DNA from: Macrostomum lignano
Lineage: Eukaryota
Reading direction: 5' to 3'
Assembly (NCBI GenBank): GCA_002269645.1
Contig: NIVC01001389.1
Coordinates: 234,318 to 298,317 of the forward strand
Length of the DNA stretch: 64,000 nt
This document shows positions 1-64,000 of the stretch, in pieces. The translations under genes were made by a program, and so were the position numbers. The notes under the pieces are model-generated. The model saw only the letters and a program-made list of their open reading frames with translations, ran no database searches and was not told where the DNA came from. Each line of letters opens with the position of its first letter. Position 1 is the stretch's first letter.

Positions 1-1106
1 AGAAGCCGGTATAAGCTCCGCAAAAATCTGTTGAGCTCCCATGAAGTTGCAGCATGGCCGCACTGAAAAGCTCGGCTGACGGTATGCAAGCCGCATGTCC
101 CAGCTTCAACAGGAACCGGGCTTTCAGGAATAGCAGAAATTTTGCCTTTCAGCAGTCGTAGAGTCTTTAAATTTACATTTGGACCGTCCATTGATACTTG
201 TAGTACGGATGAAAGTGGCAGGTTTTTTAAGACGGACTCGAGTGCTTCAAGCAGGTTTTCCGCCTTGGTCGAGCCTAAAAAAGCAGATCCAAGATACTGG
301 GATTGAACCTGATGGCGTTTGTTATCCCAGAATCGAACATGAACGTCCATCTGACTCTTTTGTGTAATCTTGTTTAGAGCCTCATCATAGCAAACCACGA
401 TGTCGGTACAGGCAGCCAGGTTCTGGCGCAGCTCTTGCTCGAAGAATGGAGCGAGTCCAAATTTCAGCATGTAGCCAATCTGTTGGAATGGATGTAGAGT
501 AGGGTTTTTAACTTTAATGTTGCATTAATTTTTAACTAGGTTAAAAATAATTACAAAAAATACATAACAATTACATACCTTGTCTCGGCCCAATGAAAAG
601 TGCTTAGCAATTTCACTATCAGGAAACATATCTTGAAATGTTTCAGGCAGCCCATCAGCCGAACGCATGCTGTAGTTTTTTTCAACACAAAACAATGCCC
701 ACGTGACTTCAGCCTTCAGGACAGCCTCCCTAGTGAAGTAGTTCAACTTAAGGACAGTAGATTGCTGTGGTTGCTGAAGTGCTACTAGTTGTTCTTGAAC
801 CGTAACTGTTGCTGTAGATGGCTCCACAGTGTCACTGATACCATCCTTGGGCTTCTGTGACTGCTGCTGAGATGATGACAGCATTGCACGAACACTGTAC
901 TGGGAACTCACAGCAGTGGCATTCTTTACATGTGTTGACTGGCGCATGTGGCTATCAATTGCAGCTTTGCCCATGTTGCTCAGCTTGAATTTTTTGTTGC
1001 AGACAGCACAAAAAGCAGCAGCTGAATCCCCTGGTGCCTTCTTTAAAAAGGTTGCATATTGTGGAAAACAGTTGGCATTCAGCCAAGCATCCAAGAACCT
1101 TGACAT
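1..1106 (-). CDS. hAT-type DDE transposase, partial; exons 1106-579 and 479-<1
   Basis: Exon 1 has a BED-like zinc finger (CAVC...H...H) and MFPDSEIAKHF. Intron 578-480 is GTATGT...CAG, phase 0. Manual translation of exon 2 is open to base 1: IGYMLKFGLAP...VCYDEALN...QMDVHVRFWD...SMDGPNVN...GTCGLH (two catalytic-type Asp motifs and CxxH). Confidence 0.85.
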
Positions 1107-1719
1107 AATCAGGACTGTGATAGCGCAGTGCTCAGTGCTAGAAGAAAAATTCAGGAAAGCTAGTAGATCGTAGAACACCAGGTTCAAGTAAACCTCATAC
1201 AATTCTCTACACTATATAAAACAAACTGTCTTCATTACATAATATGAACTGCTTCTACTAAATTCATCGATCTGAACAAATGTCAAGACATTACAGTTAT
1301 AGGGTCTTGTAGATTGATTAAATCTAGATTATTTATTTCTTGTATTATACTAACTAAAGAACAAAATTAAAAGTATAGAATAAAATACTTTGCTATAAAT
1401 ATACAATTTAATAAGAATATAACTATACAGGAGAGGTTGTATTTGTAAGATACTATGACATGGTAGCAGCATTTTTTAACAACAAAGTTTCTATCACATC
1501 ATATAGCATAATGGCATGCATTACTAAATTATAGTCTATTTCCACTTTCACATTACACAGATCATAGGAAGAATGATAAATTCCAGGTTTCCCCTCCCAC
1601 ATTGGTGTATTTCCAGGTTTTTTCTTCTGTTTTGGGGCGCTTCCAGGTTTTTCCAGGTTTTTTTGCATTTCCAGGTTTTTCCAGGTTTTTCCTTGTTTTT
1701 CCAGGTCGCGGACACCCTG
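1..1719 (-). mobile_element. hAT-superfamily DNA transposon, 5' portion (rest lies beyond window start)
   Basis: Minus-strand terminus CAGGGTGTCCGCG at 1719-1707, followed by clustered subterminal CCTGGAAAAA repeats (about 1585-1706), then a transposase ORF. The second TIR and the TSD cannot be seen. Confidence 0.75.
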
Positions 1720-1760
1720 GATGATGATGATGATGATAATGATGATGATGATGATGCTGC

Positions 1761-1792
<32 letters not shown>

Positions 1793-1847
1793 CTAATGAT
1801 GATGATGATAATGATGATGCTGATGATGATAATGATGATGATGATGC

Positions 1848-1882
<35 letters not shown>

Positions 1883-1960
1883 CTGATGATGATGATGATG
1901 ATGCTGATGATGATGATGATGATGATGATGATGCTGATGATGATGATGATTATTATGATT

Positions 1961-1990
<30 letters not shown>
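1720..1990. repeat. (GAT)n microsatellite with GCT/AAT/TAT interruptions
   Basis: Direct reading; it abuts the hAT terminus. Confidence 0.97.
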
Positions 1991-1992
<2 letters not shown>

Positions 1993-2076
1993 AAGAATCT
2001 GTCGCAGCTAACTGTCATACATCGCTTGGCCGCTTGGCAACAAGTTTTGCTCCATCAGAGTTCCTCGGTGTTGCAG

Positions 2077-3040
2077 GTTTCGTTCGCATCCTGCGCTGCA
2101 CTCCCAACCTGGTCTGCCTTAGGGCGACCGGCTACAATAGTCTGGACGATGCCGCTAATCTCCAGCTGCCAGCGCTGCCTCATCTTCGCCGGTCTGACCT
2201 AATCTTTCATGAAGCGCGCGCTGAGACCACAATGCCTCTGATTCAGCGAGTCCCCGCGCTCAAAGTCTTGTCATTCTGCGGCAACATGTCGGTCACCGAC
2301 TACCAGCGCATCGCTCAGAACCTGCCAGCCAACCTGACCCACCTGGTGCTGTTTCGCTCCGAAACCGACTGGACTCAAGTGGACAGCCTGCCGCCGCTGC
2401 CCGCCAGCCTGCGGTACCTGGTGCTCGAGACATGGGGTGTGGAAACGACACCACAGCTGATCGGCGCAATAACTGCCTGCTCAGGTGAGCTGCTCTCTTT
2501 TCCGCTCATTATAACAAAGAGCCATAATGTTTTAAAATGAGAGTATTGACTCACCCCAACCCAGCTCTAGAGCACGTGACTCTGGCCAGCAGTGCCACTG
2601 ACGACCTGCTGCCGGCTCTGCTCTCCTGGCTGCCCCGCCTGCGCTGCCTTCGCCTCACCGACTGCCGCCGCCTGACCAGCCAGGCCTGGGCGAATCTGCG
2701 ACACCTGCAGAGCCTCGCCGCCTCGCCGTTGCCCGACCTGCACGAGTTCCGGATTGAGAATTGCAGCGAGTCCAGCCTCACTGATGAGGCGGTGACCGAT
2801 CTGTGCGCCAGTCCGGTCGCCAGGGGCCTGCGGCGGCTCCAACTTCACTCGTGCAACCAGCTGACCGCCGCCTCTCTCGCCAGCATCGCCAGCGGCTGCC
2901 CGTGGCTGTCAGAGCTGAAGCTGCTCGGCTCCCACCGGCTCATCAGACAGGCCGACCTGCAGGCCTTCCACTCTGCCTAACAGCGCTGCATCTCAGTAGA
3001 GCTGAGCGACTCTCCCAGCCTGTTAGAGTTTCATTTTTGA
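2077..3040 (+). pseudogene. F-box/LRR paralog 1, last two exons only (2077-2484, 2565-3040), premature TAA at 2978-2980
   Basis: Acceptor TTGCAG at 2076, donor GTGAG at 2485, acceptor CCCAG at 2564, all phase 1 as in paralogs 2 and 3. LxxLxLxxC LRRs. The last exon is nearly identical to that of paralog 2, which has TAC where this copy has TAA. The F-box exon is not in the window. Confidence 0.75.
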
Positions 3041-4154
3041 AGGCTCCCTCCAAGTTTCTTGGGCACATCGGACATTTGACTGACATTGGATGCGGATGTA
3101 ATGAAAATGAAATGTTTAAACTTTCTGTTGGTTGATGTGCGTTTAGACTATTCAATATTTTCTACAGCTAATGGTTGAAAATGTGTCTTTTCTACAACTG
3201 GAAACTCGAAACATGTTATTTTTTTAGTTTTCTTGTTTATTTCTTTAAAAATGAATAAAAATTCCGCTGTTGTTTATGCAGACTTTTGAATCTTTAATTA
3301 TTTCTGTAGCAAGTTGAACTTCCGTGTTTTTAAAGCTTTTAACGATGTTATATTTCTAAGAAATCTTTGATGCGCAGAAAGCAGAATTTGGACCAAGTTT
3401 ATACGAATGAATTTTTAGGTTTCTCCTAACTTTTTTGAATAAAAAATAAAAAGGTAGCTATTATTCAATGTTTATTCGAATCTTTCGATTATTTAATCCT
3501 ATTAGCATTGCCTAATTTCTTTACAGCGACACGCATACATAATCATGAAAGCTTCTGATCGTGCTTTCTGAAACAAGTCACATATTATACGATAATGCGA
3601 CGTATATTTGAGAGCATATACGGATAAATAGTTTTTTTGTATAGTGGACTAGCCATTTAACCCCTTTCGGGTGGCTCCTGGGGTGCCTACGAGCTACAGC
3701 CCGCAACTGACGGAGCTCAGAACTCAGCTATTCAGCGGGTTTTCCTGCTCAGCCGAGAGCCTTGCAGAGCGTGAAGTCGCTGTGGCTTTCAGACTGTTTT
3801 CATGCCAAAGAGACTGTGTTCTCGTTCTCCTAAAAGTGTTGATTATATTTCTGCTAACTCTTTTGCATCCATATTAGTATTTAGTAGTGTCAGAGCTACA
3901 AGTCTTTGTTATGACCGAATGGAATATTTTTTGCAGCTTGAAATAATTTCTAAACGTAGCTGAAGTCTCCGATCACTGAAGAGCTTCAGTTGTCAGAAAT
4001 CAGTGCAAATTCACAAATGCAAACAGACAGCAGGAGCGGCTGAACCTTCAAAGTTTAGCAGGCGAACACTTTTCATGGCTTCTTAAATGTTTCCAATTAT
4101 GTTATTAGCATTATGATGGAAATGTTATAATGTTATACAATAAACAACTTCCAG

Positions 4155-7100
4155 CCCCACATTGAGCAGCTGCCAGAGGAGCTGCTCACGCAGATCCTGT
4201 CCGAGCTGGACCAGACCAGCCTCGGCCGGTGCGCTCAGCTGAGCAGGCGCTGGCGGCGGCTCGCGACGCAGCCGCGGCTGTGGCGCAAAATCCGCATTGA
4301 CGGCCGCACCGCAGATGCCGAGCTGATGGAGCGGCTCAGAGACTGGCTGGGCGGCAGCGTGCGGGAGATCTCCGCCTGCGGACTGACAGCCGAGCACCGG
4401 CTGCCACTGCTGCTGGCCGCATCCGCCAGCCTCACCTGCCTCAGCCTGAGCTGTCTCAGTCAAGCTGATGTCCTTGTGACCGAGGTGGCCCGCAACTGCC
4501 GCAGCCTTCAAAGCCTGCGCCTTCTTGACTGCCCGGCCGCGCTGTCAGCTGACTCGCTGAGCGGCCTGCTGTCCGGCTGTCTCAGCCTGTCGCTGCTGGA
4601 GGTCGGCGACAATCGCGATGAGGCCGACGTTGACTGGCTGGGAGATCAGCGGGTGCGCCGGCTCTTCCGCGAGCTGGCGGGCTGCCTCTCCAGCCTGTCC
4701 GCGCACTTCAACGGCGCTGCTGGCCTTCTGAGCGGCCTGCCTGCGTGCCCGCGACTTACCAGCCTGTCTGTTGTTGTCTCCCTGTGGCCAGGTGAGAACC
4801 AGGCGCACTTTATCTGCGTGACGCCATACAGTCAGCCTTGACGTAGGGCTTAAAAACCTAGAGACCTTAACTTCGCAGCTGTATCAATAAGATTTTATTG
4901 ACTTACATGCAGAAAATGAATATCGTAGCAGTTTACGTCGCTTTACTTATGTGCATTTCATTACTGACAGTGACACCAACCCCAATAAATTTGGAATAGA
5001 ATTCGTGCAAGAATTAACAAAACATTCTCTGACTTTTGCAGACAAATCGACTATATTGTTGGAAACAGGGAAAAACTGTCTTTTCAGTCTGTGAAGGCAC
5101 ATTGTTACGCTGAGGCAAAGATACTATATTGCTGAGTCAATTAGCAAGCTGTCTTACGCCTGCAAGCTTGGGCTTCTAAACTTATCAAAGTCATTTCAGC
5201 TTATGTATTCTTCTTTGCCACTGAACTGAAAGTAGAAAGCTGTTTTACTAAGTAATAGCTCGTATGCCTGAGTGGCCTATCTAGTTTTATTATGTATGTA
5301 CATTGGCCAGTCCACTGAAATGTACATGGCCGCTTTAGACTGGAACTCCAAGAAAGGCAATAAAAATTGGGGTGGGGGTGGGGGTGTGGAAAGGCGCGGT
5401 TTCAGCAGGGGGGGTAAGAGCCAATAAATGAGCCTTGGCTTTAAAAATACATTAAAATGCTTCTGTTTAACTTACTACTGAACTGAAAGTAGCTTACATG
5501 CAAATGTGCTGAGTGGCCCATCTTAGATATTCTAGCATCTGTGGGCTGAGGATTCCACTGGCGCTGTCAAGGCTTTTTTGCAAACCAAAGTACCAGCTAT
5601 AGAGTCCTGCATGGTTTTGAGTCTATGTTGACCTTCCCACCTGACTTGGCCGCAGCCGCAGGGCGGACATTACATTTAAGCAAGATTTACCTGTCCGTGC
5701 CTGACCAGGCTGTTCAGGAACCTCAGTTTTACGAGCGTATTTCAACGAGGAACCGAATATATAGTAAAAACTGCAAGCCAGATGCAGCACCAAAAAAGTT
5801 TCCGTAGGGGTGAATCCCCACTTTGGTAGATCTGCTGCTAACCGGTCTTTCCTTTCTCAAGAGCTGCCAGGGCTGCTCAGCTGCGCTCCGAACCTGACCG
5901 ACCTGACGGCGCGCGTCTTGGAGCCGTCCGACTCGCCACCAGGCCGCCCGCAGCTGCCGGCGCTGCCCCGCCTGACCCGCCTGAGACTCGCCGATGAGAG
6001 CTGCTGGACAGCCGAGTCCGTCCTGCAACTGCTGGCCGGCTGCCCGCGACTCGGCAGTCTCAGCCTGCACTGCTGGTGGCAGGCGACCGGCCCGGACTAT
6101 CGGCACATTGTGCGGGCCCTGCCGCCCGGTCTGGCCGAGTTGAGCCTCTGCGGCTTCGGCTGGGCCGGCGTGGACGCAGCGGACCTGGCCGAGCCGCTGG
6201 CACCCAGCCTGCGCCGACTGCAGCTCTGCGGGCCCGGCAGCTGCGTCAGCGGAGCCCGAGTGATGGAGGCTCTGGCCAGCTGCTCGGGTAATTGCTGCAC
6301 TGAAATGCATTATTCCACGAGGTATGTTGGGTGTCCTTGGTCTTCTGGCCTCTCAATAGTATGGCTCTTTAATAATTTCGGTTATCAATGCGAGAGCCAA
6401 ATAGCTGAGACGGCGGATTCAACTGACTTTTCCTGATGCTGGCAATCGCGTGATGTTAACTTACAGACCGTTGTACTTGATGTCCGCAATCTAAATGATG
6501 TTGTCTCACAGTTGACTACACTTGCCCTAATGGCCGGATGTGCAACCCGACAGCTCAGCCGCAGCTATTGCGCAGCACATCGGAAGGCTGCGTACGGCTG
6601 TTCAGTCCAAGGACTGGGGGGGACCACCACACACCCTCAATTACCCCAGCTAATGCTGGCAGAGTTGAATGTCTTGCTCAAGGACACAAGCTTCTTGTTT
6701 GGTTTCAACAGCGGTTTATATAGGTTTTCAGTCTTTCGCATTGAAGGATAATCTAGATGGTACATGACTGCTTTTCATTGGCGGATTCGAATATTCTGCA
6801 TCTTGTGCCTTGGCCTTGGATGTACTTTGAATTGAGTGCTGCTGTTAGCATGCGGATCGTAATCATGATTTTGCTTCTTCCCTTGCAAACAGGCCTGACC
6901 CACCTGACCCTGGATGTGAGCCATGACGACCTGCTGCCGGCTCTGCTCTCCTGGCTGCCCCGCCTGCGCTGCCTCCGCCTCACCGACTGCAGCCGTCTGA
7001 CCCGCCAGGTCTGGGCGAATCTGCGAGACCTGCAGAGCCTCGCCGCCTCGCCGCTGCCGGACCTACACGAGTTCCGGGTTGACAACTGCATGGAGTCCCG

Positions 7101-7365
7101 CCTCACTGATGAGGCGGTGACCGATCTGTGCGGCAGTCCGGTCGCCAGGGGCCTGCGGAGACTGAGCCTGCACCCGTGCAACCAGCTGACCGCCGCCTCT
7201 CTCGCCAGCATCGCCAGCGGCTGCCCGTGGCTGTCAGAGCTGAAGCTCTTCGGCTCCCACCGGCTCATCGGGCAGGCCGACCTGCAGGCCTTCCACTCTG
7301 CCTACCAGCGCTGCATCTCAGTAGAGCTGAGCGGCTCTCCCAGCGTGCAGGAGTTCTATTTTTAA
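4155..7365 (+). CDS. F-box/LRR-repeat protein (FBXL-like), paralog 2; exons 4155-4791, 5862-6287, 6893-7365; start micro-exon not located
   Basis: F-box motif IEQLPEELLTQILSELDQTSLGRCAQLSRRWRRLATQPRLW followed by cysteine-containing LRRs. Canonical GT/AG junctions give a continuous frame (637, 426 and 473 nt). Confidence 0.88.
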
Positions 7366-7384
7366 AGACTCCCCAAGTCTCTTG

Positions 7385-8110
7385 GGAGCATTGGACTGAC
7401 ATTGGACACTGGACAATGGACACTGGACAATGGACACTGGACATTGGACACTGGACAATGGAAACTGGACAATGGACACTGGCCAATGGACACTGGACAT
7501 TGGACACTAGATATTTAAGACACTGGATATTTTAGACACTGGATATTTTAGACACTGGATATTTTAGACACTGGATATTTTAGACACTGGATATTGGACA
7601 TTGGACATAGGACATTGGACATTGGACATTGGACATAGGACATTGGACACTGGATATTGGACACTGGATATTGGCACTGGACATTGGACATTGGACACTG
7701 GATATTGGGCATTGGACATATGACATTGGACATTGGACACTGGATATTGGACACTGGATATTGGACACTGGATATTGGACACTGGATATTGGACACTGGA
7801 CATTGGACATTGGACATTGGACACTGGACATTGGACATTGGACATTTGACACTGGATATTGGACACTGGATATTGGACACTGGACAATGGACACTGGACA
7901 GTGGACACTGGACAATGGACACTGGACATTGGACACTGGACATTGGACACTAGACATTGGACACTGGACATTGGACAGTGGAAATTGGACCTGGATATTT
8001 TAGACACTGGATATTGGACATAGGACATATAACATAGGACATTGGACACTGGACATAGGACATAGGACATTGGACACTGGACATTGGACATTGGACATAG
8101 GAAATTGGAC
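7385..8110. repeat. 7-bp minisatellite (GGACATT/GGACACT/GGATATT)n
   Basis: Direct reading; begins just after the paralog 2 stop codon. Confidence 0.97.
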
Positions 8111-9744
8111 AAAGGATGTTAATCTGTTGTATTTTATATAGCTGTGTAAACTGAAAGTTTCATTTGTATGTTTTCTGTTGGAGCTGAACAATTAGAAACT
8201 TTGGAGTGGTGCAGTCAATATATGCCGCTTCCTGATAAGCAAAGCGGGCACAGAGGCTCCCCTGGCCAGAGACTAAGAAGAGAGCTGCTTTAATAGCTAC
8301 GGTACTTAATACTATAAGAAAGTTTGCATCACTCTACGCTCGCAACGAGTGTTCTCTATTCCAGCTAACCAGCATGTCTGCTGTACAGGTGAGAGAATTG
8401 ATTTCAATTAAGCATGAAGTTACATGCTTTTGTAAAAACATTAGAAAACTTGAAATCTTTCGGTCCGCTCCAACAATAATAGTCCCGGAGGAAGCAATTC
8501 CGAATATCTAGTGAACCAACCGTGTCCCATGAGGGTTGAGGACTCGGACGTCCTTCAGATTTTCTTCTTACTTCTGGCGCATATCTCCTCCTATAGTTGA
8601 CGTGGCTCTTCGGTGTGTGAAGCGTGTATGGAGACTACGAGCTACATGGCCGTTGCATTTCCCGGGGTAGAGCTCGTCCAACTGGGAGACGCCCAGGTCC
8701 CGCCTGATTCTGCGATATTTGCAAACCGAACCTGGTTGCAGCACAAGTACGCAACAGTCAGCGGTCCACTGGCAACAGCACTGCATTAAAATGACTCGTA
8801 CTGCACGGTCGCACGAGAGCCAGAGAGACTAAGAGCGGGAAGGCCCGCGCTTTAAATAGCAAAGGGGAGAGAGGGGAGGGAGGCGGGGGATAGTCAGCCA
8901 CGACACCCCCCCTTTGCCGGCCAGCCAATCACGAGGCGCCGCGGCACAGGGCAGAGAAGAAACTGGGGCTGAGAGGTAAGAAACAAGCCCCCAAACCCCG
9001 ATCTGACCCATCCGGGCCAGCCAGAGCAAGGGAGAGAGAGGAGGAGGCAGCACAACACAACAGATGTGATCCGTCAGCGTAGCTGTAAACCTCTCAAGAC
9101 AGTCGAGGTGCTGAAAAGCCTTCGGGTTTTCTTTGAAGCGCTCCCTGACTTGTCCACAGATCGAGAGGCTCTCCGACGCGCTGCTCACGCGGATTCTGTC
9201 CGAGCTAGACCACCAATGCCTCGGCCGGTGTGCTCAGCTGAGCAGGCGCTGGCGGCGGCTCGCCGTGCAGCCGCAGCTGTGGCGCTCAGTGCCAGTCCGG
9301 ATCCGAGGCCGGAACCTGCCGTCCCGCCTGCCCGAGTCGCTGCTGGAGCTGCAGGTGGAGGTCGGTGCGGGCGCCAAGCTGTCGCCTTTGCTCAGATGGC
9401 TGCCGGTTCTACAGCGCCTCTCCATCGCTGACTGCAGCTTCGCAGACTCGCAGAATCCGCTGATCGCTTTGGGTCGGAGCTGCCCGGACCTGCGCGAGCT
9501 CCGCCTTCAGTTCTGCCGGAACGCGCTGACAGCGGCCTCGTTGAGCAGCCTGGTAGCCGGCTGTCCGAGACTGTCCCTGCGCCGACGATGATGACGAAGT
9601 ATTCGCGCTTTTTTTCCAGCTGGTGCCGCGCCTCTCCAGCCTCGATGTGGTGCATCAAAGTGCACAGTTCGTTTCATCGGCCTGGTTCGCTCGGTTCAAA
9701 GATCTGCTGCCCGAGTGCCCGCGGCTCGCCAGCCTCTCCATCTT

Positions 9745-10345
9745 CTCCTGGGACTGGACCCGTGAGTCAGATCTCCTGGGACTGGACCCGTGAGTCAGAT
9801 CTCCTGGGACTGGACCCGTGAGTCAGATCTCCTGGGACTGGACCCGTGAGTCAGATCTCCTGGGACTGGACCCGTGAGTCAGATCTTACCCTGGGACTGG
9901 ACCCGTGAGTCAGATCTTCTCCTGGGACTGGACCCGTGAGTCAGATCTCCTGGGACTGGACCCGTGAGTCAGATCTCCTGGGACTGGACCCGTGAGTCAG
10001 ATCTCCTGGGACTGGACCCGTGAGTCAGATCTTCTCCTGGGACTGGACCCGTGAGTCAGATCTCCTGGGACTGGACCCGTGAGTCAGATCTTCTCCTGGG
10101 ACTGGACCCGTGAGTCAGATCTTCTCCTGGGACTGGACCCGTGAGTCAGATCTTACCCTGGGACTGGACCCGTGAGTCAGATCTTGTTCTGGGACTGGAC
10201 CCGTGAGTCAGATCTTCTCCTGGGACTGGACCCGTGAGTCAGATCTTGTCCTGGGACTGAACCTGTGAGTCAGATCTTCTCCTGGGACTGGACCCGTGAG
10301 TCAGATGTTACCCTGGGACTGGACTCGTGAGTCAAATCTTACCCT
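9745..10345. repeat. 28-32 bp minisatellite CTCCTGGGACTGGACCC|GTGAGTCAGAT, about 20 copies
   Basis: The unit equals the exon 3' end plus the splice donor of F-box paralog 3. Confidence 0.95.
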
Positions 10346-10896
10346 GGGGCCGGACCCGTTACTTATATCTTTTTATCACACACTCTGGGCGCCTTTTGAT
10401 GGGGCGCCAGAGTGCGGATAATGCTGGAAGACCAATTTTCACTGATATACTCGGTTTTCCAATTTGAGCTGAGAAAATTTCTGATTACAGAGTTTCTGCA
10501 GCTGCTGAGCAAGACGCCGAACCTGAAGGACCTCACAGTCAACTGCATTGGGTCGCTGGAAGAAAGATTTCATCAAAAGAAGTTTCAGCTGCCTTCCCTC
10601 CGTAGCATTCGCGTCTGCGACCTCCACCGCAACCGCTGGAGCTCCGAGTCCGTGCTGGCTCTGTTGAGCTGCTTCCCGGAGATCTGCAGCATCGGCCTCA
10701 GCCTGAATATGGCTGATGGGGAGCTTCAGCAGCTGCTCCGAGCGCTGCCTGGCAACCTGGAGGAGCTTCAGGTTAGCGTGCAGAGGTACGAGAAGCAGGT
10801 GGTGGACAGCCTCTTTGACAAGCTGCCAGCCTGCCTGTGGTCTCTCCAGCTGGAAGGCTTCATGGACTGCGGAATGCAGCTGGTTGAAGCCTTGAG

Positions 10897-11255
10897 TGGC
10901 TGCTCAGGTGAGCGGGTCTGGCGCTGGTGTGGGCTGGTGGCTGCTCAGGTGAGCGGGTCTGTTGCTGATGTGGACTGGTGGCTGCTCAGGTGAGCGGCTC
11001 TGTTGCTGGTGTGGGCTGGTGGCTGCTCAGGTGAGCGGGTCTGTTGCTGGTGTGGGCTGGTGGCTGCTCAGGTGAGCGGGTCTGTTGCTGCCTGGTGTGG
11101 GCTGGTGGCTGCTCAGGTGAGCGGGTCTGTTGCTGGTGTGAGCTGGTGACTGCTCAGGTGAGCGGGTCTGTTGCTGGTGTGGGCTGGTGGCTGCTCAGGT
11201 GAGCGGGTCTGCAGCTGGTGTGGGCTGGTGGCTGCTCAGGTGAGCGGGTCTGGCG
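10897..11255. repeat. 41-bp minisatellite GGCTGCTCAG|GTGAGCGGGTCTGTTGCTGGTGTGGGCTGGT, 9 copies
   Basis: Donor GT at 10908, 10949, 10990, 11031, 11072, 11117, 11158, 11199 and 11240. Confidence 0.95.
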
Positions 11256-11735
11256 CTGGATGTCTCTAGCGACAACCTGCTGCCGGCTCTGCTCTCCCGG
11301 CTGCCCCGCCTGCGCTGCCTTCACCTCACCGGCAGCAGCCGCCTGACCCGCCAGGCCTGGGCGAACCTGCGCGCTTGGCCAGCCGCGACCCCGCCTGACT
11401 TGCAGGAGCTCGCGCTGCTTGGCTGCGCCTTCCGTGGCGTCACGGACGACGCCGTGGCCGACCTGAGCGCCAGTCCGATTGCCAGAGGCCTGCGGCGGCT
11501 CGCTCTGTGCAAAAGCTTCTTCTTGACCTCCGCCGCTCTCGCCAGCCTCTCCAGCGGCTGCCCCTGGCTGCCCAGCCTGTGTCTGCGCGGCCTGCGCAGC
11601 CTCGAGGCCTCCGATCTGCGAGCCTTCCGCTCCGGCTTCGAGCATCAGGTGAACATCGAGCTGGAGAACTGGCCTGTCTGGGGGTCCGAGCCCTGGCTTG
11701 CAAGCCGGGTGAGTCCCTGATTTCTGTAGCTCTGC

Positions 11736-14700
11736 TTTTTTTTTTCTTCACTCCGACCTCCGACCGCCCGCAGGCGGCCGGGGCGGGGCCGGGTGGCCGC
11801 CAGGGTCGTCGATGGGCGGCTCGGTCCGACCCACCCTCTTGAGGTAGTCACAGATGAGGGCGCCGCCACCCTCGAGAACGTCGTTCCAGGAAATGACCAC
11901 CCCGCCCCAGGTGCGGATGCGGGCCTGGTGGTGGCAGGGGCAGTAGAGCATAAGATGATCGACCGAGTCCGGTTCTCCGCAGTCGGCGCATCGGTCGTTC
12001 TGAGCGAGGCCGAACCGAAACAGGGTGTCGCGAGTCAGGGGGGATTTCTTAGTGCGGATTTGGCTGACCGTCACCTGGCCCCACCTGGGAAGGTCATCGT
12101 GGCCTGGCGTCGGAGTCAGGTGCGGATGCGTGCGGTCCCGCGCAGTTCTCCAATTGGACAGTACGTGGCGGACGGCATTTTTGGCGGAGGCCTGGGAAAG
12201 TTGCGCGGTGTTCGGTTCCAATTCTGCAGCTTCGCGGGCGAGGGCGTCCGCCGCCTCGTTACCAGCAATGTCCGCGTGGCCAGGAACCCATTGGAAGTGG
12301 AGCCTGGTCTGAGCTGGGAGGTCGGTGATGAGTCGCCAGATCGTGAGGACGAGCGAATTAGTAGAACGGTACGGGCCTTGGTTGATGGCCTGAAGGCCTG
12401 ATCGTGAGTCGGTACAGATGTGAACCGAGAGCCGCGGGTTGCCGATGGTGTCGAGGGTTTGACGTAGGGCTCTTATCGCTGCCTCGATGGCGACCAATTC
12501 AGCGTGGGTGCTACTGCACCACTTTCCGGCTGGCTGGCGGATGGACATGCGGAGTGCCTCGATGGATTCGGCAGTGAGGAGAGCACCTCCGCCGGCAGCA
12601 GCGCCGTCCGGGCTAACGGAGCCGTCCGTCCAGATGGTGCAGTCGGCGCTCGGTAACAGGGCCAAGGTGGCTTCTGCCGCAGCACGGCGGGCCTCCAGTG
12701 GGTCGGATCTTTTGGTCGGCCGGGCGAGATCGGTAGCGATGGTGATCGCCTGGTCGGCTAAGTGCCACGGCGGGAGAGCCGGGTAGTGCTGGCGGTCTAT
12801 GTCTCCGATGTGGATACCGGCAAGGCTCAGGAGCCACAGGCCTACTCGTCTGAAGCATGGCCGGTGACTCAAGACGATGTCTTCATCGTGGAGGTCCGTG
12901 TCGACGGGCCGGTCCGCTGGGCCTTCACGCTCCCAAGCTTCGTGGGCTCTGTAGCGGAGGCGAGGGGCGACTTGGGCTACCATAAGGGTACGGGCCAGGT
13001 CGTCGTCCGGTAGGCCGAGCAGGCGAATGAATTCGTTTGCGGCTAAGGTTTTGGCTCGGATGCTGAGGGCTGGTAGTCCGGCCTCGGCGAGTAGGCAGCG
13101 TCGTCTCGTGATGCCCAGACAGCCGGTAATAATTCTGGCGCATTTGTTTTGCTCGGCCTCGAGTTTGAGGCGCGCCGTTGGTGCCGCATGATTGAAGTAT
13201 AGTGCCGCTCCGTAGTCAAAAACCGACCGTACGTAGGCCATGTAGGCCGCACGTAGGGTGCGACGGTGGGCGCCATAGCTCTTGCCAGCGAGCACTTGGA
13301 TGCATCGACGTCGGTCGGCCATTTTCTGTCGGACTATCTCAGTGTGTGGCGAGAAGGTGAGTTGGTCATCCAGCTTGAGTCCTAGGAATGTCGGCGTGGG
13401 GTCATAGGCGAGGTCGTGGTTTTCAAGTCGCAGAGCGGGTCGGACTTTGCCGCCGCACTCGGTAGGATCGAGGGTAAACGTTGAGTAGGCACACTTGGAG
13501 TGGCTGAGGCTCACTTTCCATTTACGGGTCCAGGCAGCCGCTTGGTCAAGGGCGGGTTGCAGTTTGTCGGCGCAGGCAGCGAGGGAGCGTCCTGTGGCAA
13601 GTAGCGCGGTATCGTCTGCAAAAAGTGAGCGGTGTACGTTCTCGGCCATCTCGGCATCAATGTCGTAGGCATATATAAGCCAAAGGAGGGGGCGATCACG
13701 GATCCTTGCGGGAGGCCGTCCGTGAAAACTCTCCAGTTCGAGGTCGCACTGCCCCATCTAACACGTGCACGACGGTCTGCAAGGAAGTTTCTCAGGTACC
13801 GAATCAGGTGCTTGGGAATACCCAGCCGGGCCATCTTGGCGTACAGGGCTGGTCGCCACACTTTATCGTATGCCTTAGCGAAGTCCAGGAGGACGAGGTA
13901 GCTCTCTCCGGTTTTCTCTGTTCGAAGGCGTCAAAGATGGCTTGGGTAATGCGGGCGAGCTGGTCCATGGTCGAGTGGCCTCGTCGGAAACCCGCTTGGT
14001 TCCGGTTGAGGAGGCCTCTGGTGTCCAGCCAGTGATAGAGTCTGTTTTGTAAGAGGCGCTCCATGAGTTTGCTGACGCAGCTAAGGAGAGATATAGGTCG
14101 GTAGGAGCTAGTGGCGCTCGGGTCTTTGTCTTTTTTCAGGATGGCGATGATTTCGGCCCGGCGCCAGGCAGTTGGGACTGAGCCAGTGAGCCAGCTACGG
14201 TTTAGTAGTTCCAGGAGGGCGTTCCGGCCTGCGTCGCCGAGTTGTTTGAGGAGTTCGTTGCAGACGCCGTCGGTTCCTGGTGATTTGCCAGTCTTGAGTT
14301 GACGGATCGCGACGTTGAGTTCGCCGATATTGAAAGGGCTGCAGATCTCCGTCCTCAGTCCGTTGCAGGGGCAGTCGTTGGTGTTGCTCGCCTTGTGTGC
14401 CTCGATGACGACGGGTCTGTCTTCTGGTCTAGACTTTGGGAGCCGGGAGACCGTCGCGTAGTCGGCGCAGAATAGTTCGGCTTTCTCTTTATCCGTGATG
14501 GCTTTGGCGGGTGGATTCCCGGATCGTGGTTCTTGGTGAAGATAGTCGAGGGGGTGGCGGTCGGTCGTCGGCCGTCTTGGATCTTGATGAGGCGCCATAG
14601 ACTGTCATTTGGCGACAGGTTCGAGACCGCTTCTCGGAAGTGTAGGGTTTTCTCCTCCTGGATGACTCGCTCGGCAGTGGCCTTAGCGTCCTGGTACGCT

Positions 14701-16285
14701 TGGAGGGCCTGGGTATCCAGGGGGGCGGTCTGAACAGCCAGGCGTGCCGCTTCGCGGAGGTCGACAGCAGCTTGGCATTTCTCGTTTCAAAAAGGCGATC
14801 TCTGTCTGGGGCCGTCTCCGTAGGGGATAGATGACCTAGCGGCCTTCAAAATAGAGTCGGTGAGGGCTCGGTTGACGCTTTCGATGTGTGTGGGCGCTTG
14901 GATGTCGATTTGCTTGAGAAGTTCGTCAGATTTTTTGCGGAACGCTGACCAGTCGGCTTTTTTGAAATTGAAACGGCCCCTGCGGGATCGTTGGTGCGGG
15001 GGCGATTTCGTGGAGATCTTGATCCAGATAGGGAGGTGATCTGATCCGACATCGGCCCCTGTCTGCCAGGTGGTCCTGCCGGCCAGGTCGGCCGTGGCAA
15101 AGGTGACGTCCGGGGTTGATCGGCCTCCGGTGGCTGGGTTAATGCGAGTGCAGCTGCCGTCGTTGAGCAGAGCCAAGTTCAGGCGGCAGCTCCAGTCGTC
15201 TAGTTTTTGGCCTAGTGTGTCTTTGCGCTGGTGGTGGTCCCAGGCGGTCGCGTGGGCATTGAAGTCGCCTGCCACGATCGAGTTGGGGCCTACCGCAAGG
15301 GCCTCTGGGTTCATGTTTTGCTCGGGGTGTTGTCCCTGAGGGCTCTAGTGGCCGGCGGCGAGTAGACGTTGATCAGCACGATGGGCTTGCTCGAAGTAGA
15401 CGGGTAGATCGAGGTGGAGCTGCAGAAAGTGAGTTGGTCGGCAGGAGATTGGTACGGATTGTTGTGGGGTTCGAAAGGGACATCGTCACGAACGAGCGTG
15501 AGGATGCCCCCTTGGTTCGGCTGTCCGCGGCGTTGGTCCGGGTTCTCGTAGTCGAGGCGGGCTGTGGCGTTGTAGCCTGAGAACTTTGGTGGGCGGGAGC
15601 TCGGTCGCAGGAAAGTTTCTTGAAGAAGGACCGCGTGGGGTTTGAGTCGGTCTAGGGTGGCGGCGAGCTCGGTCGTTCTCGCTCCGAGGCCATTGCAGTT
15701 AAGTTGGAGGATAACAATGTCGGTGGGCTTTTGGGTCAAGTCCGGTTCGGTTCTGTCGGTCTGACTGGTCGTGGTTTTGTCATTGTTGGCGTTAGGGCTC
15801 TGGGCGGCAGTTTGGCGTTGGCGGTGATCGCAGTGTTGGGGCGTCTCGGCCGTGCCTGGTGGGCTGGAGCTGTTCGGCGTGCGGTTACAGGCTTCACAGA
15901 CCCAGTTACTACCTTGTCTGGCGAGTCTCCTAATTTCAGTGTTGCTGATGTTAATACAGGCTCCGTGGGACCACGTGCGGCAGCAGGTGCACTCGAGGGC
16001 ACTGACTCTGCCGACGTTTCGTCCGCATGATCCACACGGCCAGGTGGGTCCCGGATTGGGCTCGACGTCTCCGGCTCGGAGGACCAGGGACGCGAGGGCC
16101 AGGCAGGTGAGGGCCGGGACCAGGATGGTGAGCGACGTTCTCATGGGCGGAGGCTTCCCCCTGAAGCGGCCGGTAGTGCAGGCCGCAGGTGGCAGTCTCC
16201 AAAAGAGGTGAGTGTGACTAGGACAATTGGCACAGAGGGAGGCCTCTGTGGCGCCGCCCCCACGGGAAGGGTGTCCTATTGACGA
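11736..16285 (-). mobile_element. Full-length non-LTR retrotransposon, Ingi/I group, single ORF
   Basis: Target-site duplication CTGTAGCTCTGC at 11724-11735 and 16286-16297 (one further T is ambiguous). A10 tail at 11736-11745 begins 2 nt after the stop codon. Encodes APE, RT, RNase H and a C-terminal CX2CX7HX4C finger. Confidence 0.93.
11748..16144 (-). pseudogene. LINE polyprotein: 2A peptide, PHD finger, AP endonuclease, reverse transcriptase, RNase H, CCHC; four frameshifts and one nonsense codon in this assembly
   Basis: Motifs LRAGDVEPNPGP; CGSC...CTCCRTWSHGAC...WVCEAC; LQLNCNG, LLQET, GDFNAH, SDHLPI; YRPISLLS, QAGFR, DFAKAYD, LPQGS, FADD; WTDGS, AELVAI, TDSRS, WVPGH, GNEAAD. ORF breaks near 15330, 14787 (TGA where TGG is expected), 14555, 13900 and 13690. 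Confidence 0.92.
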
Positions 16286-16286
16286 C
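16219..16286 (-). ncRNA. HDV-like (CPEB3-type) self-cleaving ribozyme fold at the LINE 5' end
   Basis: Minus strand reads GUCGUC AA UAGGACA CCC UUCCCGU GGG GGCGGC GC CACAGAGG CCUC CCUCUGUG CCAAU UGUCCUA. This gives P1 (6 bp, two G-U), P2 (7 bp), P3 (3 bp), L3 UUCCCGU, P4 (8 bp) and J4/2 CCAAU in the canonical order. Folded by eye. Confidence 0.8.
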
Positions 16287-16944
16287 TGTAGCTCTGCTGC
16301 CTCTGCATCCACCTGTACATTTGAGCTCGTTTTTTAACCTGTAATATGCTCAGTAATAAATACCCTTCTTGAAGTGCGGTCTAGCTGGTTCTGTTTTCGA
16401 TTATTTTGGTGTTAGATTAATGTTCTCTGGGATCTAAATGTGTGAGATCGGTGAGATCTGCAGGTATTAGAGGTGGTGAGATCTCCAGGTGTGAGAGGTG
16501 TGGGATCTGGGGATCTACAGAAAGAAAATGAAAGGTTAACAAGAGCTGCTTGAAATGATTGTCACACCAAAAATTTGGCCCACCTGTGTAAAAAGAAAGA
16601 ATAATCGAGTTGAAGGCTTATTCGTTGTTTTTGTGACACTTTTCTCGAGAGGAATACATGACTAGACTCACACCAATGCTCCTTGCTTTTTTGACACCGT
16701 CAGTTATCACTTTTCATTGACAAACTAATTGTCATGTTGCTTCAGCAATTGCAGGCCAATAGCGTACTTGAGAAAAAGTAGAATTGTTCCGCAAAAACAT
16801 TTCTCACCATGCCTGTCTCCATCCACAGCTGATGTGAGAATTGCAGAATCCAATAAGAAACTGCTCACTCCGAGCAGAAATATTCTGCTGACTCTCGCAG
16901 GTCTCAGCATAAATTCTCCTTTGCAGCCTCTGGCCTCAGCAGCG

Positions 16945-17951
16945 ATGCCTCATCCGCAGTCCGCAGCAGCCGTGGCCTGGGCCTTCAGCGCCCTGATTCT
17001 GCTGGCCGGGCGGAGCGGCAGCCAGCAGCAGTGTCCCATGGGCTTCAGGCAGGTCAGCAGCGGCTCCCTGTGCATCCGCAGCGCCTTCACCCGCACGCTG
17101 GCCGGCATCGCATCGGAGCTGCAGTGCTCCATCGAGTGCGGCAGAGAGCCGAGCTGCCAGGCCTTCACCACGGCCGACGGTCCGTGCCAGCTGTTCTTGT
17201 TCGACAGGTGCAGCAAGTCGGTGCGGGACTGCGGCTGCTCCCGGAGAGGCCGCCTGTTCGTGAAGCGGCAGCCGGGACTCGAGCCGGGCGCGCTGTGCCC
17301 GCCTGGCTACGGAAATGAGCTGTGCGGAGTGAAGTACCGCACCATCAGCACCACCGCATCCTGGTCAGCCCAGAAGCTCAGGTGCGAGACGGATAATGTG
17401 GCAGGTTCAGGGGGGGGGGGGCTATTCCTAATTGTGCGGTGTGGTTGTGGAATCAATGCAGGATTCTCTGCTGCCTGAGGCTTTGCAATATCTGCTGGTG
17501 AGGGTCCATTCCCAAGGTACGAGTGTGCAGCGTGGATGGCTTTGCCTGCGTACGTGTGCTTAGGGGTCGGGTGCTTAGGGGTCAGGAGAAGCGGTCAGCC
17601 TCCGTAACTGCCTGAACTGACAGGTGCGAGTCGGATTCCGGCCTGGCGATGCTGGCCGACGTCACTGACTCGCCTGAGAAGAGCCACGTGGAAGCCATGT
17701 ACACTGCGCTCAGCCCGGGAGTCGCTGTCTACCTGGGCGGCTACCGCATGTTTCGTGGGGCCGCTCAGACCGACGGCTGGCTCTGGGCGGCCTGCAACAT
17801 CACGGTGGACAAGAGGGTCTGGGCCGCTGGCGAACCCACTGATTTTGAGGAGAAGGCCATGGCTCGACACACAACACTACGGAAGCTGGTGGACATCACA
17901 GATTCGGGAGCCTACGGCGCCCTCTGTGAGTGCGTGTCACCTTTTGACTGA
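16945..17951 (+). CDS. Secreted PAN/apple-domain + C-type-lectin-like protein, 254 aa; exons 16945-17381 and 17624-17951
   Basis: Signal-peptide-like N-terminus (AVAWAFSALILLAG), CSIECGREPSCQAF...CQLF (PAN/apple), then SW...RC, YLGG, WLW, WAAGEP and ALCEC (CTLD). The phase-2 GT-AG intron restores the frame. Confidence 0.82.
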
Positions 17952-18308
17952 TCGAGCTGGGTGACCTGATCTTGAAGCAATGTGTGAATTCCTTTCTTTG
18001 TTTAACAGTCCCAGTCCTTGACGTATTGAGTCTTCATTTGTGACCCGCCTTGGCTACCTTGATGAAACTTGCGCTCAGTACTACTCGCGCGCCCAAGCTG
18101 TCTAAGTAGCACAGGCAGCGTTTTTTTTTATAATTAAATTCTGAAGAAAAGCAGGAAATTCGCAATAACAGCCGGATTTCTCCTACTTCTCGTTTGAAAA
18201 CTTGTTTTCGTTTTGAAAAAGGAGCAGCTGGAGGGCAGACGCGAAACTGCTTCCTGTTGCGCTTTAATTAATTCCAGTTTTTTGAATACATTTTTCAAAG
18301 CAAGTAGC

Positions 18309-18685
18309 CAAGGAGCTCTAGGCCTAGAGTCTGGAAATAGGCAACTGCTACCTGAAGCCAAGGAGCTCTAGGCCTAGAGTCTGGAAATAGGCAACTGCTA
18401 CCTGAAGCCAAGGAGCTCTAAGCCTAGAGTCTGGAAATGGGCAACTGCTACCTGAAGCCAAGGAGCTCTAGGCCTAGAGTCTGGAAATAGGCAACTGCTA
18501 CCTGAAGCCAAGGAGCTCTAGGCCTAGAGTCTGGAAATAGGCTACGGCTACCTGAAGCCAAGGAGCTCTAGGCCTAGAGTCTGGAAATAGGCTACGGCTA
18601 CCTGAAGCCAAGGAGCTCTAAGCCTAGAGCCTGGAAATAGGCTACTGCTACCTGAAGCCAAGGAGCTCTAGGCCTAGAGTCTGGC
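18309..18685. repeat. 50-bp minisatellite, about 7.5 copies
   Basis: AGGAGCTCTA recurs at 18311, 18361, 18411 and onward. Confidence 0.97.
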
Positions 18686-19064
18686 CAGAAAACAGTCTAT
18701 AGCTTAGTAATCCATGATCTAGCTGTTTAGTTTAGCAACAATAATTGATGTGCGCGCTGACCCGGACTCGACAACAAAAAATTGAGTTATTTTTGTCTGC
18801 CTAATTCTGCATTTCTCAGCGACCCAACCCGCGTTAAATCCAGTTTTCTTGGCTCGGCAATTGCGCAGGGCCGCCAAAATTGCGCGCCAAAAAGTGAAAA
18901 TGAAAATCCGAAACGAGTTCCGCTTAGTTTGAATCAGACACCGTCAGCGCTCAGTCCTCTGCCGCTCTCAGACCCCAAAAGTACACCTTGTACTTGTTTC
19001 CTTCAATCTGATTTTTCAAATCAAATGAAGAATTTCAATTGTGGGCCTGCAGTTTTCAGAAGCA

Positions 19065-19300
19065 CGGGGTGTCATGCAGTGTCAGATTGGGTGTCAGGGA
19101 GTGTCAGAATGGGTGTCAGGGAGTGTCAGATTGGGTGTCAGGGAGTGTCAGATTGGGTGTCATGGAGTGTCAGATTGGGTGTCAGGGAGTGTCAGATTGG
19201 GTGTCAGGGAGTGTCAGAATGGGTGTCAGGGAGTGTCAGATTGGGTGTCAGGGAGTGCCAGATTGGGTGTCAGGGAGTGCCAGATTGGGTGTCAGTGAGT
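19065..19300. repeat. 22-bp minisatellite GTGTCAGATTGGGTGTCAGGGA
   Basis: Direct reading. Confidence 0.95.
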
Positions 19301-19339
19301 GCCCGATTGTGTGTTATGGTGTATTTTGGAAGTGAACTA

Positions 19340-20445
19340 TGTCAGACAGTGAATTGTGTCAGGCAGTGAATTGTGTCAGGCAGTGAATTGTGTCAGGCAG
19401 TGAATTGTGTCAGGCAGTGAATTGTGTCAGGCAGTGAATTGTGTCAGGCAGTGAATTGTGTCAGGCAGTGAATTGTGTCAGGCAGTGAATTGTGTCAGGA
19501 GTGAATTGTGTCAGGCAGTGAATTGTGTCAGGCAGTGAATTGTGTCAGGCAGTGAATGTGTCAGGCAGTGAATTGTGTCAGGCAGTGAATTGTGTCAGGC
19601 AGTGAATTGTGTCAGGCAGTGAGTCAGTGAATTGTGTCAGGCAGTGAATTGTGTCAGGCAGTGAATTGTGTCAGGCAGTGAATTGTGTCAGGCAGTGAAT
19701 TGTGTCAGGCAGTGAATGTGTCAGGCAGTGAATTGTGTCAGGCAGTGAATTGTGTCAGGCAGTGAATTGTGTCAGGCAGTGAATTGTGTCAGGCAGTGAA
19801 TTGTGTCAGGCAGTGAATTGTCAGGCAGTGAATTTGTCAGGCAGTGAATTGTGTCAGGCAGTGAATTATGTCAGGCAGTGAGTCAGGAAGTGAATTGTGT
19901 CAGGCAGTTGACTATGTCAGAAAGTGAATTTTGTCAGGTAGTGAATTATGTCAGGCAGTGAATTGTGTCAGGCAGTGAATTATGTCAGGCAGTGAATTGT
20001 GTCAGGCAGTTGACTATGTCAGGAAGTGAATTTTGTCAGGCAGTAATGTCAGGCAGTGAATTGTGTCAGGCAGTGACTATGTCAGGAAGTGAATTGTGTC
20101 AGGCAGTTGACTATTTCAGAAAGTGAATTTTGTCAGGTAGTGAATTATGTCAGGCAGTGAATTGTGTCAGGAAGTGAATTGTGTCAGGCAGGGAATTTTG
20201 TCAGGCAGTGAATTGTGTCAGGCAGTGAATTGTGTCAGGCAGTGAATGTGTCAGGCAGTGAACTGTGTCAGGCAGTGAATTGTGTCAGGCAGTGAATTGT
20301 GTCAGGCAGTGAATTATGTCAGGCCGTGAATTTCGTCAGGCAGTGAATTGTGTCAGGAAGTGAATTATGTCAGGCAGTGAATTGTGTCAGGAAGTGAATT
20401 GTGTCAGGCAGTTGACTATTTCAGAAAGTGAATTTTGTCAGGTAG
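19340..20445. repeat. 17-bp minisatellite GTGTCAGGCAGTGAATT
   Basis: Direct reading. Confidence 0.97.
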
Positions 20446-20999
20446 TAGCTCGTAAATCTTCCCTCAGTCTGATTAGTCACGTGAGAAGCTATTTCAAGCC
20501 CCAATGATTTAAGCAGTTCGCGGTCAGAGCTGATTGCATAACAAGCCGCACATCTGTGACAGTCTGAGTCACACAGGCGCCGAGTAGGATTACAACTTTC
20601 TGTGTGGGATTTTGGGGGCACAGGGAGCGGGGATTTCTGCTGCCAAGTCTCGGCTGCTGTTGCAGTTGACTTTGAGAGCTCCTCCTGCTCTCCTGCTTTC
20701 AGTCACTAGTGCTGGTGAGTCACCGCTCAGAGCTCTCATTCAGTGACGACCCCCTCCCACGCTTGACAACCAATTATCTCTGTGAGGGTGCCAAATGTGA
20801 CAACTCTGCCTGTCTACAGCCACTGCTGGGCTCAACCTGGACGACTTATAGGGGGGAATGTTTAGTATAATATCTCTGATTGACAGGTGAATGACCACTC
20901 ACTGACAATGAATTTTGCCAAATTTCTGTCTGACTCAAGCTACCGTAAAAATTACATCCTAATGAATAAATTCCGGAATTATAAAAAAAAGACATTAGA

Positions 21000-21830
21000 C
21001 AGATACAGACTCTCTGACAGACGGATACAGATTCATTGACAGACAGATACAGACTCTGACAGATACAGACTCGTTGACAGACAGATACAGACTCGCTGAC
21101 AGACAGATACAGACTCGTTGACAGACAGATACAGACTCGCTGACAGACAGATACAGACTCGTTGACAGACAGATACAGACTCGTTGACAGACAGATACAG
21201 ACTCGTTGACAGACAGATACAGACTCGTTGACAGACAGATACAGACTCGTTGACAGACAGATACAGACTCGCTGACAGACAGATACAGACTCGTTGACAG
21301 ACAGATAAAGAATCGCTGACAGACAGATACAGACTCATTGACAGACAGATACAGACTCGTTGACAGACAGATACAGACTCACTGACAGACAGATACAGAC
21401 TCGCTGACAGACAGATACAGACTCGCTGACAGACAGATACAGACTCGTTGACAGACAGATACAGACTCGCTGACAGACAGATACAGACTCGTTGACAGAC
21501 AGATACAGACTCGTTGACAGACAGATACAGACTCGTTGACAGACAGATACAGACTCGTTGACAGACAGATACAGACACAGACAGATACAGACTCGCTGAC
21601 AGACAGATACAGACTCGACAGACAGATGACACAGACAGATACAGACTCACTGACAGACAGATACAGACTCGACAGACAGATACAGACTCGCTGACAGACA
21701 GATACAGACTCGCTGACAGACAGATAAAGAATCGCTGACAGACAGATACAGACTCATTGACAGACAGATACAGACTCGTTGACAGACAGATACAGACTCA
21801 CTGACAGACAGATACAGACTCGCTGACAGT
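21000..21830. repeat. 22-bp minisatellite GACAGACAGATACAGACTCG(T/C)T
   Basis: Direct reading. Confidence 0.97.
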
Positions 21831-22564
21831 CACAATGAAATCCCAACTCATTTTGGTTTCCAATTCAGTCAGTCAAATATGAATCATACGCGGATTCCCT
21901 CATCAGATTTCAGTGAGGCCAGCCTCCCCACACGGAAGCCTCGCCATCCGACTCGGCTCCAGGGTGACTCAAACCATTTTTGCTAAAAGCCAACGGGAGA
22001 CAGACGGAAAGAAAAAGAAATTCAAGAATGACACGCTCATCGGAGCAAAGGATTTGCCTCACTCAGCTCAGGAGTGGCTCGCTGGTCTATTCTTTGACAC
22101 TTTCACTGGCAGCCACTGGGACAGACAGGCAGGAGCTCAGGTGAGTCCGGTGCATGAGCAGGCCTCCCCGTGTCAGTCTGACTCGTCACCCGCTATAGTC
22201 ACTGGCGGATTATCGGGGCGGCAAATTTAGCCCGGGTGACTAAGAGACCTGCAAACACTGGGGCGGTGGGGAGGCGGGGAAGTCAGGGGGGAGGAAGAAA
22301 ATGCTACAAATTCTCCCCATGGCTATCGCCATTGAAACAGGCAATGCGGGGGGGGGTCGTCCGCCCCCCTCCGCGTCTCCTCACTCGCTTTTCTCCCGAC
22401 TTCCCCCTCACGGCTCAGGTGGGGGAGGCGGTCGCCAGGCTGGCAGCTGCTTTCAGCGGCGCCCCCTGCTCTCCCCGCCGTCTGAGCTGCTTTTTTGGGC
22501 GGCAGGGACTTCTGTTGGAAGGAATCTGGATTGGAGGCCCGGCTGGGTGACGCGGTGCAGTTTG

Positions 22565-24055
22565 AGACATTGAGGCGCCAAAACTGAGCATTGAGGCCCC
22601 AAAACTGCGCTTTGATGCGCCAAAACTGGGAATTGAGGCGCCAAAATTGGGCATTGATGCAGTGAGGCGCCAAAACTGGGCATTGAGGCGCCAAAACTGA
22701 GCATTGAGGCGCCAAAATTGGGCATTGAGGCGCCAAAAATGGGCATTGAGGCGCCAAAATTGGGCATTGAGGCGCCAAAAATGGGCATTGAGGCGCCAAA
22801 ACTGAGCATTGAGGCGCCAAAACTGAGCATTGAGGTGCCAAAACTGAGCATCGAGGCGCCAAAACTGGGCATTGAGGTGCCAAAACTGAGCATTGAGACG
22901 CCAAAACTGGGCATTGAGGCGCCAAAACTGGGAATCGAGGTGCCAAAACTGAGCATTGAGGCGCCAAAGCTAACATTGAGGCGCCAAAACTGAGCATTGA
23001 GACGCCAAAAATGGGCATTGAGGCGCCAAAACTGAGCATTGAGGCGCCAAAACTGAGCATTGAGGCGCCAAAATTGGGCATTGATGCAGTGAGGCGCCAA
23101 AACTGGGCATTGAGGCGCCAAAACTGAGCATTGAGGCGCCAAAACTGAGCATTGAGGTGCCAAAACTGAGCATCGAGGCGCCAAAACTGGGCATTGAGGT
23201 GCCAAAACTGAGCATTGAGACGCCAAAACTGGGCATTGAGGCGCCAAAACTGGGAATCGAGGTGCCAAAACTGAGCATTGAGGCGCCAAAGCTAACATTG
23301 AGGCGCCAAAACTGAGCATTGAGACGCCAAAAATGGGCATTGAAGCGCCAAAACTGAGCATTGAGGCGCCAAAACTGAGCATTGAGGCGCCAAAATTGGG
23401 CATTGATGCAGTGAGGCGCCAAAACTGGGCATTGAGGCGCCAAAACTGGGAATCGAGGTGCCAAAACTGAGCATTGAGGCGCCAAAGCTAACATTGAGGC
23501 GTCAAAACTGAGCATTGAGGCGCCAAAACTGAGCATTGAGGCGCCAAAACTGGGCATTGAGGCGCCAAAACTGAGCATTGAGGCGCCAAAATTGGGCATT
23601 GATGCAGTGAGGCGCCAAAACTGGGCATTGAGGCGCCAAAACTGGGAATCGAGGTGCCAAAACTGAGCATTGAGGCGCCAAAACTGAGCATTGAGGCGCC
23701 AAAGCTAACATTGAGGCGTCAAAACTGAGCATTGAGGCGCCAAAACTGGGCATTGAGGCGCCAAAGCTAACATTGAGGCGCCAAAACTGAGCATTGAGGC
23801 GCCAAAACTGGGTATTGAGGCGCCAAAACTGGGAATTGAGGCGCCAAAACTGAGCATTGAGGCGCCAAAACTGGGTATTGAGGCGCCAAAACTGGGAATT
23901 GAGGCGTCAAAACTGAGCATTGAGGCGCCAAAACTGAGCATTGAGGCGCCAAAACTGGGCATTGAGGCGCCAAAGCTAACATTGAGGCGCCAAAACTGAG
24001 CATTGAGGCGCCAAAACTGGGTATTGAGGCGCCAAAACTGGGAATTGAGGCGCCT
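22565..24055. repeat. 21-bp minisatellite TGAGGCGCCAAAACTGAGCAT with recurring variant blocks
   Basis: Direct reading; the landmark variant GCATTGATGCAG recurs near 22650, 23080, 23400 and 23600. Confidence 0.97.
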
Positions 24056-24664
24056 TAAGGGCCAATTCAGTGATTGATAACTGGAAAGCGCTCAGAAAAT
24101 CGCGTAGGGGGTGGACAGCCAAAGTCAAGGCACTCAGACAAATTGTCTCAAGTCCAAGGCGGCAAATTTTCTGAGCACTTGAACTGTATAATCGACAACA
24201 ATAGTTCCAGTCCAGGCGCTAGACTTTTAGAGTCCTTGGCTCCGGTAGGTACTGAGGCAGGGCTTGGGGGGGGGGCTGCAGCCACCCCAGCCAGTCCCCA
24301 GCCAACCCAGCAGGAGAAGCAAGGCGTGCCCCACGCGAGTAGGAAGTTGACTGTGCCCGGGCCAGCCTGTATAAGAAGAGCGCAGAATTGAGAAGCAGAA
24401 AAATGGCTTCCGTGCGCGCGTCTGACTTGCAGTTCCTCGCCAAAGCCCCGGGTTAGCCTGCCTCGTGTCCGCGAGCTGCTTGTGCAAAATTGATTTTATC
24501 AATATCGAGTCAGTGCGACCACCAGCAGCTTGACTTGCCTTGACTTGCTTCTGAGCCTGTTTGAAAGCAGCAATAAACCAGAAGCAGACTTCTGTAGCGG
24601 CAGCGGTTTTCAGCAATAGCAGAGAAATTTTATTGAAGTTTCTGACCAACACTGCGGAGCCGCC

Positions 24665-27600
24665 ATGATCAAGAGTCGGTCAGCCTTCAACATGCCGAGC
24701 AACCGGCCTCGCCGTAGTGAGCTGCTCATGTTTTTATTTTATACTTTTCCTTTGTTGGCTTTGAGTACAGATTGAGTTGCTGCTGAGAGCATAGATGTGG
24801 GATAGATAGATGTGGAGTTGATAGATGTGGGATAGATAGATGTGGGGTAGATCGATGCCGGGAAGATTGATGTGGAGTAAATAGATGTGAAGTAGATAGA
24901 TGTGGAGTAGATAGAAGTGAAGTAGATAGATGTGGAGTAGATAGATGTGAAGTAGATAGATGTGGAGTAGATAGCTGTGGAGTAGATAGATGTGGGATAG
25001 ATAGATGTGGGGTGGATAGATGTGGGGTGGATAGATGTGGGATAGATAGATGTGGGATAGATAGATGTGGGGTAGATAGATGTGGGATAGATAGATGTGG
25101 GGTAGATAGATGTGGGATAGATAGATGTGGGATAGATAGATGTGGGGTAGATAGATGTGGGATAGATAGATGTGGGGTAGATAGATGTGGAGTAGATAGA
25201 TGTGGGGTAGATAGATGTGGGGTGGATAGATGTGGGATAGATAGATGTGGGGTAGATAGATGTGGGGTGGATAGATGTGGGATAGATAAATGTGGGGTAG
25301 ATAGATGTGGGGTAGAAAATAAGGGGTAGATAGATGTGGGGTGGATAGATGTTGGATAGATAGATGTTTGTAGAGCCGCAATCGACCGGGAAGTTCAGGC
25401 AGAAGTTCAGGCAGCAGTTCATGCAGCAGTTCAGGCAGCAGTTCAGGCAGCAGTTCAGGCAGCAGTTCAGGCAGCAGTTCAGGCAGCAGTTCAGGCAGCA
25501 GTTCAGGCAGCAGTTCAGGCAGCAGTTCAGGCAGCAGTTCAGGCAGCAGTTCAGGCAGCAGTTCAGGCAGCAGTTCAGGCAGCAATTCAGGCAGAAGTTC
25601 AGGCAGCAGTTCAGGCAGCAGTTCAGGCAGAAGTTCAGGTAGCAGTTCAGGCAGCAGTTCAGGCAGCAGTTCAGGCAGCAGTTCAGGCAGCAGTTCAGGC
25701 AGCAGTTCAGGCAGCAGTTCAGGCAGAAGTTCAGGCAGCAGTTCAGGCAGCAGTTCAGGCAGCAGTTCAGGCAGGTTCTTCCCCGCCCTCCCAGTCTGGC
25801 TAAACGGAGTCGGAGCTCAGAGCTGCAGCGGCAAGGAGGCGGAGCTGAGAAAGTCGCTGCCCTACTGCGACGCCGAGACTGGCACCAAGAACCGAGGTGC
25901 GACGCCTCATCTCTCTTTGTTGTACTTTTCCTATCGCAGCCTTTGCACTCAGCAGACTGATCTGCACCGCCAATTCTCACCCGCAGTTGTGGAGCGGGAC
26001 CCCATCGCCGGCCTGGGGCTGCTGGGCAAGGAGTACGATCCGTTCCTGGAGACTCGGCAGTCCAGCACGCCCAGAACTGCCAGGGACAAAGGTGAGACAT
26101 GGGGAATCCCGCGAGAGGAAGGAGACTGAAGTTTTGAGAGTCATGAGAGTCATGCAGAACTGGTGAGAGTCATGCAGAACTGGTGAGAGTCATGCAGAGC
26201 CGGTGAGAGTCATGCAGAACCGGTGAGAGTCATGCAGAACTGGTGAGAGTCATGCAGAGCCGGTGAGAGTCATACAGAGCCAGTGAGAGTCATGCAGAGC
26301 CAGTGAGAGTCATGCAGAGCTAATAAGAGTCATACAGAGCCGGTGAGAGTCATGCAGAGCCAGAAAGAGTTATGCAGAGCCAGAAAGAGTCATACAGAGC
26401 CGGTGAGAGTCATGCAGAGTCAGTGACAAAACCGGTGAGAGTCATGCAGAGCCGGTGAGAGTCATGCAGAACTGGTGAGAGTCAAGCAGAGCCGGTGAGA
26501 GTCATGCAGAACTGGTGAGAGTCAAGCAGAGCCGGTGAGAGTCATGCAGAGCCGGTGAGAGTCATGCAGAACTGGTGAGAGTCAAGCAGAGCCGGTGAGA
26601 GTCATGCAGAACTGGTGAGAGTCAAGCAGAGCCGGTGAGAGTCATGCAGAACTGGTGAGAGTCAAGCAGAGCCGGTCAGAGTCATATAGAACCGGTGAGA
26701 GTCATACAGAGCCGGTGAGAGTCATATAGAACCGGTGAGAGTCATGCAAAGCCAGTGAGAGTCATACAGAGCCGGTGAGAGTCAAGCAGAGCCGGTCAGA
26801 GTCATACAGAGTCAGTGAGAGTCATGCAGAGCCAGTGACAGAACCGGTGAGAGTCGTACAGAGCCGGTGAGAGTCATACAGTACCAGTGAGAGTCATGCA
26901 GAGCCAGTGACAGTCATGCAATGACCCGCCCGATTGCAGACTCGCGCAACCCCATCCTGGGGCAGGGCAACCTGGGCCAGGAGGTGAACCTGTTCAGCCG
27001 GTCCGAGGGCTACAAGAGCAGCCGGAAGAGTGAGTCAGCCCCGAATTCTGTTACTCCTATTAATTAAATTAGCAGTAATTAAAACCACTGCAGTTAATCT
27101 GCAGCGCCACTAGAAAACAGGGCGGGGGGTCGGCGGTCTGATCGGAGGGTTGACTTCGGCGGTCCAGGAACAAAGGAGGCCGTGTCCTCAAACCGGAGCC
27201 GGGGTCCCACCGACCGGCTGGGTGGCCCTCCTTTCGGAGCTGGATATGCGAAACCCGAGCTAGTGGAGGAGATGGAGGGAAAATGAAATGAGAATGCAGG
27301 GAGAATGAAGGGTGACTGAAGGGGAGAATGAAGGGAGAATGAAGGGAGAATGAAGGGAGAATGAAGGAGAATGAAGGGAGAATGCAGGGAGAATGCAGGG
27401 AGAATGTAGGGAGAATGCAGAGAGAATGCAGAGAGAATGCGGGGAGAATGCAGGGAGAATGCAGGGAGAATGCAGGGAGAATGCAAGGAGAATGCAGGGA
27501 GAATGCAGGGAGAATGCAGGGAGAATGCAGGGAGAATGCAGGGAGAATGCAGGGAGAATGCAGGGAGAATGCAGGGAGAATGCAGGGAGAATGCAGGGAG

Positions 27601-30600
27601 AATGCAGGGAGAATGCAGGGAGAATGCAGGGAGAATGCAGGGAGAAACTGACTTCAGGTCCCAAGCCTCTCGGCCCCTCGCCGCCTCCCCGCAGGCCGCA
27701 ACCCGCTGGAGCAGCCTGAGAACGGCAACTCGGAGGCGGACCGGCTGAGGCCGCGCGGCCGGCCGGGCAAGGCGAGCATCCACCAAGGTGAGTGGCAGTT
27801 TCCCAGGCCAGAGCAGCAGCCACCCCCACAGTGTCCTGGGCCGCACAGTTTGCACAGAGAGCCGCCATTTTAGTGCTTTCTCGGAGCCAGGCCGTGGGAC
27901 GCCCCACCCCGGTTTTTATTATCCAAATTGCTTTGCTTGAGTGCTTTCTGAACAAAAAAGTTAAAATTGCTGGTTTCCTCTGTTGCTTCTTCTAGGGGAG
28001 GCGCGGAACAGAAATGTCTACAGCCTGGGTAATATTTTTACCGCAAAAAAATCAGAATTGAAATGGCACAGGTGGTTAAACTGCTCATTCGGGGCGAGAA
28101 TTTATTTTATTTACCATGGCAGACTGGGTTTGACCGCTCGGGTGGAAACCCAGGCAGCCCAGGTAGCGGCCTGATTATGCTAATTAGCACTTGGGCAGCC
28201 TGCTATGGGGGTTTGAAAATGCTAATTTCTATCTGGCTTTCCTGCTTATCAGCTGTGAGTCACCGAAAAACTTGGGGGCTTCGAACTCGCACAGCCGTGT
28301 GGCTGGCAATGAGTTTATTTATTTTCTTAGCGGCGTGAACAATCCTTAGGGCGCCTGGATTTGACACCTCCGGCGGCTTTACCTCCTAATCACTAACTGT
28401 AGCATCATCTCGTGACTCCCCTGTAGTAGCTCCCATAAACATAAACACCTCAGTGTAACGCCTCCCCCCACAGTAGCTCCCACCCCAGCCATAAACACTT
28501 CAGTGTAACGCCTCCCCCACAGTAGCTCCCACCCCAGCCATAAACACCCCAGTGTAACGCCTCCCCCACAGTAGCTCCCACCCCAGGCATAAACACCTCA
28601 GTGTAACGCCTCCCCCCACAGTAGCTTCCACCCCAGCCATAAACACCCCAGTGTGGCGCCTCCACCACAGAAGCTCCCACCCCAGCCATAAACACCCCAG
28701 TGTGACGCCTCCCCCACAGTAGCTTCCACCCCAGCCATAAACACCCCAGTATAACGCCTCCCCCACAGTAGCTCCCACCCCAGCCATAAACACCCCAGTG
28801 TAACGCCTCCCCCACAGTAGCTCCCACCCCAGCCATAAACACCCCAGTGTAACGCCTCCCCCACAGAAGCTCCCACCCCAGCCATAAACACCCCAGTGTG
28901 GCGCCTCCCCCCAAAACCCCTAACCCTAGCTCTAACCCTAACCCTAACCCTTACTCACTCCAGCCCAGCGCGACCCGATCTCCGGCCGCGGCGAGTTCGG
29001 CCGCGAATGGGACCCGGTGCACAAGTACGCCGGCCGGCCGAGGCCCTGGCATCAGCGCGCCGTGGACGGTGAGTCTCGGCCATAGACAGGCCAGACACAG
29101 GCTTGAAGTGAAAGCTTGGCTCAGAGCCTTCATTGCAGCCTCCAGTGCTTATCTGCAGCCGAACCATGATTCCCCCCGCATAGATTCCCGCTATTACAAG
29201 CTCAGCGAGAGGCCAACAGTTTCAAAGACCGACAAAAAGTACATTCTCGGCTACTACGGTAGGCGTCCAGCTCTCGCGGTCTCACAACTTGCTCTGGACA
29301 GATTAATACTTCTTACCGCTGTTGGGGCAACTGCATGATATTTTTTCCGAGCTTAACTCTTTGATGAAGCATTGAAGAGACAAAATTTAACTTTAACTGC
29401 ATGCTGTTGGATTTCGGACATTTCAACCCGCCTGTCACGGTGCTTGGCCGTATTGTTTTATCTTTAATTTACAGAAAGCAATTATTTACTTATAGTCCTA
29501 CTGACTCGCAGGAAAGTAGTAGTGTAGTATGGATATGTAATTTCATAATAAAATCCCGAATTTAACAGCCAAACGCGGCGGTCGCTGCAACCCGCTGACT
29601 GGCGAGGACGCCAAGAGTTTCGACATCAACCAGGAGCTCCGGCGGACTCCGCGCAAAGGAGTCAGTGAGTGACATTCTGGATTCATGCCCATTTATAATA
29701 GTTGTTTTTGGAAGTCATTTTCAAAGCTAGCTACTCAGCAGTAGTTGGACAGTAGTGTAATGCGCTCACGCCGCCCGACCTGAACTCCGCGCAGAGAAAA
29801 GCAACCCGGTCACTGGGGAGAACTGCGACAGCTACACCGTGTCCGACAAGCTGAATGAGAAGCACGCGAAGTCGGGCAGCAAGACGCCAAGGGGTGAGCA
29901 GGGAGGCCTGGCTAAGCTGCCATTTACCACTTCCAGTGATAAAATTATGCTTTTCAAAGCCAACTTCAACACATATCGGTAGAAGACTGGTTATCATACA
30001 ATTGAACCCTGTGTCAATTCTGTGTCACAATTGTCAGTCACCTCTAATCTCATTACCTGTCTTTTCATGCCTAATCTCATTACCTGTCTTCTCATGCCTA
30101 ATCTCATTACCTGTCTTTTCATGCCTAATCTCATTACCTGTCTTCTCATGCCTAATCTCATTACCTGTCTTTTCATGCCTAATCTCATTACCTGTCTTCT
30201 CATGCCTAATCTCATTACCTGTCTTTTCATGCCTAATCTCATTACCTGTCTTCTCATGCCTAATCTCATTACCTGTCTTCTCATGCCTAATCTCATTACC
30301 TGTCTTCTCATGCCTAATCTCATTACCTGTCTTCTTATGCTTAATCTCATTACCTGTCTTCTCATGCCTAATCTCATTACCTGTCTTCTTATGCTTAATC
30401 TCATTACCTGTCTTCTCATGCCTAATCTCATTACCTGTCCTCTCATGCCTAATCTCATTACCTGTCTTCTCATCCCTGATCTCGTTACCTGTCTTCTCAT
30501 GCCTAATCTCATTACCTGTCTTCTCATGCCTAATCTCATTACCTGTCTTCTCATCCCTGATCTCATTACCTGTCCTCATTCTCATTACCTCATCAATGTA

Positions 30601-33600
30601 ATCTTATCACCCAAGGCTCAGGCGGCAACCCGGTCACCGGGGAGAACTGCAAGTCCTTCGACTTCAACATCGAGTCGAAGTCGAAGTCGGCCGGCAGCTC
30701 GCCCAGGAAGAGCGGCAGCGGCGGCAACCCGGTCACCGGGGAGAACTGCGCTGTGTACGCCTACAGCAGCGAGTTCAAGACCAAGCCCAACAAGCCGAAC
30801 GGTGAGTGTGGGATCTGAGCATCAAAATGGGGATCTGAGCATCAAAATGGGGGTCTGAGCATCAAAATGGGGATCTGATGAGAGTCTGAGCATCAAATGG
30901 GGATCTGAGCATTAAACTGGGGATCTGAACATCAAAATGGGGGTCTGAGCATCAAAATGGGGATCTGAGCATCAAAATGGGGGTCTGAGCATCAAAATGG
31001 GGGTCTGAGCATCAAAATGGGGATCTGAGCATCAAAATGGGGATCTGAGCATCAAAATGGGGATCTGAGCATCAAAATGGGGGTCTGAGCATCAAAATGG
31101 GGATCTGATGAGAGTCTGAGCATCAAAATGGGGATCTGAACATCGAAATGTGGATCTGAACATCAAAATGGGGATCTGATGAGAGTCTGAGCATCAAATG
31201 GGGATCTGAGCATCAAATGGGGATCTGAACATCAAAATGGGGGTCTGAGCATCAAAATGGGGATCTGAGTATTAAAATGGGACCTGAGCATTAAAATGGG
31301 GATCTGAACATCAAAATGGGGGTCTGAGCATCAAAATGGGGATCTGAGCATCAAAATGGGGATCTGAACATCAAAATGGGGATCTGAACATCAAAATGGG
31401 GATCTGAACATCAAAATGGGGATCTGAGCATCAAAATGGGGATCTGAGTATTAAAATGGGGATCTGAGCATCAAAATGGGGATCTGAGTATTAAAATGGG
31501 GATCTGAGTATTAAAATGGGGATCTGAGTATTAAAATGGGACCTGAGCATTAAAATGGGGATCTGAACATCAAAATGGGGGTCTGAGCATCAAAATGGGG
31601 ATCTGAGTATTAAAATGGGGATCTGAGCATCAAAATGGGGATCTGAGTATTAAAATGGGGATCTGAGTATTAAAATGGGGATCTGAGTATTAAAATGGGA
31701 CCTGAGCATTAAAATGGGGACCTGAGCATTAAAATGGGGATCTGAACATCAAAATGGGAGTCTGAGCATCAAAATGGGGATCTGAGCATCAAAATGGGGA
31801 TCTGAACATCAAAATGGGGATCTGAACATCAAAATGGGGATCTGAGCATCAAAATGCGGATCTGAACATCAAAATGGGGATCTGAACATCAAAATGGGTA
31901 TTTGAACACTCAGATGAGAATCTGAGCATTGCCAAGAGCTCACGTGGCTGAGCAGCTTGTTGTCAATGAGTTCCCCGCCAGACAGTCACAACTCCCGGCT
32001 GCTTGCAGAGCGCAAGAATCCCCTGACAGGGGAGAACGTGAGCAGCTTCGTGCTGAAGCTGACGGAGCGGGCCGACCAGCCGAAACCCGCGGCGCCTCAC
32101 AGCCCGAGTATGACCGCCTGCGGCTGACCCGCCTTCCACTTCCCCAGCACCGACCCCGCCATCTTGCAGAGTGCATGAGATCTCTATTGGAAATTGGTTT
32201 ATCGAATGCTTAACCTTCTTCCCCCCCCCCTGATCAACCCGATCTGAGGATTGCATACTATTTGAGTTCATTTCATGGCGACCTTGGGAGGCAGTTTACT
32301 TTAAAGTCTTGCATGAACCCTTCGTTGAAGCGGAACTGCTTGTTTTGTTAAAAAGAAAACTTTTAATGCGGTTTTTGGTTTATCTATTTGCATGGCTAAT
32401 TAAGATTGATTTTCATCGAAATTCAGGTGTGTTAAACAGTACTAAAGGATTTTACATGAAAAATTTTGCGTAAGAAACCGTCATTTTTAAGAAATCGTCA
32501 TTTCTAAGAAACCTTCCTTTCTAAGAAACCTTCCTTTCTAAGAAACCGTCTTTTCTAAGAAACCGTCTTTTCTAAGAAACCGTCTTTTCTAAGAAACCGT
32601 CTTTTCTAAGAAACCGTCATTTCTAAGAAAGCGTCATTTTCAATAAACTGTAATTACTAGGAAATCTTTTACTCAAAGAAATCGTTTCTACGAAGTTTGT
32701 TTACGAAAAAATATTTATTTCTAAAAAAAAGCTATTTCTATGAGATCGTTCTTTCCAAGATTTCGATGAAATTTTCAATTTCTTTCATTTTTTCTGAGAA
32801 ACAGTTATTCAGCAATTGATACAACATGATGCATGAATACTTTTGCGACTTAAAAAGTGAAATTTAAGGCTTCACTCCGCATGCGGCAATGGATATTTCC
32901 TTCATCCCCACAATTACTGTCGCCCTATTATTCCCATCGCACGCTGTCCGGCTCGAACTCAGGCGAGGCCAAGAACCCGCTCACCGGGGCCAACTGCCCG
33001 AGCTTCTCCGTCAACCAGGAGGAGAGGCCAAGGACCGCCCCCAGCGCGCTCGCAACTCGTGAGTGCCCAGATTTGCACTTTTGCACAGATCGCAGGCGCA
33101 CTATCTGCACCTCTGTCACACTGCATCAAGCAGGGAGACTGGAAAGGGACAGTATCGATGCGGTCAGACCTCGTAACCACTGTCACAGTCTATCACATGC
33201 TGTGACACCCTATCACATGCTGTGACACCCTGTCACATGCTGTCACAAATAATCGCATGCTATCACATCCTGGAGTACTCTGTCACACCCTGTTGCACCC
33301 TGTCACAAACGTCTCAAACCCCAATCACCGGTCCCACAGCCCGCGCCAGCTCCAACCCGGTGACAGGCGAAGGCTGCCGCCACTACGTGGTGTGCACCGG
33401 TGAGAAGAAGCTCTCGGCCAGCCCGCAGACGCCCAGAGAGGCGGGCGGCAACCCGCTGACTGGCAGCAACGTCCGCTGCTTCGACATCAACCAGGAGATG
33501 CGGATCAACAGGCGGGGCAATGAGAGTGAGGCTCGAATTAATACCACTGATAAGCAATGGGTCTCACAATAATCTCACTGATAAGCAATGGGTCTCACAA

Positions 33601-35487
33601 TAATCTAACTGATAAGCAATGGGTCTCACAATAATCTCACTGATAAGCAATGGGTCTCACAATAATCTCACTGATAAGCAATGGGTCTCACAATAATCTA
33701 ACTGATAGGCAATGGGTCTCACAATAATCTCACTGATAAGCAATGGGTCTCACAATAATCTCACTGATAAGCAATGGGTCTCACAATAATCTCACTGATA
33801 AGCAATGGGTCTCACAATAATCTCACTGATAAGCAATGGGTCTCACAATAATCTCACTGATAAGCAATGGGTCTCACAATAATCTCACTGATAAGCAATT
33901 GGTCTCACAATAATCTCACTGATAAGCAATGGGTCTCACAATAATCTCACTGATAAGCAATGGGTCTCACAATAATCTCACTGATAAGCAATGGGTCTCA
34001 CAATAATCTCACTGATAAGCAATGGGTCTCACAATAATCTCACTGATAAGCAATGGGTCTCACAATAATCTCACTGATAAGCAATGGGTCTCACAATAAT
34101 CTCACTGATAAGCAATTGGTCTCACAATAATCTCACTGATAAGCAATGGGTCTCACAATAATCTCACTGATAATCCCCAAAAACCCGCAGGCGCCAGGCC
34201 CGCAGAGAACGGCCACCACCAGACCAACGGAGTGGCCTGCGATGCGGCCGTCATGTCCGGTGAGAAATCGAGATGGGAGGCTGGAAGATGAAGGGAGGAT
34301 CGTGCGGTGGAAAGGATGGTGTGAGAGGGAGTTGTTTGAGCGGGGAGAGTGGTGTGAGAGGGGAGAGTGGTGTGAATGGGGAGAGTGGTGTGAGAGGGGA
34401 GAGTGGTGTGAGAGGGGAGAGTGGTGTGAGAGAGGAGAGTGGTGTGAGGGAGAGTGGTGTGAGGGAGAGTGGTGTGAGAGAGGAGAGTGGTGTGAGGGAG
34501 AGTGGTGTGAGGGAGAGTGGTGTGAGAGGGGAGAGTGGTGTGAGGGAGAGCGGTGTGAGAGGGGAGAGTGGTGTGAGGGAGAGTGGTGTGAGAGGGGAGA
34601 GTGGTGTGAGGGAGAGCGGTGTGAGAGGGGAGAGTGGTGTGAGGGAGAGTGGTGTGAGGGAGAGTGGTGTGAGGGAGAGTGGTGTGAGGGAGAGTGGTGT
34701 GAGAGGGGAGAGTGGTGTGAGAGGGAGTGGTGTGAGAGGGGAGAGTGGTGGGAGAAGGGAGAGTGGTGTGAGAGGGAGTTGTTTGAACGGGGAGAGTGGT
34801 GTGAGAGGGGAGAGTGGTGTGAGGGAGAGCGGTGTGAGAGGGAGTTGTTTGAACGGGGAGAGTGGTGTGAGGGAGAGTGGTGTGAGAGGGGAGAGTGGTG
34901 TGAGAGGGGAGAATGGTGTGAGAGGGAGTGGTGTGAGAGGGGAGAGTTATGTGAGGGAGAGTGGTGTGAGAGGGAGTGGTGTGAGGGAGAGTGGTGTGAG
35001 AGGGGAGAGTGGTGTGAGGGAGAGTGGTGTGAGAGGGAAGAGTGGTGTGAGAGGGGAGAGTGGTGTGAGAGGGAGTGGTGTGAGAGGGGAGAGTGGTGTG
35101 AGGGAAAGTGGTGTGAGAGGGGAGAGTGGTGTGAGGGGAGAGTGGTGTGAGAGGGGAGAGTGGTGTGAATGGGGAGAGTAGTGTGAGAGGGGAGAGTAGT
35201 GTGAATGGGGAGAGTGGTGTGAGAGGGGAGAGTGGTGTGAATGGGAAGAGTGGTGTGAGAGGGGAGAGTGGTGTGAATGGGAAGAGTGGTGTGAGAGGGA
35301 GTGCTGTGAGAGGGAGAGTAGTGTGAGGGAGGGTGGTGTGAGAGGGAGAGTAGTGTGAGGGAGGTTGGTGTGAGAGGGAGAGTAGTGTGAGAGGGGAGAG
35401 TGGTGTCAGGGGAGAGTGCTATGAGAAGTGTCTATGGCCAATCCTCGCCCCTCTGCAGCCAGAAGCAACCCGATCACCGGGATGTGA
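24665..35487 (+). CDS. Uncharacterised repeat protein, about 491 aa, with about 13 [ND]P[ILV]xG repeats (resembles the NPVTG motif of the microtubule-associated protein Jupiter); 15 exons: 24665-24716, 25795-25896, 25987-26091, 26940-27029, 27695-27787, 28964-29068, 29184-29258, 29569-29664, 29795-29893, 30622-30801, 32009-32107, 32963-33058, 33340-33525, 34191-34259, 35459-35487
   Basis: GCCGCCATG start. All introns are GT-AG and phase 1, all 13 internal exons are multiples of 3, and the spliced 1476 nt has no internal stop. GC3-rich codons. AATAAA at about 35767 and 36337. The first three exons are less certain than the repeat exons. Confidence 0.8.
24790..25365. repeat. 15-bp minisatellite GATAGATGTGGGGTA
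   Basis: Direct reading; intron 1 of the repeat-protein gene. Confidence 0.96.
25390..25774. repeat. 12-bp minisatellite GTTCAGGCAGCA
   Basis: Direct reading. Confidence 0.97.
26135..26920. repeat. 20-bp minisatellite GGTGAGAGTCATGCAGAGCC
   Basis: Direct reading. Confidence 0.96.
27290..27645. repeat. 11-bp minisatellite GGGAGAATGCA
   Basis: Direct reading. Confidence 0.96.
28425..28912. repeat. About 49-bp minisatellite CAGTGTAACGCCTCCCCCACAGTAGCTCCCACCCCAGCCATAAACACCC
   Basis: Direct reading. Confidence 0.95.
30045..30590. repeat. 27-bp minisatellite CCTAATCTCATTACCTGTCTTCTCATG
   Basis: Direct reading. Confidence 0.97.
30810..31930. repeat. 21-bp minisatellite GGATCTGAGCATCAAAATGGG
   Basis: Direct reading; starts within about 10 nt of the donor at 30802. 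Confidence 0.97.
32470..32640. repeat. 17-bp minisatellite TTCTAAGAAACCGTCTT
   Basis: Direct reading. Confidence 0.93.
33545..34172. repeat. 31-bp minisatellite CACTGATAAGCAATGGGTCTCACAATAATCT
   Basis: Direct reading; fills almost the whole intron 33526-34190. Confidence 0.97.
34310..35420. repeat. GA/GT-rich 15-18 bp minisatellite (GGGGAGAGTGGTGTGAGA)
   Basis: Direct reading. Confidence 0.95.
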
Positions 35488-36519
35488 GCGACAGACCACC
35501 GCTACAAGCTGCTCCTCAAAAATTCCCTGGCCCTGAGCCTTGGAGACGTGCGGTTGCTACTGCTGCATCAAGTCCTTGCTGAACCCTGAGCCACTGAACC
35601 AGACCTGAATTCCCCCAGCCCTCCTTCCTCTCTTTCTGATCCTCTCTCCGTTTGGTCATATTTTATTGTCATTAATGAACTCCGTGTCTGTTTACCCTTT
35701 TGTTTACACGCGTTCTGCACTCGGTCTCCCTGCTGTGCACTTTAGTGTAAAAGTACATATCAACCGATAATAAAAGTACAGCCCACTAAAGGTGCTTCAC
35801 TGCCAGCCAATCAAATCAGCTGCTCCCGTATTTCCTATTCGGTGACTTGCTTCAGTTTTGTTGTACTTTTATCCAGCCGCCGCACTTTTACTTGTTGAAC
35901 CGCCCCCAGCAGTGCTTTGCTTTCTCTTGCTTTTTGTTTGCTTTTTGGAAGGAATTTTTCCTTGCCTTGCTGCCTCTCCGTTCCTCGGTTTGGTTGAAGA
36001 CAAAATTTTCGCTCATTGATTTTCGTAAAGTTTTTATTGCGGTGGATAATTAGGGATTTGAAGTGAGAAAGCTGCTCACCTGCCTCTGTTAACCAAGGAT
36101 TTCCCTGCAACTATTTACTCTTGATTTTAACATTTTAAAATTTTAACATCAAATTTAATGAAATTTACATTGCTTTTTTCTCCAACCTACTTTATATAGT
36201 ACTCGCAGTAGTGTATTAAATATTATAGAATGCAATTTTTTGGCGCTGTTTTAAATTTAACTAATAGTGAATTCTATTTAGACCTTCTGCTGTGCCAGCA
36301 TGTTTATTAATATCCAATAACCCTGCTTTCAGTCCCAATAAAAATAAAACACAGAGAAATGCTTCTTTCAGCTGTAAGAACTTCTGGCCCGCGTGTCTCA
36401 GACTTTGTTAGCATAGAAATATTGCGGCAAAGTCTGATGCTGAGGGCATCTCAATGGGATTGGAGAGACATTTACTAACAGATATTTGACAGAAATTTGA
36501 TTGAAATTCGAGAGACTCT

Positions 36520-36820
36520 CACACCCTGTCACATCCTGTCACACCCTGTCTCAGCCTGTCACACCCTGTCTCAGCCTGTCACACCCTCTCACATCCTGGC
36601 ACACCCTGTCTCAGCCTGTCACAACCGTCTTAGCATGTCACAACCTGTTTCAGCCTGTCACACCCTGTAACACCCTGTCACACCCTGTCACACCCTGTCA
36701 CACCCTGTCACATCCTGTCCCACCCAGTCTCAGCCTGTCACCCTGGCTCAGCCTCTCACACTGTCACACCCTGTCACACCCTGTCACACCCTGTCACACC
36801 CTGTCACACCCTGTCACACT
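36520..36820. repeat. 10-bp repeat TGTCACACCC
   Basis: Direct reading; a shorter degenerate copy lies at about 33180-33310. Confidence 0.92.
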
Positions 36821-37139
36821 ACAAACAGAAGGCATCAGCTACAGTTGGCAAGAGATGCTGGGCAGCCGAGTCAGAAGCCGCTCCACCTGCCAGCCACTGC
36901 CAACGCAAGTTTCTCACCGAGCCGTTCGGCAACCAGAAGTACCGAAATCTCTTGTTTTACAGCACTGTGCATTGGCTTCAGAATAACAAATTTATTTGTA
37001 ACAAACGGCTGTCACTCAACAGTGTTCTGTGTACTGTTTTTTTATTAATACTTTTCTGTGAATGCTGATTGAGACTGCTCTGCGCCCTCACACATGTCTC
37101 TCCTCACCTCTTGCTGTTTCTCCTCCCTTCATCTCCCCA

Positions 37140-37960
37140 TTCATCTCAATCTCTCTCCCTCTCTCCTTCCCTTTCTCCCTCCTCTTCCTCTATCTCTTCC
37201 GCGCTCTCTCCCTCTCTCCCTCTCTCCCTCTCTCCCTCTCTCCCTCTCCCTCTCTCCCTCTCTCCCTCTCTCCCTCTCTCCCTCTCTCCCTGCATCTCCC
37301 CCTGTATCTCTCCCTCTCTCCCTCTCTCCCTCTCTCCCTCTCTCCCTCTCTCCCTCTCTCCCTGCATCTCCCCCTGTATCTCTCCCTCCATCTCTCCCTG
37401 CATCTCTCCCTCCATCTCTCCCTCCATCTCTCCCTACATCTCTTCCTCCATCTCTCCCTCCATCTCTCCCTGCATCTCTTCTCCATCTCTCCCTGCATCT
37501 CTCCCTGCATCTCTCCCTCCATCTCTCCCTCCATCTCTCCCTGCATCTCTCCCTGCATCTCTCCCTCCATCTCTCCCTGCATCTCTCCCTCCATCTCTCC
37601 CTGCATCTCTCCCTGCATCTCTCCCTGCATCTCTCCCTGCATCTCTCCCTCCATCTCTCCCTCCATCTCTCCCTCCATCTCTCCCTGCATCTCTCTCTCC
37701 ATCTCTCCCTCCATCTCTCCCTCCATCTCTCCCTGCATCTCTCCCTGTATCTCTCCCTCCATCTCTCCCTCCATCTCTCCCTCCATCTCTCCCTGCATCT
37801 CTCCCTGTATCTCTCCCTCCATCTCTCCCTCCATCTCTCCCTCCATCTCTCCCTCCATCTCTCCCTGCATCTCTCCCTGTATCTCTCCCTCCATCTCTCC
37901 CTCCATCTTTCCCTCCATCTCTCCCACCATCTCTCCATCTCTCCCTGCATCTCTCCTTCC
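37140..37960. repeat. Polypyrimidine repeat (CTCTCC)n grading into 12-bp CATCTCTCCCT(C/G)
   Basis: Direct reading. Confidence 0.96.
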
Positions 37961-38444
37961 GAGAAGTATGAGAATAAGGGGGTTGGAAAATGAGGCAGTT
38001 CCAGCCTCGAGCAGCTCACAGGAAGCTGGGAAACTCACAGTTTGCATTTTTGCAACGCAGAATTTTTCGCACACTTTGAACTTCGCGTTGGCAACTGCAT
38101 TGAAGCTGTTTATTATTTTTACAAGATTATAATTTCATTTGAAACGGGACACCCAGCTCTAGCGATGTCAGATGGCTACAGCCGCCTAAAAACCTGAGAG
38201 GGGGACCGGCAGGCACCCCAGTTGAAAAAACTGACTGCAAAAGTTGCTACAATTTGCAGAGAGAATTTCACTTCGAAAAATTATTTGCAAGTTTGCGTTT
38301 CTGGATTCCACAGGTTTCTCAGGCGCGCCTCGCGTTATTAATCTTAAAGATTCTCCGATTTCAACACCAGGCTTAAGCTGGAAAATGCTGCACGGGTCAG
38401 TACAGCTTTGGTTTTTCCCAAGCAGCAGCAGCAGATAACGGCAC

Positions 38445-40412
38445 TCAGGCCCCTGCACTCAGCCACTGATAGCGGCACTCAGACCCCTGCACTCAGCCCC
38501 TGATAGCGGCACTCAGACCCCTGCACTCAGCCACTGATAGCCCCACTCAGACCCCTGCACTCAGCCACTGATAGCGGCACTCAGACCCCTGCACTCAGCC
38601 ACTGATAGCGCCACTCAGACCCCTGCAATCAGCCACTGATAGCGGCACTCAGACCCCTGCAATCAGCCACTGATAGCGCCACTCAGACCCCTGCAATCAG
38701 CCACTGATAGCGGCACTCAGACCCCTGCACTCAGCCACTGATAGCGGCACTCAGACCCCTGCAATCAGCCACTGATAGCGCCACTCAGACCCCTGCAATC
38801 AGCCACTGATAGCGCCACTCAGACCCCTGCAATCCTGATGCAGCCACTGATAGCGCCACTTAGACCCCTGCACTCCTGCTGCAGCCACTGATAGCGGCAC
38901 TCAGACCCCTGCAATCAGCCACTGATAGCGGCACTCAGACCCCTGCACTCAGCCACTGATAGCGGCACTCAGACCCCTGCACTCCTGCTGCAGCCACTGA
39001 TAGCGGCACTCAGACCCCTGCACTCAGCCACTGATAGCGGCACTCAGACCCCTGCAATCCTGATGCAGCCACTGATAGCGCCACTTAGACCCCTGCACTC
39101 CTGCTGCAGCCACTGATAGCGGCACTCAGACCCCTGCACTCAGCCACTGATAGCGGCACTCAGGCCCCTGCAATCCTGCTGCAGCCACTGATAGCGGCAC
39201 TCAGACCCCTGCACTCAGCCACTGATAGCGGCACTCAGGCCCCTGCAATCCTGCTGCAGCCACTGATAGCGGCACTCAGACCCCTGCACTCAGCCACTGA
39301 TAGCGGCACTCAGACCCCTGCACTCAGCCACTGATAGCGGCACTCAGGCCCTGCACTCAGCCACTGATAGCGGCACTCAGACCCCTGCAATCCTGATGCA
39401 GCCACTGATAGCGCCACTTAGACCCCTGCACTCCTGCTGCAGCCACTGATAGCGGCACTCAGACCCCTGCACTCAGCCACTGATAGCGGCACTCAGGCCC
39501 CTGCAATCCTGCTGCAGCCACTGATAGCGGCACTCAGACCCCTGCACTCAGCCACTGATAGCGGCACTCAGGCCCCTGCAATCCTGCTGCAGCCACTGAT
39601 AGCGGCACTCAGACCCCTGCACTCAGCCACTGATAGCGGCACTCAGACCCCTGCACTCAGCCACTGATAGCGGCACTCAGGCCCTGCACTCAGCCACTGA
39701 TAGCGGCACTCAGGCCCCTGCAATCCTGCTGCAGCCACTGATAGCGGCACTCAGACCCCTGCAATCAGCCACTGATAGCGGCACTCAGGCCCCTGCAATC
39801 AGCCACTGATAGCCACACTCAGACCCCTGCACTCAGCCACTGATAGCGGCACTCAGACCCCTGCAATCAGCCACTGATAGCCCCACTCAGACCCCTGCAC
39901 TCAGCCACTGATAGCGGCACTCAGACCCCTGCAATCAGCCACTGATAGCGCCACTCAGACCCCTGCAATCAGCCACTGATAGCGGCACTCAGACCCCTGC
40001 ACTCAGCCACTGATAGCGTCACTCAGACCCCTGCACTCAGCCACTGATAGCCCCACTCAGACCCCTGCACTCAGCCACTGATAGCGGCACTCAGACCCCT
40101 GCACTCAGCCACTGATAGCGCCACTCAGACCCCTGCAATCAGCCACTGATAGCGGCACTCAGACCCCTGCAATCAGCCACTGATAGCGCCACTCAGACCC
40201 CTGCAATCAGCCACTGATAGCGGCACTCAGACCCCTGCACTCAGCCACTGATAGCGGCACTCAGACCCCTGCAATCAGCCACTGATAGCGCCACTCAGAC
40301 CCCTGCAATCAGCCACTGATAGCGCCACTCAGACCCCTGCAATCAGCCACTGATAGCGGCAATCAGGCCCCTGCAATCAGCCACCGATAGCGCCACTCAG
40401 ACCCCTGCAATC
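38445..40412. repeat. 34-bp minisatellite CAGCCACTGATAGCGGCACTCAGACCCCTGCACT with 41-bp variants
   Basis: Direct reading. Confidence 0.97.
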
Positions 40413-41264
40413 TCACACTAGATTTTCACACTACCAAGGCACCACAATGGTTTGAGCACTGCAGCTCTGGCTACTCACCAGTAGGCAGTCAGCAAGCAGT
40501 CGCGAGTTTCAGCACCCGGGTCAGTCCGGGCCCCTAAAGGGATGGGAGGTGTGACTTACCCCAGTTTGGGAAAACTCAATAACACGGCAATCTCAGTCAG
40601 CAGCCCGCAGCGCTGCCCAGCGGCTGAGTCAAGTTGCTAAACAAACTCTGAGAAGGGCCGAGAGAGGCGCCCAGGCCTGGATTGCATAATTTCATCGTCG
40701 CAATTATTCGCTGTAATTAAATTTTCAATGCAATTAATCCTGGCCGGAGTGGCCGGTTATGCTCGGACACGGCTGCTGCTGCTGGGGGGGGGGGATGCCC
40801 GCAGGGGGGAGGAGTCGGTGGCAGGTTGCGGGGCGTACAGCGAGTGAGAAAAATAATTGCTTTGTAATGCTATTAGCGGCCATGGCCGCCGCGACAAAAA
40901 AGGGGGCGGGAGACTTCGAAGTTGGGGGGGGGGGCTCTATCCCTTCCTTCTCCTGCCCGAGTAGGCGCTTAAAAAATTTTAATCCAACCCACCTGGACAG
41001 TCGGCAGGGCTTCAATCGAGGCTGCTCACCCCCCACCGAATGCAAATGAGTCACCTTGCCGCTCCGGCTCGGGACTTGAAATTCAGTTAGACTCGAAACT
41101 TCGAACTCGGTGGAGAACAAAAAATTGATAGAATTTTCATGGCTCAACTGATTGGGGGGGGGCGCTAACCAGCCTCCAGCCCTTCATCAAATCCTGCTCA
41201 TGCCTCACTCATCTCGGCCATTCGGCTCTAAGAATTATTCTACAGCATTCGAGTTCGATCTGCA

Positions 41265-41640
41265 TCTGCTCATCTGCTCATCTGCTCATCTGCTCATCTA
41301 CTCATCTGCTCATCTACTCATCTACTCATCTGCTCATCTGCTCATTTGCTCATCTGTTCATCTGCTCATCTACCTATCTGCTTATCTGCTCATCTACTCA
41401 TCTGCTCATCTACCTATCTGCTCATCTGCACATCTACTCATCTGCTCATCTGCTCATTTGCTCATCTGCACATCTACTCATCTGTTCATCTACTCATCTG
41501 CTCATCTCTTCATCTGCTCATCTGCACATCTACTCATCTGTTCATCTACTCATCTGCTCATCTCTTCATCTGCTCATCTCTTCATCTGCTCATCTGCACA
41601 TCTACTCATCTGTTCATCTGCTCATCTGCTCATCTGCTCA
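41265..41640. repeat. 8-bp repeat TCATCTGC
   Basis: Direct reading. Confidence 0.95.
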
Positions 41641-43249
41641 TTTATTCCTCTGCTCATAAACTCACCTACTAACCTAACAGTTAATAAATCGAAAAGTCCA
41701 CCCAACTAGCAACTCAAGCGGTTCCCGCTTATGTCAGCAGTTTTCTGAGGCCCCGAGGCGCCAGTCTGATTGATACATGTAATTCATTCGCAAAGCCAGC
41801 GGGAGAGAGAAATGGAAAACTGGAAAAGCAATAAGAAAATTCACACACAGCCAAATTCACTTCAATGTTTAACAAGAGGCAGCATTTATCAACTAAAAAA
41901 ATGGTAAAAACTGGACGAAGCGTCCGCAGCCCCGAGCGGGCCGGTCGCACTGCTTCTCAAGTCGATATCTGGGAATGATGAAGGGGGGTATCGCCAGCAT
42001 CCCAACAGGCTGCGGGGGGGGGGGTGCTGTGCCTGGCGACATGAAAAACTGTCAGCTGACTAAAATATTCAGACTTGGAAAGAAAAGCTTCACCAACTGG
42101 GGAGGCTGGGGAGGCCAAAAAGATGGATGAAGGATTCTGAGTAAAGAAAACTTGGGCTGCAATTTTTTACACAAACAGAATTTGCCCCAGAGTGAGGCAG
42201 AGTAAGGAAACAGCATCTGGTGAAATTTTTGTGTGTGAGTCGCTTTGTGAGCAGTTCTCTTTCTGGAGCTCTTTTTCTCCCTTCTTGTGACTCTGAATGC
42301 GCAGCAGCTCGGCCTCATCCGCGCCACCTTCTGCGCTGCTCGAGCTGCTCCGAGCTGACAGAGACGCCCCGGACTCGTCCGCGAGCTGCCGCAGCCCCCC
42401 CCCCCCCCAGGCGGTCAGCGCGGCCAAGGCGGAGTCGGTGCTGAGCCCCCCTCGACTCCCGAGCTCATTCCCGGGCAATTGGCTGCCCCCAAGCAACGTG
42501 CAACTCAGAGCTGTGCTCAGAAGCAAATTACTGCTTATCATCCCCTCCCCGCAACTGATGAGGCGGAGAAGACAAAAGAGGCTGCGCCCGCGGCGCTGCG
42601 AGTAGCCTAAATGAGATTTTCAGCTCCGCGCGCCCAGGCCGCGGCGCCATTTTTAACAAATCAATTTGCAGTTGTTTGACAACCCGCCCCCCCGCTGGGT
42701 GAAACTGAAAAAGCAATTTTTTTATCAGCCCGCCGCCTGCGCCTCGGCCGCTGCTTCAAACTTGATTTGATCAGCCCGCCGCCGGCCGAATCTTCGAACT
42801 TCGATTCCGTCAAGTGAAAAACCGAACTGAAAGAAGAAGTAGGAAAAACTCTTCTTCTGGGGGGAGTGAAATTGATTTTCTGTTTGACTGCCGCCACCTC
42901 CCCGGCCGACCCATCAGCCCGGCATCTCCGGCCGGCCCCCCCTTCCCAACCGGCAATGTAAATTTGTGTTTGCTCAAGCAGAGCTCTGATGAAAAATGGT
43001 AATTCTTTGGCCCGAGTTTCGGCTGCGGGAGCAGCCAACTCGCTTCAATGAACTCGGCCGGCCGGCCGGGGAGGTGTTTATTCGACGTAAAAATTCTGTT
43101 GAACAAACTTAGCGGCCTCTTCCAGTAATTTTGTTGAATCGGCTCTGCCCTTGATTTACGCCGGGCCTCCCCGATCCCCTCGCGAGGCAATTCTGCGAAT
43201 TCCCACCCGGGCTCCCCGCTGCTTCGGTTCAGAGTGAGCTGAGCCATCT

Positions 43250-43555
<306 letters not shown>

Positions 43556-44399
43556 TTCTGTCTATACTCACATATTCACAGGAATGTTTTGCCCAATGCC
43601 AGTCTCAAACTCCATATTGTGGTGAAAAGTCTCCCAGCTGAAACTGATCGCTGCGACCCAGGCTCACTTTGGAGTAGAAATTGAGATCGAATCCCAAGCA
43701 GTTGAGCAGTCCGCAAGGAAACACGCAAATCCCATTGAAATTGTCCCAGGATTCCAAGCGCATTTTCACTCCCAGCCTCGCAGCTCCCCAGCCCCAAACA
43801 AATTCTGAGAAGCTTTGCAACCCAAAATTTTGGTCTTCGACTTGAGCCCGGAATTTCGTGCGATGCAGCTGGAGGCGCGGAGGCTGGGAAGGGGAACTGC
43901 CTCATCTCTCTGGTGATTTAGTGGTGTTTAGAGTCGCAAGTTCGGTCCCTCGCACGCTCGTATTTCACGGGCCGGGGGCTCCTTAGTATTCATGGAAAAC
44001 TCGGCGTCGCGCCTCATCGAGCATTAAAAATGTGTCACTTGATAATCCTGAAATTCCTCAACTTATTGCAAAAATCGATGCATCATTTTTCCCTTGATTT
44101 TCCAAGGATTATCCCCGACTGAAACGAGCGCAGCCCGGCCGGGCTCTGTCGTGTTCAACCGGACTGGCGCCGTCAAATTTATGAAAAATATGCAAATTCG
44201 TCCGGACAACCGCGGCCGCCCCATCAATCCGAGTCCAGCTGCCGCTGCTGGCCGGCCATGCGAGAGATGAACACGAGGGGGGCGGGTCTGAGGGGCTTCC
44301 TTGCTGGGGCCTCTGAGCGGCCTCAGCGAGCCTAGGTTCGATCCCGCGGTTGGCCACCTTACTGGGGGGTCCTGCCGTGCGGTTCAGGCTCGTGCGGGC

Positions 44400-44712
44400 T
44401 CAGGGGTCAGGAGATGGGCCTGACAGCTCAGGGGTCAGGGGGATGGGCCTGACAGCTCAGGGGTCAGGGGGATGAGCCTGACAGCTCAGGGGTCAGGAGA
44501 TGGGCCTGACAGCTCAGGGATCAGGGGATGGGCCTGACAGCTCAGGGGTCAGGGGGATGGGCCTGACAGCTCAGGGGTCAGGGGGATGGACCTGACAGCT
44601 CAGGGGTCAGGGGGATGAGCCTGACAGCTCAGGGGTCAGGGGGATGGACCTGACAGCTCAGGGGTGAGGGGATGGGCCTGACAGCTCAGGGGTCAGGGGG
44701 GCGGGCCTGATG
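44400..44712. repeat. 29-bp minisatellite CAGCTCAGGGGTCAGGGGGATGGGCCTGA
   Basis: Direct reading. Confidence 0.95.
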
Positions 44713-45549
44713 GCTCTCTAAACTGGAGCTTCAAGATTAGCCCTACAAAGGTCCCGGGTTCGAATCCGAGGAGCATCGGTTCTAGCGCGACCGATAACAA
44801 AGCGGAGTCCCATGTGCACCCTGGCAGAGCTGCCGGGACCATGGAGCTTCGTCAGCTTCCAGAAGACGGCAGACAGAGCAGAGCCAGTCGGAGTCCGAAT
44901 AAGATAATAATTTTTCAGTCCCCAACGGCTGGCTAAAAAATTTCTTTCAAGAAACAATTTTCCGTCTCAGTTTCGCAGAAAATCAATGAAACTTCGGCCT
45001 GGAAGCCGCGCCGCCCGAACAGCTGATTAGAGCCGGCTCGCTCGGGATTTGCTTGAGGAGGCAGATTTTAATCTGACAAGCAGGCGGGCAAAAGAGGATT
45101 AGAGAGGCCAAACTTGCCAATGCCGGGGAGATTCTCCCCCAGTTCTCCCCCAGCCCCAGATCTCCCACTCAGCCTCTCGCGCGCTCCATCGGCCCCGCAG
45201 ACTCCGGGATAATTTCACCTCATTCGACCAAAAACGGGTCGATAAAACTACATTTGGCTGGGCCGTCTGAATTTCACATATATATTTATTAATCCCCTGC
45301 CCCGTGCGTGCGCCAAAATTTCAGCGCGGATAATCGGGGGGGTCGTGGGAGTCTCCGAGAGGGCAAGAATTTTAAAGATATTATTTATGCATAAGCATAG
45401 TGCTGTAGCAGCGCGAGCCCCCGGCTCTATAATGGAATGAGCAGCCAGCCTTGAAATTGACCCGGTTTCAATACGGGGGTGCGGTTGGAGACAAGACAAA
45501 TGGAGACTGCGCATGCGGTGGGGGGAGGGACTGTCTGACAGTTAGCGAG

Positions 45550-46035
45550 AGTGACAGGCATTCGGAGTGACAGGCATTCGGAGTGACAGGCATTCGGAGT
45601 GGCAGGCATTCGGAGTGACAGACATTCGGAGTGACAGGTATTCGGAGTGGCAGGCATTCGGAGTGACACGAATTCGGAGTGACAGGCATTCGGAGTGACA
45701 CGAATTCGGAGTGACAGGCATTCGGAGTGACAGGCATTCGGAGTGACAGACATTCGGAGTGACAGGTATTCGGAGTGGCAGGCATTCGGAGTGACACGAA
45801 TTCGGAGTGACAGGCATTCGGAGTGACACGAATTCGGAGTGACAGGCATTCGGAGTGACACGAATTCGGAGTGACAGGCATTCGGAGTGACAGGCATTCG
45901 GAGTGACAGGCATTCGGAGTGGCAGGTATTCGGAGTGGCAGGCATTCGGAGTGACAGACATTCGGAGTGGCAGGCATTCGGAGTGACAGGCATTCGGAGT
46001 GACAGACATTCGGAGTGACAGGTATTCGGAGTGAC
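45550..46035. repeat. 16-bp minisatellite GGCATTCGGAGTGACA
   Basis: Direct reading. Confidence 0.97.
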
Positions 46036-46069
46036 ATACAGCAAGTCGGGTTCGAGGGACAGCTATGCG

Positions 46070-46292
46070 GGTGTGACAGACAGCAAAGCAGGTGTGACAG
46101 AGCCCAAAGCAGGTGTGACAGACAGCAAAGCAGGTGTGACAGACAGCAAAGCAGGTGTGACAGACCCCAAAGCGGGTGTGACAGACAGCAAAGCAGGTGT
46201 GACAAACCCCAAAGCGGGTGTGACAGACCCCAAAGCGGGTGTGACAGACCCCAAAGCGGGTGTGACAGACCCCAAAGCGGGTGTGACAGACA
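46070..46292. repeat. 21-bp minisatellite GCAGGTGTGACAGACAGCAAA
   Basis: Direct reading. Confidence 0.95.
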
Positions 46293-46934
46293 GCTAGCTG
46301 TGTGAAGCCTCACTATTTTATTCTGCATGCTGGAATTCGCAGCACTGAACCTGATGAGGCGCCCTCATCAGCTCATTGCAGCCTCATCGGAGCCGCTGGA
46401 CCGTGAGAAATATCGGGTGGATTAAGACCCTCGCCGGGCCTTCCATCTCTTTGCATCGAAAAAATCTAAAAAAATGAAAGATTTTTCACGATTTCTGAAT
46501 CCGCAGCCCGAGCGAGAAGCAAAATGATGACTATGATTTTGTGAGAAAATTTAATCTTCCTGAGAGAGGGGAAGAGTTGGGGAGAATTCTCCCCTCCATC
46601 TCTTTCAGTTGCAAAATTTCGGGCCTTCGCAAGTCGAAAAAGGCGATTCAATTTGAAGTGTCGGAGCGGCCGGGAGATAAAGAGGGAAGTTGAGGCCGGT
46701 GGTGGGGAGCAGATTATGCAAATCTCCCCACTCCGGACAATTTTCCTCTTTATTCGGCCGGGACACACGGGGCCCGCTAAAATTTAATTTCTTAAAAGGG
46801 GGTTGCGGCTTTAAAAAAGATCGATTTTCCGCTGCGAGGGAGTTTGGTCAGCCTCATCACCGAGTTTTGCTGCGAGCTGCTGGGCCTCTCTGTGCTCCGT
46901 GCTCTCCCTGTGCCTGACATTCCAGGTCTCACCC

Positions 46935-47465
46935 GCCTCCCGTGTCTTACCCTCCTGTGTCATAAACTCCCGTGTCTTACCCTCCCGTGTCTTACCCTCC
47001 CATGTTACCCTCCCGTGTCTTACCCTCCCATGTTACCCTCCCATGTTACCCTCCCGTGTCTTACCCTCCCGTGTCTTACCCTCCCGTGTTACCCTCCCGT
47101 GTCTTAAACTCCCGTGTCTTACCCTCCCGTGTCTTAATCTCCCGTGTCTTACCCTCATGTGTCTTACCCTCCCGTATTTTACCTTCCCGAGTCTTACCCT
47201 CCTGTGTATATCCTCCCATGTTTTACCCTTCCGCGTCTTACCCTCCCGTGTCTTACCCTCCTGTCGTGTCTTACCCTCCCTTTTCTTACCTTCCCGTTTC
47301 TTACCCTCCCTTGTCTTACCCTCCCGTGTCTTACCCTCCCTTGTTTTACCCTCCCTTGTCTTACCCTCCCATGTCTTACCCTCGTGTATTACCTTCCTCC
47401 CGTGTCTTACCCCCTCACGTGTATTACCTTCCTCCCGTGTCTTACCCTCACGTGTACCCTTACCC
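46935..47465. repeat. 15-bp minisatellite TCTTACCCTCCCGTG, degenerating to the right
   Basis: Direct reading. Confidence 0.94.
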
Positions 47466-48071
47466 TCCGTCAGATTGGAACCGTCTATTACCCTCTATTG
47501 TCCGGAATAACAACCATCAGGTGTTTCAACTTGAAAAGTATGCTCATTTTTTCTTTCATTCCTAGTGAGAATCATCAGTTGATAATCATTTTATTATCAA
47601 AGCTCAGTTTGAGTCCCCAGAGCAGAGAAGACGCGCGGTGGACGTTGAGCTCCGGCTGGCAAAGTCAAGTGCGGCAGCTGCTGATTCAAATTCCCAATCC
47701 GATGGCACAGAATGACCCTTGAAGCTGAGGCGATGACGCCCCAACCCCCTGCGCCGCCAGGGCTCAGGTCAGGTGTGAATGAAGTTCCCGCCCAGGTGCC
47801 GGCCCGAGTTGGGCCCGCCATCACCCCGGGCCACTTGGCCGCCAGCTCAGCCGAAAGCAATCAGCAGCAAGGCCGATCTTCGAATATGTTTCCCGGCAAA
47901 GAAATGCGGCTCAATGTCAAAAAATCATTCGCTTGAGAAGGATGGACCGGTTCTCAGTTCGAACTCAAATTAAGGAGCCACTTCTGTGCAAACTGGACCA
48001 TCCACCTCCGTCTGAGAATTTGGGTCAGGTAGAGCACCGAGTTTTGAGGGCTGAATCAGATTTGTGATTTC

Positions 48072-50285
48072 ATGGACTGCTAATCTGTGTGTCTTGGATT
48101 GCTAATCTGTGTGTCTTGGATTGCTAATCTGTGTGTCTTGGATTGCTAATCTGTGCATCTTGGATTGCTAATCTGTGTGTCTTGGATTGCTAATCTGTGT
48201 GTCTTGGATTGCTAATCTGTGCATCTTGGATTGCTAATCTGTGTGTCTTGGATTGCTAATCTGTGTGTCTTGGATTGCTAATCTGTGTGTCTTGGATTGC
48301 TAATCTGTGTGTCTTGGATTGCTAATCTGTGTGTCTTGGATTGCTAATCTGTGTGTTTTGGATTGCTAATCTGTGTGTCTTGGATTGCTAATCTGTGTGT
48401 CTTGGATTGCTAATCTGTGTGTCATGGATTGCTAATCTGTGTCTTGGATTGCTAATCTGTGTGTCTTGGATTGCTAATCTGTGTGTCTTGGATTGCTAAT
48501 CTGTGTGTCTTGGATTGCTAATCTGTGCATCTTGGATTGCTAATCTGTGCATCTTGGATTGCTAATCTGTGTGTCTTGGATTGCTAATCTGTGCATCTTG
48601 GATTGCTAATCTGTGTGTCTTGGATTGCTAATCTGTGTGTCTTGGATTGCTAATCTGTGTGTCTTGGATTGCTAATCTGTGTGTCTTGGATTGCTAATCT
48701 GTGTGTCTTGGATTGCTAATCTGTGTGTTTTGGATTGCTAATCTGTGTGTCTTGGATTGCTAATCTGTGTGTCTTGGATTGCTAATCTGTGTGTCATGGA
48801 TTGCTAATCTGTGTCTTGGATTGCTAATCTGTGTGTCTTGGATTGCTAATCTGTGTGTCTTGGATTGCTAATCTGTGTGTCTTGGATTGCTAATCTGTGT
48901 GTCTTGGATTGCTAATTTGTGTCTTGGATTGCTAATCTGTGTGTCTTGGATTGCTAATCTGTGTGTCTTGGATTGCTAATCTGTGTGTCATGGATTGCTA
49001 ATCTGTGTCTTGGATTGCTAATCTGTGTGTCTTGGATTGCTAATCTGTGTGTCTTGGATTGCTAATCTGTGTGTCTTGGATTGCTAATCTGTGTGTCATG
49101 GATTGCTAATCTGTGTGTCTTGGATTGCTAATCTGTGTGTCTTGGATTGCTAATTTGTGTCTTGGATTGCTAATCTGTGTGTCATGGATTGTTAATCTGT
49201 GTGTCTTGAATTGCTAATCTGTGCATCTTGGATTGCTAACCTGTGTGTCTTGGATTGCTAATCTGTGTGTCTTGGATTGCTAATCTGTGTCTTGGATTGC
49301 TAATCTGTGTCTCGGATTGCTAATCTGTGTGTCATGGATTGCTAATCTGTGTGTCTTGGATTGCTAATCTGTGTGTCTTGGATTGCTAATCTGTGTGTCT
49401 TGGATTGCTAATCTGTGCATCTTGGATTGCTAATCTGTGCATCTTGGATTGCTAATCTGTGTGTCTTGGATTGCTAATCTGTGCATCTTGGATTGCTAAT
49501 CTGTGTGTCTTGGATTGCTAATCTGTGTGTCTTGGATTGTTAATCTGTGTGTCTTGAATTGCTAATCTGTGCATCTTGGATTGCTAACCTGTGTGTCTTG
49601 GATTGCTAATCTGTGTGTCTTGGATTGCTAATCTGTGTCTTGGATTGCTAATCTGTGTCTCGGATTGCTAATCTGTGTGTCTTGGATTGCTAATCTGTGT
49701 CTTGGATTGCTAATCTGTGTGTCATGGATTGTTAATCTGTGTGTCTTGAATTGCTAATCTGTGCATCTTGGATTGCTAACCTGTGTGTCATGGATTGCTA
49801 ATCTGTGCATCTTGGATTGCTAATCTGTGCATCTTGGATTGCTAATCTGTGCATCTCGGATTGCTAATCTGTGTGTCTTGGATTGCTAATCTGTGTGTTT
49901 TGGATTGCTAATCTGTGTGTCTTGGATTGCTAATCTGTGCATCTTGGATTGCTAATCTGTGCATCTTGGATTGCTAATCTGTGCATCTTGGATTGCTAAT
50001 CTGTGCATCTTGGATTGCTAATCTGTGCATCTTGGATTGCTAATCTGTGCATCTTGGATTGCTAACCTGTGCATCTCGGATTGCTAACCTGTGCATCTCG
50101 GATTGCTAATCTGTGTGTCTTGGATTGCTAATCTGTGTGTTTTGGATTGCTAATCTGTGTGTCTTGGATTGCTAATCTGTGTCTCGGATTGCTAATCTGT
50201 GTGTCTTGGATTGCTAATCTGTGCATCTTGGATTGCTAATCTGTGCATCTTGGATTGCTAATCTGTGCATCTTGGATTGCTAATC
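48072..50285. repeat. 22-bp minisatellite TTGGATTGCTAATCTGTGTGTC
   Basis: Direct reading. Confidence 0.98.
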
Positions 50286-51029
50286 CATTCATCCTGGATC
50301 CCACACTGCTTCTCCCAGTTCCAACAGAGAAGCTGCAGCCCAAGGAATTGAAAGCGAAATGAGGAGTTGGGGCTTAAGGGACTTGCGGATGCAAAAAAAA
50401 TAATCAGAGACAGCGCGGCCTGTCAGTCTTTAACTGATGCAATAATTCTGGGAAGTCAGCCTCCCCTTCCTTCTCCATCCTCCATTTTTGCCGGCAGAAA
50501 TCTTGGGGGGGGGCAGCAAATTAATGCAGCGAAGAAAAATAGAGCAGATTGAAGCCGGGGCTGAAAATGCAGAAATTGAAGGGAAAAACATGACCGAGTC
50601 TAAATGGGAGATGATGGCGCTGCACACATTAAGGCCCTCCCCCAGCCTCACTGCTCCATCTCCCTCTCTCTGCCCCCACCTTGGCGGAAATCAAAACTTC
50701 CGGTTCGTAAATCAAATTTTTTGTCCGATGGCCATTTTCTCAGGCACTCTGCCTCCCCCTTTCCCTGGGCCTTCATTATTTTTCTTTTAAATTCACCTCC
50801 CCGAGCTCCTCAGCCGAGTGGAAGCTGGGCCGGTCTCTGGGGCGGCCAATTTATCAACCTGAGTGCAGGAAGCCGCCCTTCATTGTCGAGTCGATCGTAA
50901 AATCAGGAAAACAGCGGGGCTGAGCGGCGCTGACTCGAGCCTGGGGCTTGTTCCTGGCATAAATATCCCAGTTTCATTTGACTGCTTTGCCTTTGGCTGG
51001 GGTCTTGGAGGTGCTGGCTCCGGTTGGCG

Positions 51030-52682
51030 CCATCCGCCCTTCAGGGTTGGAACCATCCGCCCTTCAGACTGAAACCATCCGCCCTTCAGACTGGAACCAT
51101 CCGCCCTTCAGACTGGAACCATCCGCCCTTCAGACTGGAACCATCCGCCCTTCAGACTGGAACCATCCGCCCTTCAGACTGGAACCATCCGCCCTTCAGG
51201 CTGGAACCATCTGCCCATCAGACTGGAACCATCCGCCCTTCAGGCTGGAACCATCCGCCCTTCAGACTGGAACCATCCGCCCTTCAGGTTGGAACCATCT
51301 GCCCTTCAGACTGGAACCATCCGCCCTTCAGGCTGGAACCATCCGCCCTTCAGACTGGAACCATCCGCCCTTCAGACTGGAACCATCCGCCCTTCAGGTT
51401 GGAACCATCCGCCCTTCAGGTTGGAGCCATCCGCCCTTCAGTTTGGAACCATCCGCCCTTCAGACTGGAACCATCCACCCTTCAGACTGAAACCATCCGC
51501 CCTTCAGACTGGAACCATCCACCCTTCAGACTGGAACCATCCGCCCTTCAGGCTGGAACCATCCGCCCTTCAGACTGGAACCATCCGCCCTTCAGACTGG
51601 AACCATCTGCCCTTCAGGTTGGAGCCATCCGCCCTTCAGTTTGGAACCATCCGCCCTTCAGACTGGAACCATCCGCCCTTCAGACTGAAACCATCCGCCC
51701 TTCAGACTGGAACCATCCGCCCTTCAGACTGAAACCATCCACCCTTCAGACTGGAACCATCCGCCCTTCAGACTGGAACCATCCGCCCTTCAGACTGGAA
51801 CCATCCGCCCTTCAGGTTGGAACCATCTGCCCTTCAGACTGGAACCATCCGCCCTTCAGGCTGGAACCATCTGCCCATCAGACTGGAACCATCCGCCCTT
51901 CAGGCTGGAACCATCCGCCCTTCAGACTGGAAACATCCGCCCTTCAGGTTGGAACCATCCGCCCTTCAGGTTGGAACCATCCGCCCTTCAGGTTGGAGCC
52001 ATCCGCCCTTCAGTTTGGAACCATCCGCCCTTCAGACTGGAACCATCCACCCTTCAGACTGAAACCATCCGCCCTTCAGGTTGGAACCATCCGCCCTTCA
52101 GACTGGAACCATCCGCCCTTCAGACTGGAACCATCCGCCCTTCAGACTGGAACCATCCGCCCTTCAGGCTGGAACCATCTGCCCATCAGACTGGAACCAT
52201 CCGCCCTTCAGGCTGGAACCATCCGCCCTTCAGACTGGAACCATCCGCCCTTCAGACTGGAACAATCCGCCCTTCAGGTTGGAACCATCCGCCCTTCAGT
52301 TTGGAACCATCCGCCCTTCAGACTGGAACCATCTGCCCTTCAGGTTGGAACCATCCGCCCTTCAGGTTGGAACCATCCGCCCTTCAGGTTGGAACCATCC
52401 ACCCTTCAGTTTGGAACCATCCGCCCTTCAGACTGGAACCATCTGCCCTTCAGGTTGGAACCATCCGCCCTTCAGGTTGGAACCATCCGCCCTTCAGGTT
52501 GGAACCATCCACCCTTCAGTTTGGAACCATCCGCCCTTCAGACTGGAACCATCTGCCCTTCAGGTTGGAACCATCCGCCCTTCAGGTTGGAACCATCCGC
52601 CCTTCAGGTTGGAACCATCCGCCCTTCAGGTTGGAACCATCCGCCCTTCAGGTTGGAACCATCCACCCTTCAGTTTGGAACC
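51030..52682. repeat. 22-bp minisatellite GGAACCATCCGCCCTTCAGACT
   Basis: Direct reading. Confidence 0.98.
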
Positions 52683-53349
52683 TGAGCATCCGGACTTCAT
52701 CCTCGAGCTTGCAGGTGAGGGGTCACGTGACCCACCGGCTCAGCCCGAGTCGAGCTGCCCAGCAGAGCCGCTATGACAAAACCAGCGAGGCGTGGCCGCC
52801 GCCCCCCTCCCTAAAAAATCCGAAATTCCCAATAATAAAAAATGCAATCATTTTTAGGATCGATGAAGACCCAGAGCTCAAGCAGCTTCCTTGCCGCTTC
52901 ATCCTTGACTGATCTTTGTTGACAAGGAAATTCCGGGCTGACCGGAGGAAGCCCCTTTGAGGAGGCCTTGGGCGGATCCCGGATATAAAAATCTGCAGTT
53001 GGGGAGATGGTGTGCAATTTTGATTCCCCCGTATTTCAGTGCCGGGGCCTGAAAGCAAATTTTCCCCTACAGTGGGCATCAAAAATTTCTTCAGAGGTTA
53101 TTATATATTTTTGTTTCTGGTCCAATTTCGATCCGACTGTGAAATTTGATTTACCGTTTCAATTGCGGCTTCCGCGGCGGCCCGGCGGGGTCTGGGAAAT
53201 CAGCCAGGCGAGCTGGCCGGCCCTGCTGGGGACAAAATCCCCTCCCCCGATTCCCAGTGCTTCGGCTCTGAAATATTTTTATTGATTTTAGTGATGGCGA
53301 GGGTCGGGGAGCTGCTGGTCAGGTGCGGCGTTCACGTAGCTTACCTTAT

Positions 53350-55137
53350 AGTAGAGAGTGACAGTTCTAGATGAGGAGAGTGACAGTATCAGATATGGAG
53401 AGTGCTAGTCCTACCCAAGGAGAGTGCCAGTCCTAGATAAGGAGAGTGACAGTTTAAGATGAAGAGAGTGACAGTTCTAGATAAGGAGAGTGACAGTTTA
53501 AGATAAAGAGAGTGACAGTTCAAGATAAAGAGAGTGACAGTTCTAGATAAAGAGAGTGACAGTTCAAGATAAAGAGAGTGACAGTTTAAGATAAAGAGGG
53601 TGACAGTTCTACATGAGGAGATTGACAGTTCTAGATGAGGAGAGTGACAGTCCTAGATAAGGAGAGTGACAGTTCACGATGAGGAGAGTGACAGTCTCGT
53701 TGAAGAGAGTGACAGTTTCAGATATAGAGAGTGCCTGTATTAGCTAAGCAGAGTGCCAATCCTAGCTAAGGAGAGTGCCAGTCCTAGATAAGGAGAGTGC
53801 CAGTCCTAGCTAAGGAGAGTGCCAGTCCTAGATAAGGAGAGTGCCTGTACTAGCTAAGGAGAGTGCCTGTACTAGCTAAGGAGAGTGCCAGTCCTAGCTA
53901 AGGAGAGTGCCTGTACTAGCTAAGGAGAGTGCCAGTCCTAGCTAAGGAGAGTGCCTGTACTAGATAAGGAGAGTGCAAGTCCTAGCTAAGGAGAGTGCCA
54001 GTCCTAGCTAAGGAGAGTGCCTGTCCTAGATAAGGAGAGTGCCAGTCCTAGATAAGGAGAGTGCCTGTACTAGCTAAGGAGAGTGCCAGTCCTAGATAAG
54101 GAGAGTGCCTGTACTAGCTAAGGAGAGTGCCAGTCCTAGATAAGGAGAGTGCCTGTACTAGCTAAGGAGAGTGCCTGTACTAGCTAAGGAGAGTGCCAGT
54201 CCTAGCTAAGGAAAGTGCCTGTACTAGCTAAGGAGAGTGCCAGTCCTAGATAAGGAGAGTGCCTGTACTAGATAAGGAGAGTGCAAGTCCTAGCTAAGGA
54301 GAGTGCCTGTCCTAGCTAAGGAGAGTGCCAGTCCTAGCTAAGGAGAGTGCCAGTCCTAGCTAAGGAGAGTGCCAGTCCTAGCTAAGGAGAGTGCCAGTCC
54401 TAGATAAGGAGAGTGCCAGTCCTAGCTAAGGAGAGTGCCAGTCCTAGCTAAGGAGAGTGCCAGTCCTAGATAAGGAGAGTGCCTGTACTAGCTAAGGAGA
54501 GTGCCAGTCATAGATAAGGAGAGTGCCAGTCCTAGCTAAGGAGAGTGCCAGTCCTAGATAAGGAGAGTGCCTGTCCTAGCTAAGGAGAGTGCCAGTCCTA
54601 GCTAAGGAGAGTGCCAGTCCTAGCTAAGGAGAGTGCCAGTCCTAGCTAAGGAGAGTGCCAGTCCTAGATAAGGAGAGTGCCAGTCCTAGCTAAGGAGAGT
54701 GCCAGTCCTAGCTAAGGAGAGTGCCAGTCCTAGATAAGGAGAGTGCCTGTACTAGCTAAGGAGAGTGCCAGTCATAGATAAGGAGAGTGCCAGTCCTAGC
54801 TAAGGAGAGTGCCAGTCCTAGCTAAGGAGAGTACCAGTCCTAGCTAAGGAGAGTGCCAGTCATAGATAAGGAGAGTGCCAGTCCTAGCTAAGGAGAGTGC
54901 CAGTCCTAGCTAAGGAGAGTACCAGTCCTAGCTAAGGAGAGTGCCAGTCCTAGCTAAGGAGAGTGCCAGTCCTTGATAAGGAGAGTGCCAGTCCTAGCTA
55001 AGGAGAGTGCCAGTCCTAGCTAAGGAGAGTGTCAGTCCTAGCTAAGGAGAGTGCCAGTCCTAGCTAAGGAGAGTGCCAGTCCTAGCTAAGGAGAGTGCCA
55101 GTCCTAGCTAAGGAGAGTGTCAGTCCTAGCTAAGGAG
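53350..55137. repeat. 22-bp minisatellite AGGAGAGTGCCAGTCCTAGCTA
   Basis: Direct reading. Confidence 0.98.
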
Positions 55138-56439
55138 ACAATAGCGACCTCCTCTATCAAAAGTAAATCTTCACTGCTGCACTATGAAGCGGCCCAGATG
55201 ACTTTGCTATCACGGAATGGCCCTTCATATGGCCCAGAGCAGGAGCGGTTGTGCCCGACCCCCCGCTATGGAGGCCAATTTCCACAATCGCCACTCGACT
55301 TCTGACGCGCTGACAAGCGACACGGGCATCGCCAGTCCCATCGGACACTCGAAAACAGGGACCAGTCTCGCCGCTGGAGCTTCTTCGCGCCACTCTGACG
55401 GCCAGATGGGCTTCGGTGGAATTCCTGAGTTTTTTGCCGGAGTCTGCGATGTGCAATCAAGCTGGGGGAGGGGGAGGCTGGACGATGAAGCGCCCCTCCC
55501 CGGAGGCGCCACTTGAAGAAGGCGCAGCAGCGCCTTTCAAATTCTTGAAGAACCACCGCAGATTTTTTGTTTAATAAGTGGCTCGGCGGACAGTTTTTGA
55601 TAGATTGGCTGCGCCTCTCGCTGTTCAATTATTGTCAGAGAGTCGCATTATTGAGAGGCCATCCGCCCCCTGTGTCACTTCTTCTGCTTCTTGACTCTTG
55701 ACTGCTTCAATAAAAGAGATATTGGCGGGCCCTGCATAAACAAACAGCCGGGCGGGCACGTGGGGCCATAAATTTTCATTTCTCCACGGCCGTCTCTCGA
55801 CCTGGATTGTTGTTTTAAAAACTCGGCCGGCCATTAATGCCCCGCGGTCAGCTGAACCTGCGAATCCAATGTTGCCACTTTCCTATAGAAATCTCGGGAG
55901 GTGCCAGAAATCCATTTTTAGCGCAGCTGCGGAGCAAAATTCCTTCTGGCCAAAAAACTCCACTTCAATCTTTTTGCTCCCCGGGACCCCCGGCTCCTCC
56001 CGAAACCGCGATCGAACACGGGGGCCATCTGGTCCGAGTTCGGCACAGCTAAGAATATGGAATATTTTAATGAACTTCGAAGACCGCACCTCACCCCCCT
56101 TCCTTGTTCGAACTCGCAGCCTCATTGGTGCCTCATCCATGCGATTCTTTGCTCCGCTGCTTTTGTCACTTTTGAAATTTATTGATTGATTGACTGACTG
56201 GGGGCAGGCAAGTTAATGCTGACTGGGCCTGACCTGGGGGTCCGGGATCTGGGCGGCTCCGGCTGGGAGGAAAGGTGGTGACAAATTTGGAGGGACAGGT
56301 AGAGACAGGAGTGGAGAGTCAGAGAGATACGAGGAGAGAGTCAGAGAGGGGAGGTAAGAGAGTCTGTGAAGAAGAAGAGAGAGTCAGTGGAGATGGCAGG
56401 GAGGCAGGGAGGCAGGGAGGGAGGCAGAGAGATGAGGAG

Positions 56440-56972
56440 AGAGAGTCGGAGATGAGGAGAGATAATCAGGGGAGATGAGGAGAGAGAGTCAGGGGAGATG
56501 AGGAGAGAGAGTCAGGGGAGATGAGGAGAGAGAGTCAGGGGAGATGAGGAGAGAGAGTCAGGGGAGATGAGGAGAGAGAGTCAGGCGAGATGAGGAGAGA
56601 GAGTCAGAGGAGATGAGGAGAGAGAGTCAGGCGAGATGAGGAGAGAGAGTCAGGGGAGATGAGGAGAGAGAGTCAGGCGAGATGAGGAGAGAGAGTCAGG
56701 CGAGATGAGGAGAGAGAGTCAGGGGAGATGAGGAGAGAGAGTCAGGAGAGATGGAGAGAGAGAGTCAGGGGAGATGAGGAGAGAGAGTCAGGCGAGATGA
56801 GGAGAGAGAGTCAGGGGAGATGAGGAGAGAGAGTCAGGCGAGATGAGGAGAGAGAGTCAGGCGAGATGAGGAGAGAGAGTCAGGCGAGATGAGGAGAGAG
56901 AGTCAGGGGAGATGAGGAGAGAGAGTCAGGGGAGATGAGGAGAGAGAGTCAGGGGAGATGGGGAGAGTCAGA
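56440..56972. repeat. 23-bp minisatellite GAGATGAGGAGAGAGAGTCAGG(G/C)
   Basis: Direct reading. Confidence 0.96.
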
Positions 56973-57039
56973 GACGGGGCTGCTCCTTATTCGAGCAAAG
57001 CAGGCAGTTAATTTCCAGGGCCTTTATCAAGGTGCCACA

Positions 57040-57610
57040 GCTTGTATAAATAAGCTGAAGGCCAATAAATTCAAATAGGTGCGCGGCAATATCGGCCTCT
57101 GAAAGGCCCAGTCTCGCTTTCTTCCCCTATTGGCCCTCCCTGGTCCCAGCGCAGGCTTTCCCACAAAAAAGATAGACAGGAACGGCCCATTTCCCCTTTG
57201 GCCGAAGTTTTATTACAAGACCCTTAATTTACCGCCAGCGGCTGAGGGGTAAAAATCATTGGGCGGTCAAATCGCAGGAGTGTAATTATCCCCCCCCCGT
57301 GCGTGGCCAACCGTTTCGTTGCGGCACCTGGCGCGGTCATCGCCCCCGGCAGGTGTGGAAGAGAGCCGCCGCCGCCGCTGTGCTCGCGTGCGATCAGGCT
57401 GTGAAAGCCGATGCCAGACTTGGGAACCCATTGTGACATCGGGGTCTGTGGGAAAGTGGGAACCGATGGGGCGCTGGGCCACCCTCCCCCACACCGCAAA
57501 CTAAAACACAATTTGCCGGCTTGTTGTCGCAACAAGAGCCCCTCTTGTCCGTATCTCCTCCACTGCCCCAACTCTGCCTGCCCACCTCTGCCTCGCCCAG
57601 CCAATGGCGA
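57040..57610 (+). promoter_or_regulatory. Putative proximal promoter of the gene at 57841
   Basis: TATAAA at 57045, CCAAT/ATTGG at 57062, 57129, 57258 and 57601, GGGCGG near 57261. Motif matches only; TSS unknown. Confidence 0.4.
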
Positions 57611-57840
57611 CCCGTCTGGCTCACAGCTGTGCCCAAGCAGCCTCCAACCTCCACAGTGTACAGCCCTCAGTCTTCATAATAATAATAATCATATCTGCCC
57701 CCCTCTGGACCGGAGAGACCCCAAGGGGGCAGAGCGCCTTGTCTACCAGCCCAGCCCAGCGACTCGGCATCCGCAGTCTTCGGACCAGCAAAGCGCTCCA
57801 AGCAGATCTCCACACAGCCTGCCTTCCTGTCCCTCTCCGC

Positions 57841-58063
57841 ATGGAGTCCGCTGTGCACCACGGAGGCGGCAGCGGCGGCGGGGCGACAACTGCGGGTGCT
57901 GCTGCGTCAGCCGCTGCAGACGTGTACACCCACCATCACCTGCAGCAGCAGCAGCAGCACGCCATGGCCCTGGGCGCCACCGGGATGTTCATGGCGGGCC
58001 AGCACCAGCACCATCCGGCAGCCTCCATGGCCGGAGCACCCCTGGGCCTGTTCAACTTCAATG
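57841..58063 (+). CDS. First coding exon of a probable developmental transcription factor (Gly/Ala/His/Gln-rich N-terminus); remaining exons not identified in window
   Basis: MESAVHHGGGSGGG...HHHLQQQQQHAM...GLFNFN with GC3-rich codons, ending at a strong phase-1 donor ATG|GTGAGT. An in-frame upstream ATG exists at 57604. No DNA-binding domain is seen, so the family is unassigned. Confidence 0.65.
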
Positions 58064-61000
58064 GTGAGTTTACATTGCCTTGAGTCCCCGCTTCGAACTC
58101 TGAGAGCGAGACGGGAAGGTAGCAAAAAGAAAGACAGACCGATAGTTGAGAAACTTGAAGACCTGGGAAGAAGAAGTTTGGGAGGAGGCAGCACTGGAGC
58201 TGGCGAGCACAAGAGGCAAAACAACCGGAGGGCCAGCGCCTCGGGCGTGATTGATGAAGTTGTGCTGCCGGCCGGGTGGGTAGAAGCGACAGCGTTTTGA
58301 AGGGGGTGCCGCCGTGTCTCCCTTCTCCCCCCGGCCGGTTTCTGTGATAATCCCCCACTTCCCTGCCTCAGAAGCTGCTGCCGTGTTGTGCGTTCGATCC
58401 GCCTCCTCAGCACAGTCGGCAAGTTGCTCGAATGAGAGGGGGGCAGCACCGGGCAGGTGAGAGGGGAGAAAATCGCAGCAGACTCCCGGCTGACGCGATG
58501 AGGTGCGCGGCATGGCAGGCGGAGTTGAGAAGGGGGAAAATTTAATTATTCCAACTGTCAGCGCCCTCCTGTCCCCTCGGATCCCTGCCGCTCTCTCGCC
58601 GTCCCCCCTCTGCTGGGCTGTCGCACCTGGTTGTGAATTTTTTGGAAAATTTAAAATCTTCCCATATCTTCGGCCCTCCCCCTACCTGCTCCTTTTTTCT
58701 TCCCCTTGGCTTTCTTATTCTCCCTTAGTTCTCACCCATCAGGGTCGGCCCTGTTCTGCTTCTTCACACATGGCTTCGTGTCTTCCCCATCGTTTCTGGG
58801 AGCTCGGGATCTGCAGGGGGAGGCTTCCCCGCCCTCCACAGCTCCCGTAGGACACCCCCCCCCCGAAGTGGTCGGCCAGCTCGAGTCCTATTTAGTCAGA
58901 ATGCTTCGAGCGATGCTTATCAGGCTGAGCAGGGGGGGACGTGCTGTTGGGGCGACACCGGCAGCGGGTCTGCAAATATGCGCTGAATGAATGGCTGGCC
59001 CGGACACGGATCTGCTTGGGAGGCCACCGGCAAGTTGAGAATTCCATTTTCAAGGATTTCTGCTACAAATTTAAGACTTGCGGCTTGAACTTTTTGTTAT
59101 GAAGAAAGTTATTAAAAAAATCTAAAAAACAGAAGCCGACCTACTCATAACTGAGCGAGAGAGGGGCTCAAGTGGAAGAGGGGAGGAGCGAGAAATGAGA
59201 AATGAAATCTGAATTTTAGCCTTCAGGGACATTGGGGGCTTCTCTGTTTGGCGTGGCTTGGTGTTTTAAAATTTATCCCCAGGAAGGCCTGAGTTGGGGG
59301 GCAGAGGGGGGGGGGTTTAGCGAGGGAGTTATGAAAATTCATTTCAAGGCTGTCCAACTTCTGACTGAGCACAGACCAAATTTTGAGCTGGGAAAATGAG
59401 TGGAACAACCCGGACTGCGTGCGAGCTCAAATAAATCACCTCATTCTCCTCCAGCTGCGGGGAGCCCAGCTATTTTCCTTAGTTTTTTTACACCTACTCA
59501 GCCCAGTGTTATTAATATTCCCCACCTCTTCCCTCGCTGCCTCGTTCAGTTTTTTTCTTAATATAAAATTCGCCATTTTGGCAATATTAGAGTCGAAAAC
59601 TGTGGTGAGCACCCCGGCTGAGCCAGTGGCGCAGGGCCAGCGCAGGCTGAGCAGGGGAGGCGACCAAGGGGGGGGACTTAAAAAATGGCTGAAATCTCAC
59701 AGGAAGCGGAGAGAAGGAAAGTGCAGCACAGGCTGGTGGCTGAGTGGTTTGGCTTTCGTCAGATAATTCAATTTGTTAAAATGCAGTCCAAGCCTTTCAT
59801 AAATCTTGACCACGGGGCCGTGGAGGGCAGCTCTGGAGGCTCGGGCCGAAGCAGCATGCGCGCCCCTCTCGGGAAGGAAGTGGAGAGCTGGGGAGGCCAC
59901 CGAGCTGCCTGGGAGAAAAGGCGGAATTTTGAATTTAATGAACTCCCCCGGTGCACCTCGGGCTTCGGGGTGCGAGGCCTGTGATTAGGGAGCTGCGCAA
60001 CTTCTGTACGTACGAGCACCTCGGGTCTGCGCCAGTTTCTTCCCCTGGATATTGTGCGATGCAGGGAGTTAGAAATAGGGGATTCATTCTTCCCTTTCCT
60101 CCGGGATCCGAGTGGGAATCCAAGTTTAGCAGGAAGCGTCTCGACCCGACCCTCGCAGGAGTTTATTCACAAGTCGAGTAAAGCGCCCGAGAATTTAACA
60201 ATTGCTGGGAAGTTTTGGAAGAGAGGCACTGCTCCGGTTTGGGGAGGGACGGAATCCCCTCAGAGAGGATAATTGCAGGCTCGACTTGCAGGGGATGGGG
60301 AATTAAACTCGAAACAGGCAAACTGCCAAGCAACTTGGGCTGCGGGTCCGAGGGGTGGCGCTCGCTCGGATACAGATTCACTTCAACTCGGCGTGAAAGC
60401 GGGAGAATTAGCTTCATCCTAATGCTTATCATGAGCAGGCCGAGCAGCCCTCAGCCCTGCATGATCCGCTCTTCTCCCCGAGTTTGTGCCTTGAAGCGTG
60501 TCCCTTTGACAAAAAAATATTTTGCCAGTTTTTTTCACTCGAATGAAGGCGTGAGGCCTCCTTTTGCAACCATTTATGCGGCTAAGGCCCGGGGATTATA
60601 ATTAAGGCACGCAGCCTCCCCCCCCCCGTGTGCCGAGGCATGCGGCGAGCTCGGCTTTCAAACAATTCAAGTGAATAAATTGTCACCGAGACTAACAATG
60701 ACGCGTGTTTTTGTTTTAATCCCCTCATTAATTTAGGCCGGGAAGGGAGAGGGGATGAGGGGATGAGTGAGTCGAAATAAGAGGCAAAATAAGCTGAATA
60801 AGTTTTTCGTGAGTTTCGTCTCAACTCTCGTGAGGCGGGCCGAAAGACTCAATAAAGTAAAGGATAGGCTGAGCAGGGACTGGTTTAATTGGGTAAGCCG
60901 ACACGGCAGCTTGCGGCTTGCGGGGCTTCGACGGAAATGTCGCTCACCTCCCCCCTCTCGGTGAAAGTTGCTCAATGTTGTTGCTTTTAGCCAGCTGATG

Positions 61001-64000
61001 CTTCTGCTTGTTCTTGTCTCAGATTTTAATAAAGCCGCAGAAGCAGCCTCTGAATGCAGGGGACTTCGCTGGTCAGGCAAAAGGCGCCACCACAGGGGAG
61101 ACAAAGCCGGCAGGAAATTAAAGGAATGCGAGTTGAACCCCAATTTGGCAAAAACATGAATTCCATAAACTGTCGAGCTGGTTGAGAATTAGTTTAGAAA
61201 CGCCAGAGCGGTGTTATATTGCAGCTAAAAAACATATTATTTTTTTTAGTTGGCGGCCGGGCCGCACGCATGCATGATTGAACACCAAATCGAAATCTGG
61301 CACCCTCGGCAAATACAAAGTTATAATTTATTTCAACGGCACTTGCAATTCGCAATCAGAAGAGAGAGACCGCGCAGCTCTTTAGGGAGGAAAAGTGGCA
61401 TAAAAAAGGCAAATTTTTGCTTCTTTTTTCGGCGTGTAAACTGATCTTGCGGTTGGAGAACTGACTTTCAATTTAATAGACGAACTTCGCTTGAGCAGCG
61501 GGCCGAAGTTGCGACAGGCCATTTGCATATTTTGGGAGTTGAAGTTTCCGGCCTTACAGATTCCAACTGCAATAATTCGCCTTACCTTATTTAGGTTTCA
61601 CTCAGAAATTCGATAAGCATCGTTTGAATTCGAATACGCACCCGCCAGCTCTCAAACGAGAGAGCGAAGAGGGAGACTGCAGGACAGCGGGCGAGCAACC
61701 CCCAAGCTGGGATGGGGAAATACTGCCGGCCTTCCAATTGCCCGCTTATCTACCGCCCTCCTGTCTGTTAAGCGCCAAAGCAGACAGACAACTTCTTTTC
61801 CCCCTGAAGCGTGCACCGGGCGCTCAGCCGAATGGATTCGTTTTTTAAAAGGCGCAACCCAAGTTTACAATTAGCCCGCGATCCCGAAACCAGACTGGCC
61901 GAGGAGCCCGCGACACGCCCGAGGTTATCAGCTGGGGGTCCCGCCCTAAGCCTGGGGGGAACAACTGGAGGCTGGGAGAGTTTTTGAAATCGAAAACGCC
62001 CTCGCCCAGCATGCCACACTGCTGAGGGCCTGTCATGTTGTGTGTTTTGCGCCTGCCTGTGGAAAGTCCTCCGGGGCCCCAACCCCATTGGTCTGGCCTG
62101 CCTGCCTGCCTTCCTGCTCGCGAAATTCAAACAACACAACAAACTGCAAGTTTAAAACTTCAATTCTGTTTCACTGGCTGCCCGGACCCCAGAGAACAGG
62201 CTGAAAGTGTATTTAAATTTAGGGGGGCTGGTGCTGCTTTAATGGAGGGGGTTGGCGGCCTGAATCAAAATCAGCTGGAGGGTCCTGAGCTGCGCGAAGA
62301 CGCCCCCCCCTTGGCCTTGTGTGACTCAGAGAGAAAGTTTCACGCGCTCAGCCCGGCCCCACCCCCACCCCACCCCCCTTCAAATCAAACCCCCCACGCT
62401 CTTGCAGGAATAAAGCTCTGATTTCACTCAAAGCGAGAAATTTAAACCTGCAAAACCGATTAGACAGGCGAAAGGGGGGATGCGCGTTGGTGGGGCCCGA
62501 AGCCGGGGCTATGAAAATTTAAATGAAGCCCCACGCGCCCTTCTTAATATACGGCTTGGGCCACTCACAGCACGCAGGGACTTCCACGACTGACACTTGA
62601 AACTCAATCTGACCCTGTTGTGCGCCTCTGCCCTCCTCCACTGGCCTCGAGATCCACAATTTTTTTTAAATTCTTTCTTCACCGCAGCACATTGGGGGGA
62701 CCTACATGTGAATTGAGTTTGAAGGCCCCTGAGCTGCCTGCCAGTGCAAGCCAAAAAGCCTTCAAAGTCCCACCAGCCAAAAAGTTTCTTTTTTTCGCCA
62801 GAGTTTTGGCCCAGAAAACTTATTATTTTTTTCCTGTTTGGCTGCGCAAGTCTGGCCGCTGCGTGTCTGCTTGAGCCGGGCATGTCTTAAGACTCTTAAA
62901 CAATTTCAACACAAATATTTGCTCTCCGGGACTGCAAACTGCGAAGAACCAAAATAGTAAGTTTAAACAACTCGGAATTTTTTCTATTTTTTACACTGTA
63001 TTCGCACGGGGTGGCCGGCTTATCAGTTTGCATTTTTTGGGGAAAATTAGAATTTATATTCATCACCTCTCTTTGTCGACTTGCTGGCAGGGTGGGCCTG
63101 GGGCATTTTTGATGCGCGCAATATTCAAAAATACGAAGCTCGCTCTCTTCTTTCGCGGTTTTCATTCTTGCAGCAGCAAGCGATGATGCCAGGCAAATTT
63201 CTCTTTGGCCTTCTCCCCCGGGTTTTAAACAGTTTGTCAATTCTGCAGCAGGAACTCAGTAATTGCGGCCTTTTAGTGATTTTTTGCTCTGCTGTTTATT
63301 ACGGTTTGCCGCTTCATAATTTGTAATTTGTCCCTTGCGGAACCTGCATGGCACTCCATGTTCTCAGCTGCCCTGAGCCATGATGGAGCTGTGAGAGGGG
63401 GCTGGTGTCCTGGCTTTGGTTTCACAACTGGTCTCAAAAAATCTGGACACCCCCACCGGCGCTAGCATTCCAGCACGCGGGTTGCAGGGACAAAACTCCA
63501 CGGCACCGTGTCGGGCCGGTTAATCCCATTAAAGGCATTTTGGGAGCGGTGCGGCCGGTCTAAATTAAATTAGAATGAAGTTTGCTGTGTTTCCGGCCGG
63601 TCCTCGAGCTGGCGGCTCCCGCGCGGTGCCACTCAGGCCGCAACGGCCGACCACCTCTTTTGAAACGGCGGGTGCCCCTTTTCTATAATCCCCTCCGCGC
63701 TCTTCCAATCCCCATTGTCTCCGCCATCCGTCAGACACTTTGGCTGGTGCAGGTCAGCCTAAAAAACCCACCTGGAGTTCGCCAATCTCAAATCCCAACC
63801 CTGCCCCCCGCCTCTCCTGAACAAGAGCGGCTGGTGATTAATGGAAAAATGGAAAATGGGCATCTGATTATTGCCCTGTAGGGTATTGATGAGCGCAGAT
63901 AACTTTTTTGCTTTTATAATAAAAAAGTTAATCTGACTGACTGAAGTGACTGGGTGGCTGCAGTTTTCTGTTACCTGCAGAAAAAGAGAATTAGACTGGG

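What the first reader, a model, noticed from the sequence alone, without database searches (positions are those of the whole stretch)
24665..35487. Hidden 15-exon gene built from one-repeat-per-exon [ND]P[ILV]xG modules, all in phase 1
Seen: exons of mostly 69-105 nt encode DPIAG, NPILG, NPLEQ, DPISG, NPLTG, NPVTG, NPVTG x2, NPLTG, NPLTG, NPVTG+NPLTG and a terminal NPITGM*. The core consensus is roughly NP[LV]TGEN[CV]xS[FY]x[IV]N, spaced about 30-33 aa. The splice site falls a few codons before each motif, and the two 180/186-nt exons hold two repeats. Every internal exon can be skipped in frame. Established: Drosophila Jupiter has an NPVTGEG motif, and many microtubule-binding proteins use short spaced repeats. 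Inference: an uncharacterised, largely disordered, basic microtubule or cilium lattice-binding repeat protein grown by exon duplication, with combinatorial splicing potential. I recognise no named domain.
Basis: partly seen in the sequence, partly recalled or inferred. Interest (0 to 1): 0.75.

Follow-up and report, generated by a model that had tools for sequence, protein, structure and literature searches.

The report
Flatworm Jupiter-like microtubule repeat protein gene
The window holds a real, already annotated but unstudied flatworm gene whose 15 small exons each encode one copy of a short motif, the same motif that sits in tubulin's taxane pocket in a protist cilium protein, so it is probably a many-handed microtubule binder.

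Summary
Window 24665-35487 (+) holds a 15-exon gene. All 14 introns are GT-AG and phase 1, and all 13 internal exons are multiples of 3. There is one repeat per exon, two in each of the two 186-nt exons.

The gene is not hidden. The 14-exon product is identical to GenBank PAA68543.1 (Macrostomum lignano BOX15_Mlig011212g1, "hypothetical protein"). The 15-exon form matches a second locus apart from one substitution.

An exhaustive profile search finds the family only in flatworms and nemerteans. Echinococcus and the nemertean Lineus share the same phase-1, one-repeat-per-exon layout, so the repeat array is ancient. RefSeq lists 14 Lineus isoforms that differ by whole repeat exons.

The protein is basic and predicted to be disordered. 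It has no Pfam or PDB match.

Several lines tie it to MAP Jupiter/JPT. Lineus carries the Jupiter N-terminal PPGG box behind the same phase-2 intron. NPITGE is nearly invariant in invertebrate Jupiter-like proteins. A phase-1 intron lies 5-6 codons upstream of it in two chelicerate genes. The window protein itself fails the Pfam and PPGG-box tests.

In cryo-EM work on protist CFAP213, NPITGE loops occupy beta-tubulin's taxane pocket.

Best reading: a repeat-expanded Jupiter offshoot that binds microtubules multivalently. Tubulin binding is untested.

The parts
24665..24716 (+). Exon 1: start codon, MIKSRSAFNMPSNRPRR. It ends in phase 1 with donor gtgagc.
   Evidence: There is an in-frame stop upstream of the ATG. 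Same N-terminus as PAA68543.1.
25795..25896 (+). Exon 2 (102 nt, phase 1-1): family-specific N-terminal box, ...EAELRKSLPYCDAETGTKNR. It is the only stretch with a predicted helix.
   Evidence: The box is conserved in cestodes and trematodes. AF2 predicts a helix at residues 31-38.
25987..26091 (+). Exon 3 (105 nt, 1-1): class A repeat, RDPIAGLGLLGKEYDP.
   Evidence: R55, D56, P57, I58, G60 and G62 are invariant in the family.
26940..27029 (+). Exon 4 (90 nt, 1-1): class A repeat, RNPILGQGNLGQE.
27695..27787 (+). Exon 5 (93 nt, 1-1): degenerate class A repeat, RNPLEQPENGNSEADRLRP. The orthologues have RNPIxLTGxLGxEVDxLR here.
28964..29068 (+). Exon 6 (105 nt, 1-1): class A repeat, RDPISGRGEFGREWDPVHKYAGR. 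This is the best conserved module of the family.
29184..29258 (+). Exon 7 (75 nt, 1-1): cassette exon without the motif (SRYYKLSERPTVSKTDKKYILGYY). It is present in some annotated models and absent in others.
   Evidence: Present in P0002 and P0159, absent in P0001.
29569..29664 (+). Exon 8 (96 nt, 1-1): class B repeat 1, NPLTGEDAKSFDIN.
29795..29893 (+). Exon 9 (99 nt, 1-1): class B repeat 2, NPVTGENCDSYTVS.
30616..30801 (+). Exon 10 (186 nt, 1-1): class B repeats 3 and 4. There is a tandem alternative acceptor at 30622.
   Evidence: The Echinococcus orthologue also has a double-repeat exon at this ordinal position.
32009..32107 (+). Exon 11 (99 nt, 1-1): class B repeat 5, NPLTGENVSSFVLK. Its donor, gtatga, is the weakest in the gene.
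32963..33058 (+). Exon 12 (96 nt, 1-1): class B repeat 6, NPLTGANCPSFSVN.
33340..33525 (+). Exon 13 (186 nt, 1-1): class B repeats 7 and 8, NPVTGEGCRHYVV and NPLTGSNVRCFDIN.
   Evidence: This double-repeat exon is also conserved in Echinococcus.
34191..34259 (+). Exon 14 (69 nt, 1-1): spacer with no clear motif (ARPAENGHHQTNGVACDAAVMS).
35459..35487 (+). Exon 15: RSNPITGM plus the stop codon. The orthologues end in YNI[IL]TG.
35769..35774 (+). AATAAA, the likely polyadenylation signal, about 280 nt after the stop.
   Evidence: Sequence only; no transcript end was seen.

Best explanation
This is a genuine protein-coding gene of the free-living flatworm Macrostomum lignano. It encodes a 468-493 aa, basic, intrinsically disordered protein built from about 30-residue modules, each on its own phase-1/phase-1 exon. 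There are four class A modules, [RK][DN]PIxGxGxxGxE, and eight class B modules, NP[LV]TGEN[CV]x[ST][FY], plus a terminal NPITG.

The protein belongs to an unnamed family restricted to flatworms and nemerteans. That family most likely arose from the microtubule-associated protein Jupiter/JPT (HN1) family by repeated tandem duplication of the Jupiter cassette exon that carries NPITGE. The flatworm branch then lost the PPGG boxes.

Inferred mechanism: each NPxTGE module is a short tubulin-binding loop, and the array binds several beta-tubulins at once along or across protofilaments. The binding site may be the taxane pocket on the luminal face, as seen for the NPITGE loops of CFAP213. Inclusion or skipping of single repeat exons would set the number of binding sites.

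Shown here: the gene model, the family, the conserved exon architecture, the motif sharing, and the annotated isoforms in nemerteans.

Inferred: descent from Jupiter, microtubule binding, and the luminal taxane-pocket site.
For: Gene:
- The spliced product is identical to PAA68543.1.
- The 15-exon form equals PAA51443.1 apart from one substitution.

Family:
- The protein search finds Macrostomum paralogues, cestodes, trematodes and nemerteans, with E-values from 1e-279 to 1e-15.
- An exhaustive profile search of 1.84 billion cluster representatives gives only 52 hits. Most of those named are flatworm or nemertean proteins.

Architecture:
- In Echinococcus, 12 of 13 introns are phase 1, with double-repeat exons at the same positions as here.
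- In Lineus, 14 of 15 introns are phase 1, with one repeat per exon.
- The 14 Lineus RefSeq isoforms differ by whole repeat exons.

Link to Jupiter:
- One Lineus isoform starts MTSTTNSIGLNPDSRNSSRVLNPPGG. BLASTP against the scallop Jupiter-like protein gives 3e-8.
- The Lineus phase-2 intron just before VLNPPGG is at the same place as in the Argiope Jupiter-like gene.
- NPITG is at least 90% conserved in Pfam-positive invertebrate Jupiter-like proteins.
- A phase-1 intron lies 5-6 codons upstream of NPITGE in both the Argiope and a mite gene. In Argiope the motif sits on its own 138-nt phase 1-1 exon.
- hhalign of the family against the spider Jupiter paralogues gives 91.6% probability, E 8e-7.
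- Those spider paralogues hit Pfam-positive Jupiter-like proteins at 3e-13.
- A beetle protein with the Jupiter RLFG box has four NPVTG repeats 26-29 aa apart.

Mechanism:
- Jupiter, HN1 and HN1L bind or localise to microtubules (PMC11590752).
- JPT2 is luminal and is displaced by taxanes (PMC12773733).
- The GYNPITGEY loops of CFAP213 sit in the taxane pockets of beta-tubulin on two adjacent protofilaments (PMC11642885).
- The window protein is predicted to be disordered and is basic.
Against: - The window protein has no PPGG box and gives no Pfam JUPITER hit even at E<=10. The Lineus proteins give no hit either.
- The direct profile comparison with canonical invertebrate Jupiter is weak: hhalign probability 26%, E 7e-4, anchored only on the motif.
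- The shared motif is 6-7 residues long and recurs in unrelated folded proteins such as G5 domains, laminin EGF and intimin. Motif identity alone therefore proves neither homology nor function.
- In parasitic flatworms the Pro of NP is often replaced (NVITG, NTITG, NAITG), and the Tyr residues that flank the CFAP213 motif are absent here.
- JPT2's microtubule binding was mapped to the PPGGK*S boxes, which this protein lacks.
- No expression, localisation or binding data were found for any family member.
- No transcript contig carrying exactly this protein was found.
Confidence: 0.55

Rival explanations
1. It binds microtubules, but on the outer surface along protofilaments, as tau, MAP2 and MAP4 do. 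It would not use the taxane pocket in the lumen. On this reading the NPxTGE cores are anchor points on the lattice exterior.
For: - The 28-34 aa period is close to the 31-32 aa tau-type repeat, which also comes one per exon with a cassette exon (own knowledge of MAPT).
- The protein is basic and disordered, like the classical MAPs that bind the acidic tubulin surface.
- A 47-53 kDa disordered chain has no obvious route into a closed lumen.
- Drosophila Jupiter is used as a general microtubule marker.
Against: - There is no PGGG motif and no Pfam tau/MAP repeat hit.
- The only structural data for an NPITGE loop place it in the luminal taxane pocket.
- The vertebrate Jupiter homologue JPT2 is reported to be luminal.
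Confidence: 0.2
2. It is a lineage-specific disordered scaffold whose repeats resemble Jupiter and CFAP213 only by convergence. The modules would bind some other partner, for example an adaptor, an enzyme or a nucleic acid, and the protein would have nothing to do with tubulin.
For: - The motif is very short and occurs by chance or convergence in unrelated proteins.
- All formal Jupiter membership tests fail for the window protein.
- The class A modules (RDPIxGxGxFGxEWDP) are the best conserved part of the family and have no known tubulin role.
- The N-terminal box EELRKSLPxVDLETGLKNR is family-specific.
Against: - The nemertean homologue combines these repeats with a Jupiter N-terminal box and a shared intron position.
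- The phase-1 intron upstream of the motif in Jupiter genes matches the exon structure here.
- A repeat spacing of about 24-32 aa recurs in Jupiter-like proteins with two motifs and in the beetle expansion.
Confidence: 0.22
3. It is not a functional gene. On this reading the open exons are a by-product of the repeat-rich sequence, or the locus is a decaying paralogue in a polyploid genome.
For: - The window is packed with minisatellites that create long spurious ORFs.
- M. lignano carries several near-identical copies of the gene.
- No transcript contig with exactly this product was found.
Against: - All 15 exons are intact, with 14 canonical phase-1 introns.
- Conservation runs repeat by repeat across Macrostomum, cestodes, trematodes and nemerteans.
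- The exon layout is identical in Echinococcus.
- The schistosome orthologue is found on 166 short contigs of 2-5 kb from sequencing-run assemblies, although its gene spans 51 kb. They are therefore presumably transcripts.
Confidence: 0.02
4. It is what several databases call it: a 'Surface protein PspC' or TagH/G5-like bacterial-type surface protein.
For: - UniRef and GenBank give this name to the cestode and trematode orthologues.
- There are faint Pfam TagH_SH3-like hits at about the cut-off, 25.7-29.1 bits against a cut-off of 27.
Against: - The Pfam hits cover only 17-18 residues around one NxITGEN motif.
- The motif profile picks up G5 and other surface proteins solely through NPLTGE.
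- The gene is a spliced 15-exon animal gene, and the window protein has no such Pfam hit at all.
Confidence: 0.01

Closest known systems
Microtubule-associated protein Jupiter / JPT1 (HN1) / JPT2 (HN1L), Pfam PF17054
   Same: - Both are basic, disordered proteins.
- NP[IV]TGE is a nearly invariant central motif of invertebrate Jupiter-like proteins. A phase-1 intron lies 5-6 codons upstream of it, the same relation as in every class B exon here.
- When a second motif is present it is class A-like, NPVTGSG or NPITGEG.
- The nemertean member of the window's family carries the Jupiter N-terminal box behind the same phase-2 intron.
   Different: - Jupiter-like proteins are 140-250 aa with one or two motifs. 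This protein is 468-493 aa with 12-13.
- The window protein has neither PPGG box and no Pfam match.
- The direct profile-profile score is weak.
- It has its own N-terminal box and a C-terminal NPITG.
- In JPT2 the mapped microtubule-binding elements are the PPGGK*S boxes, not NPITGE.
CFAP213 / FAP213, the luminal arc-MIP of central-pair microtubules in Tetrahymena and Chlamydomonas
   Same: It shares the NPITGE core. [quoted passage not shown] It offers a structural precedent for what one module of the window protein might do.
   Different: - CFAP213 is built of long helices with only two loops. The window protein is predicted to have no fold and has 8-9 such cores.
- The flanking tyrosines are missing here.
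- CFAP213 homologues were reported mainly from protists and none from 'higher eukaryotes'.
- No overall sequence relationship was shown. The CFAP213 sequence could not be retrieved with these tools.
Tau / MAP2 / MAP4 microtubule-binding repeats
   Same: - Both are arrays of about 30-residue modules in a disordered basic protein.
- Both have one module per exon, and the module number is varied by cassette splicing. For tau this rests on my own knowledge of MAPT exon 10.
- The Lineus isoforms behave in this way.
   Different: - There is no PGGG motif and no Pfam tau repeat match.
- The core motif is different.
- The window gene has a strictly uniform intron phase.
Flatworm 'DPITH-type' paralogue subfamily (Sparganum BHF60000.1, Paragonimus KAF8567255.1, Heterobilharzia CAH8566627.1)
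   Same: It has the same N-terminal box and the same class A modules, and it ends with one RNPITGEGM module.
   Different: The class B array is replaced by DPITH-type modules followed by a long low-complexity tail.

Membership tests
MAP Jupiter / JPT (Pfam PF17054) | Match to the Pfam JUPITER profile at or above the gathering score (27 bits) | tested here: not met
   The window protein and PAA68543.1 give no hit even at E<=10. The Lineus homologues also give none. Positive controls score 39.7-51.5 bits, and the Lingula protein scores 25.9, just under the cut-off.
MAP Jupiter / JPT (Pfam PF17054) | N-terminal RVL[KR]PPGG[GS]S..[FL] box | tested here: not met
   There is no PPGG or PGG anywhere in the 15-exon product. 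The box is present in the nemertean homologue.
MAP Jupiter / JPT (Pfam PF17054) | C-terminal [RN]PPGGKSSGIF box | tested here: not met
   The C-terminus is ...ARSNPITGM. PPGGKS is invariant in the Jupiter-like set.
MAP Jupiter / JPT (Pfam PF17054) | Central NP[IV]TGE motif preceded by a phase-1 intron a few codons upstream | tested here: met
   Eight class B exons follow this pattern. The same relation holds in the Argiope and mite Jupiter-like genes. The motif is at least 90% conserved in the Jupiter-like alignment A3.
MAP Jupiter / JPT (Pfam PF17054) | Profile-level homology to canonical members | tested here: inconclusive
   hhalign against the spider Jupiter paralogues gives 91.6% probability, E 8e-7 over 43 columns. 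Against canonical invertebrate Jupiter it gives 26%, E 7e-4.
MAP Jupiter / JPT (Pfam PF17054) | Direct microtubule binding or localisation | not testable with these tools
   This needs co-sedimentation or imaging. It is known for Jupiter, HN1, HN1L and JPT2.
Flatworm/nemertean NxxTGE-RDPIxGxG repeat family (unnamed; includes Smp_150640 and the 'PspC'-misnamed cestode and fluke proteins) | Full-length, repeat-by-repeat sequence homology | tested here: met
   E-values run from 1e-279 to 1e-15 with 52-100% query coverage for all hits but one, a 21%-coverage Macrostomum model at 3.7e-15. The 13-sequence alignment has invariant N/P/T/G columns in each module. The profile search gives the same picture.
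Flatworm/nemertean NxxTGE-RDPIxGxG repeat family (unnamed; includes Smp_150640 and the 'PspC'-misnamed cestode and fluke proteins) | One module per symmetric phase-1 exon, with two double-module exons | tested here: met
   Window gene. Echinococcus multilocularis and Lineus longissimus.
CFAP213 / FAP213 | GYNPITGEY loops that bind the taxane pocket | tested here: inconclusive
   The NP[LV]TGE core is present eight times, but the flanking Tyr residues are absent. In neodermatan orthologues the Pro is often replaced. Binding itself cannot be tested here.
CFAP213 / FAP213 | Helical arc-MIP body | tested here: not met
   The AF2 model has only two short helices (residues 31-38 and 165-168) and a mean pLDDT of 43. 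FAP213 is described as 'long helices'.
Tau/MAP2/MAP4 repeat | PGGG-containing 31-32 aa repeat (Pfam Tubulin-binding) | tested here: not met
   No Pfam hit and no PGG in the protein.
Bacterial PspC / G5 / TagH SH3-like surface proteins (database names) | Domain-length match to the fold family | tested here: not met
   The only matches are 17-18 residue hits around one motif in some orthologues, at the cut-off. The window protein has none. The motif profile reaches G5 proteins only through NPLTGE.

The most novel reading that the evidence does not exclude
NPxTGE may be a portable, ancient ligand for the taxane pocket, shared by protist CFAP213, animal Jupiter proteins and this spiralian family. 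On this reading the flatworm protein is an endogenous 'poly-taxane'. It would be a disordered thread inside the microtubule lumen that plugs 8-9 loops into neighbouring beta-tubulin pockets. Splicing of single-repeat exons would set its valency, and with it the stability of the microtubule. This would answer the question left open by the CFAP213 authors, who asked what animals use in place of CFAP213. It would also give the unexplained central motif of Jupiter a function.
Probability: 0.22. Interest if true: 0.85.

Novelty: new variant of a known kind. Interest (0 to 1): 0.55.

Why it matters
Jupiter/JPT proteins are widely used microtubule markers, and HN1/JPT1 is heavily studied as a cancer marker. 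Even so, the role of the central NPITGE motif found in invertebrate Jupiter-like proteins is undescribed in the papers searched.

This family amplifies that motif 8-12 times on separately spliceable exons, and it is conserved across flatworms and nemerteans. If the motif is a tubulin taxane-pocket ligand, as the CFAP213 cryo-EM suggests, three things follow:

- The family would be a natural system in which binding valency is set by splicing.
- It would be a candidate luminal microtubule protein in animals.
- It would offer a tractable test case, because M. lignano has transgenesis and RNAi (own knowledge).

The family also includes single-copy orthologues in schistosomes, liver flukes and tapeworms. 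These currently carry misleading names such as 'Surface protein PspC', which this analysis corrects.

Tried and rejected
- **Window protein against Pfam and PDB.** Pfam gave nothing. Single-sequence and family-profile searches of PDB sequences gave nothing meaningful.
- **Spider Jupiter paralogues.** The PDB search with their profile gave nothing.
- **24-column class B repeat profile against PDB.** It returned only unrelated proteins that contain NPxTGE: intimin-like, laminin EGF and G5 domains. FAP213 was not among them.
- **Synthetic double GYNPITGEY query.** It returned only designed Kelch-like proteins. As a result the CFAP213 sequence could not be compared directly.
- **Literature.** Searches for the motif strings, for Smp_150640 and for six other locus tags found no paper on any family member.
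- **Transcript evidence for the M. lignano protein.** Only the genome contig NIVC01001389.1 carries it.
- **Look-ups for other gene structures.** Scallop, Lingula, shark and Tubulanus were not on record. The schistosome locus was fetched but was not readable in scripts, so its exon phases were not mapped.
- **Database names.** 'PspC', 'MBD domain-containing', 'EZH1 methyltransferase', 'Runt domain-containing', 'CLASP_N' and 'SH2 domain-containing' were rejected as artefacts. The reasons are short-motif hits or chimeric gene models.
- **Endocytic-adaptor reading.** I considered a role for the DPF/DPW-like EYDPF and EWDP strings. I dropped it because the dominant motif is not NPF and nothing else supports the idea.
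- **Profile-search hits judged false.** The Spirochaete DUF4215 protein and the Solemya Cys-rich protein were judged compositional false positives.

Full report
**1.

A six-frame scan of the 64-kb window for [ND]P[ILV]x[GQ] gives 15 hits, all on the + strand. For the strict [ND]P[ILV]xG pattern, the gene span has 13 hits on + and none on -, against 0.34 +/- 0.59 in shuffles.

I enumerated acceptors and donors around each motif and found one consistent solution. The homologues then revealed two further exons, and with them the model has 15 exons between 24665 and 35487.

- All 14 introns are GT-AG and phase 1.
- All 13 internal exons are multiples of 3: 102, 105, 90, 93, 105, 75, 96, 99, 186, 99, 96, 186 and 69 nt.
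- The motif begins 2-6 codons into its exon.
- The two 186-nt exons carry two repeats each.
- An in-frame stop precedes the ATG, and an AATAAA lies about 280 nt after the stop codon.

**2. The gene is annotated, not hidden**

The product without exon 7 is identical over all 468 residues to GenBank PAA68543.1. That entry is 'hypothetical protein BOX15_Mlig011212g1' of Macrostomum lignano, on contig NIVC01001389.1.

The 15-exon product (493 aa) equals PAA51443.1 (BOX15_Mlig009188g1) from another locus, apart from one substitution.

A third model, UniRef A0A1I8HD70, includes exon 7. It uses the acceptor at 30622 and a different terminal acceptor.

So the window is flatworm DNA, and the gene is known to annotation but has no name or literature.

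**3. The protein**

- The 13-exon model has pI 9.9. The 15-exon model has K+R 82 against D+E 53.
- 62% of residues are P, E, S, K, Q, G, R or N.
- No Pfam family matches at E<=10, and there is no PDB relative by sequence or by family profile.
- AlphaFold2 with the family alignment gives mean pLDDT 43 and pTM 0.15. Only two short helices appear, one of them in the N-terminal box.

This fits intrinsic disorder, with the usual caveat that a low pLDDT is not proof.

There are two module types:

- Class A, [RK][DN]PIxGxGxxGxE(x)DP, in exons 3, 4 and 6, and degenerate in exon 5.
- Class B, NP[LV]TGEN[CV]x[ST][FY]x[IV], as eight copies in exons 8-13.

The protein ends in NPITGM. Spacing is 28-34 residues wherever neighbouring modules are both intact.

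**4. The family and its age**

The protein search finds Macrostomum paralogues, single orthologues in cestodes and trematodes, and nemertean proteins. The S. mansoni orthologue is Smp_150640.

An exhaustive HMMER search with the 13-sequence profile against 1.84 billion cluster representatives gives only 52 hits at E<=1e-3. The hits that could be named fall into these groups:

- flatworms, including a monogenean and a second 'DPITH-type' paralogue subfamily;
- nemerteans;
- one beetle protein;
- two compositional false positives.

The alignment is collinear module by module, with invariant N, P, T and G columns in each module.

Exon mapping shows the same design elsewhere. In Echinococcus multilocularis, 12 of 13 introns are phase 1 and the double-repeat exons sit at the same ordinal positions. 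In Lineus longissimus, 14 of 15 introns are phase 1 with one repeat per exon.

Within the window, the class B units are only 20-63% identical in DNA outside the motif core.

The array is therefore ancient, predating the flatworm-nemertean split. It is not a recent exon amplification.

**5. Splicing potential**

Every internal exon is symmetric (1-1), so any of them can be skipped in frame.

In M. lignano the annotated models differ by exon 7 and by a 6-nt tandem acceptor.

In Lineus, RefSeq lists 14 isoforms. They differ by the presence or absence of single repeat exons, and one alternative repeat exon is found in a single isoform. Tubulanus has at least three such isoforms.

These are annotation models. 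I could not inspect reads.

**6. Relation to Jupiter/JPT**

The formal tests fail for the window protein. It has no Pfam JUPITER hit and no PPGG box. The profile-profile score against canonical invertebrate Jupiter-like proteins is weak: 26% probability, E 7e-4.

A chain of real sequences still links the two families:

(a) One marginal hit of the family profile led to a set of about 190-aa spider proteins. These contain RNPITGESCKSFD, a second NPITFEG and a terminal QPPGGK box. Their profile matches the window family at 91.6% probability, E 8e-7. It also matches Pfam-positive Jupiter-like proteins of horseshoe crab, scorpion and spider at 3e-13 to 5e-11 in a 5.8-billion-sequence database.

(b) In 12 Jupiter-like proteins from chelicerates, a scallop and a brachiopod, NPITG is at least 90% conserved, next to the PPGGKS box. 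When a second copy exists it is class A-like (NPVTGSG, NPITGEG) and lies 24-32 residues away.

(c) One Lineus isoform begins MTSTTNSIGLNPDSRNSSRVLNPPGGRVSINLFG, which is the Jupiter/JPT N-terminal box. BLASTP against the scallop protein gives 3e-8. The phase-2 intron immediately before VLNPPGG is at the same place as in the Argiope Jupiter-like gene.

(d) In Argiope, NPITGE sits alone on a 138-nt phase 1-1 exon. In a mite Jupiter-like gene, a phase-1 intron lies five codons upstream of the motif. This is exactly the exon type that is repeated in the window.

(e) A beetle protein with the Jupiter RLFG box has four NPVTG repeats 26-29 residues apart. The cassette has therefore expanded more than once.

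I read this as follows. The family is probably an offshoot of Jupiter, made by tandem duplication of the NPITGE exon. The nemertean genes keep the N-terminal box, and the flatworm genes have lost both PPGG boxes. I put this at about 0.65. It is an inference.

**7. Mechanism**

Three facts from the literature bear on what the protein does:

- Drosophila Jupiter binds microtubules directly, and HN1 and HN1L decorate interphase and spindle microtubules (PMC11590752).
- JPT2 binds microtubules directly, localises to the lumen and is displaced by taxanes. The mapped elements are its PPGGK*S boxes (PMC12773733).
- A full-text search for the motif found one relevant paper. In the cryo-EM structure of the Tetrahymena ciliary-tip central pair, the luminal protein CFAP213 has two conserved loops with the motif GYNPITGEY. 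[quoted passage not shown] The authors found homologues mainly in protists and none in 'higher eukaryotes' (PMC11642885). CFAP213 is FAP213 in Chlamydomonas.

The scallop Jupiter-like protein has SFNPITGETY and AYNPITGEEY. The window protein has eight NP[LV]TGE cores.

The most economical mechanism is that each module is a small tubulin-binding loop and the array is multivalent. A spacing of 28-34 residues could span either the 8-nm longitudinal distance or the roughly 5-nm lateral distance between beta-tubulin pockets. That is a geometric inference from my own knowledge.

Whether the site is luminal, in the taxane pocket, or on the outer surface is open. I give microtubule binding about 0.55 and the luminal pocket about 0.2-0.3.

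**8. Cautions**

- The shared core is only 6-7 residues long. A profile of the class B repeat picks up G5 domains, laminin EGF and an intimin-like protein in the PDB, purely through NPxTGE.
- The same effect explains the misleading names 'Surface protein PspC' and the faint TagH_SH3-like Pfam hits in the orthologues.
- In neodermatan orthologues the Pro is often replaced (NVITG, NTITG, NAITG). The invariant residues are N..TG followed by EN.
- The class A modules and the N-terminal box, which are the best conserved parts, have no known counterpart function.
- No expression or localisation data were found for any member. The schistosome orthologue does occur on 166 short contigs of 2-5 kb from sequencing-run assemblies, although its gene spans 51 kb. 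These are presumably transcripts.

**9. Verdict**

- Observation: confirmed.
- Interpretation: partly supported. The anatomy and the Jupiter lead are right. 'Hidden' and recent exon duplication are wrong.
- Novelty: a new variant of a known kind, namely a repeat-expanded, PPGG-less relative of Jupiter restricted to flatworms and nemerteans.
- Interest: moderate to good, because it links three separately described things (Jupiter, JPT2 in the lumen, and the CFAP213 taxane-pocket loops) and makes the link testable.

Noticed in passing
window 24791-25367, 25392-25774, 26144-26920, 27268-27646, 28440-28913, 30044-30574, 30810-31929, 32471-32664, 33545-34173, 34317-35426: Ten of the 14 introns carry minisatellite arrays with periods of 11-49 nt and 10-66 copies, and in several of them the array fills most of the intron. 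The flanking DNA is similar, for example at 20000-24054 and 36519-40000.
   Followed up: partly
window 28918-28951: An interstitial telomere-like repeat, (CCCTAA)x5.7, lies 13 nt upstream of exon 6 and forms part of its polypyrimidine tract.
   Followed up: no
window 25374-26126: One frame stays open across the (AGTTCAGGCAGC)x32 array (read as SSSG repeats), exon 2, the 90-nt intron 2 and exon 3. Retention of intron 2 would therefore add 30 residues in frame.
   Followed up: partly
window 30614-30622: Two tandem acceptors lie 6 nt apart (exon start 30616 or 30622), and different annotated models use each. PAA68543.1 has ...PRGSGGNPVTG and UniRef A0A1I8HD70 has ...PRGGNPVTG.
   Followed up: partly
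window 35493-35586: The UniRef model A0A1I8HD70 joins exon 14 to an acceptor inside the 3' UTR (exon start about 35495). This gives an alternative C-terminus, DHRYKLLLKNS..., that lacks the NPITGM end. The same model also joins the middle of exon 10 to the middle of exon 12, which looks like a repeat-mediated assembly artefact.
   Followed up: partly
window 11748-16312 (- strand): ORFs here carry reverse transcriptase, RNase H, zf-RVT, endonuclease/exonuclease/phosphatase and PHD-finger domains. This is a non-LTR retrotransposon copy split into several ORFs.
   Followed up: partly
window 51024-52685 (+) and 45468-46328 (-): The long 'ORFs' of 553 and 286 codons are just translations of tandem repeats (WNHPPFRLEPSALQ..., LSHPLWG...). 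They are not genes.
   Followed up: yes
L006 501-1091 (Argiope bruennichi CM027184.1): The spider-specific Jupiter paralogue (P0101 and relatives, about 190 aa) is encoded without introns. The canonical Argiope Jupiter-like gene spans 49 kb with 4 exons. The paralogue is probably a retrogene.
   Followed up: partly
P0038 (UniRef A0A1I8I8J6, M. lignano, 1906 aa): This gene model fuses a paralogue of the repeat protein (residues about 1354-1544) with reverse-transcriptase sequence. It is an example of the chimeric models behind the odd UniRef names in this family.
   Followed up: no
P0056 (Dendroctonus ponderosae LOC109543605, 169 aa): This bark-beetle protein has a Jupiter-type RLFG box and four NPVTG repeats 26-29 residues apart. 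It looks like an independent small expansion of the same cassette in an insect.
   Followed up: partly
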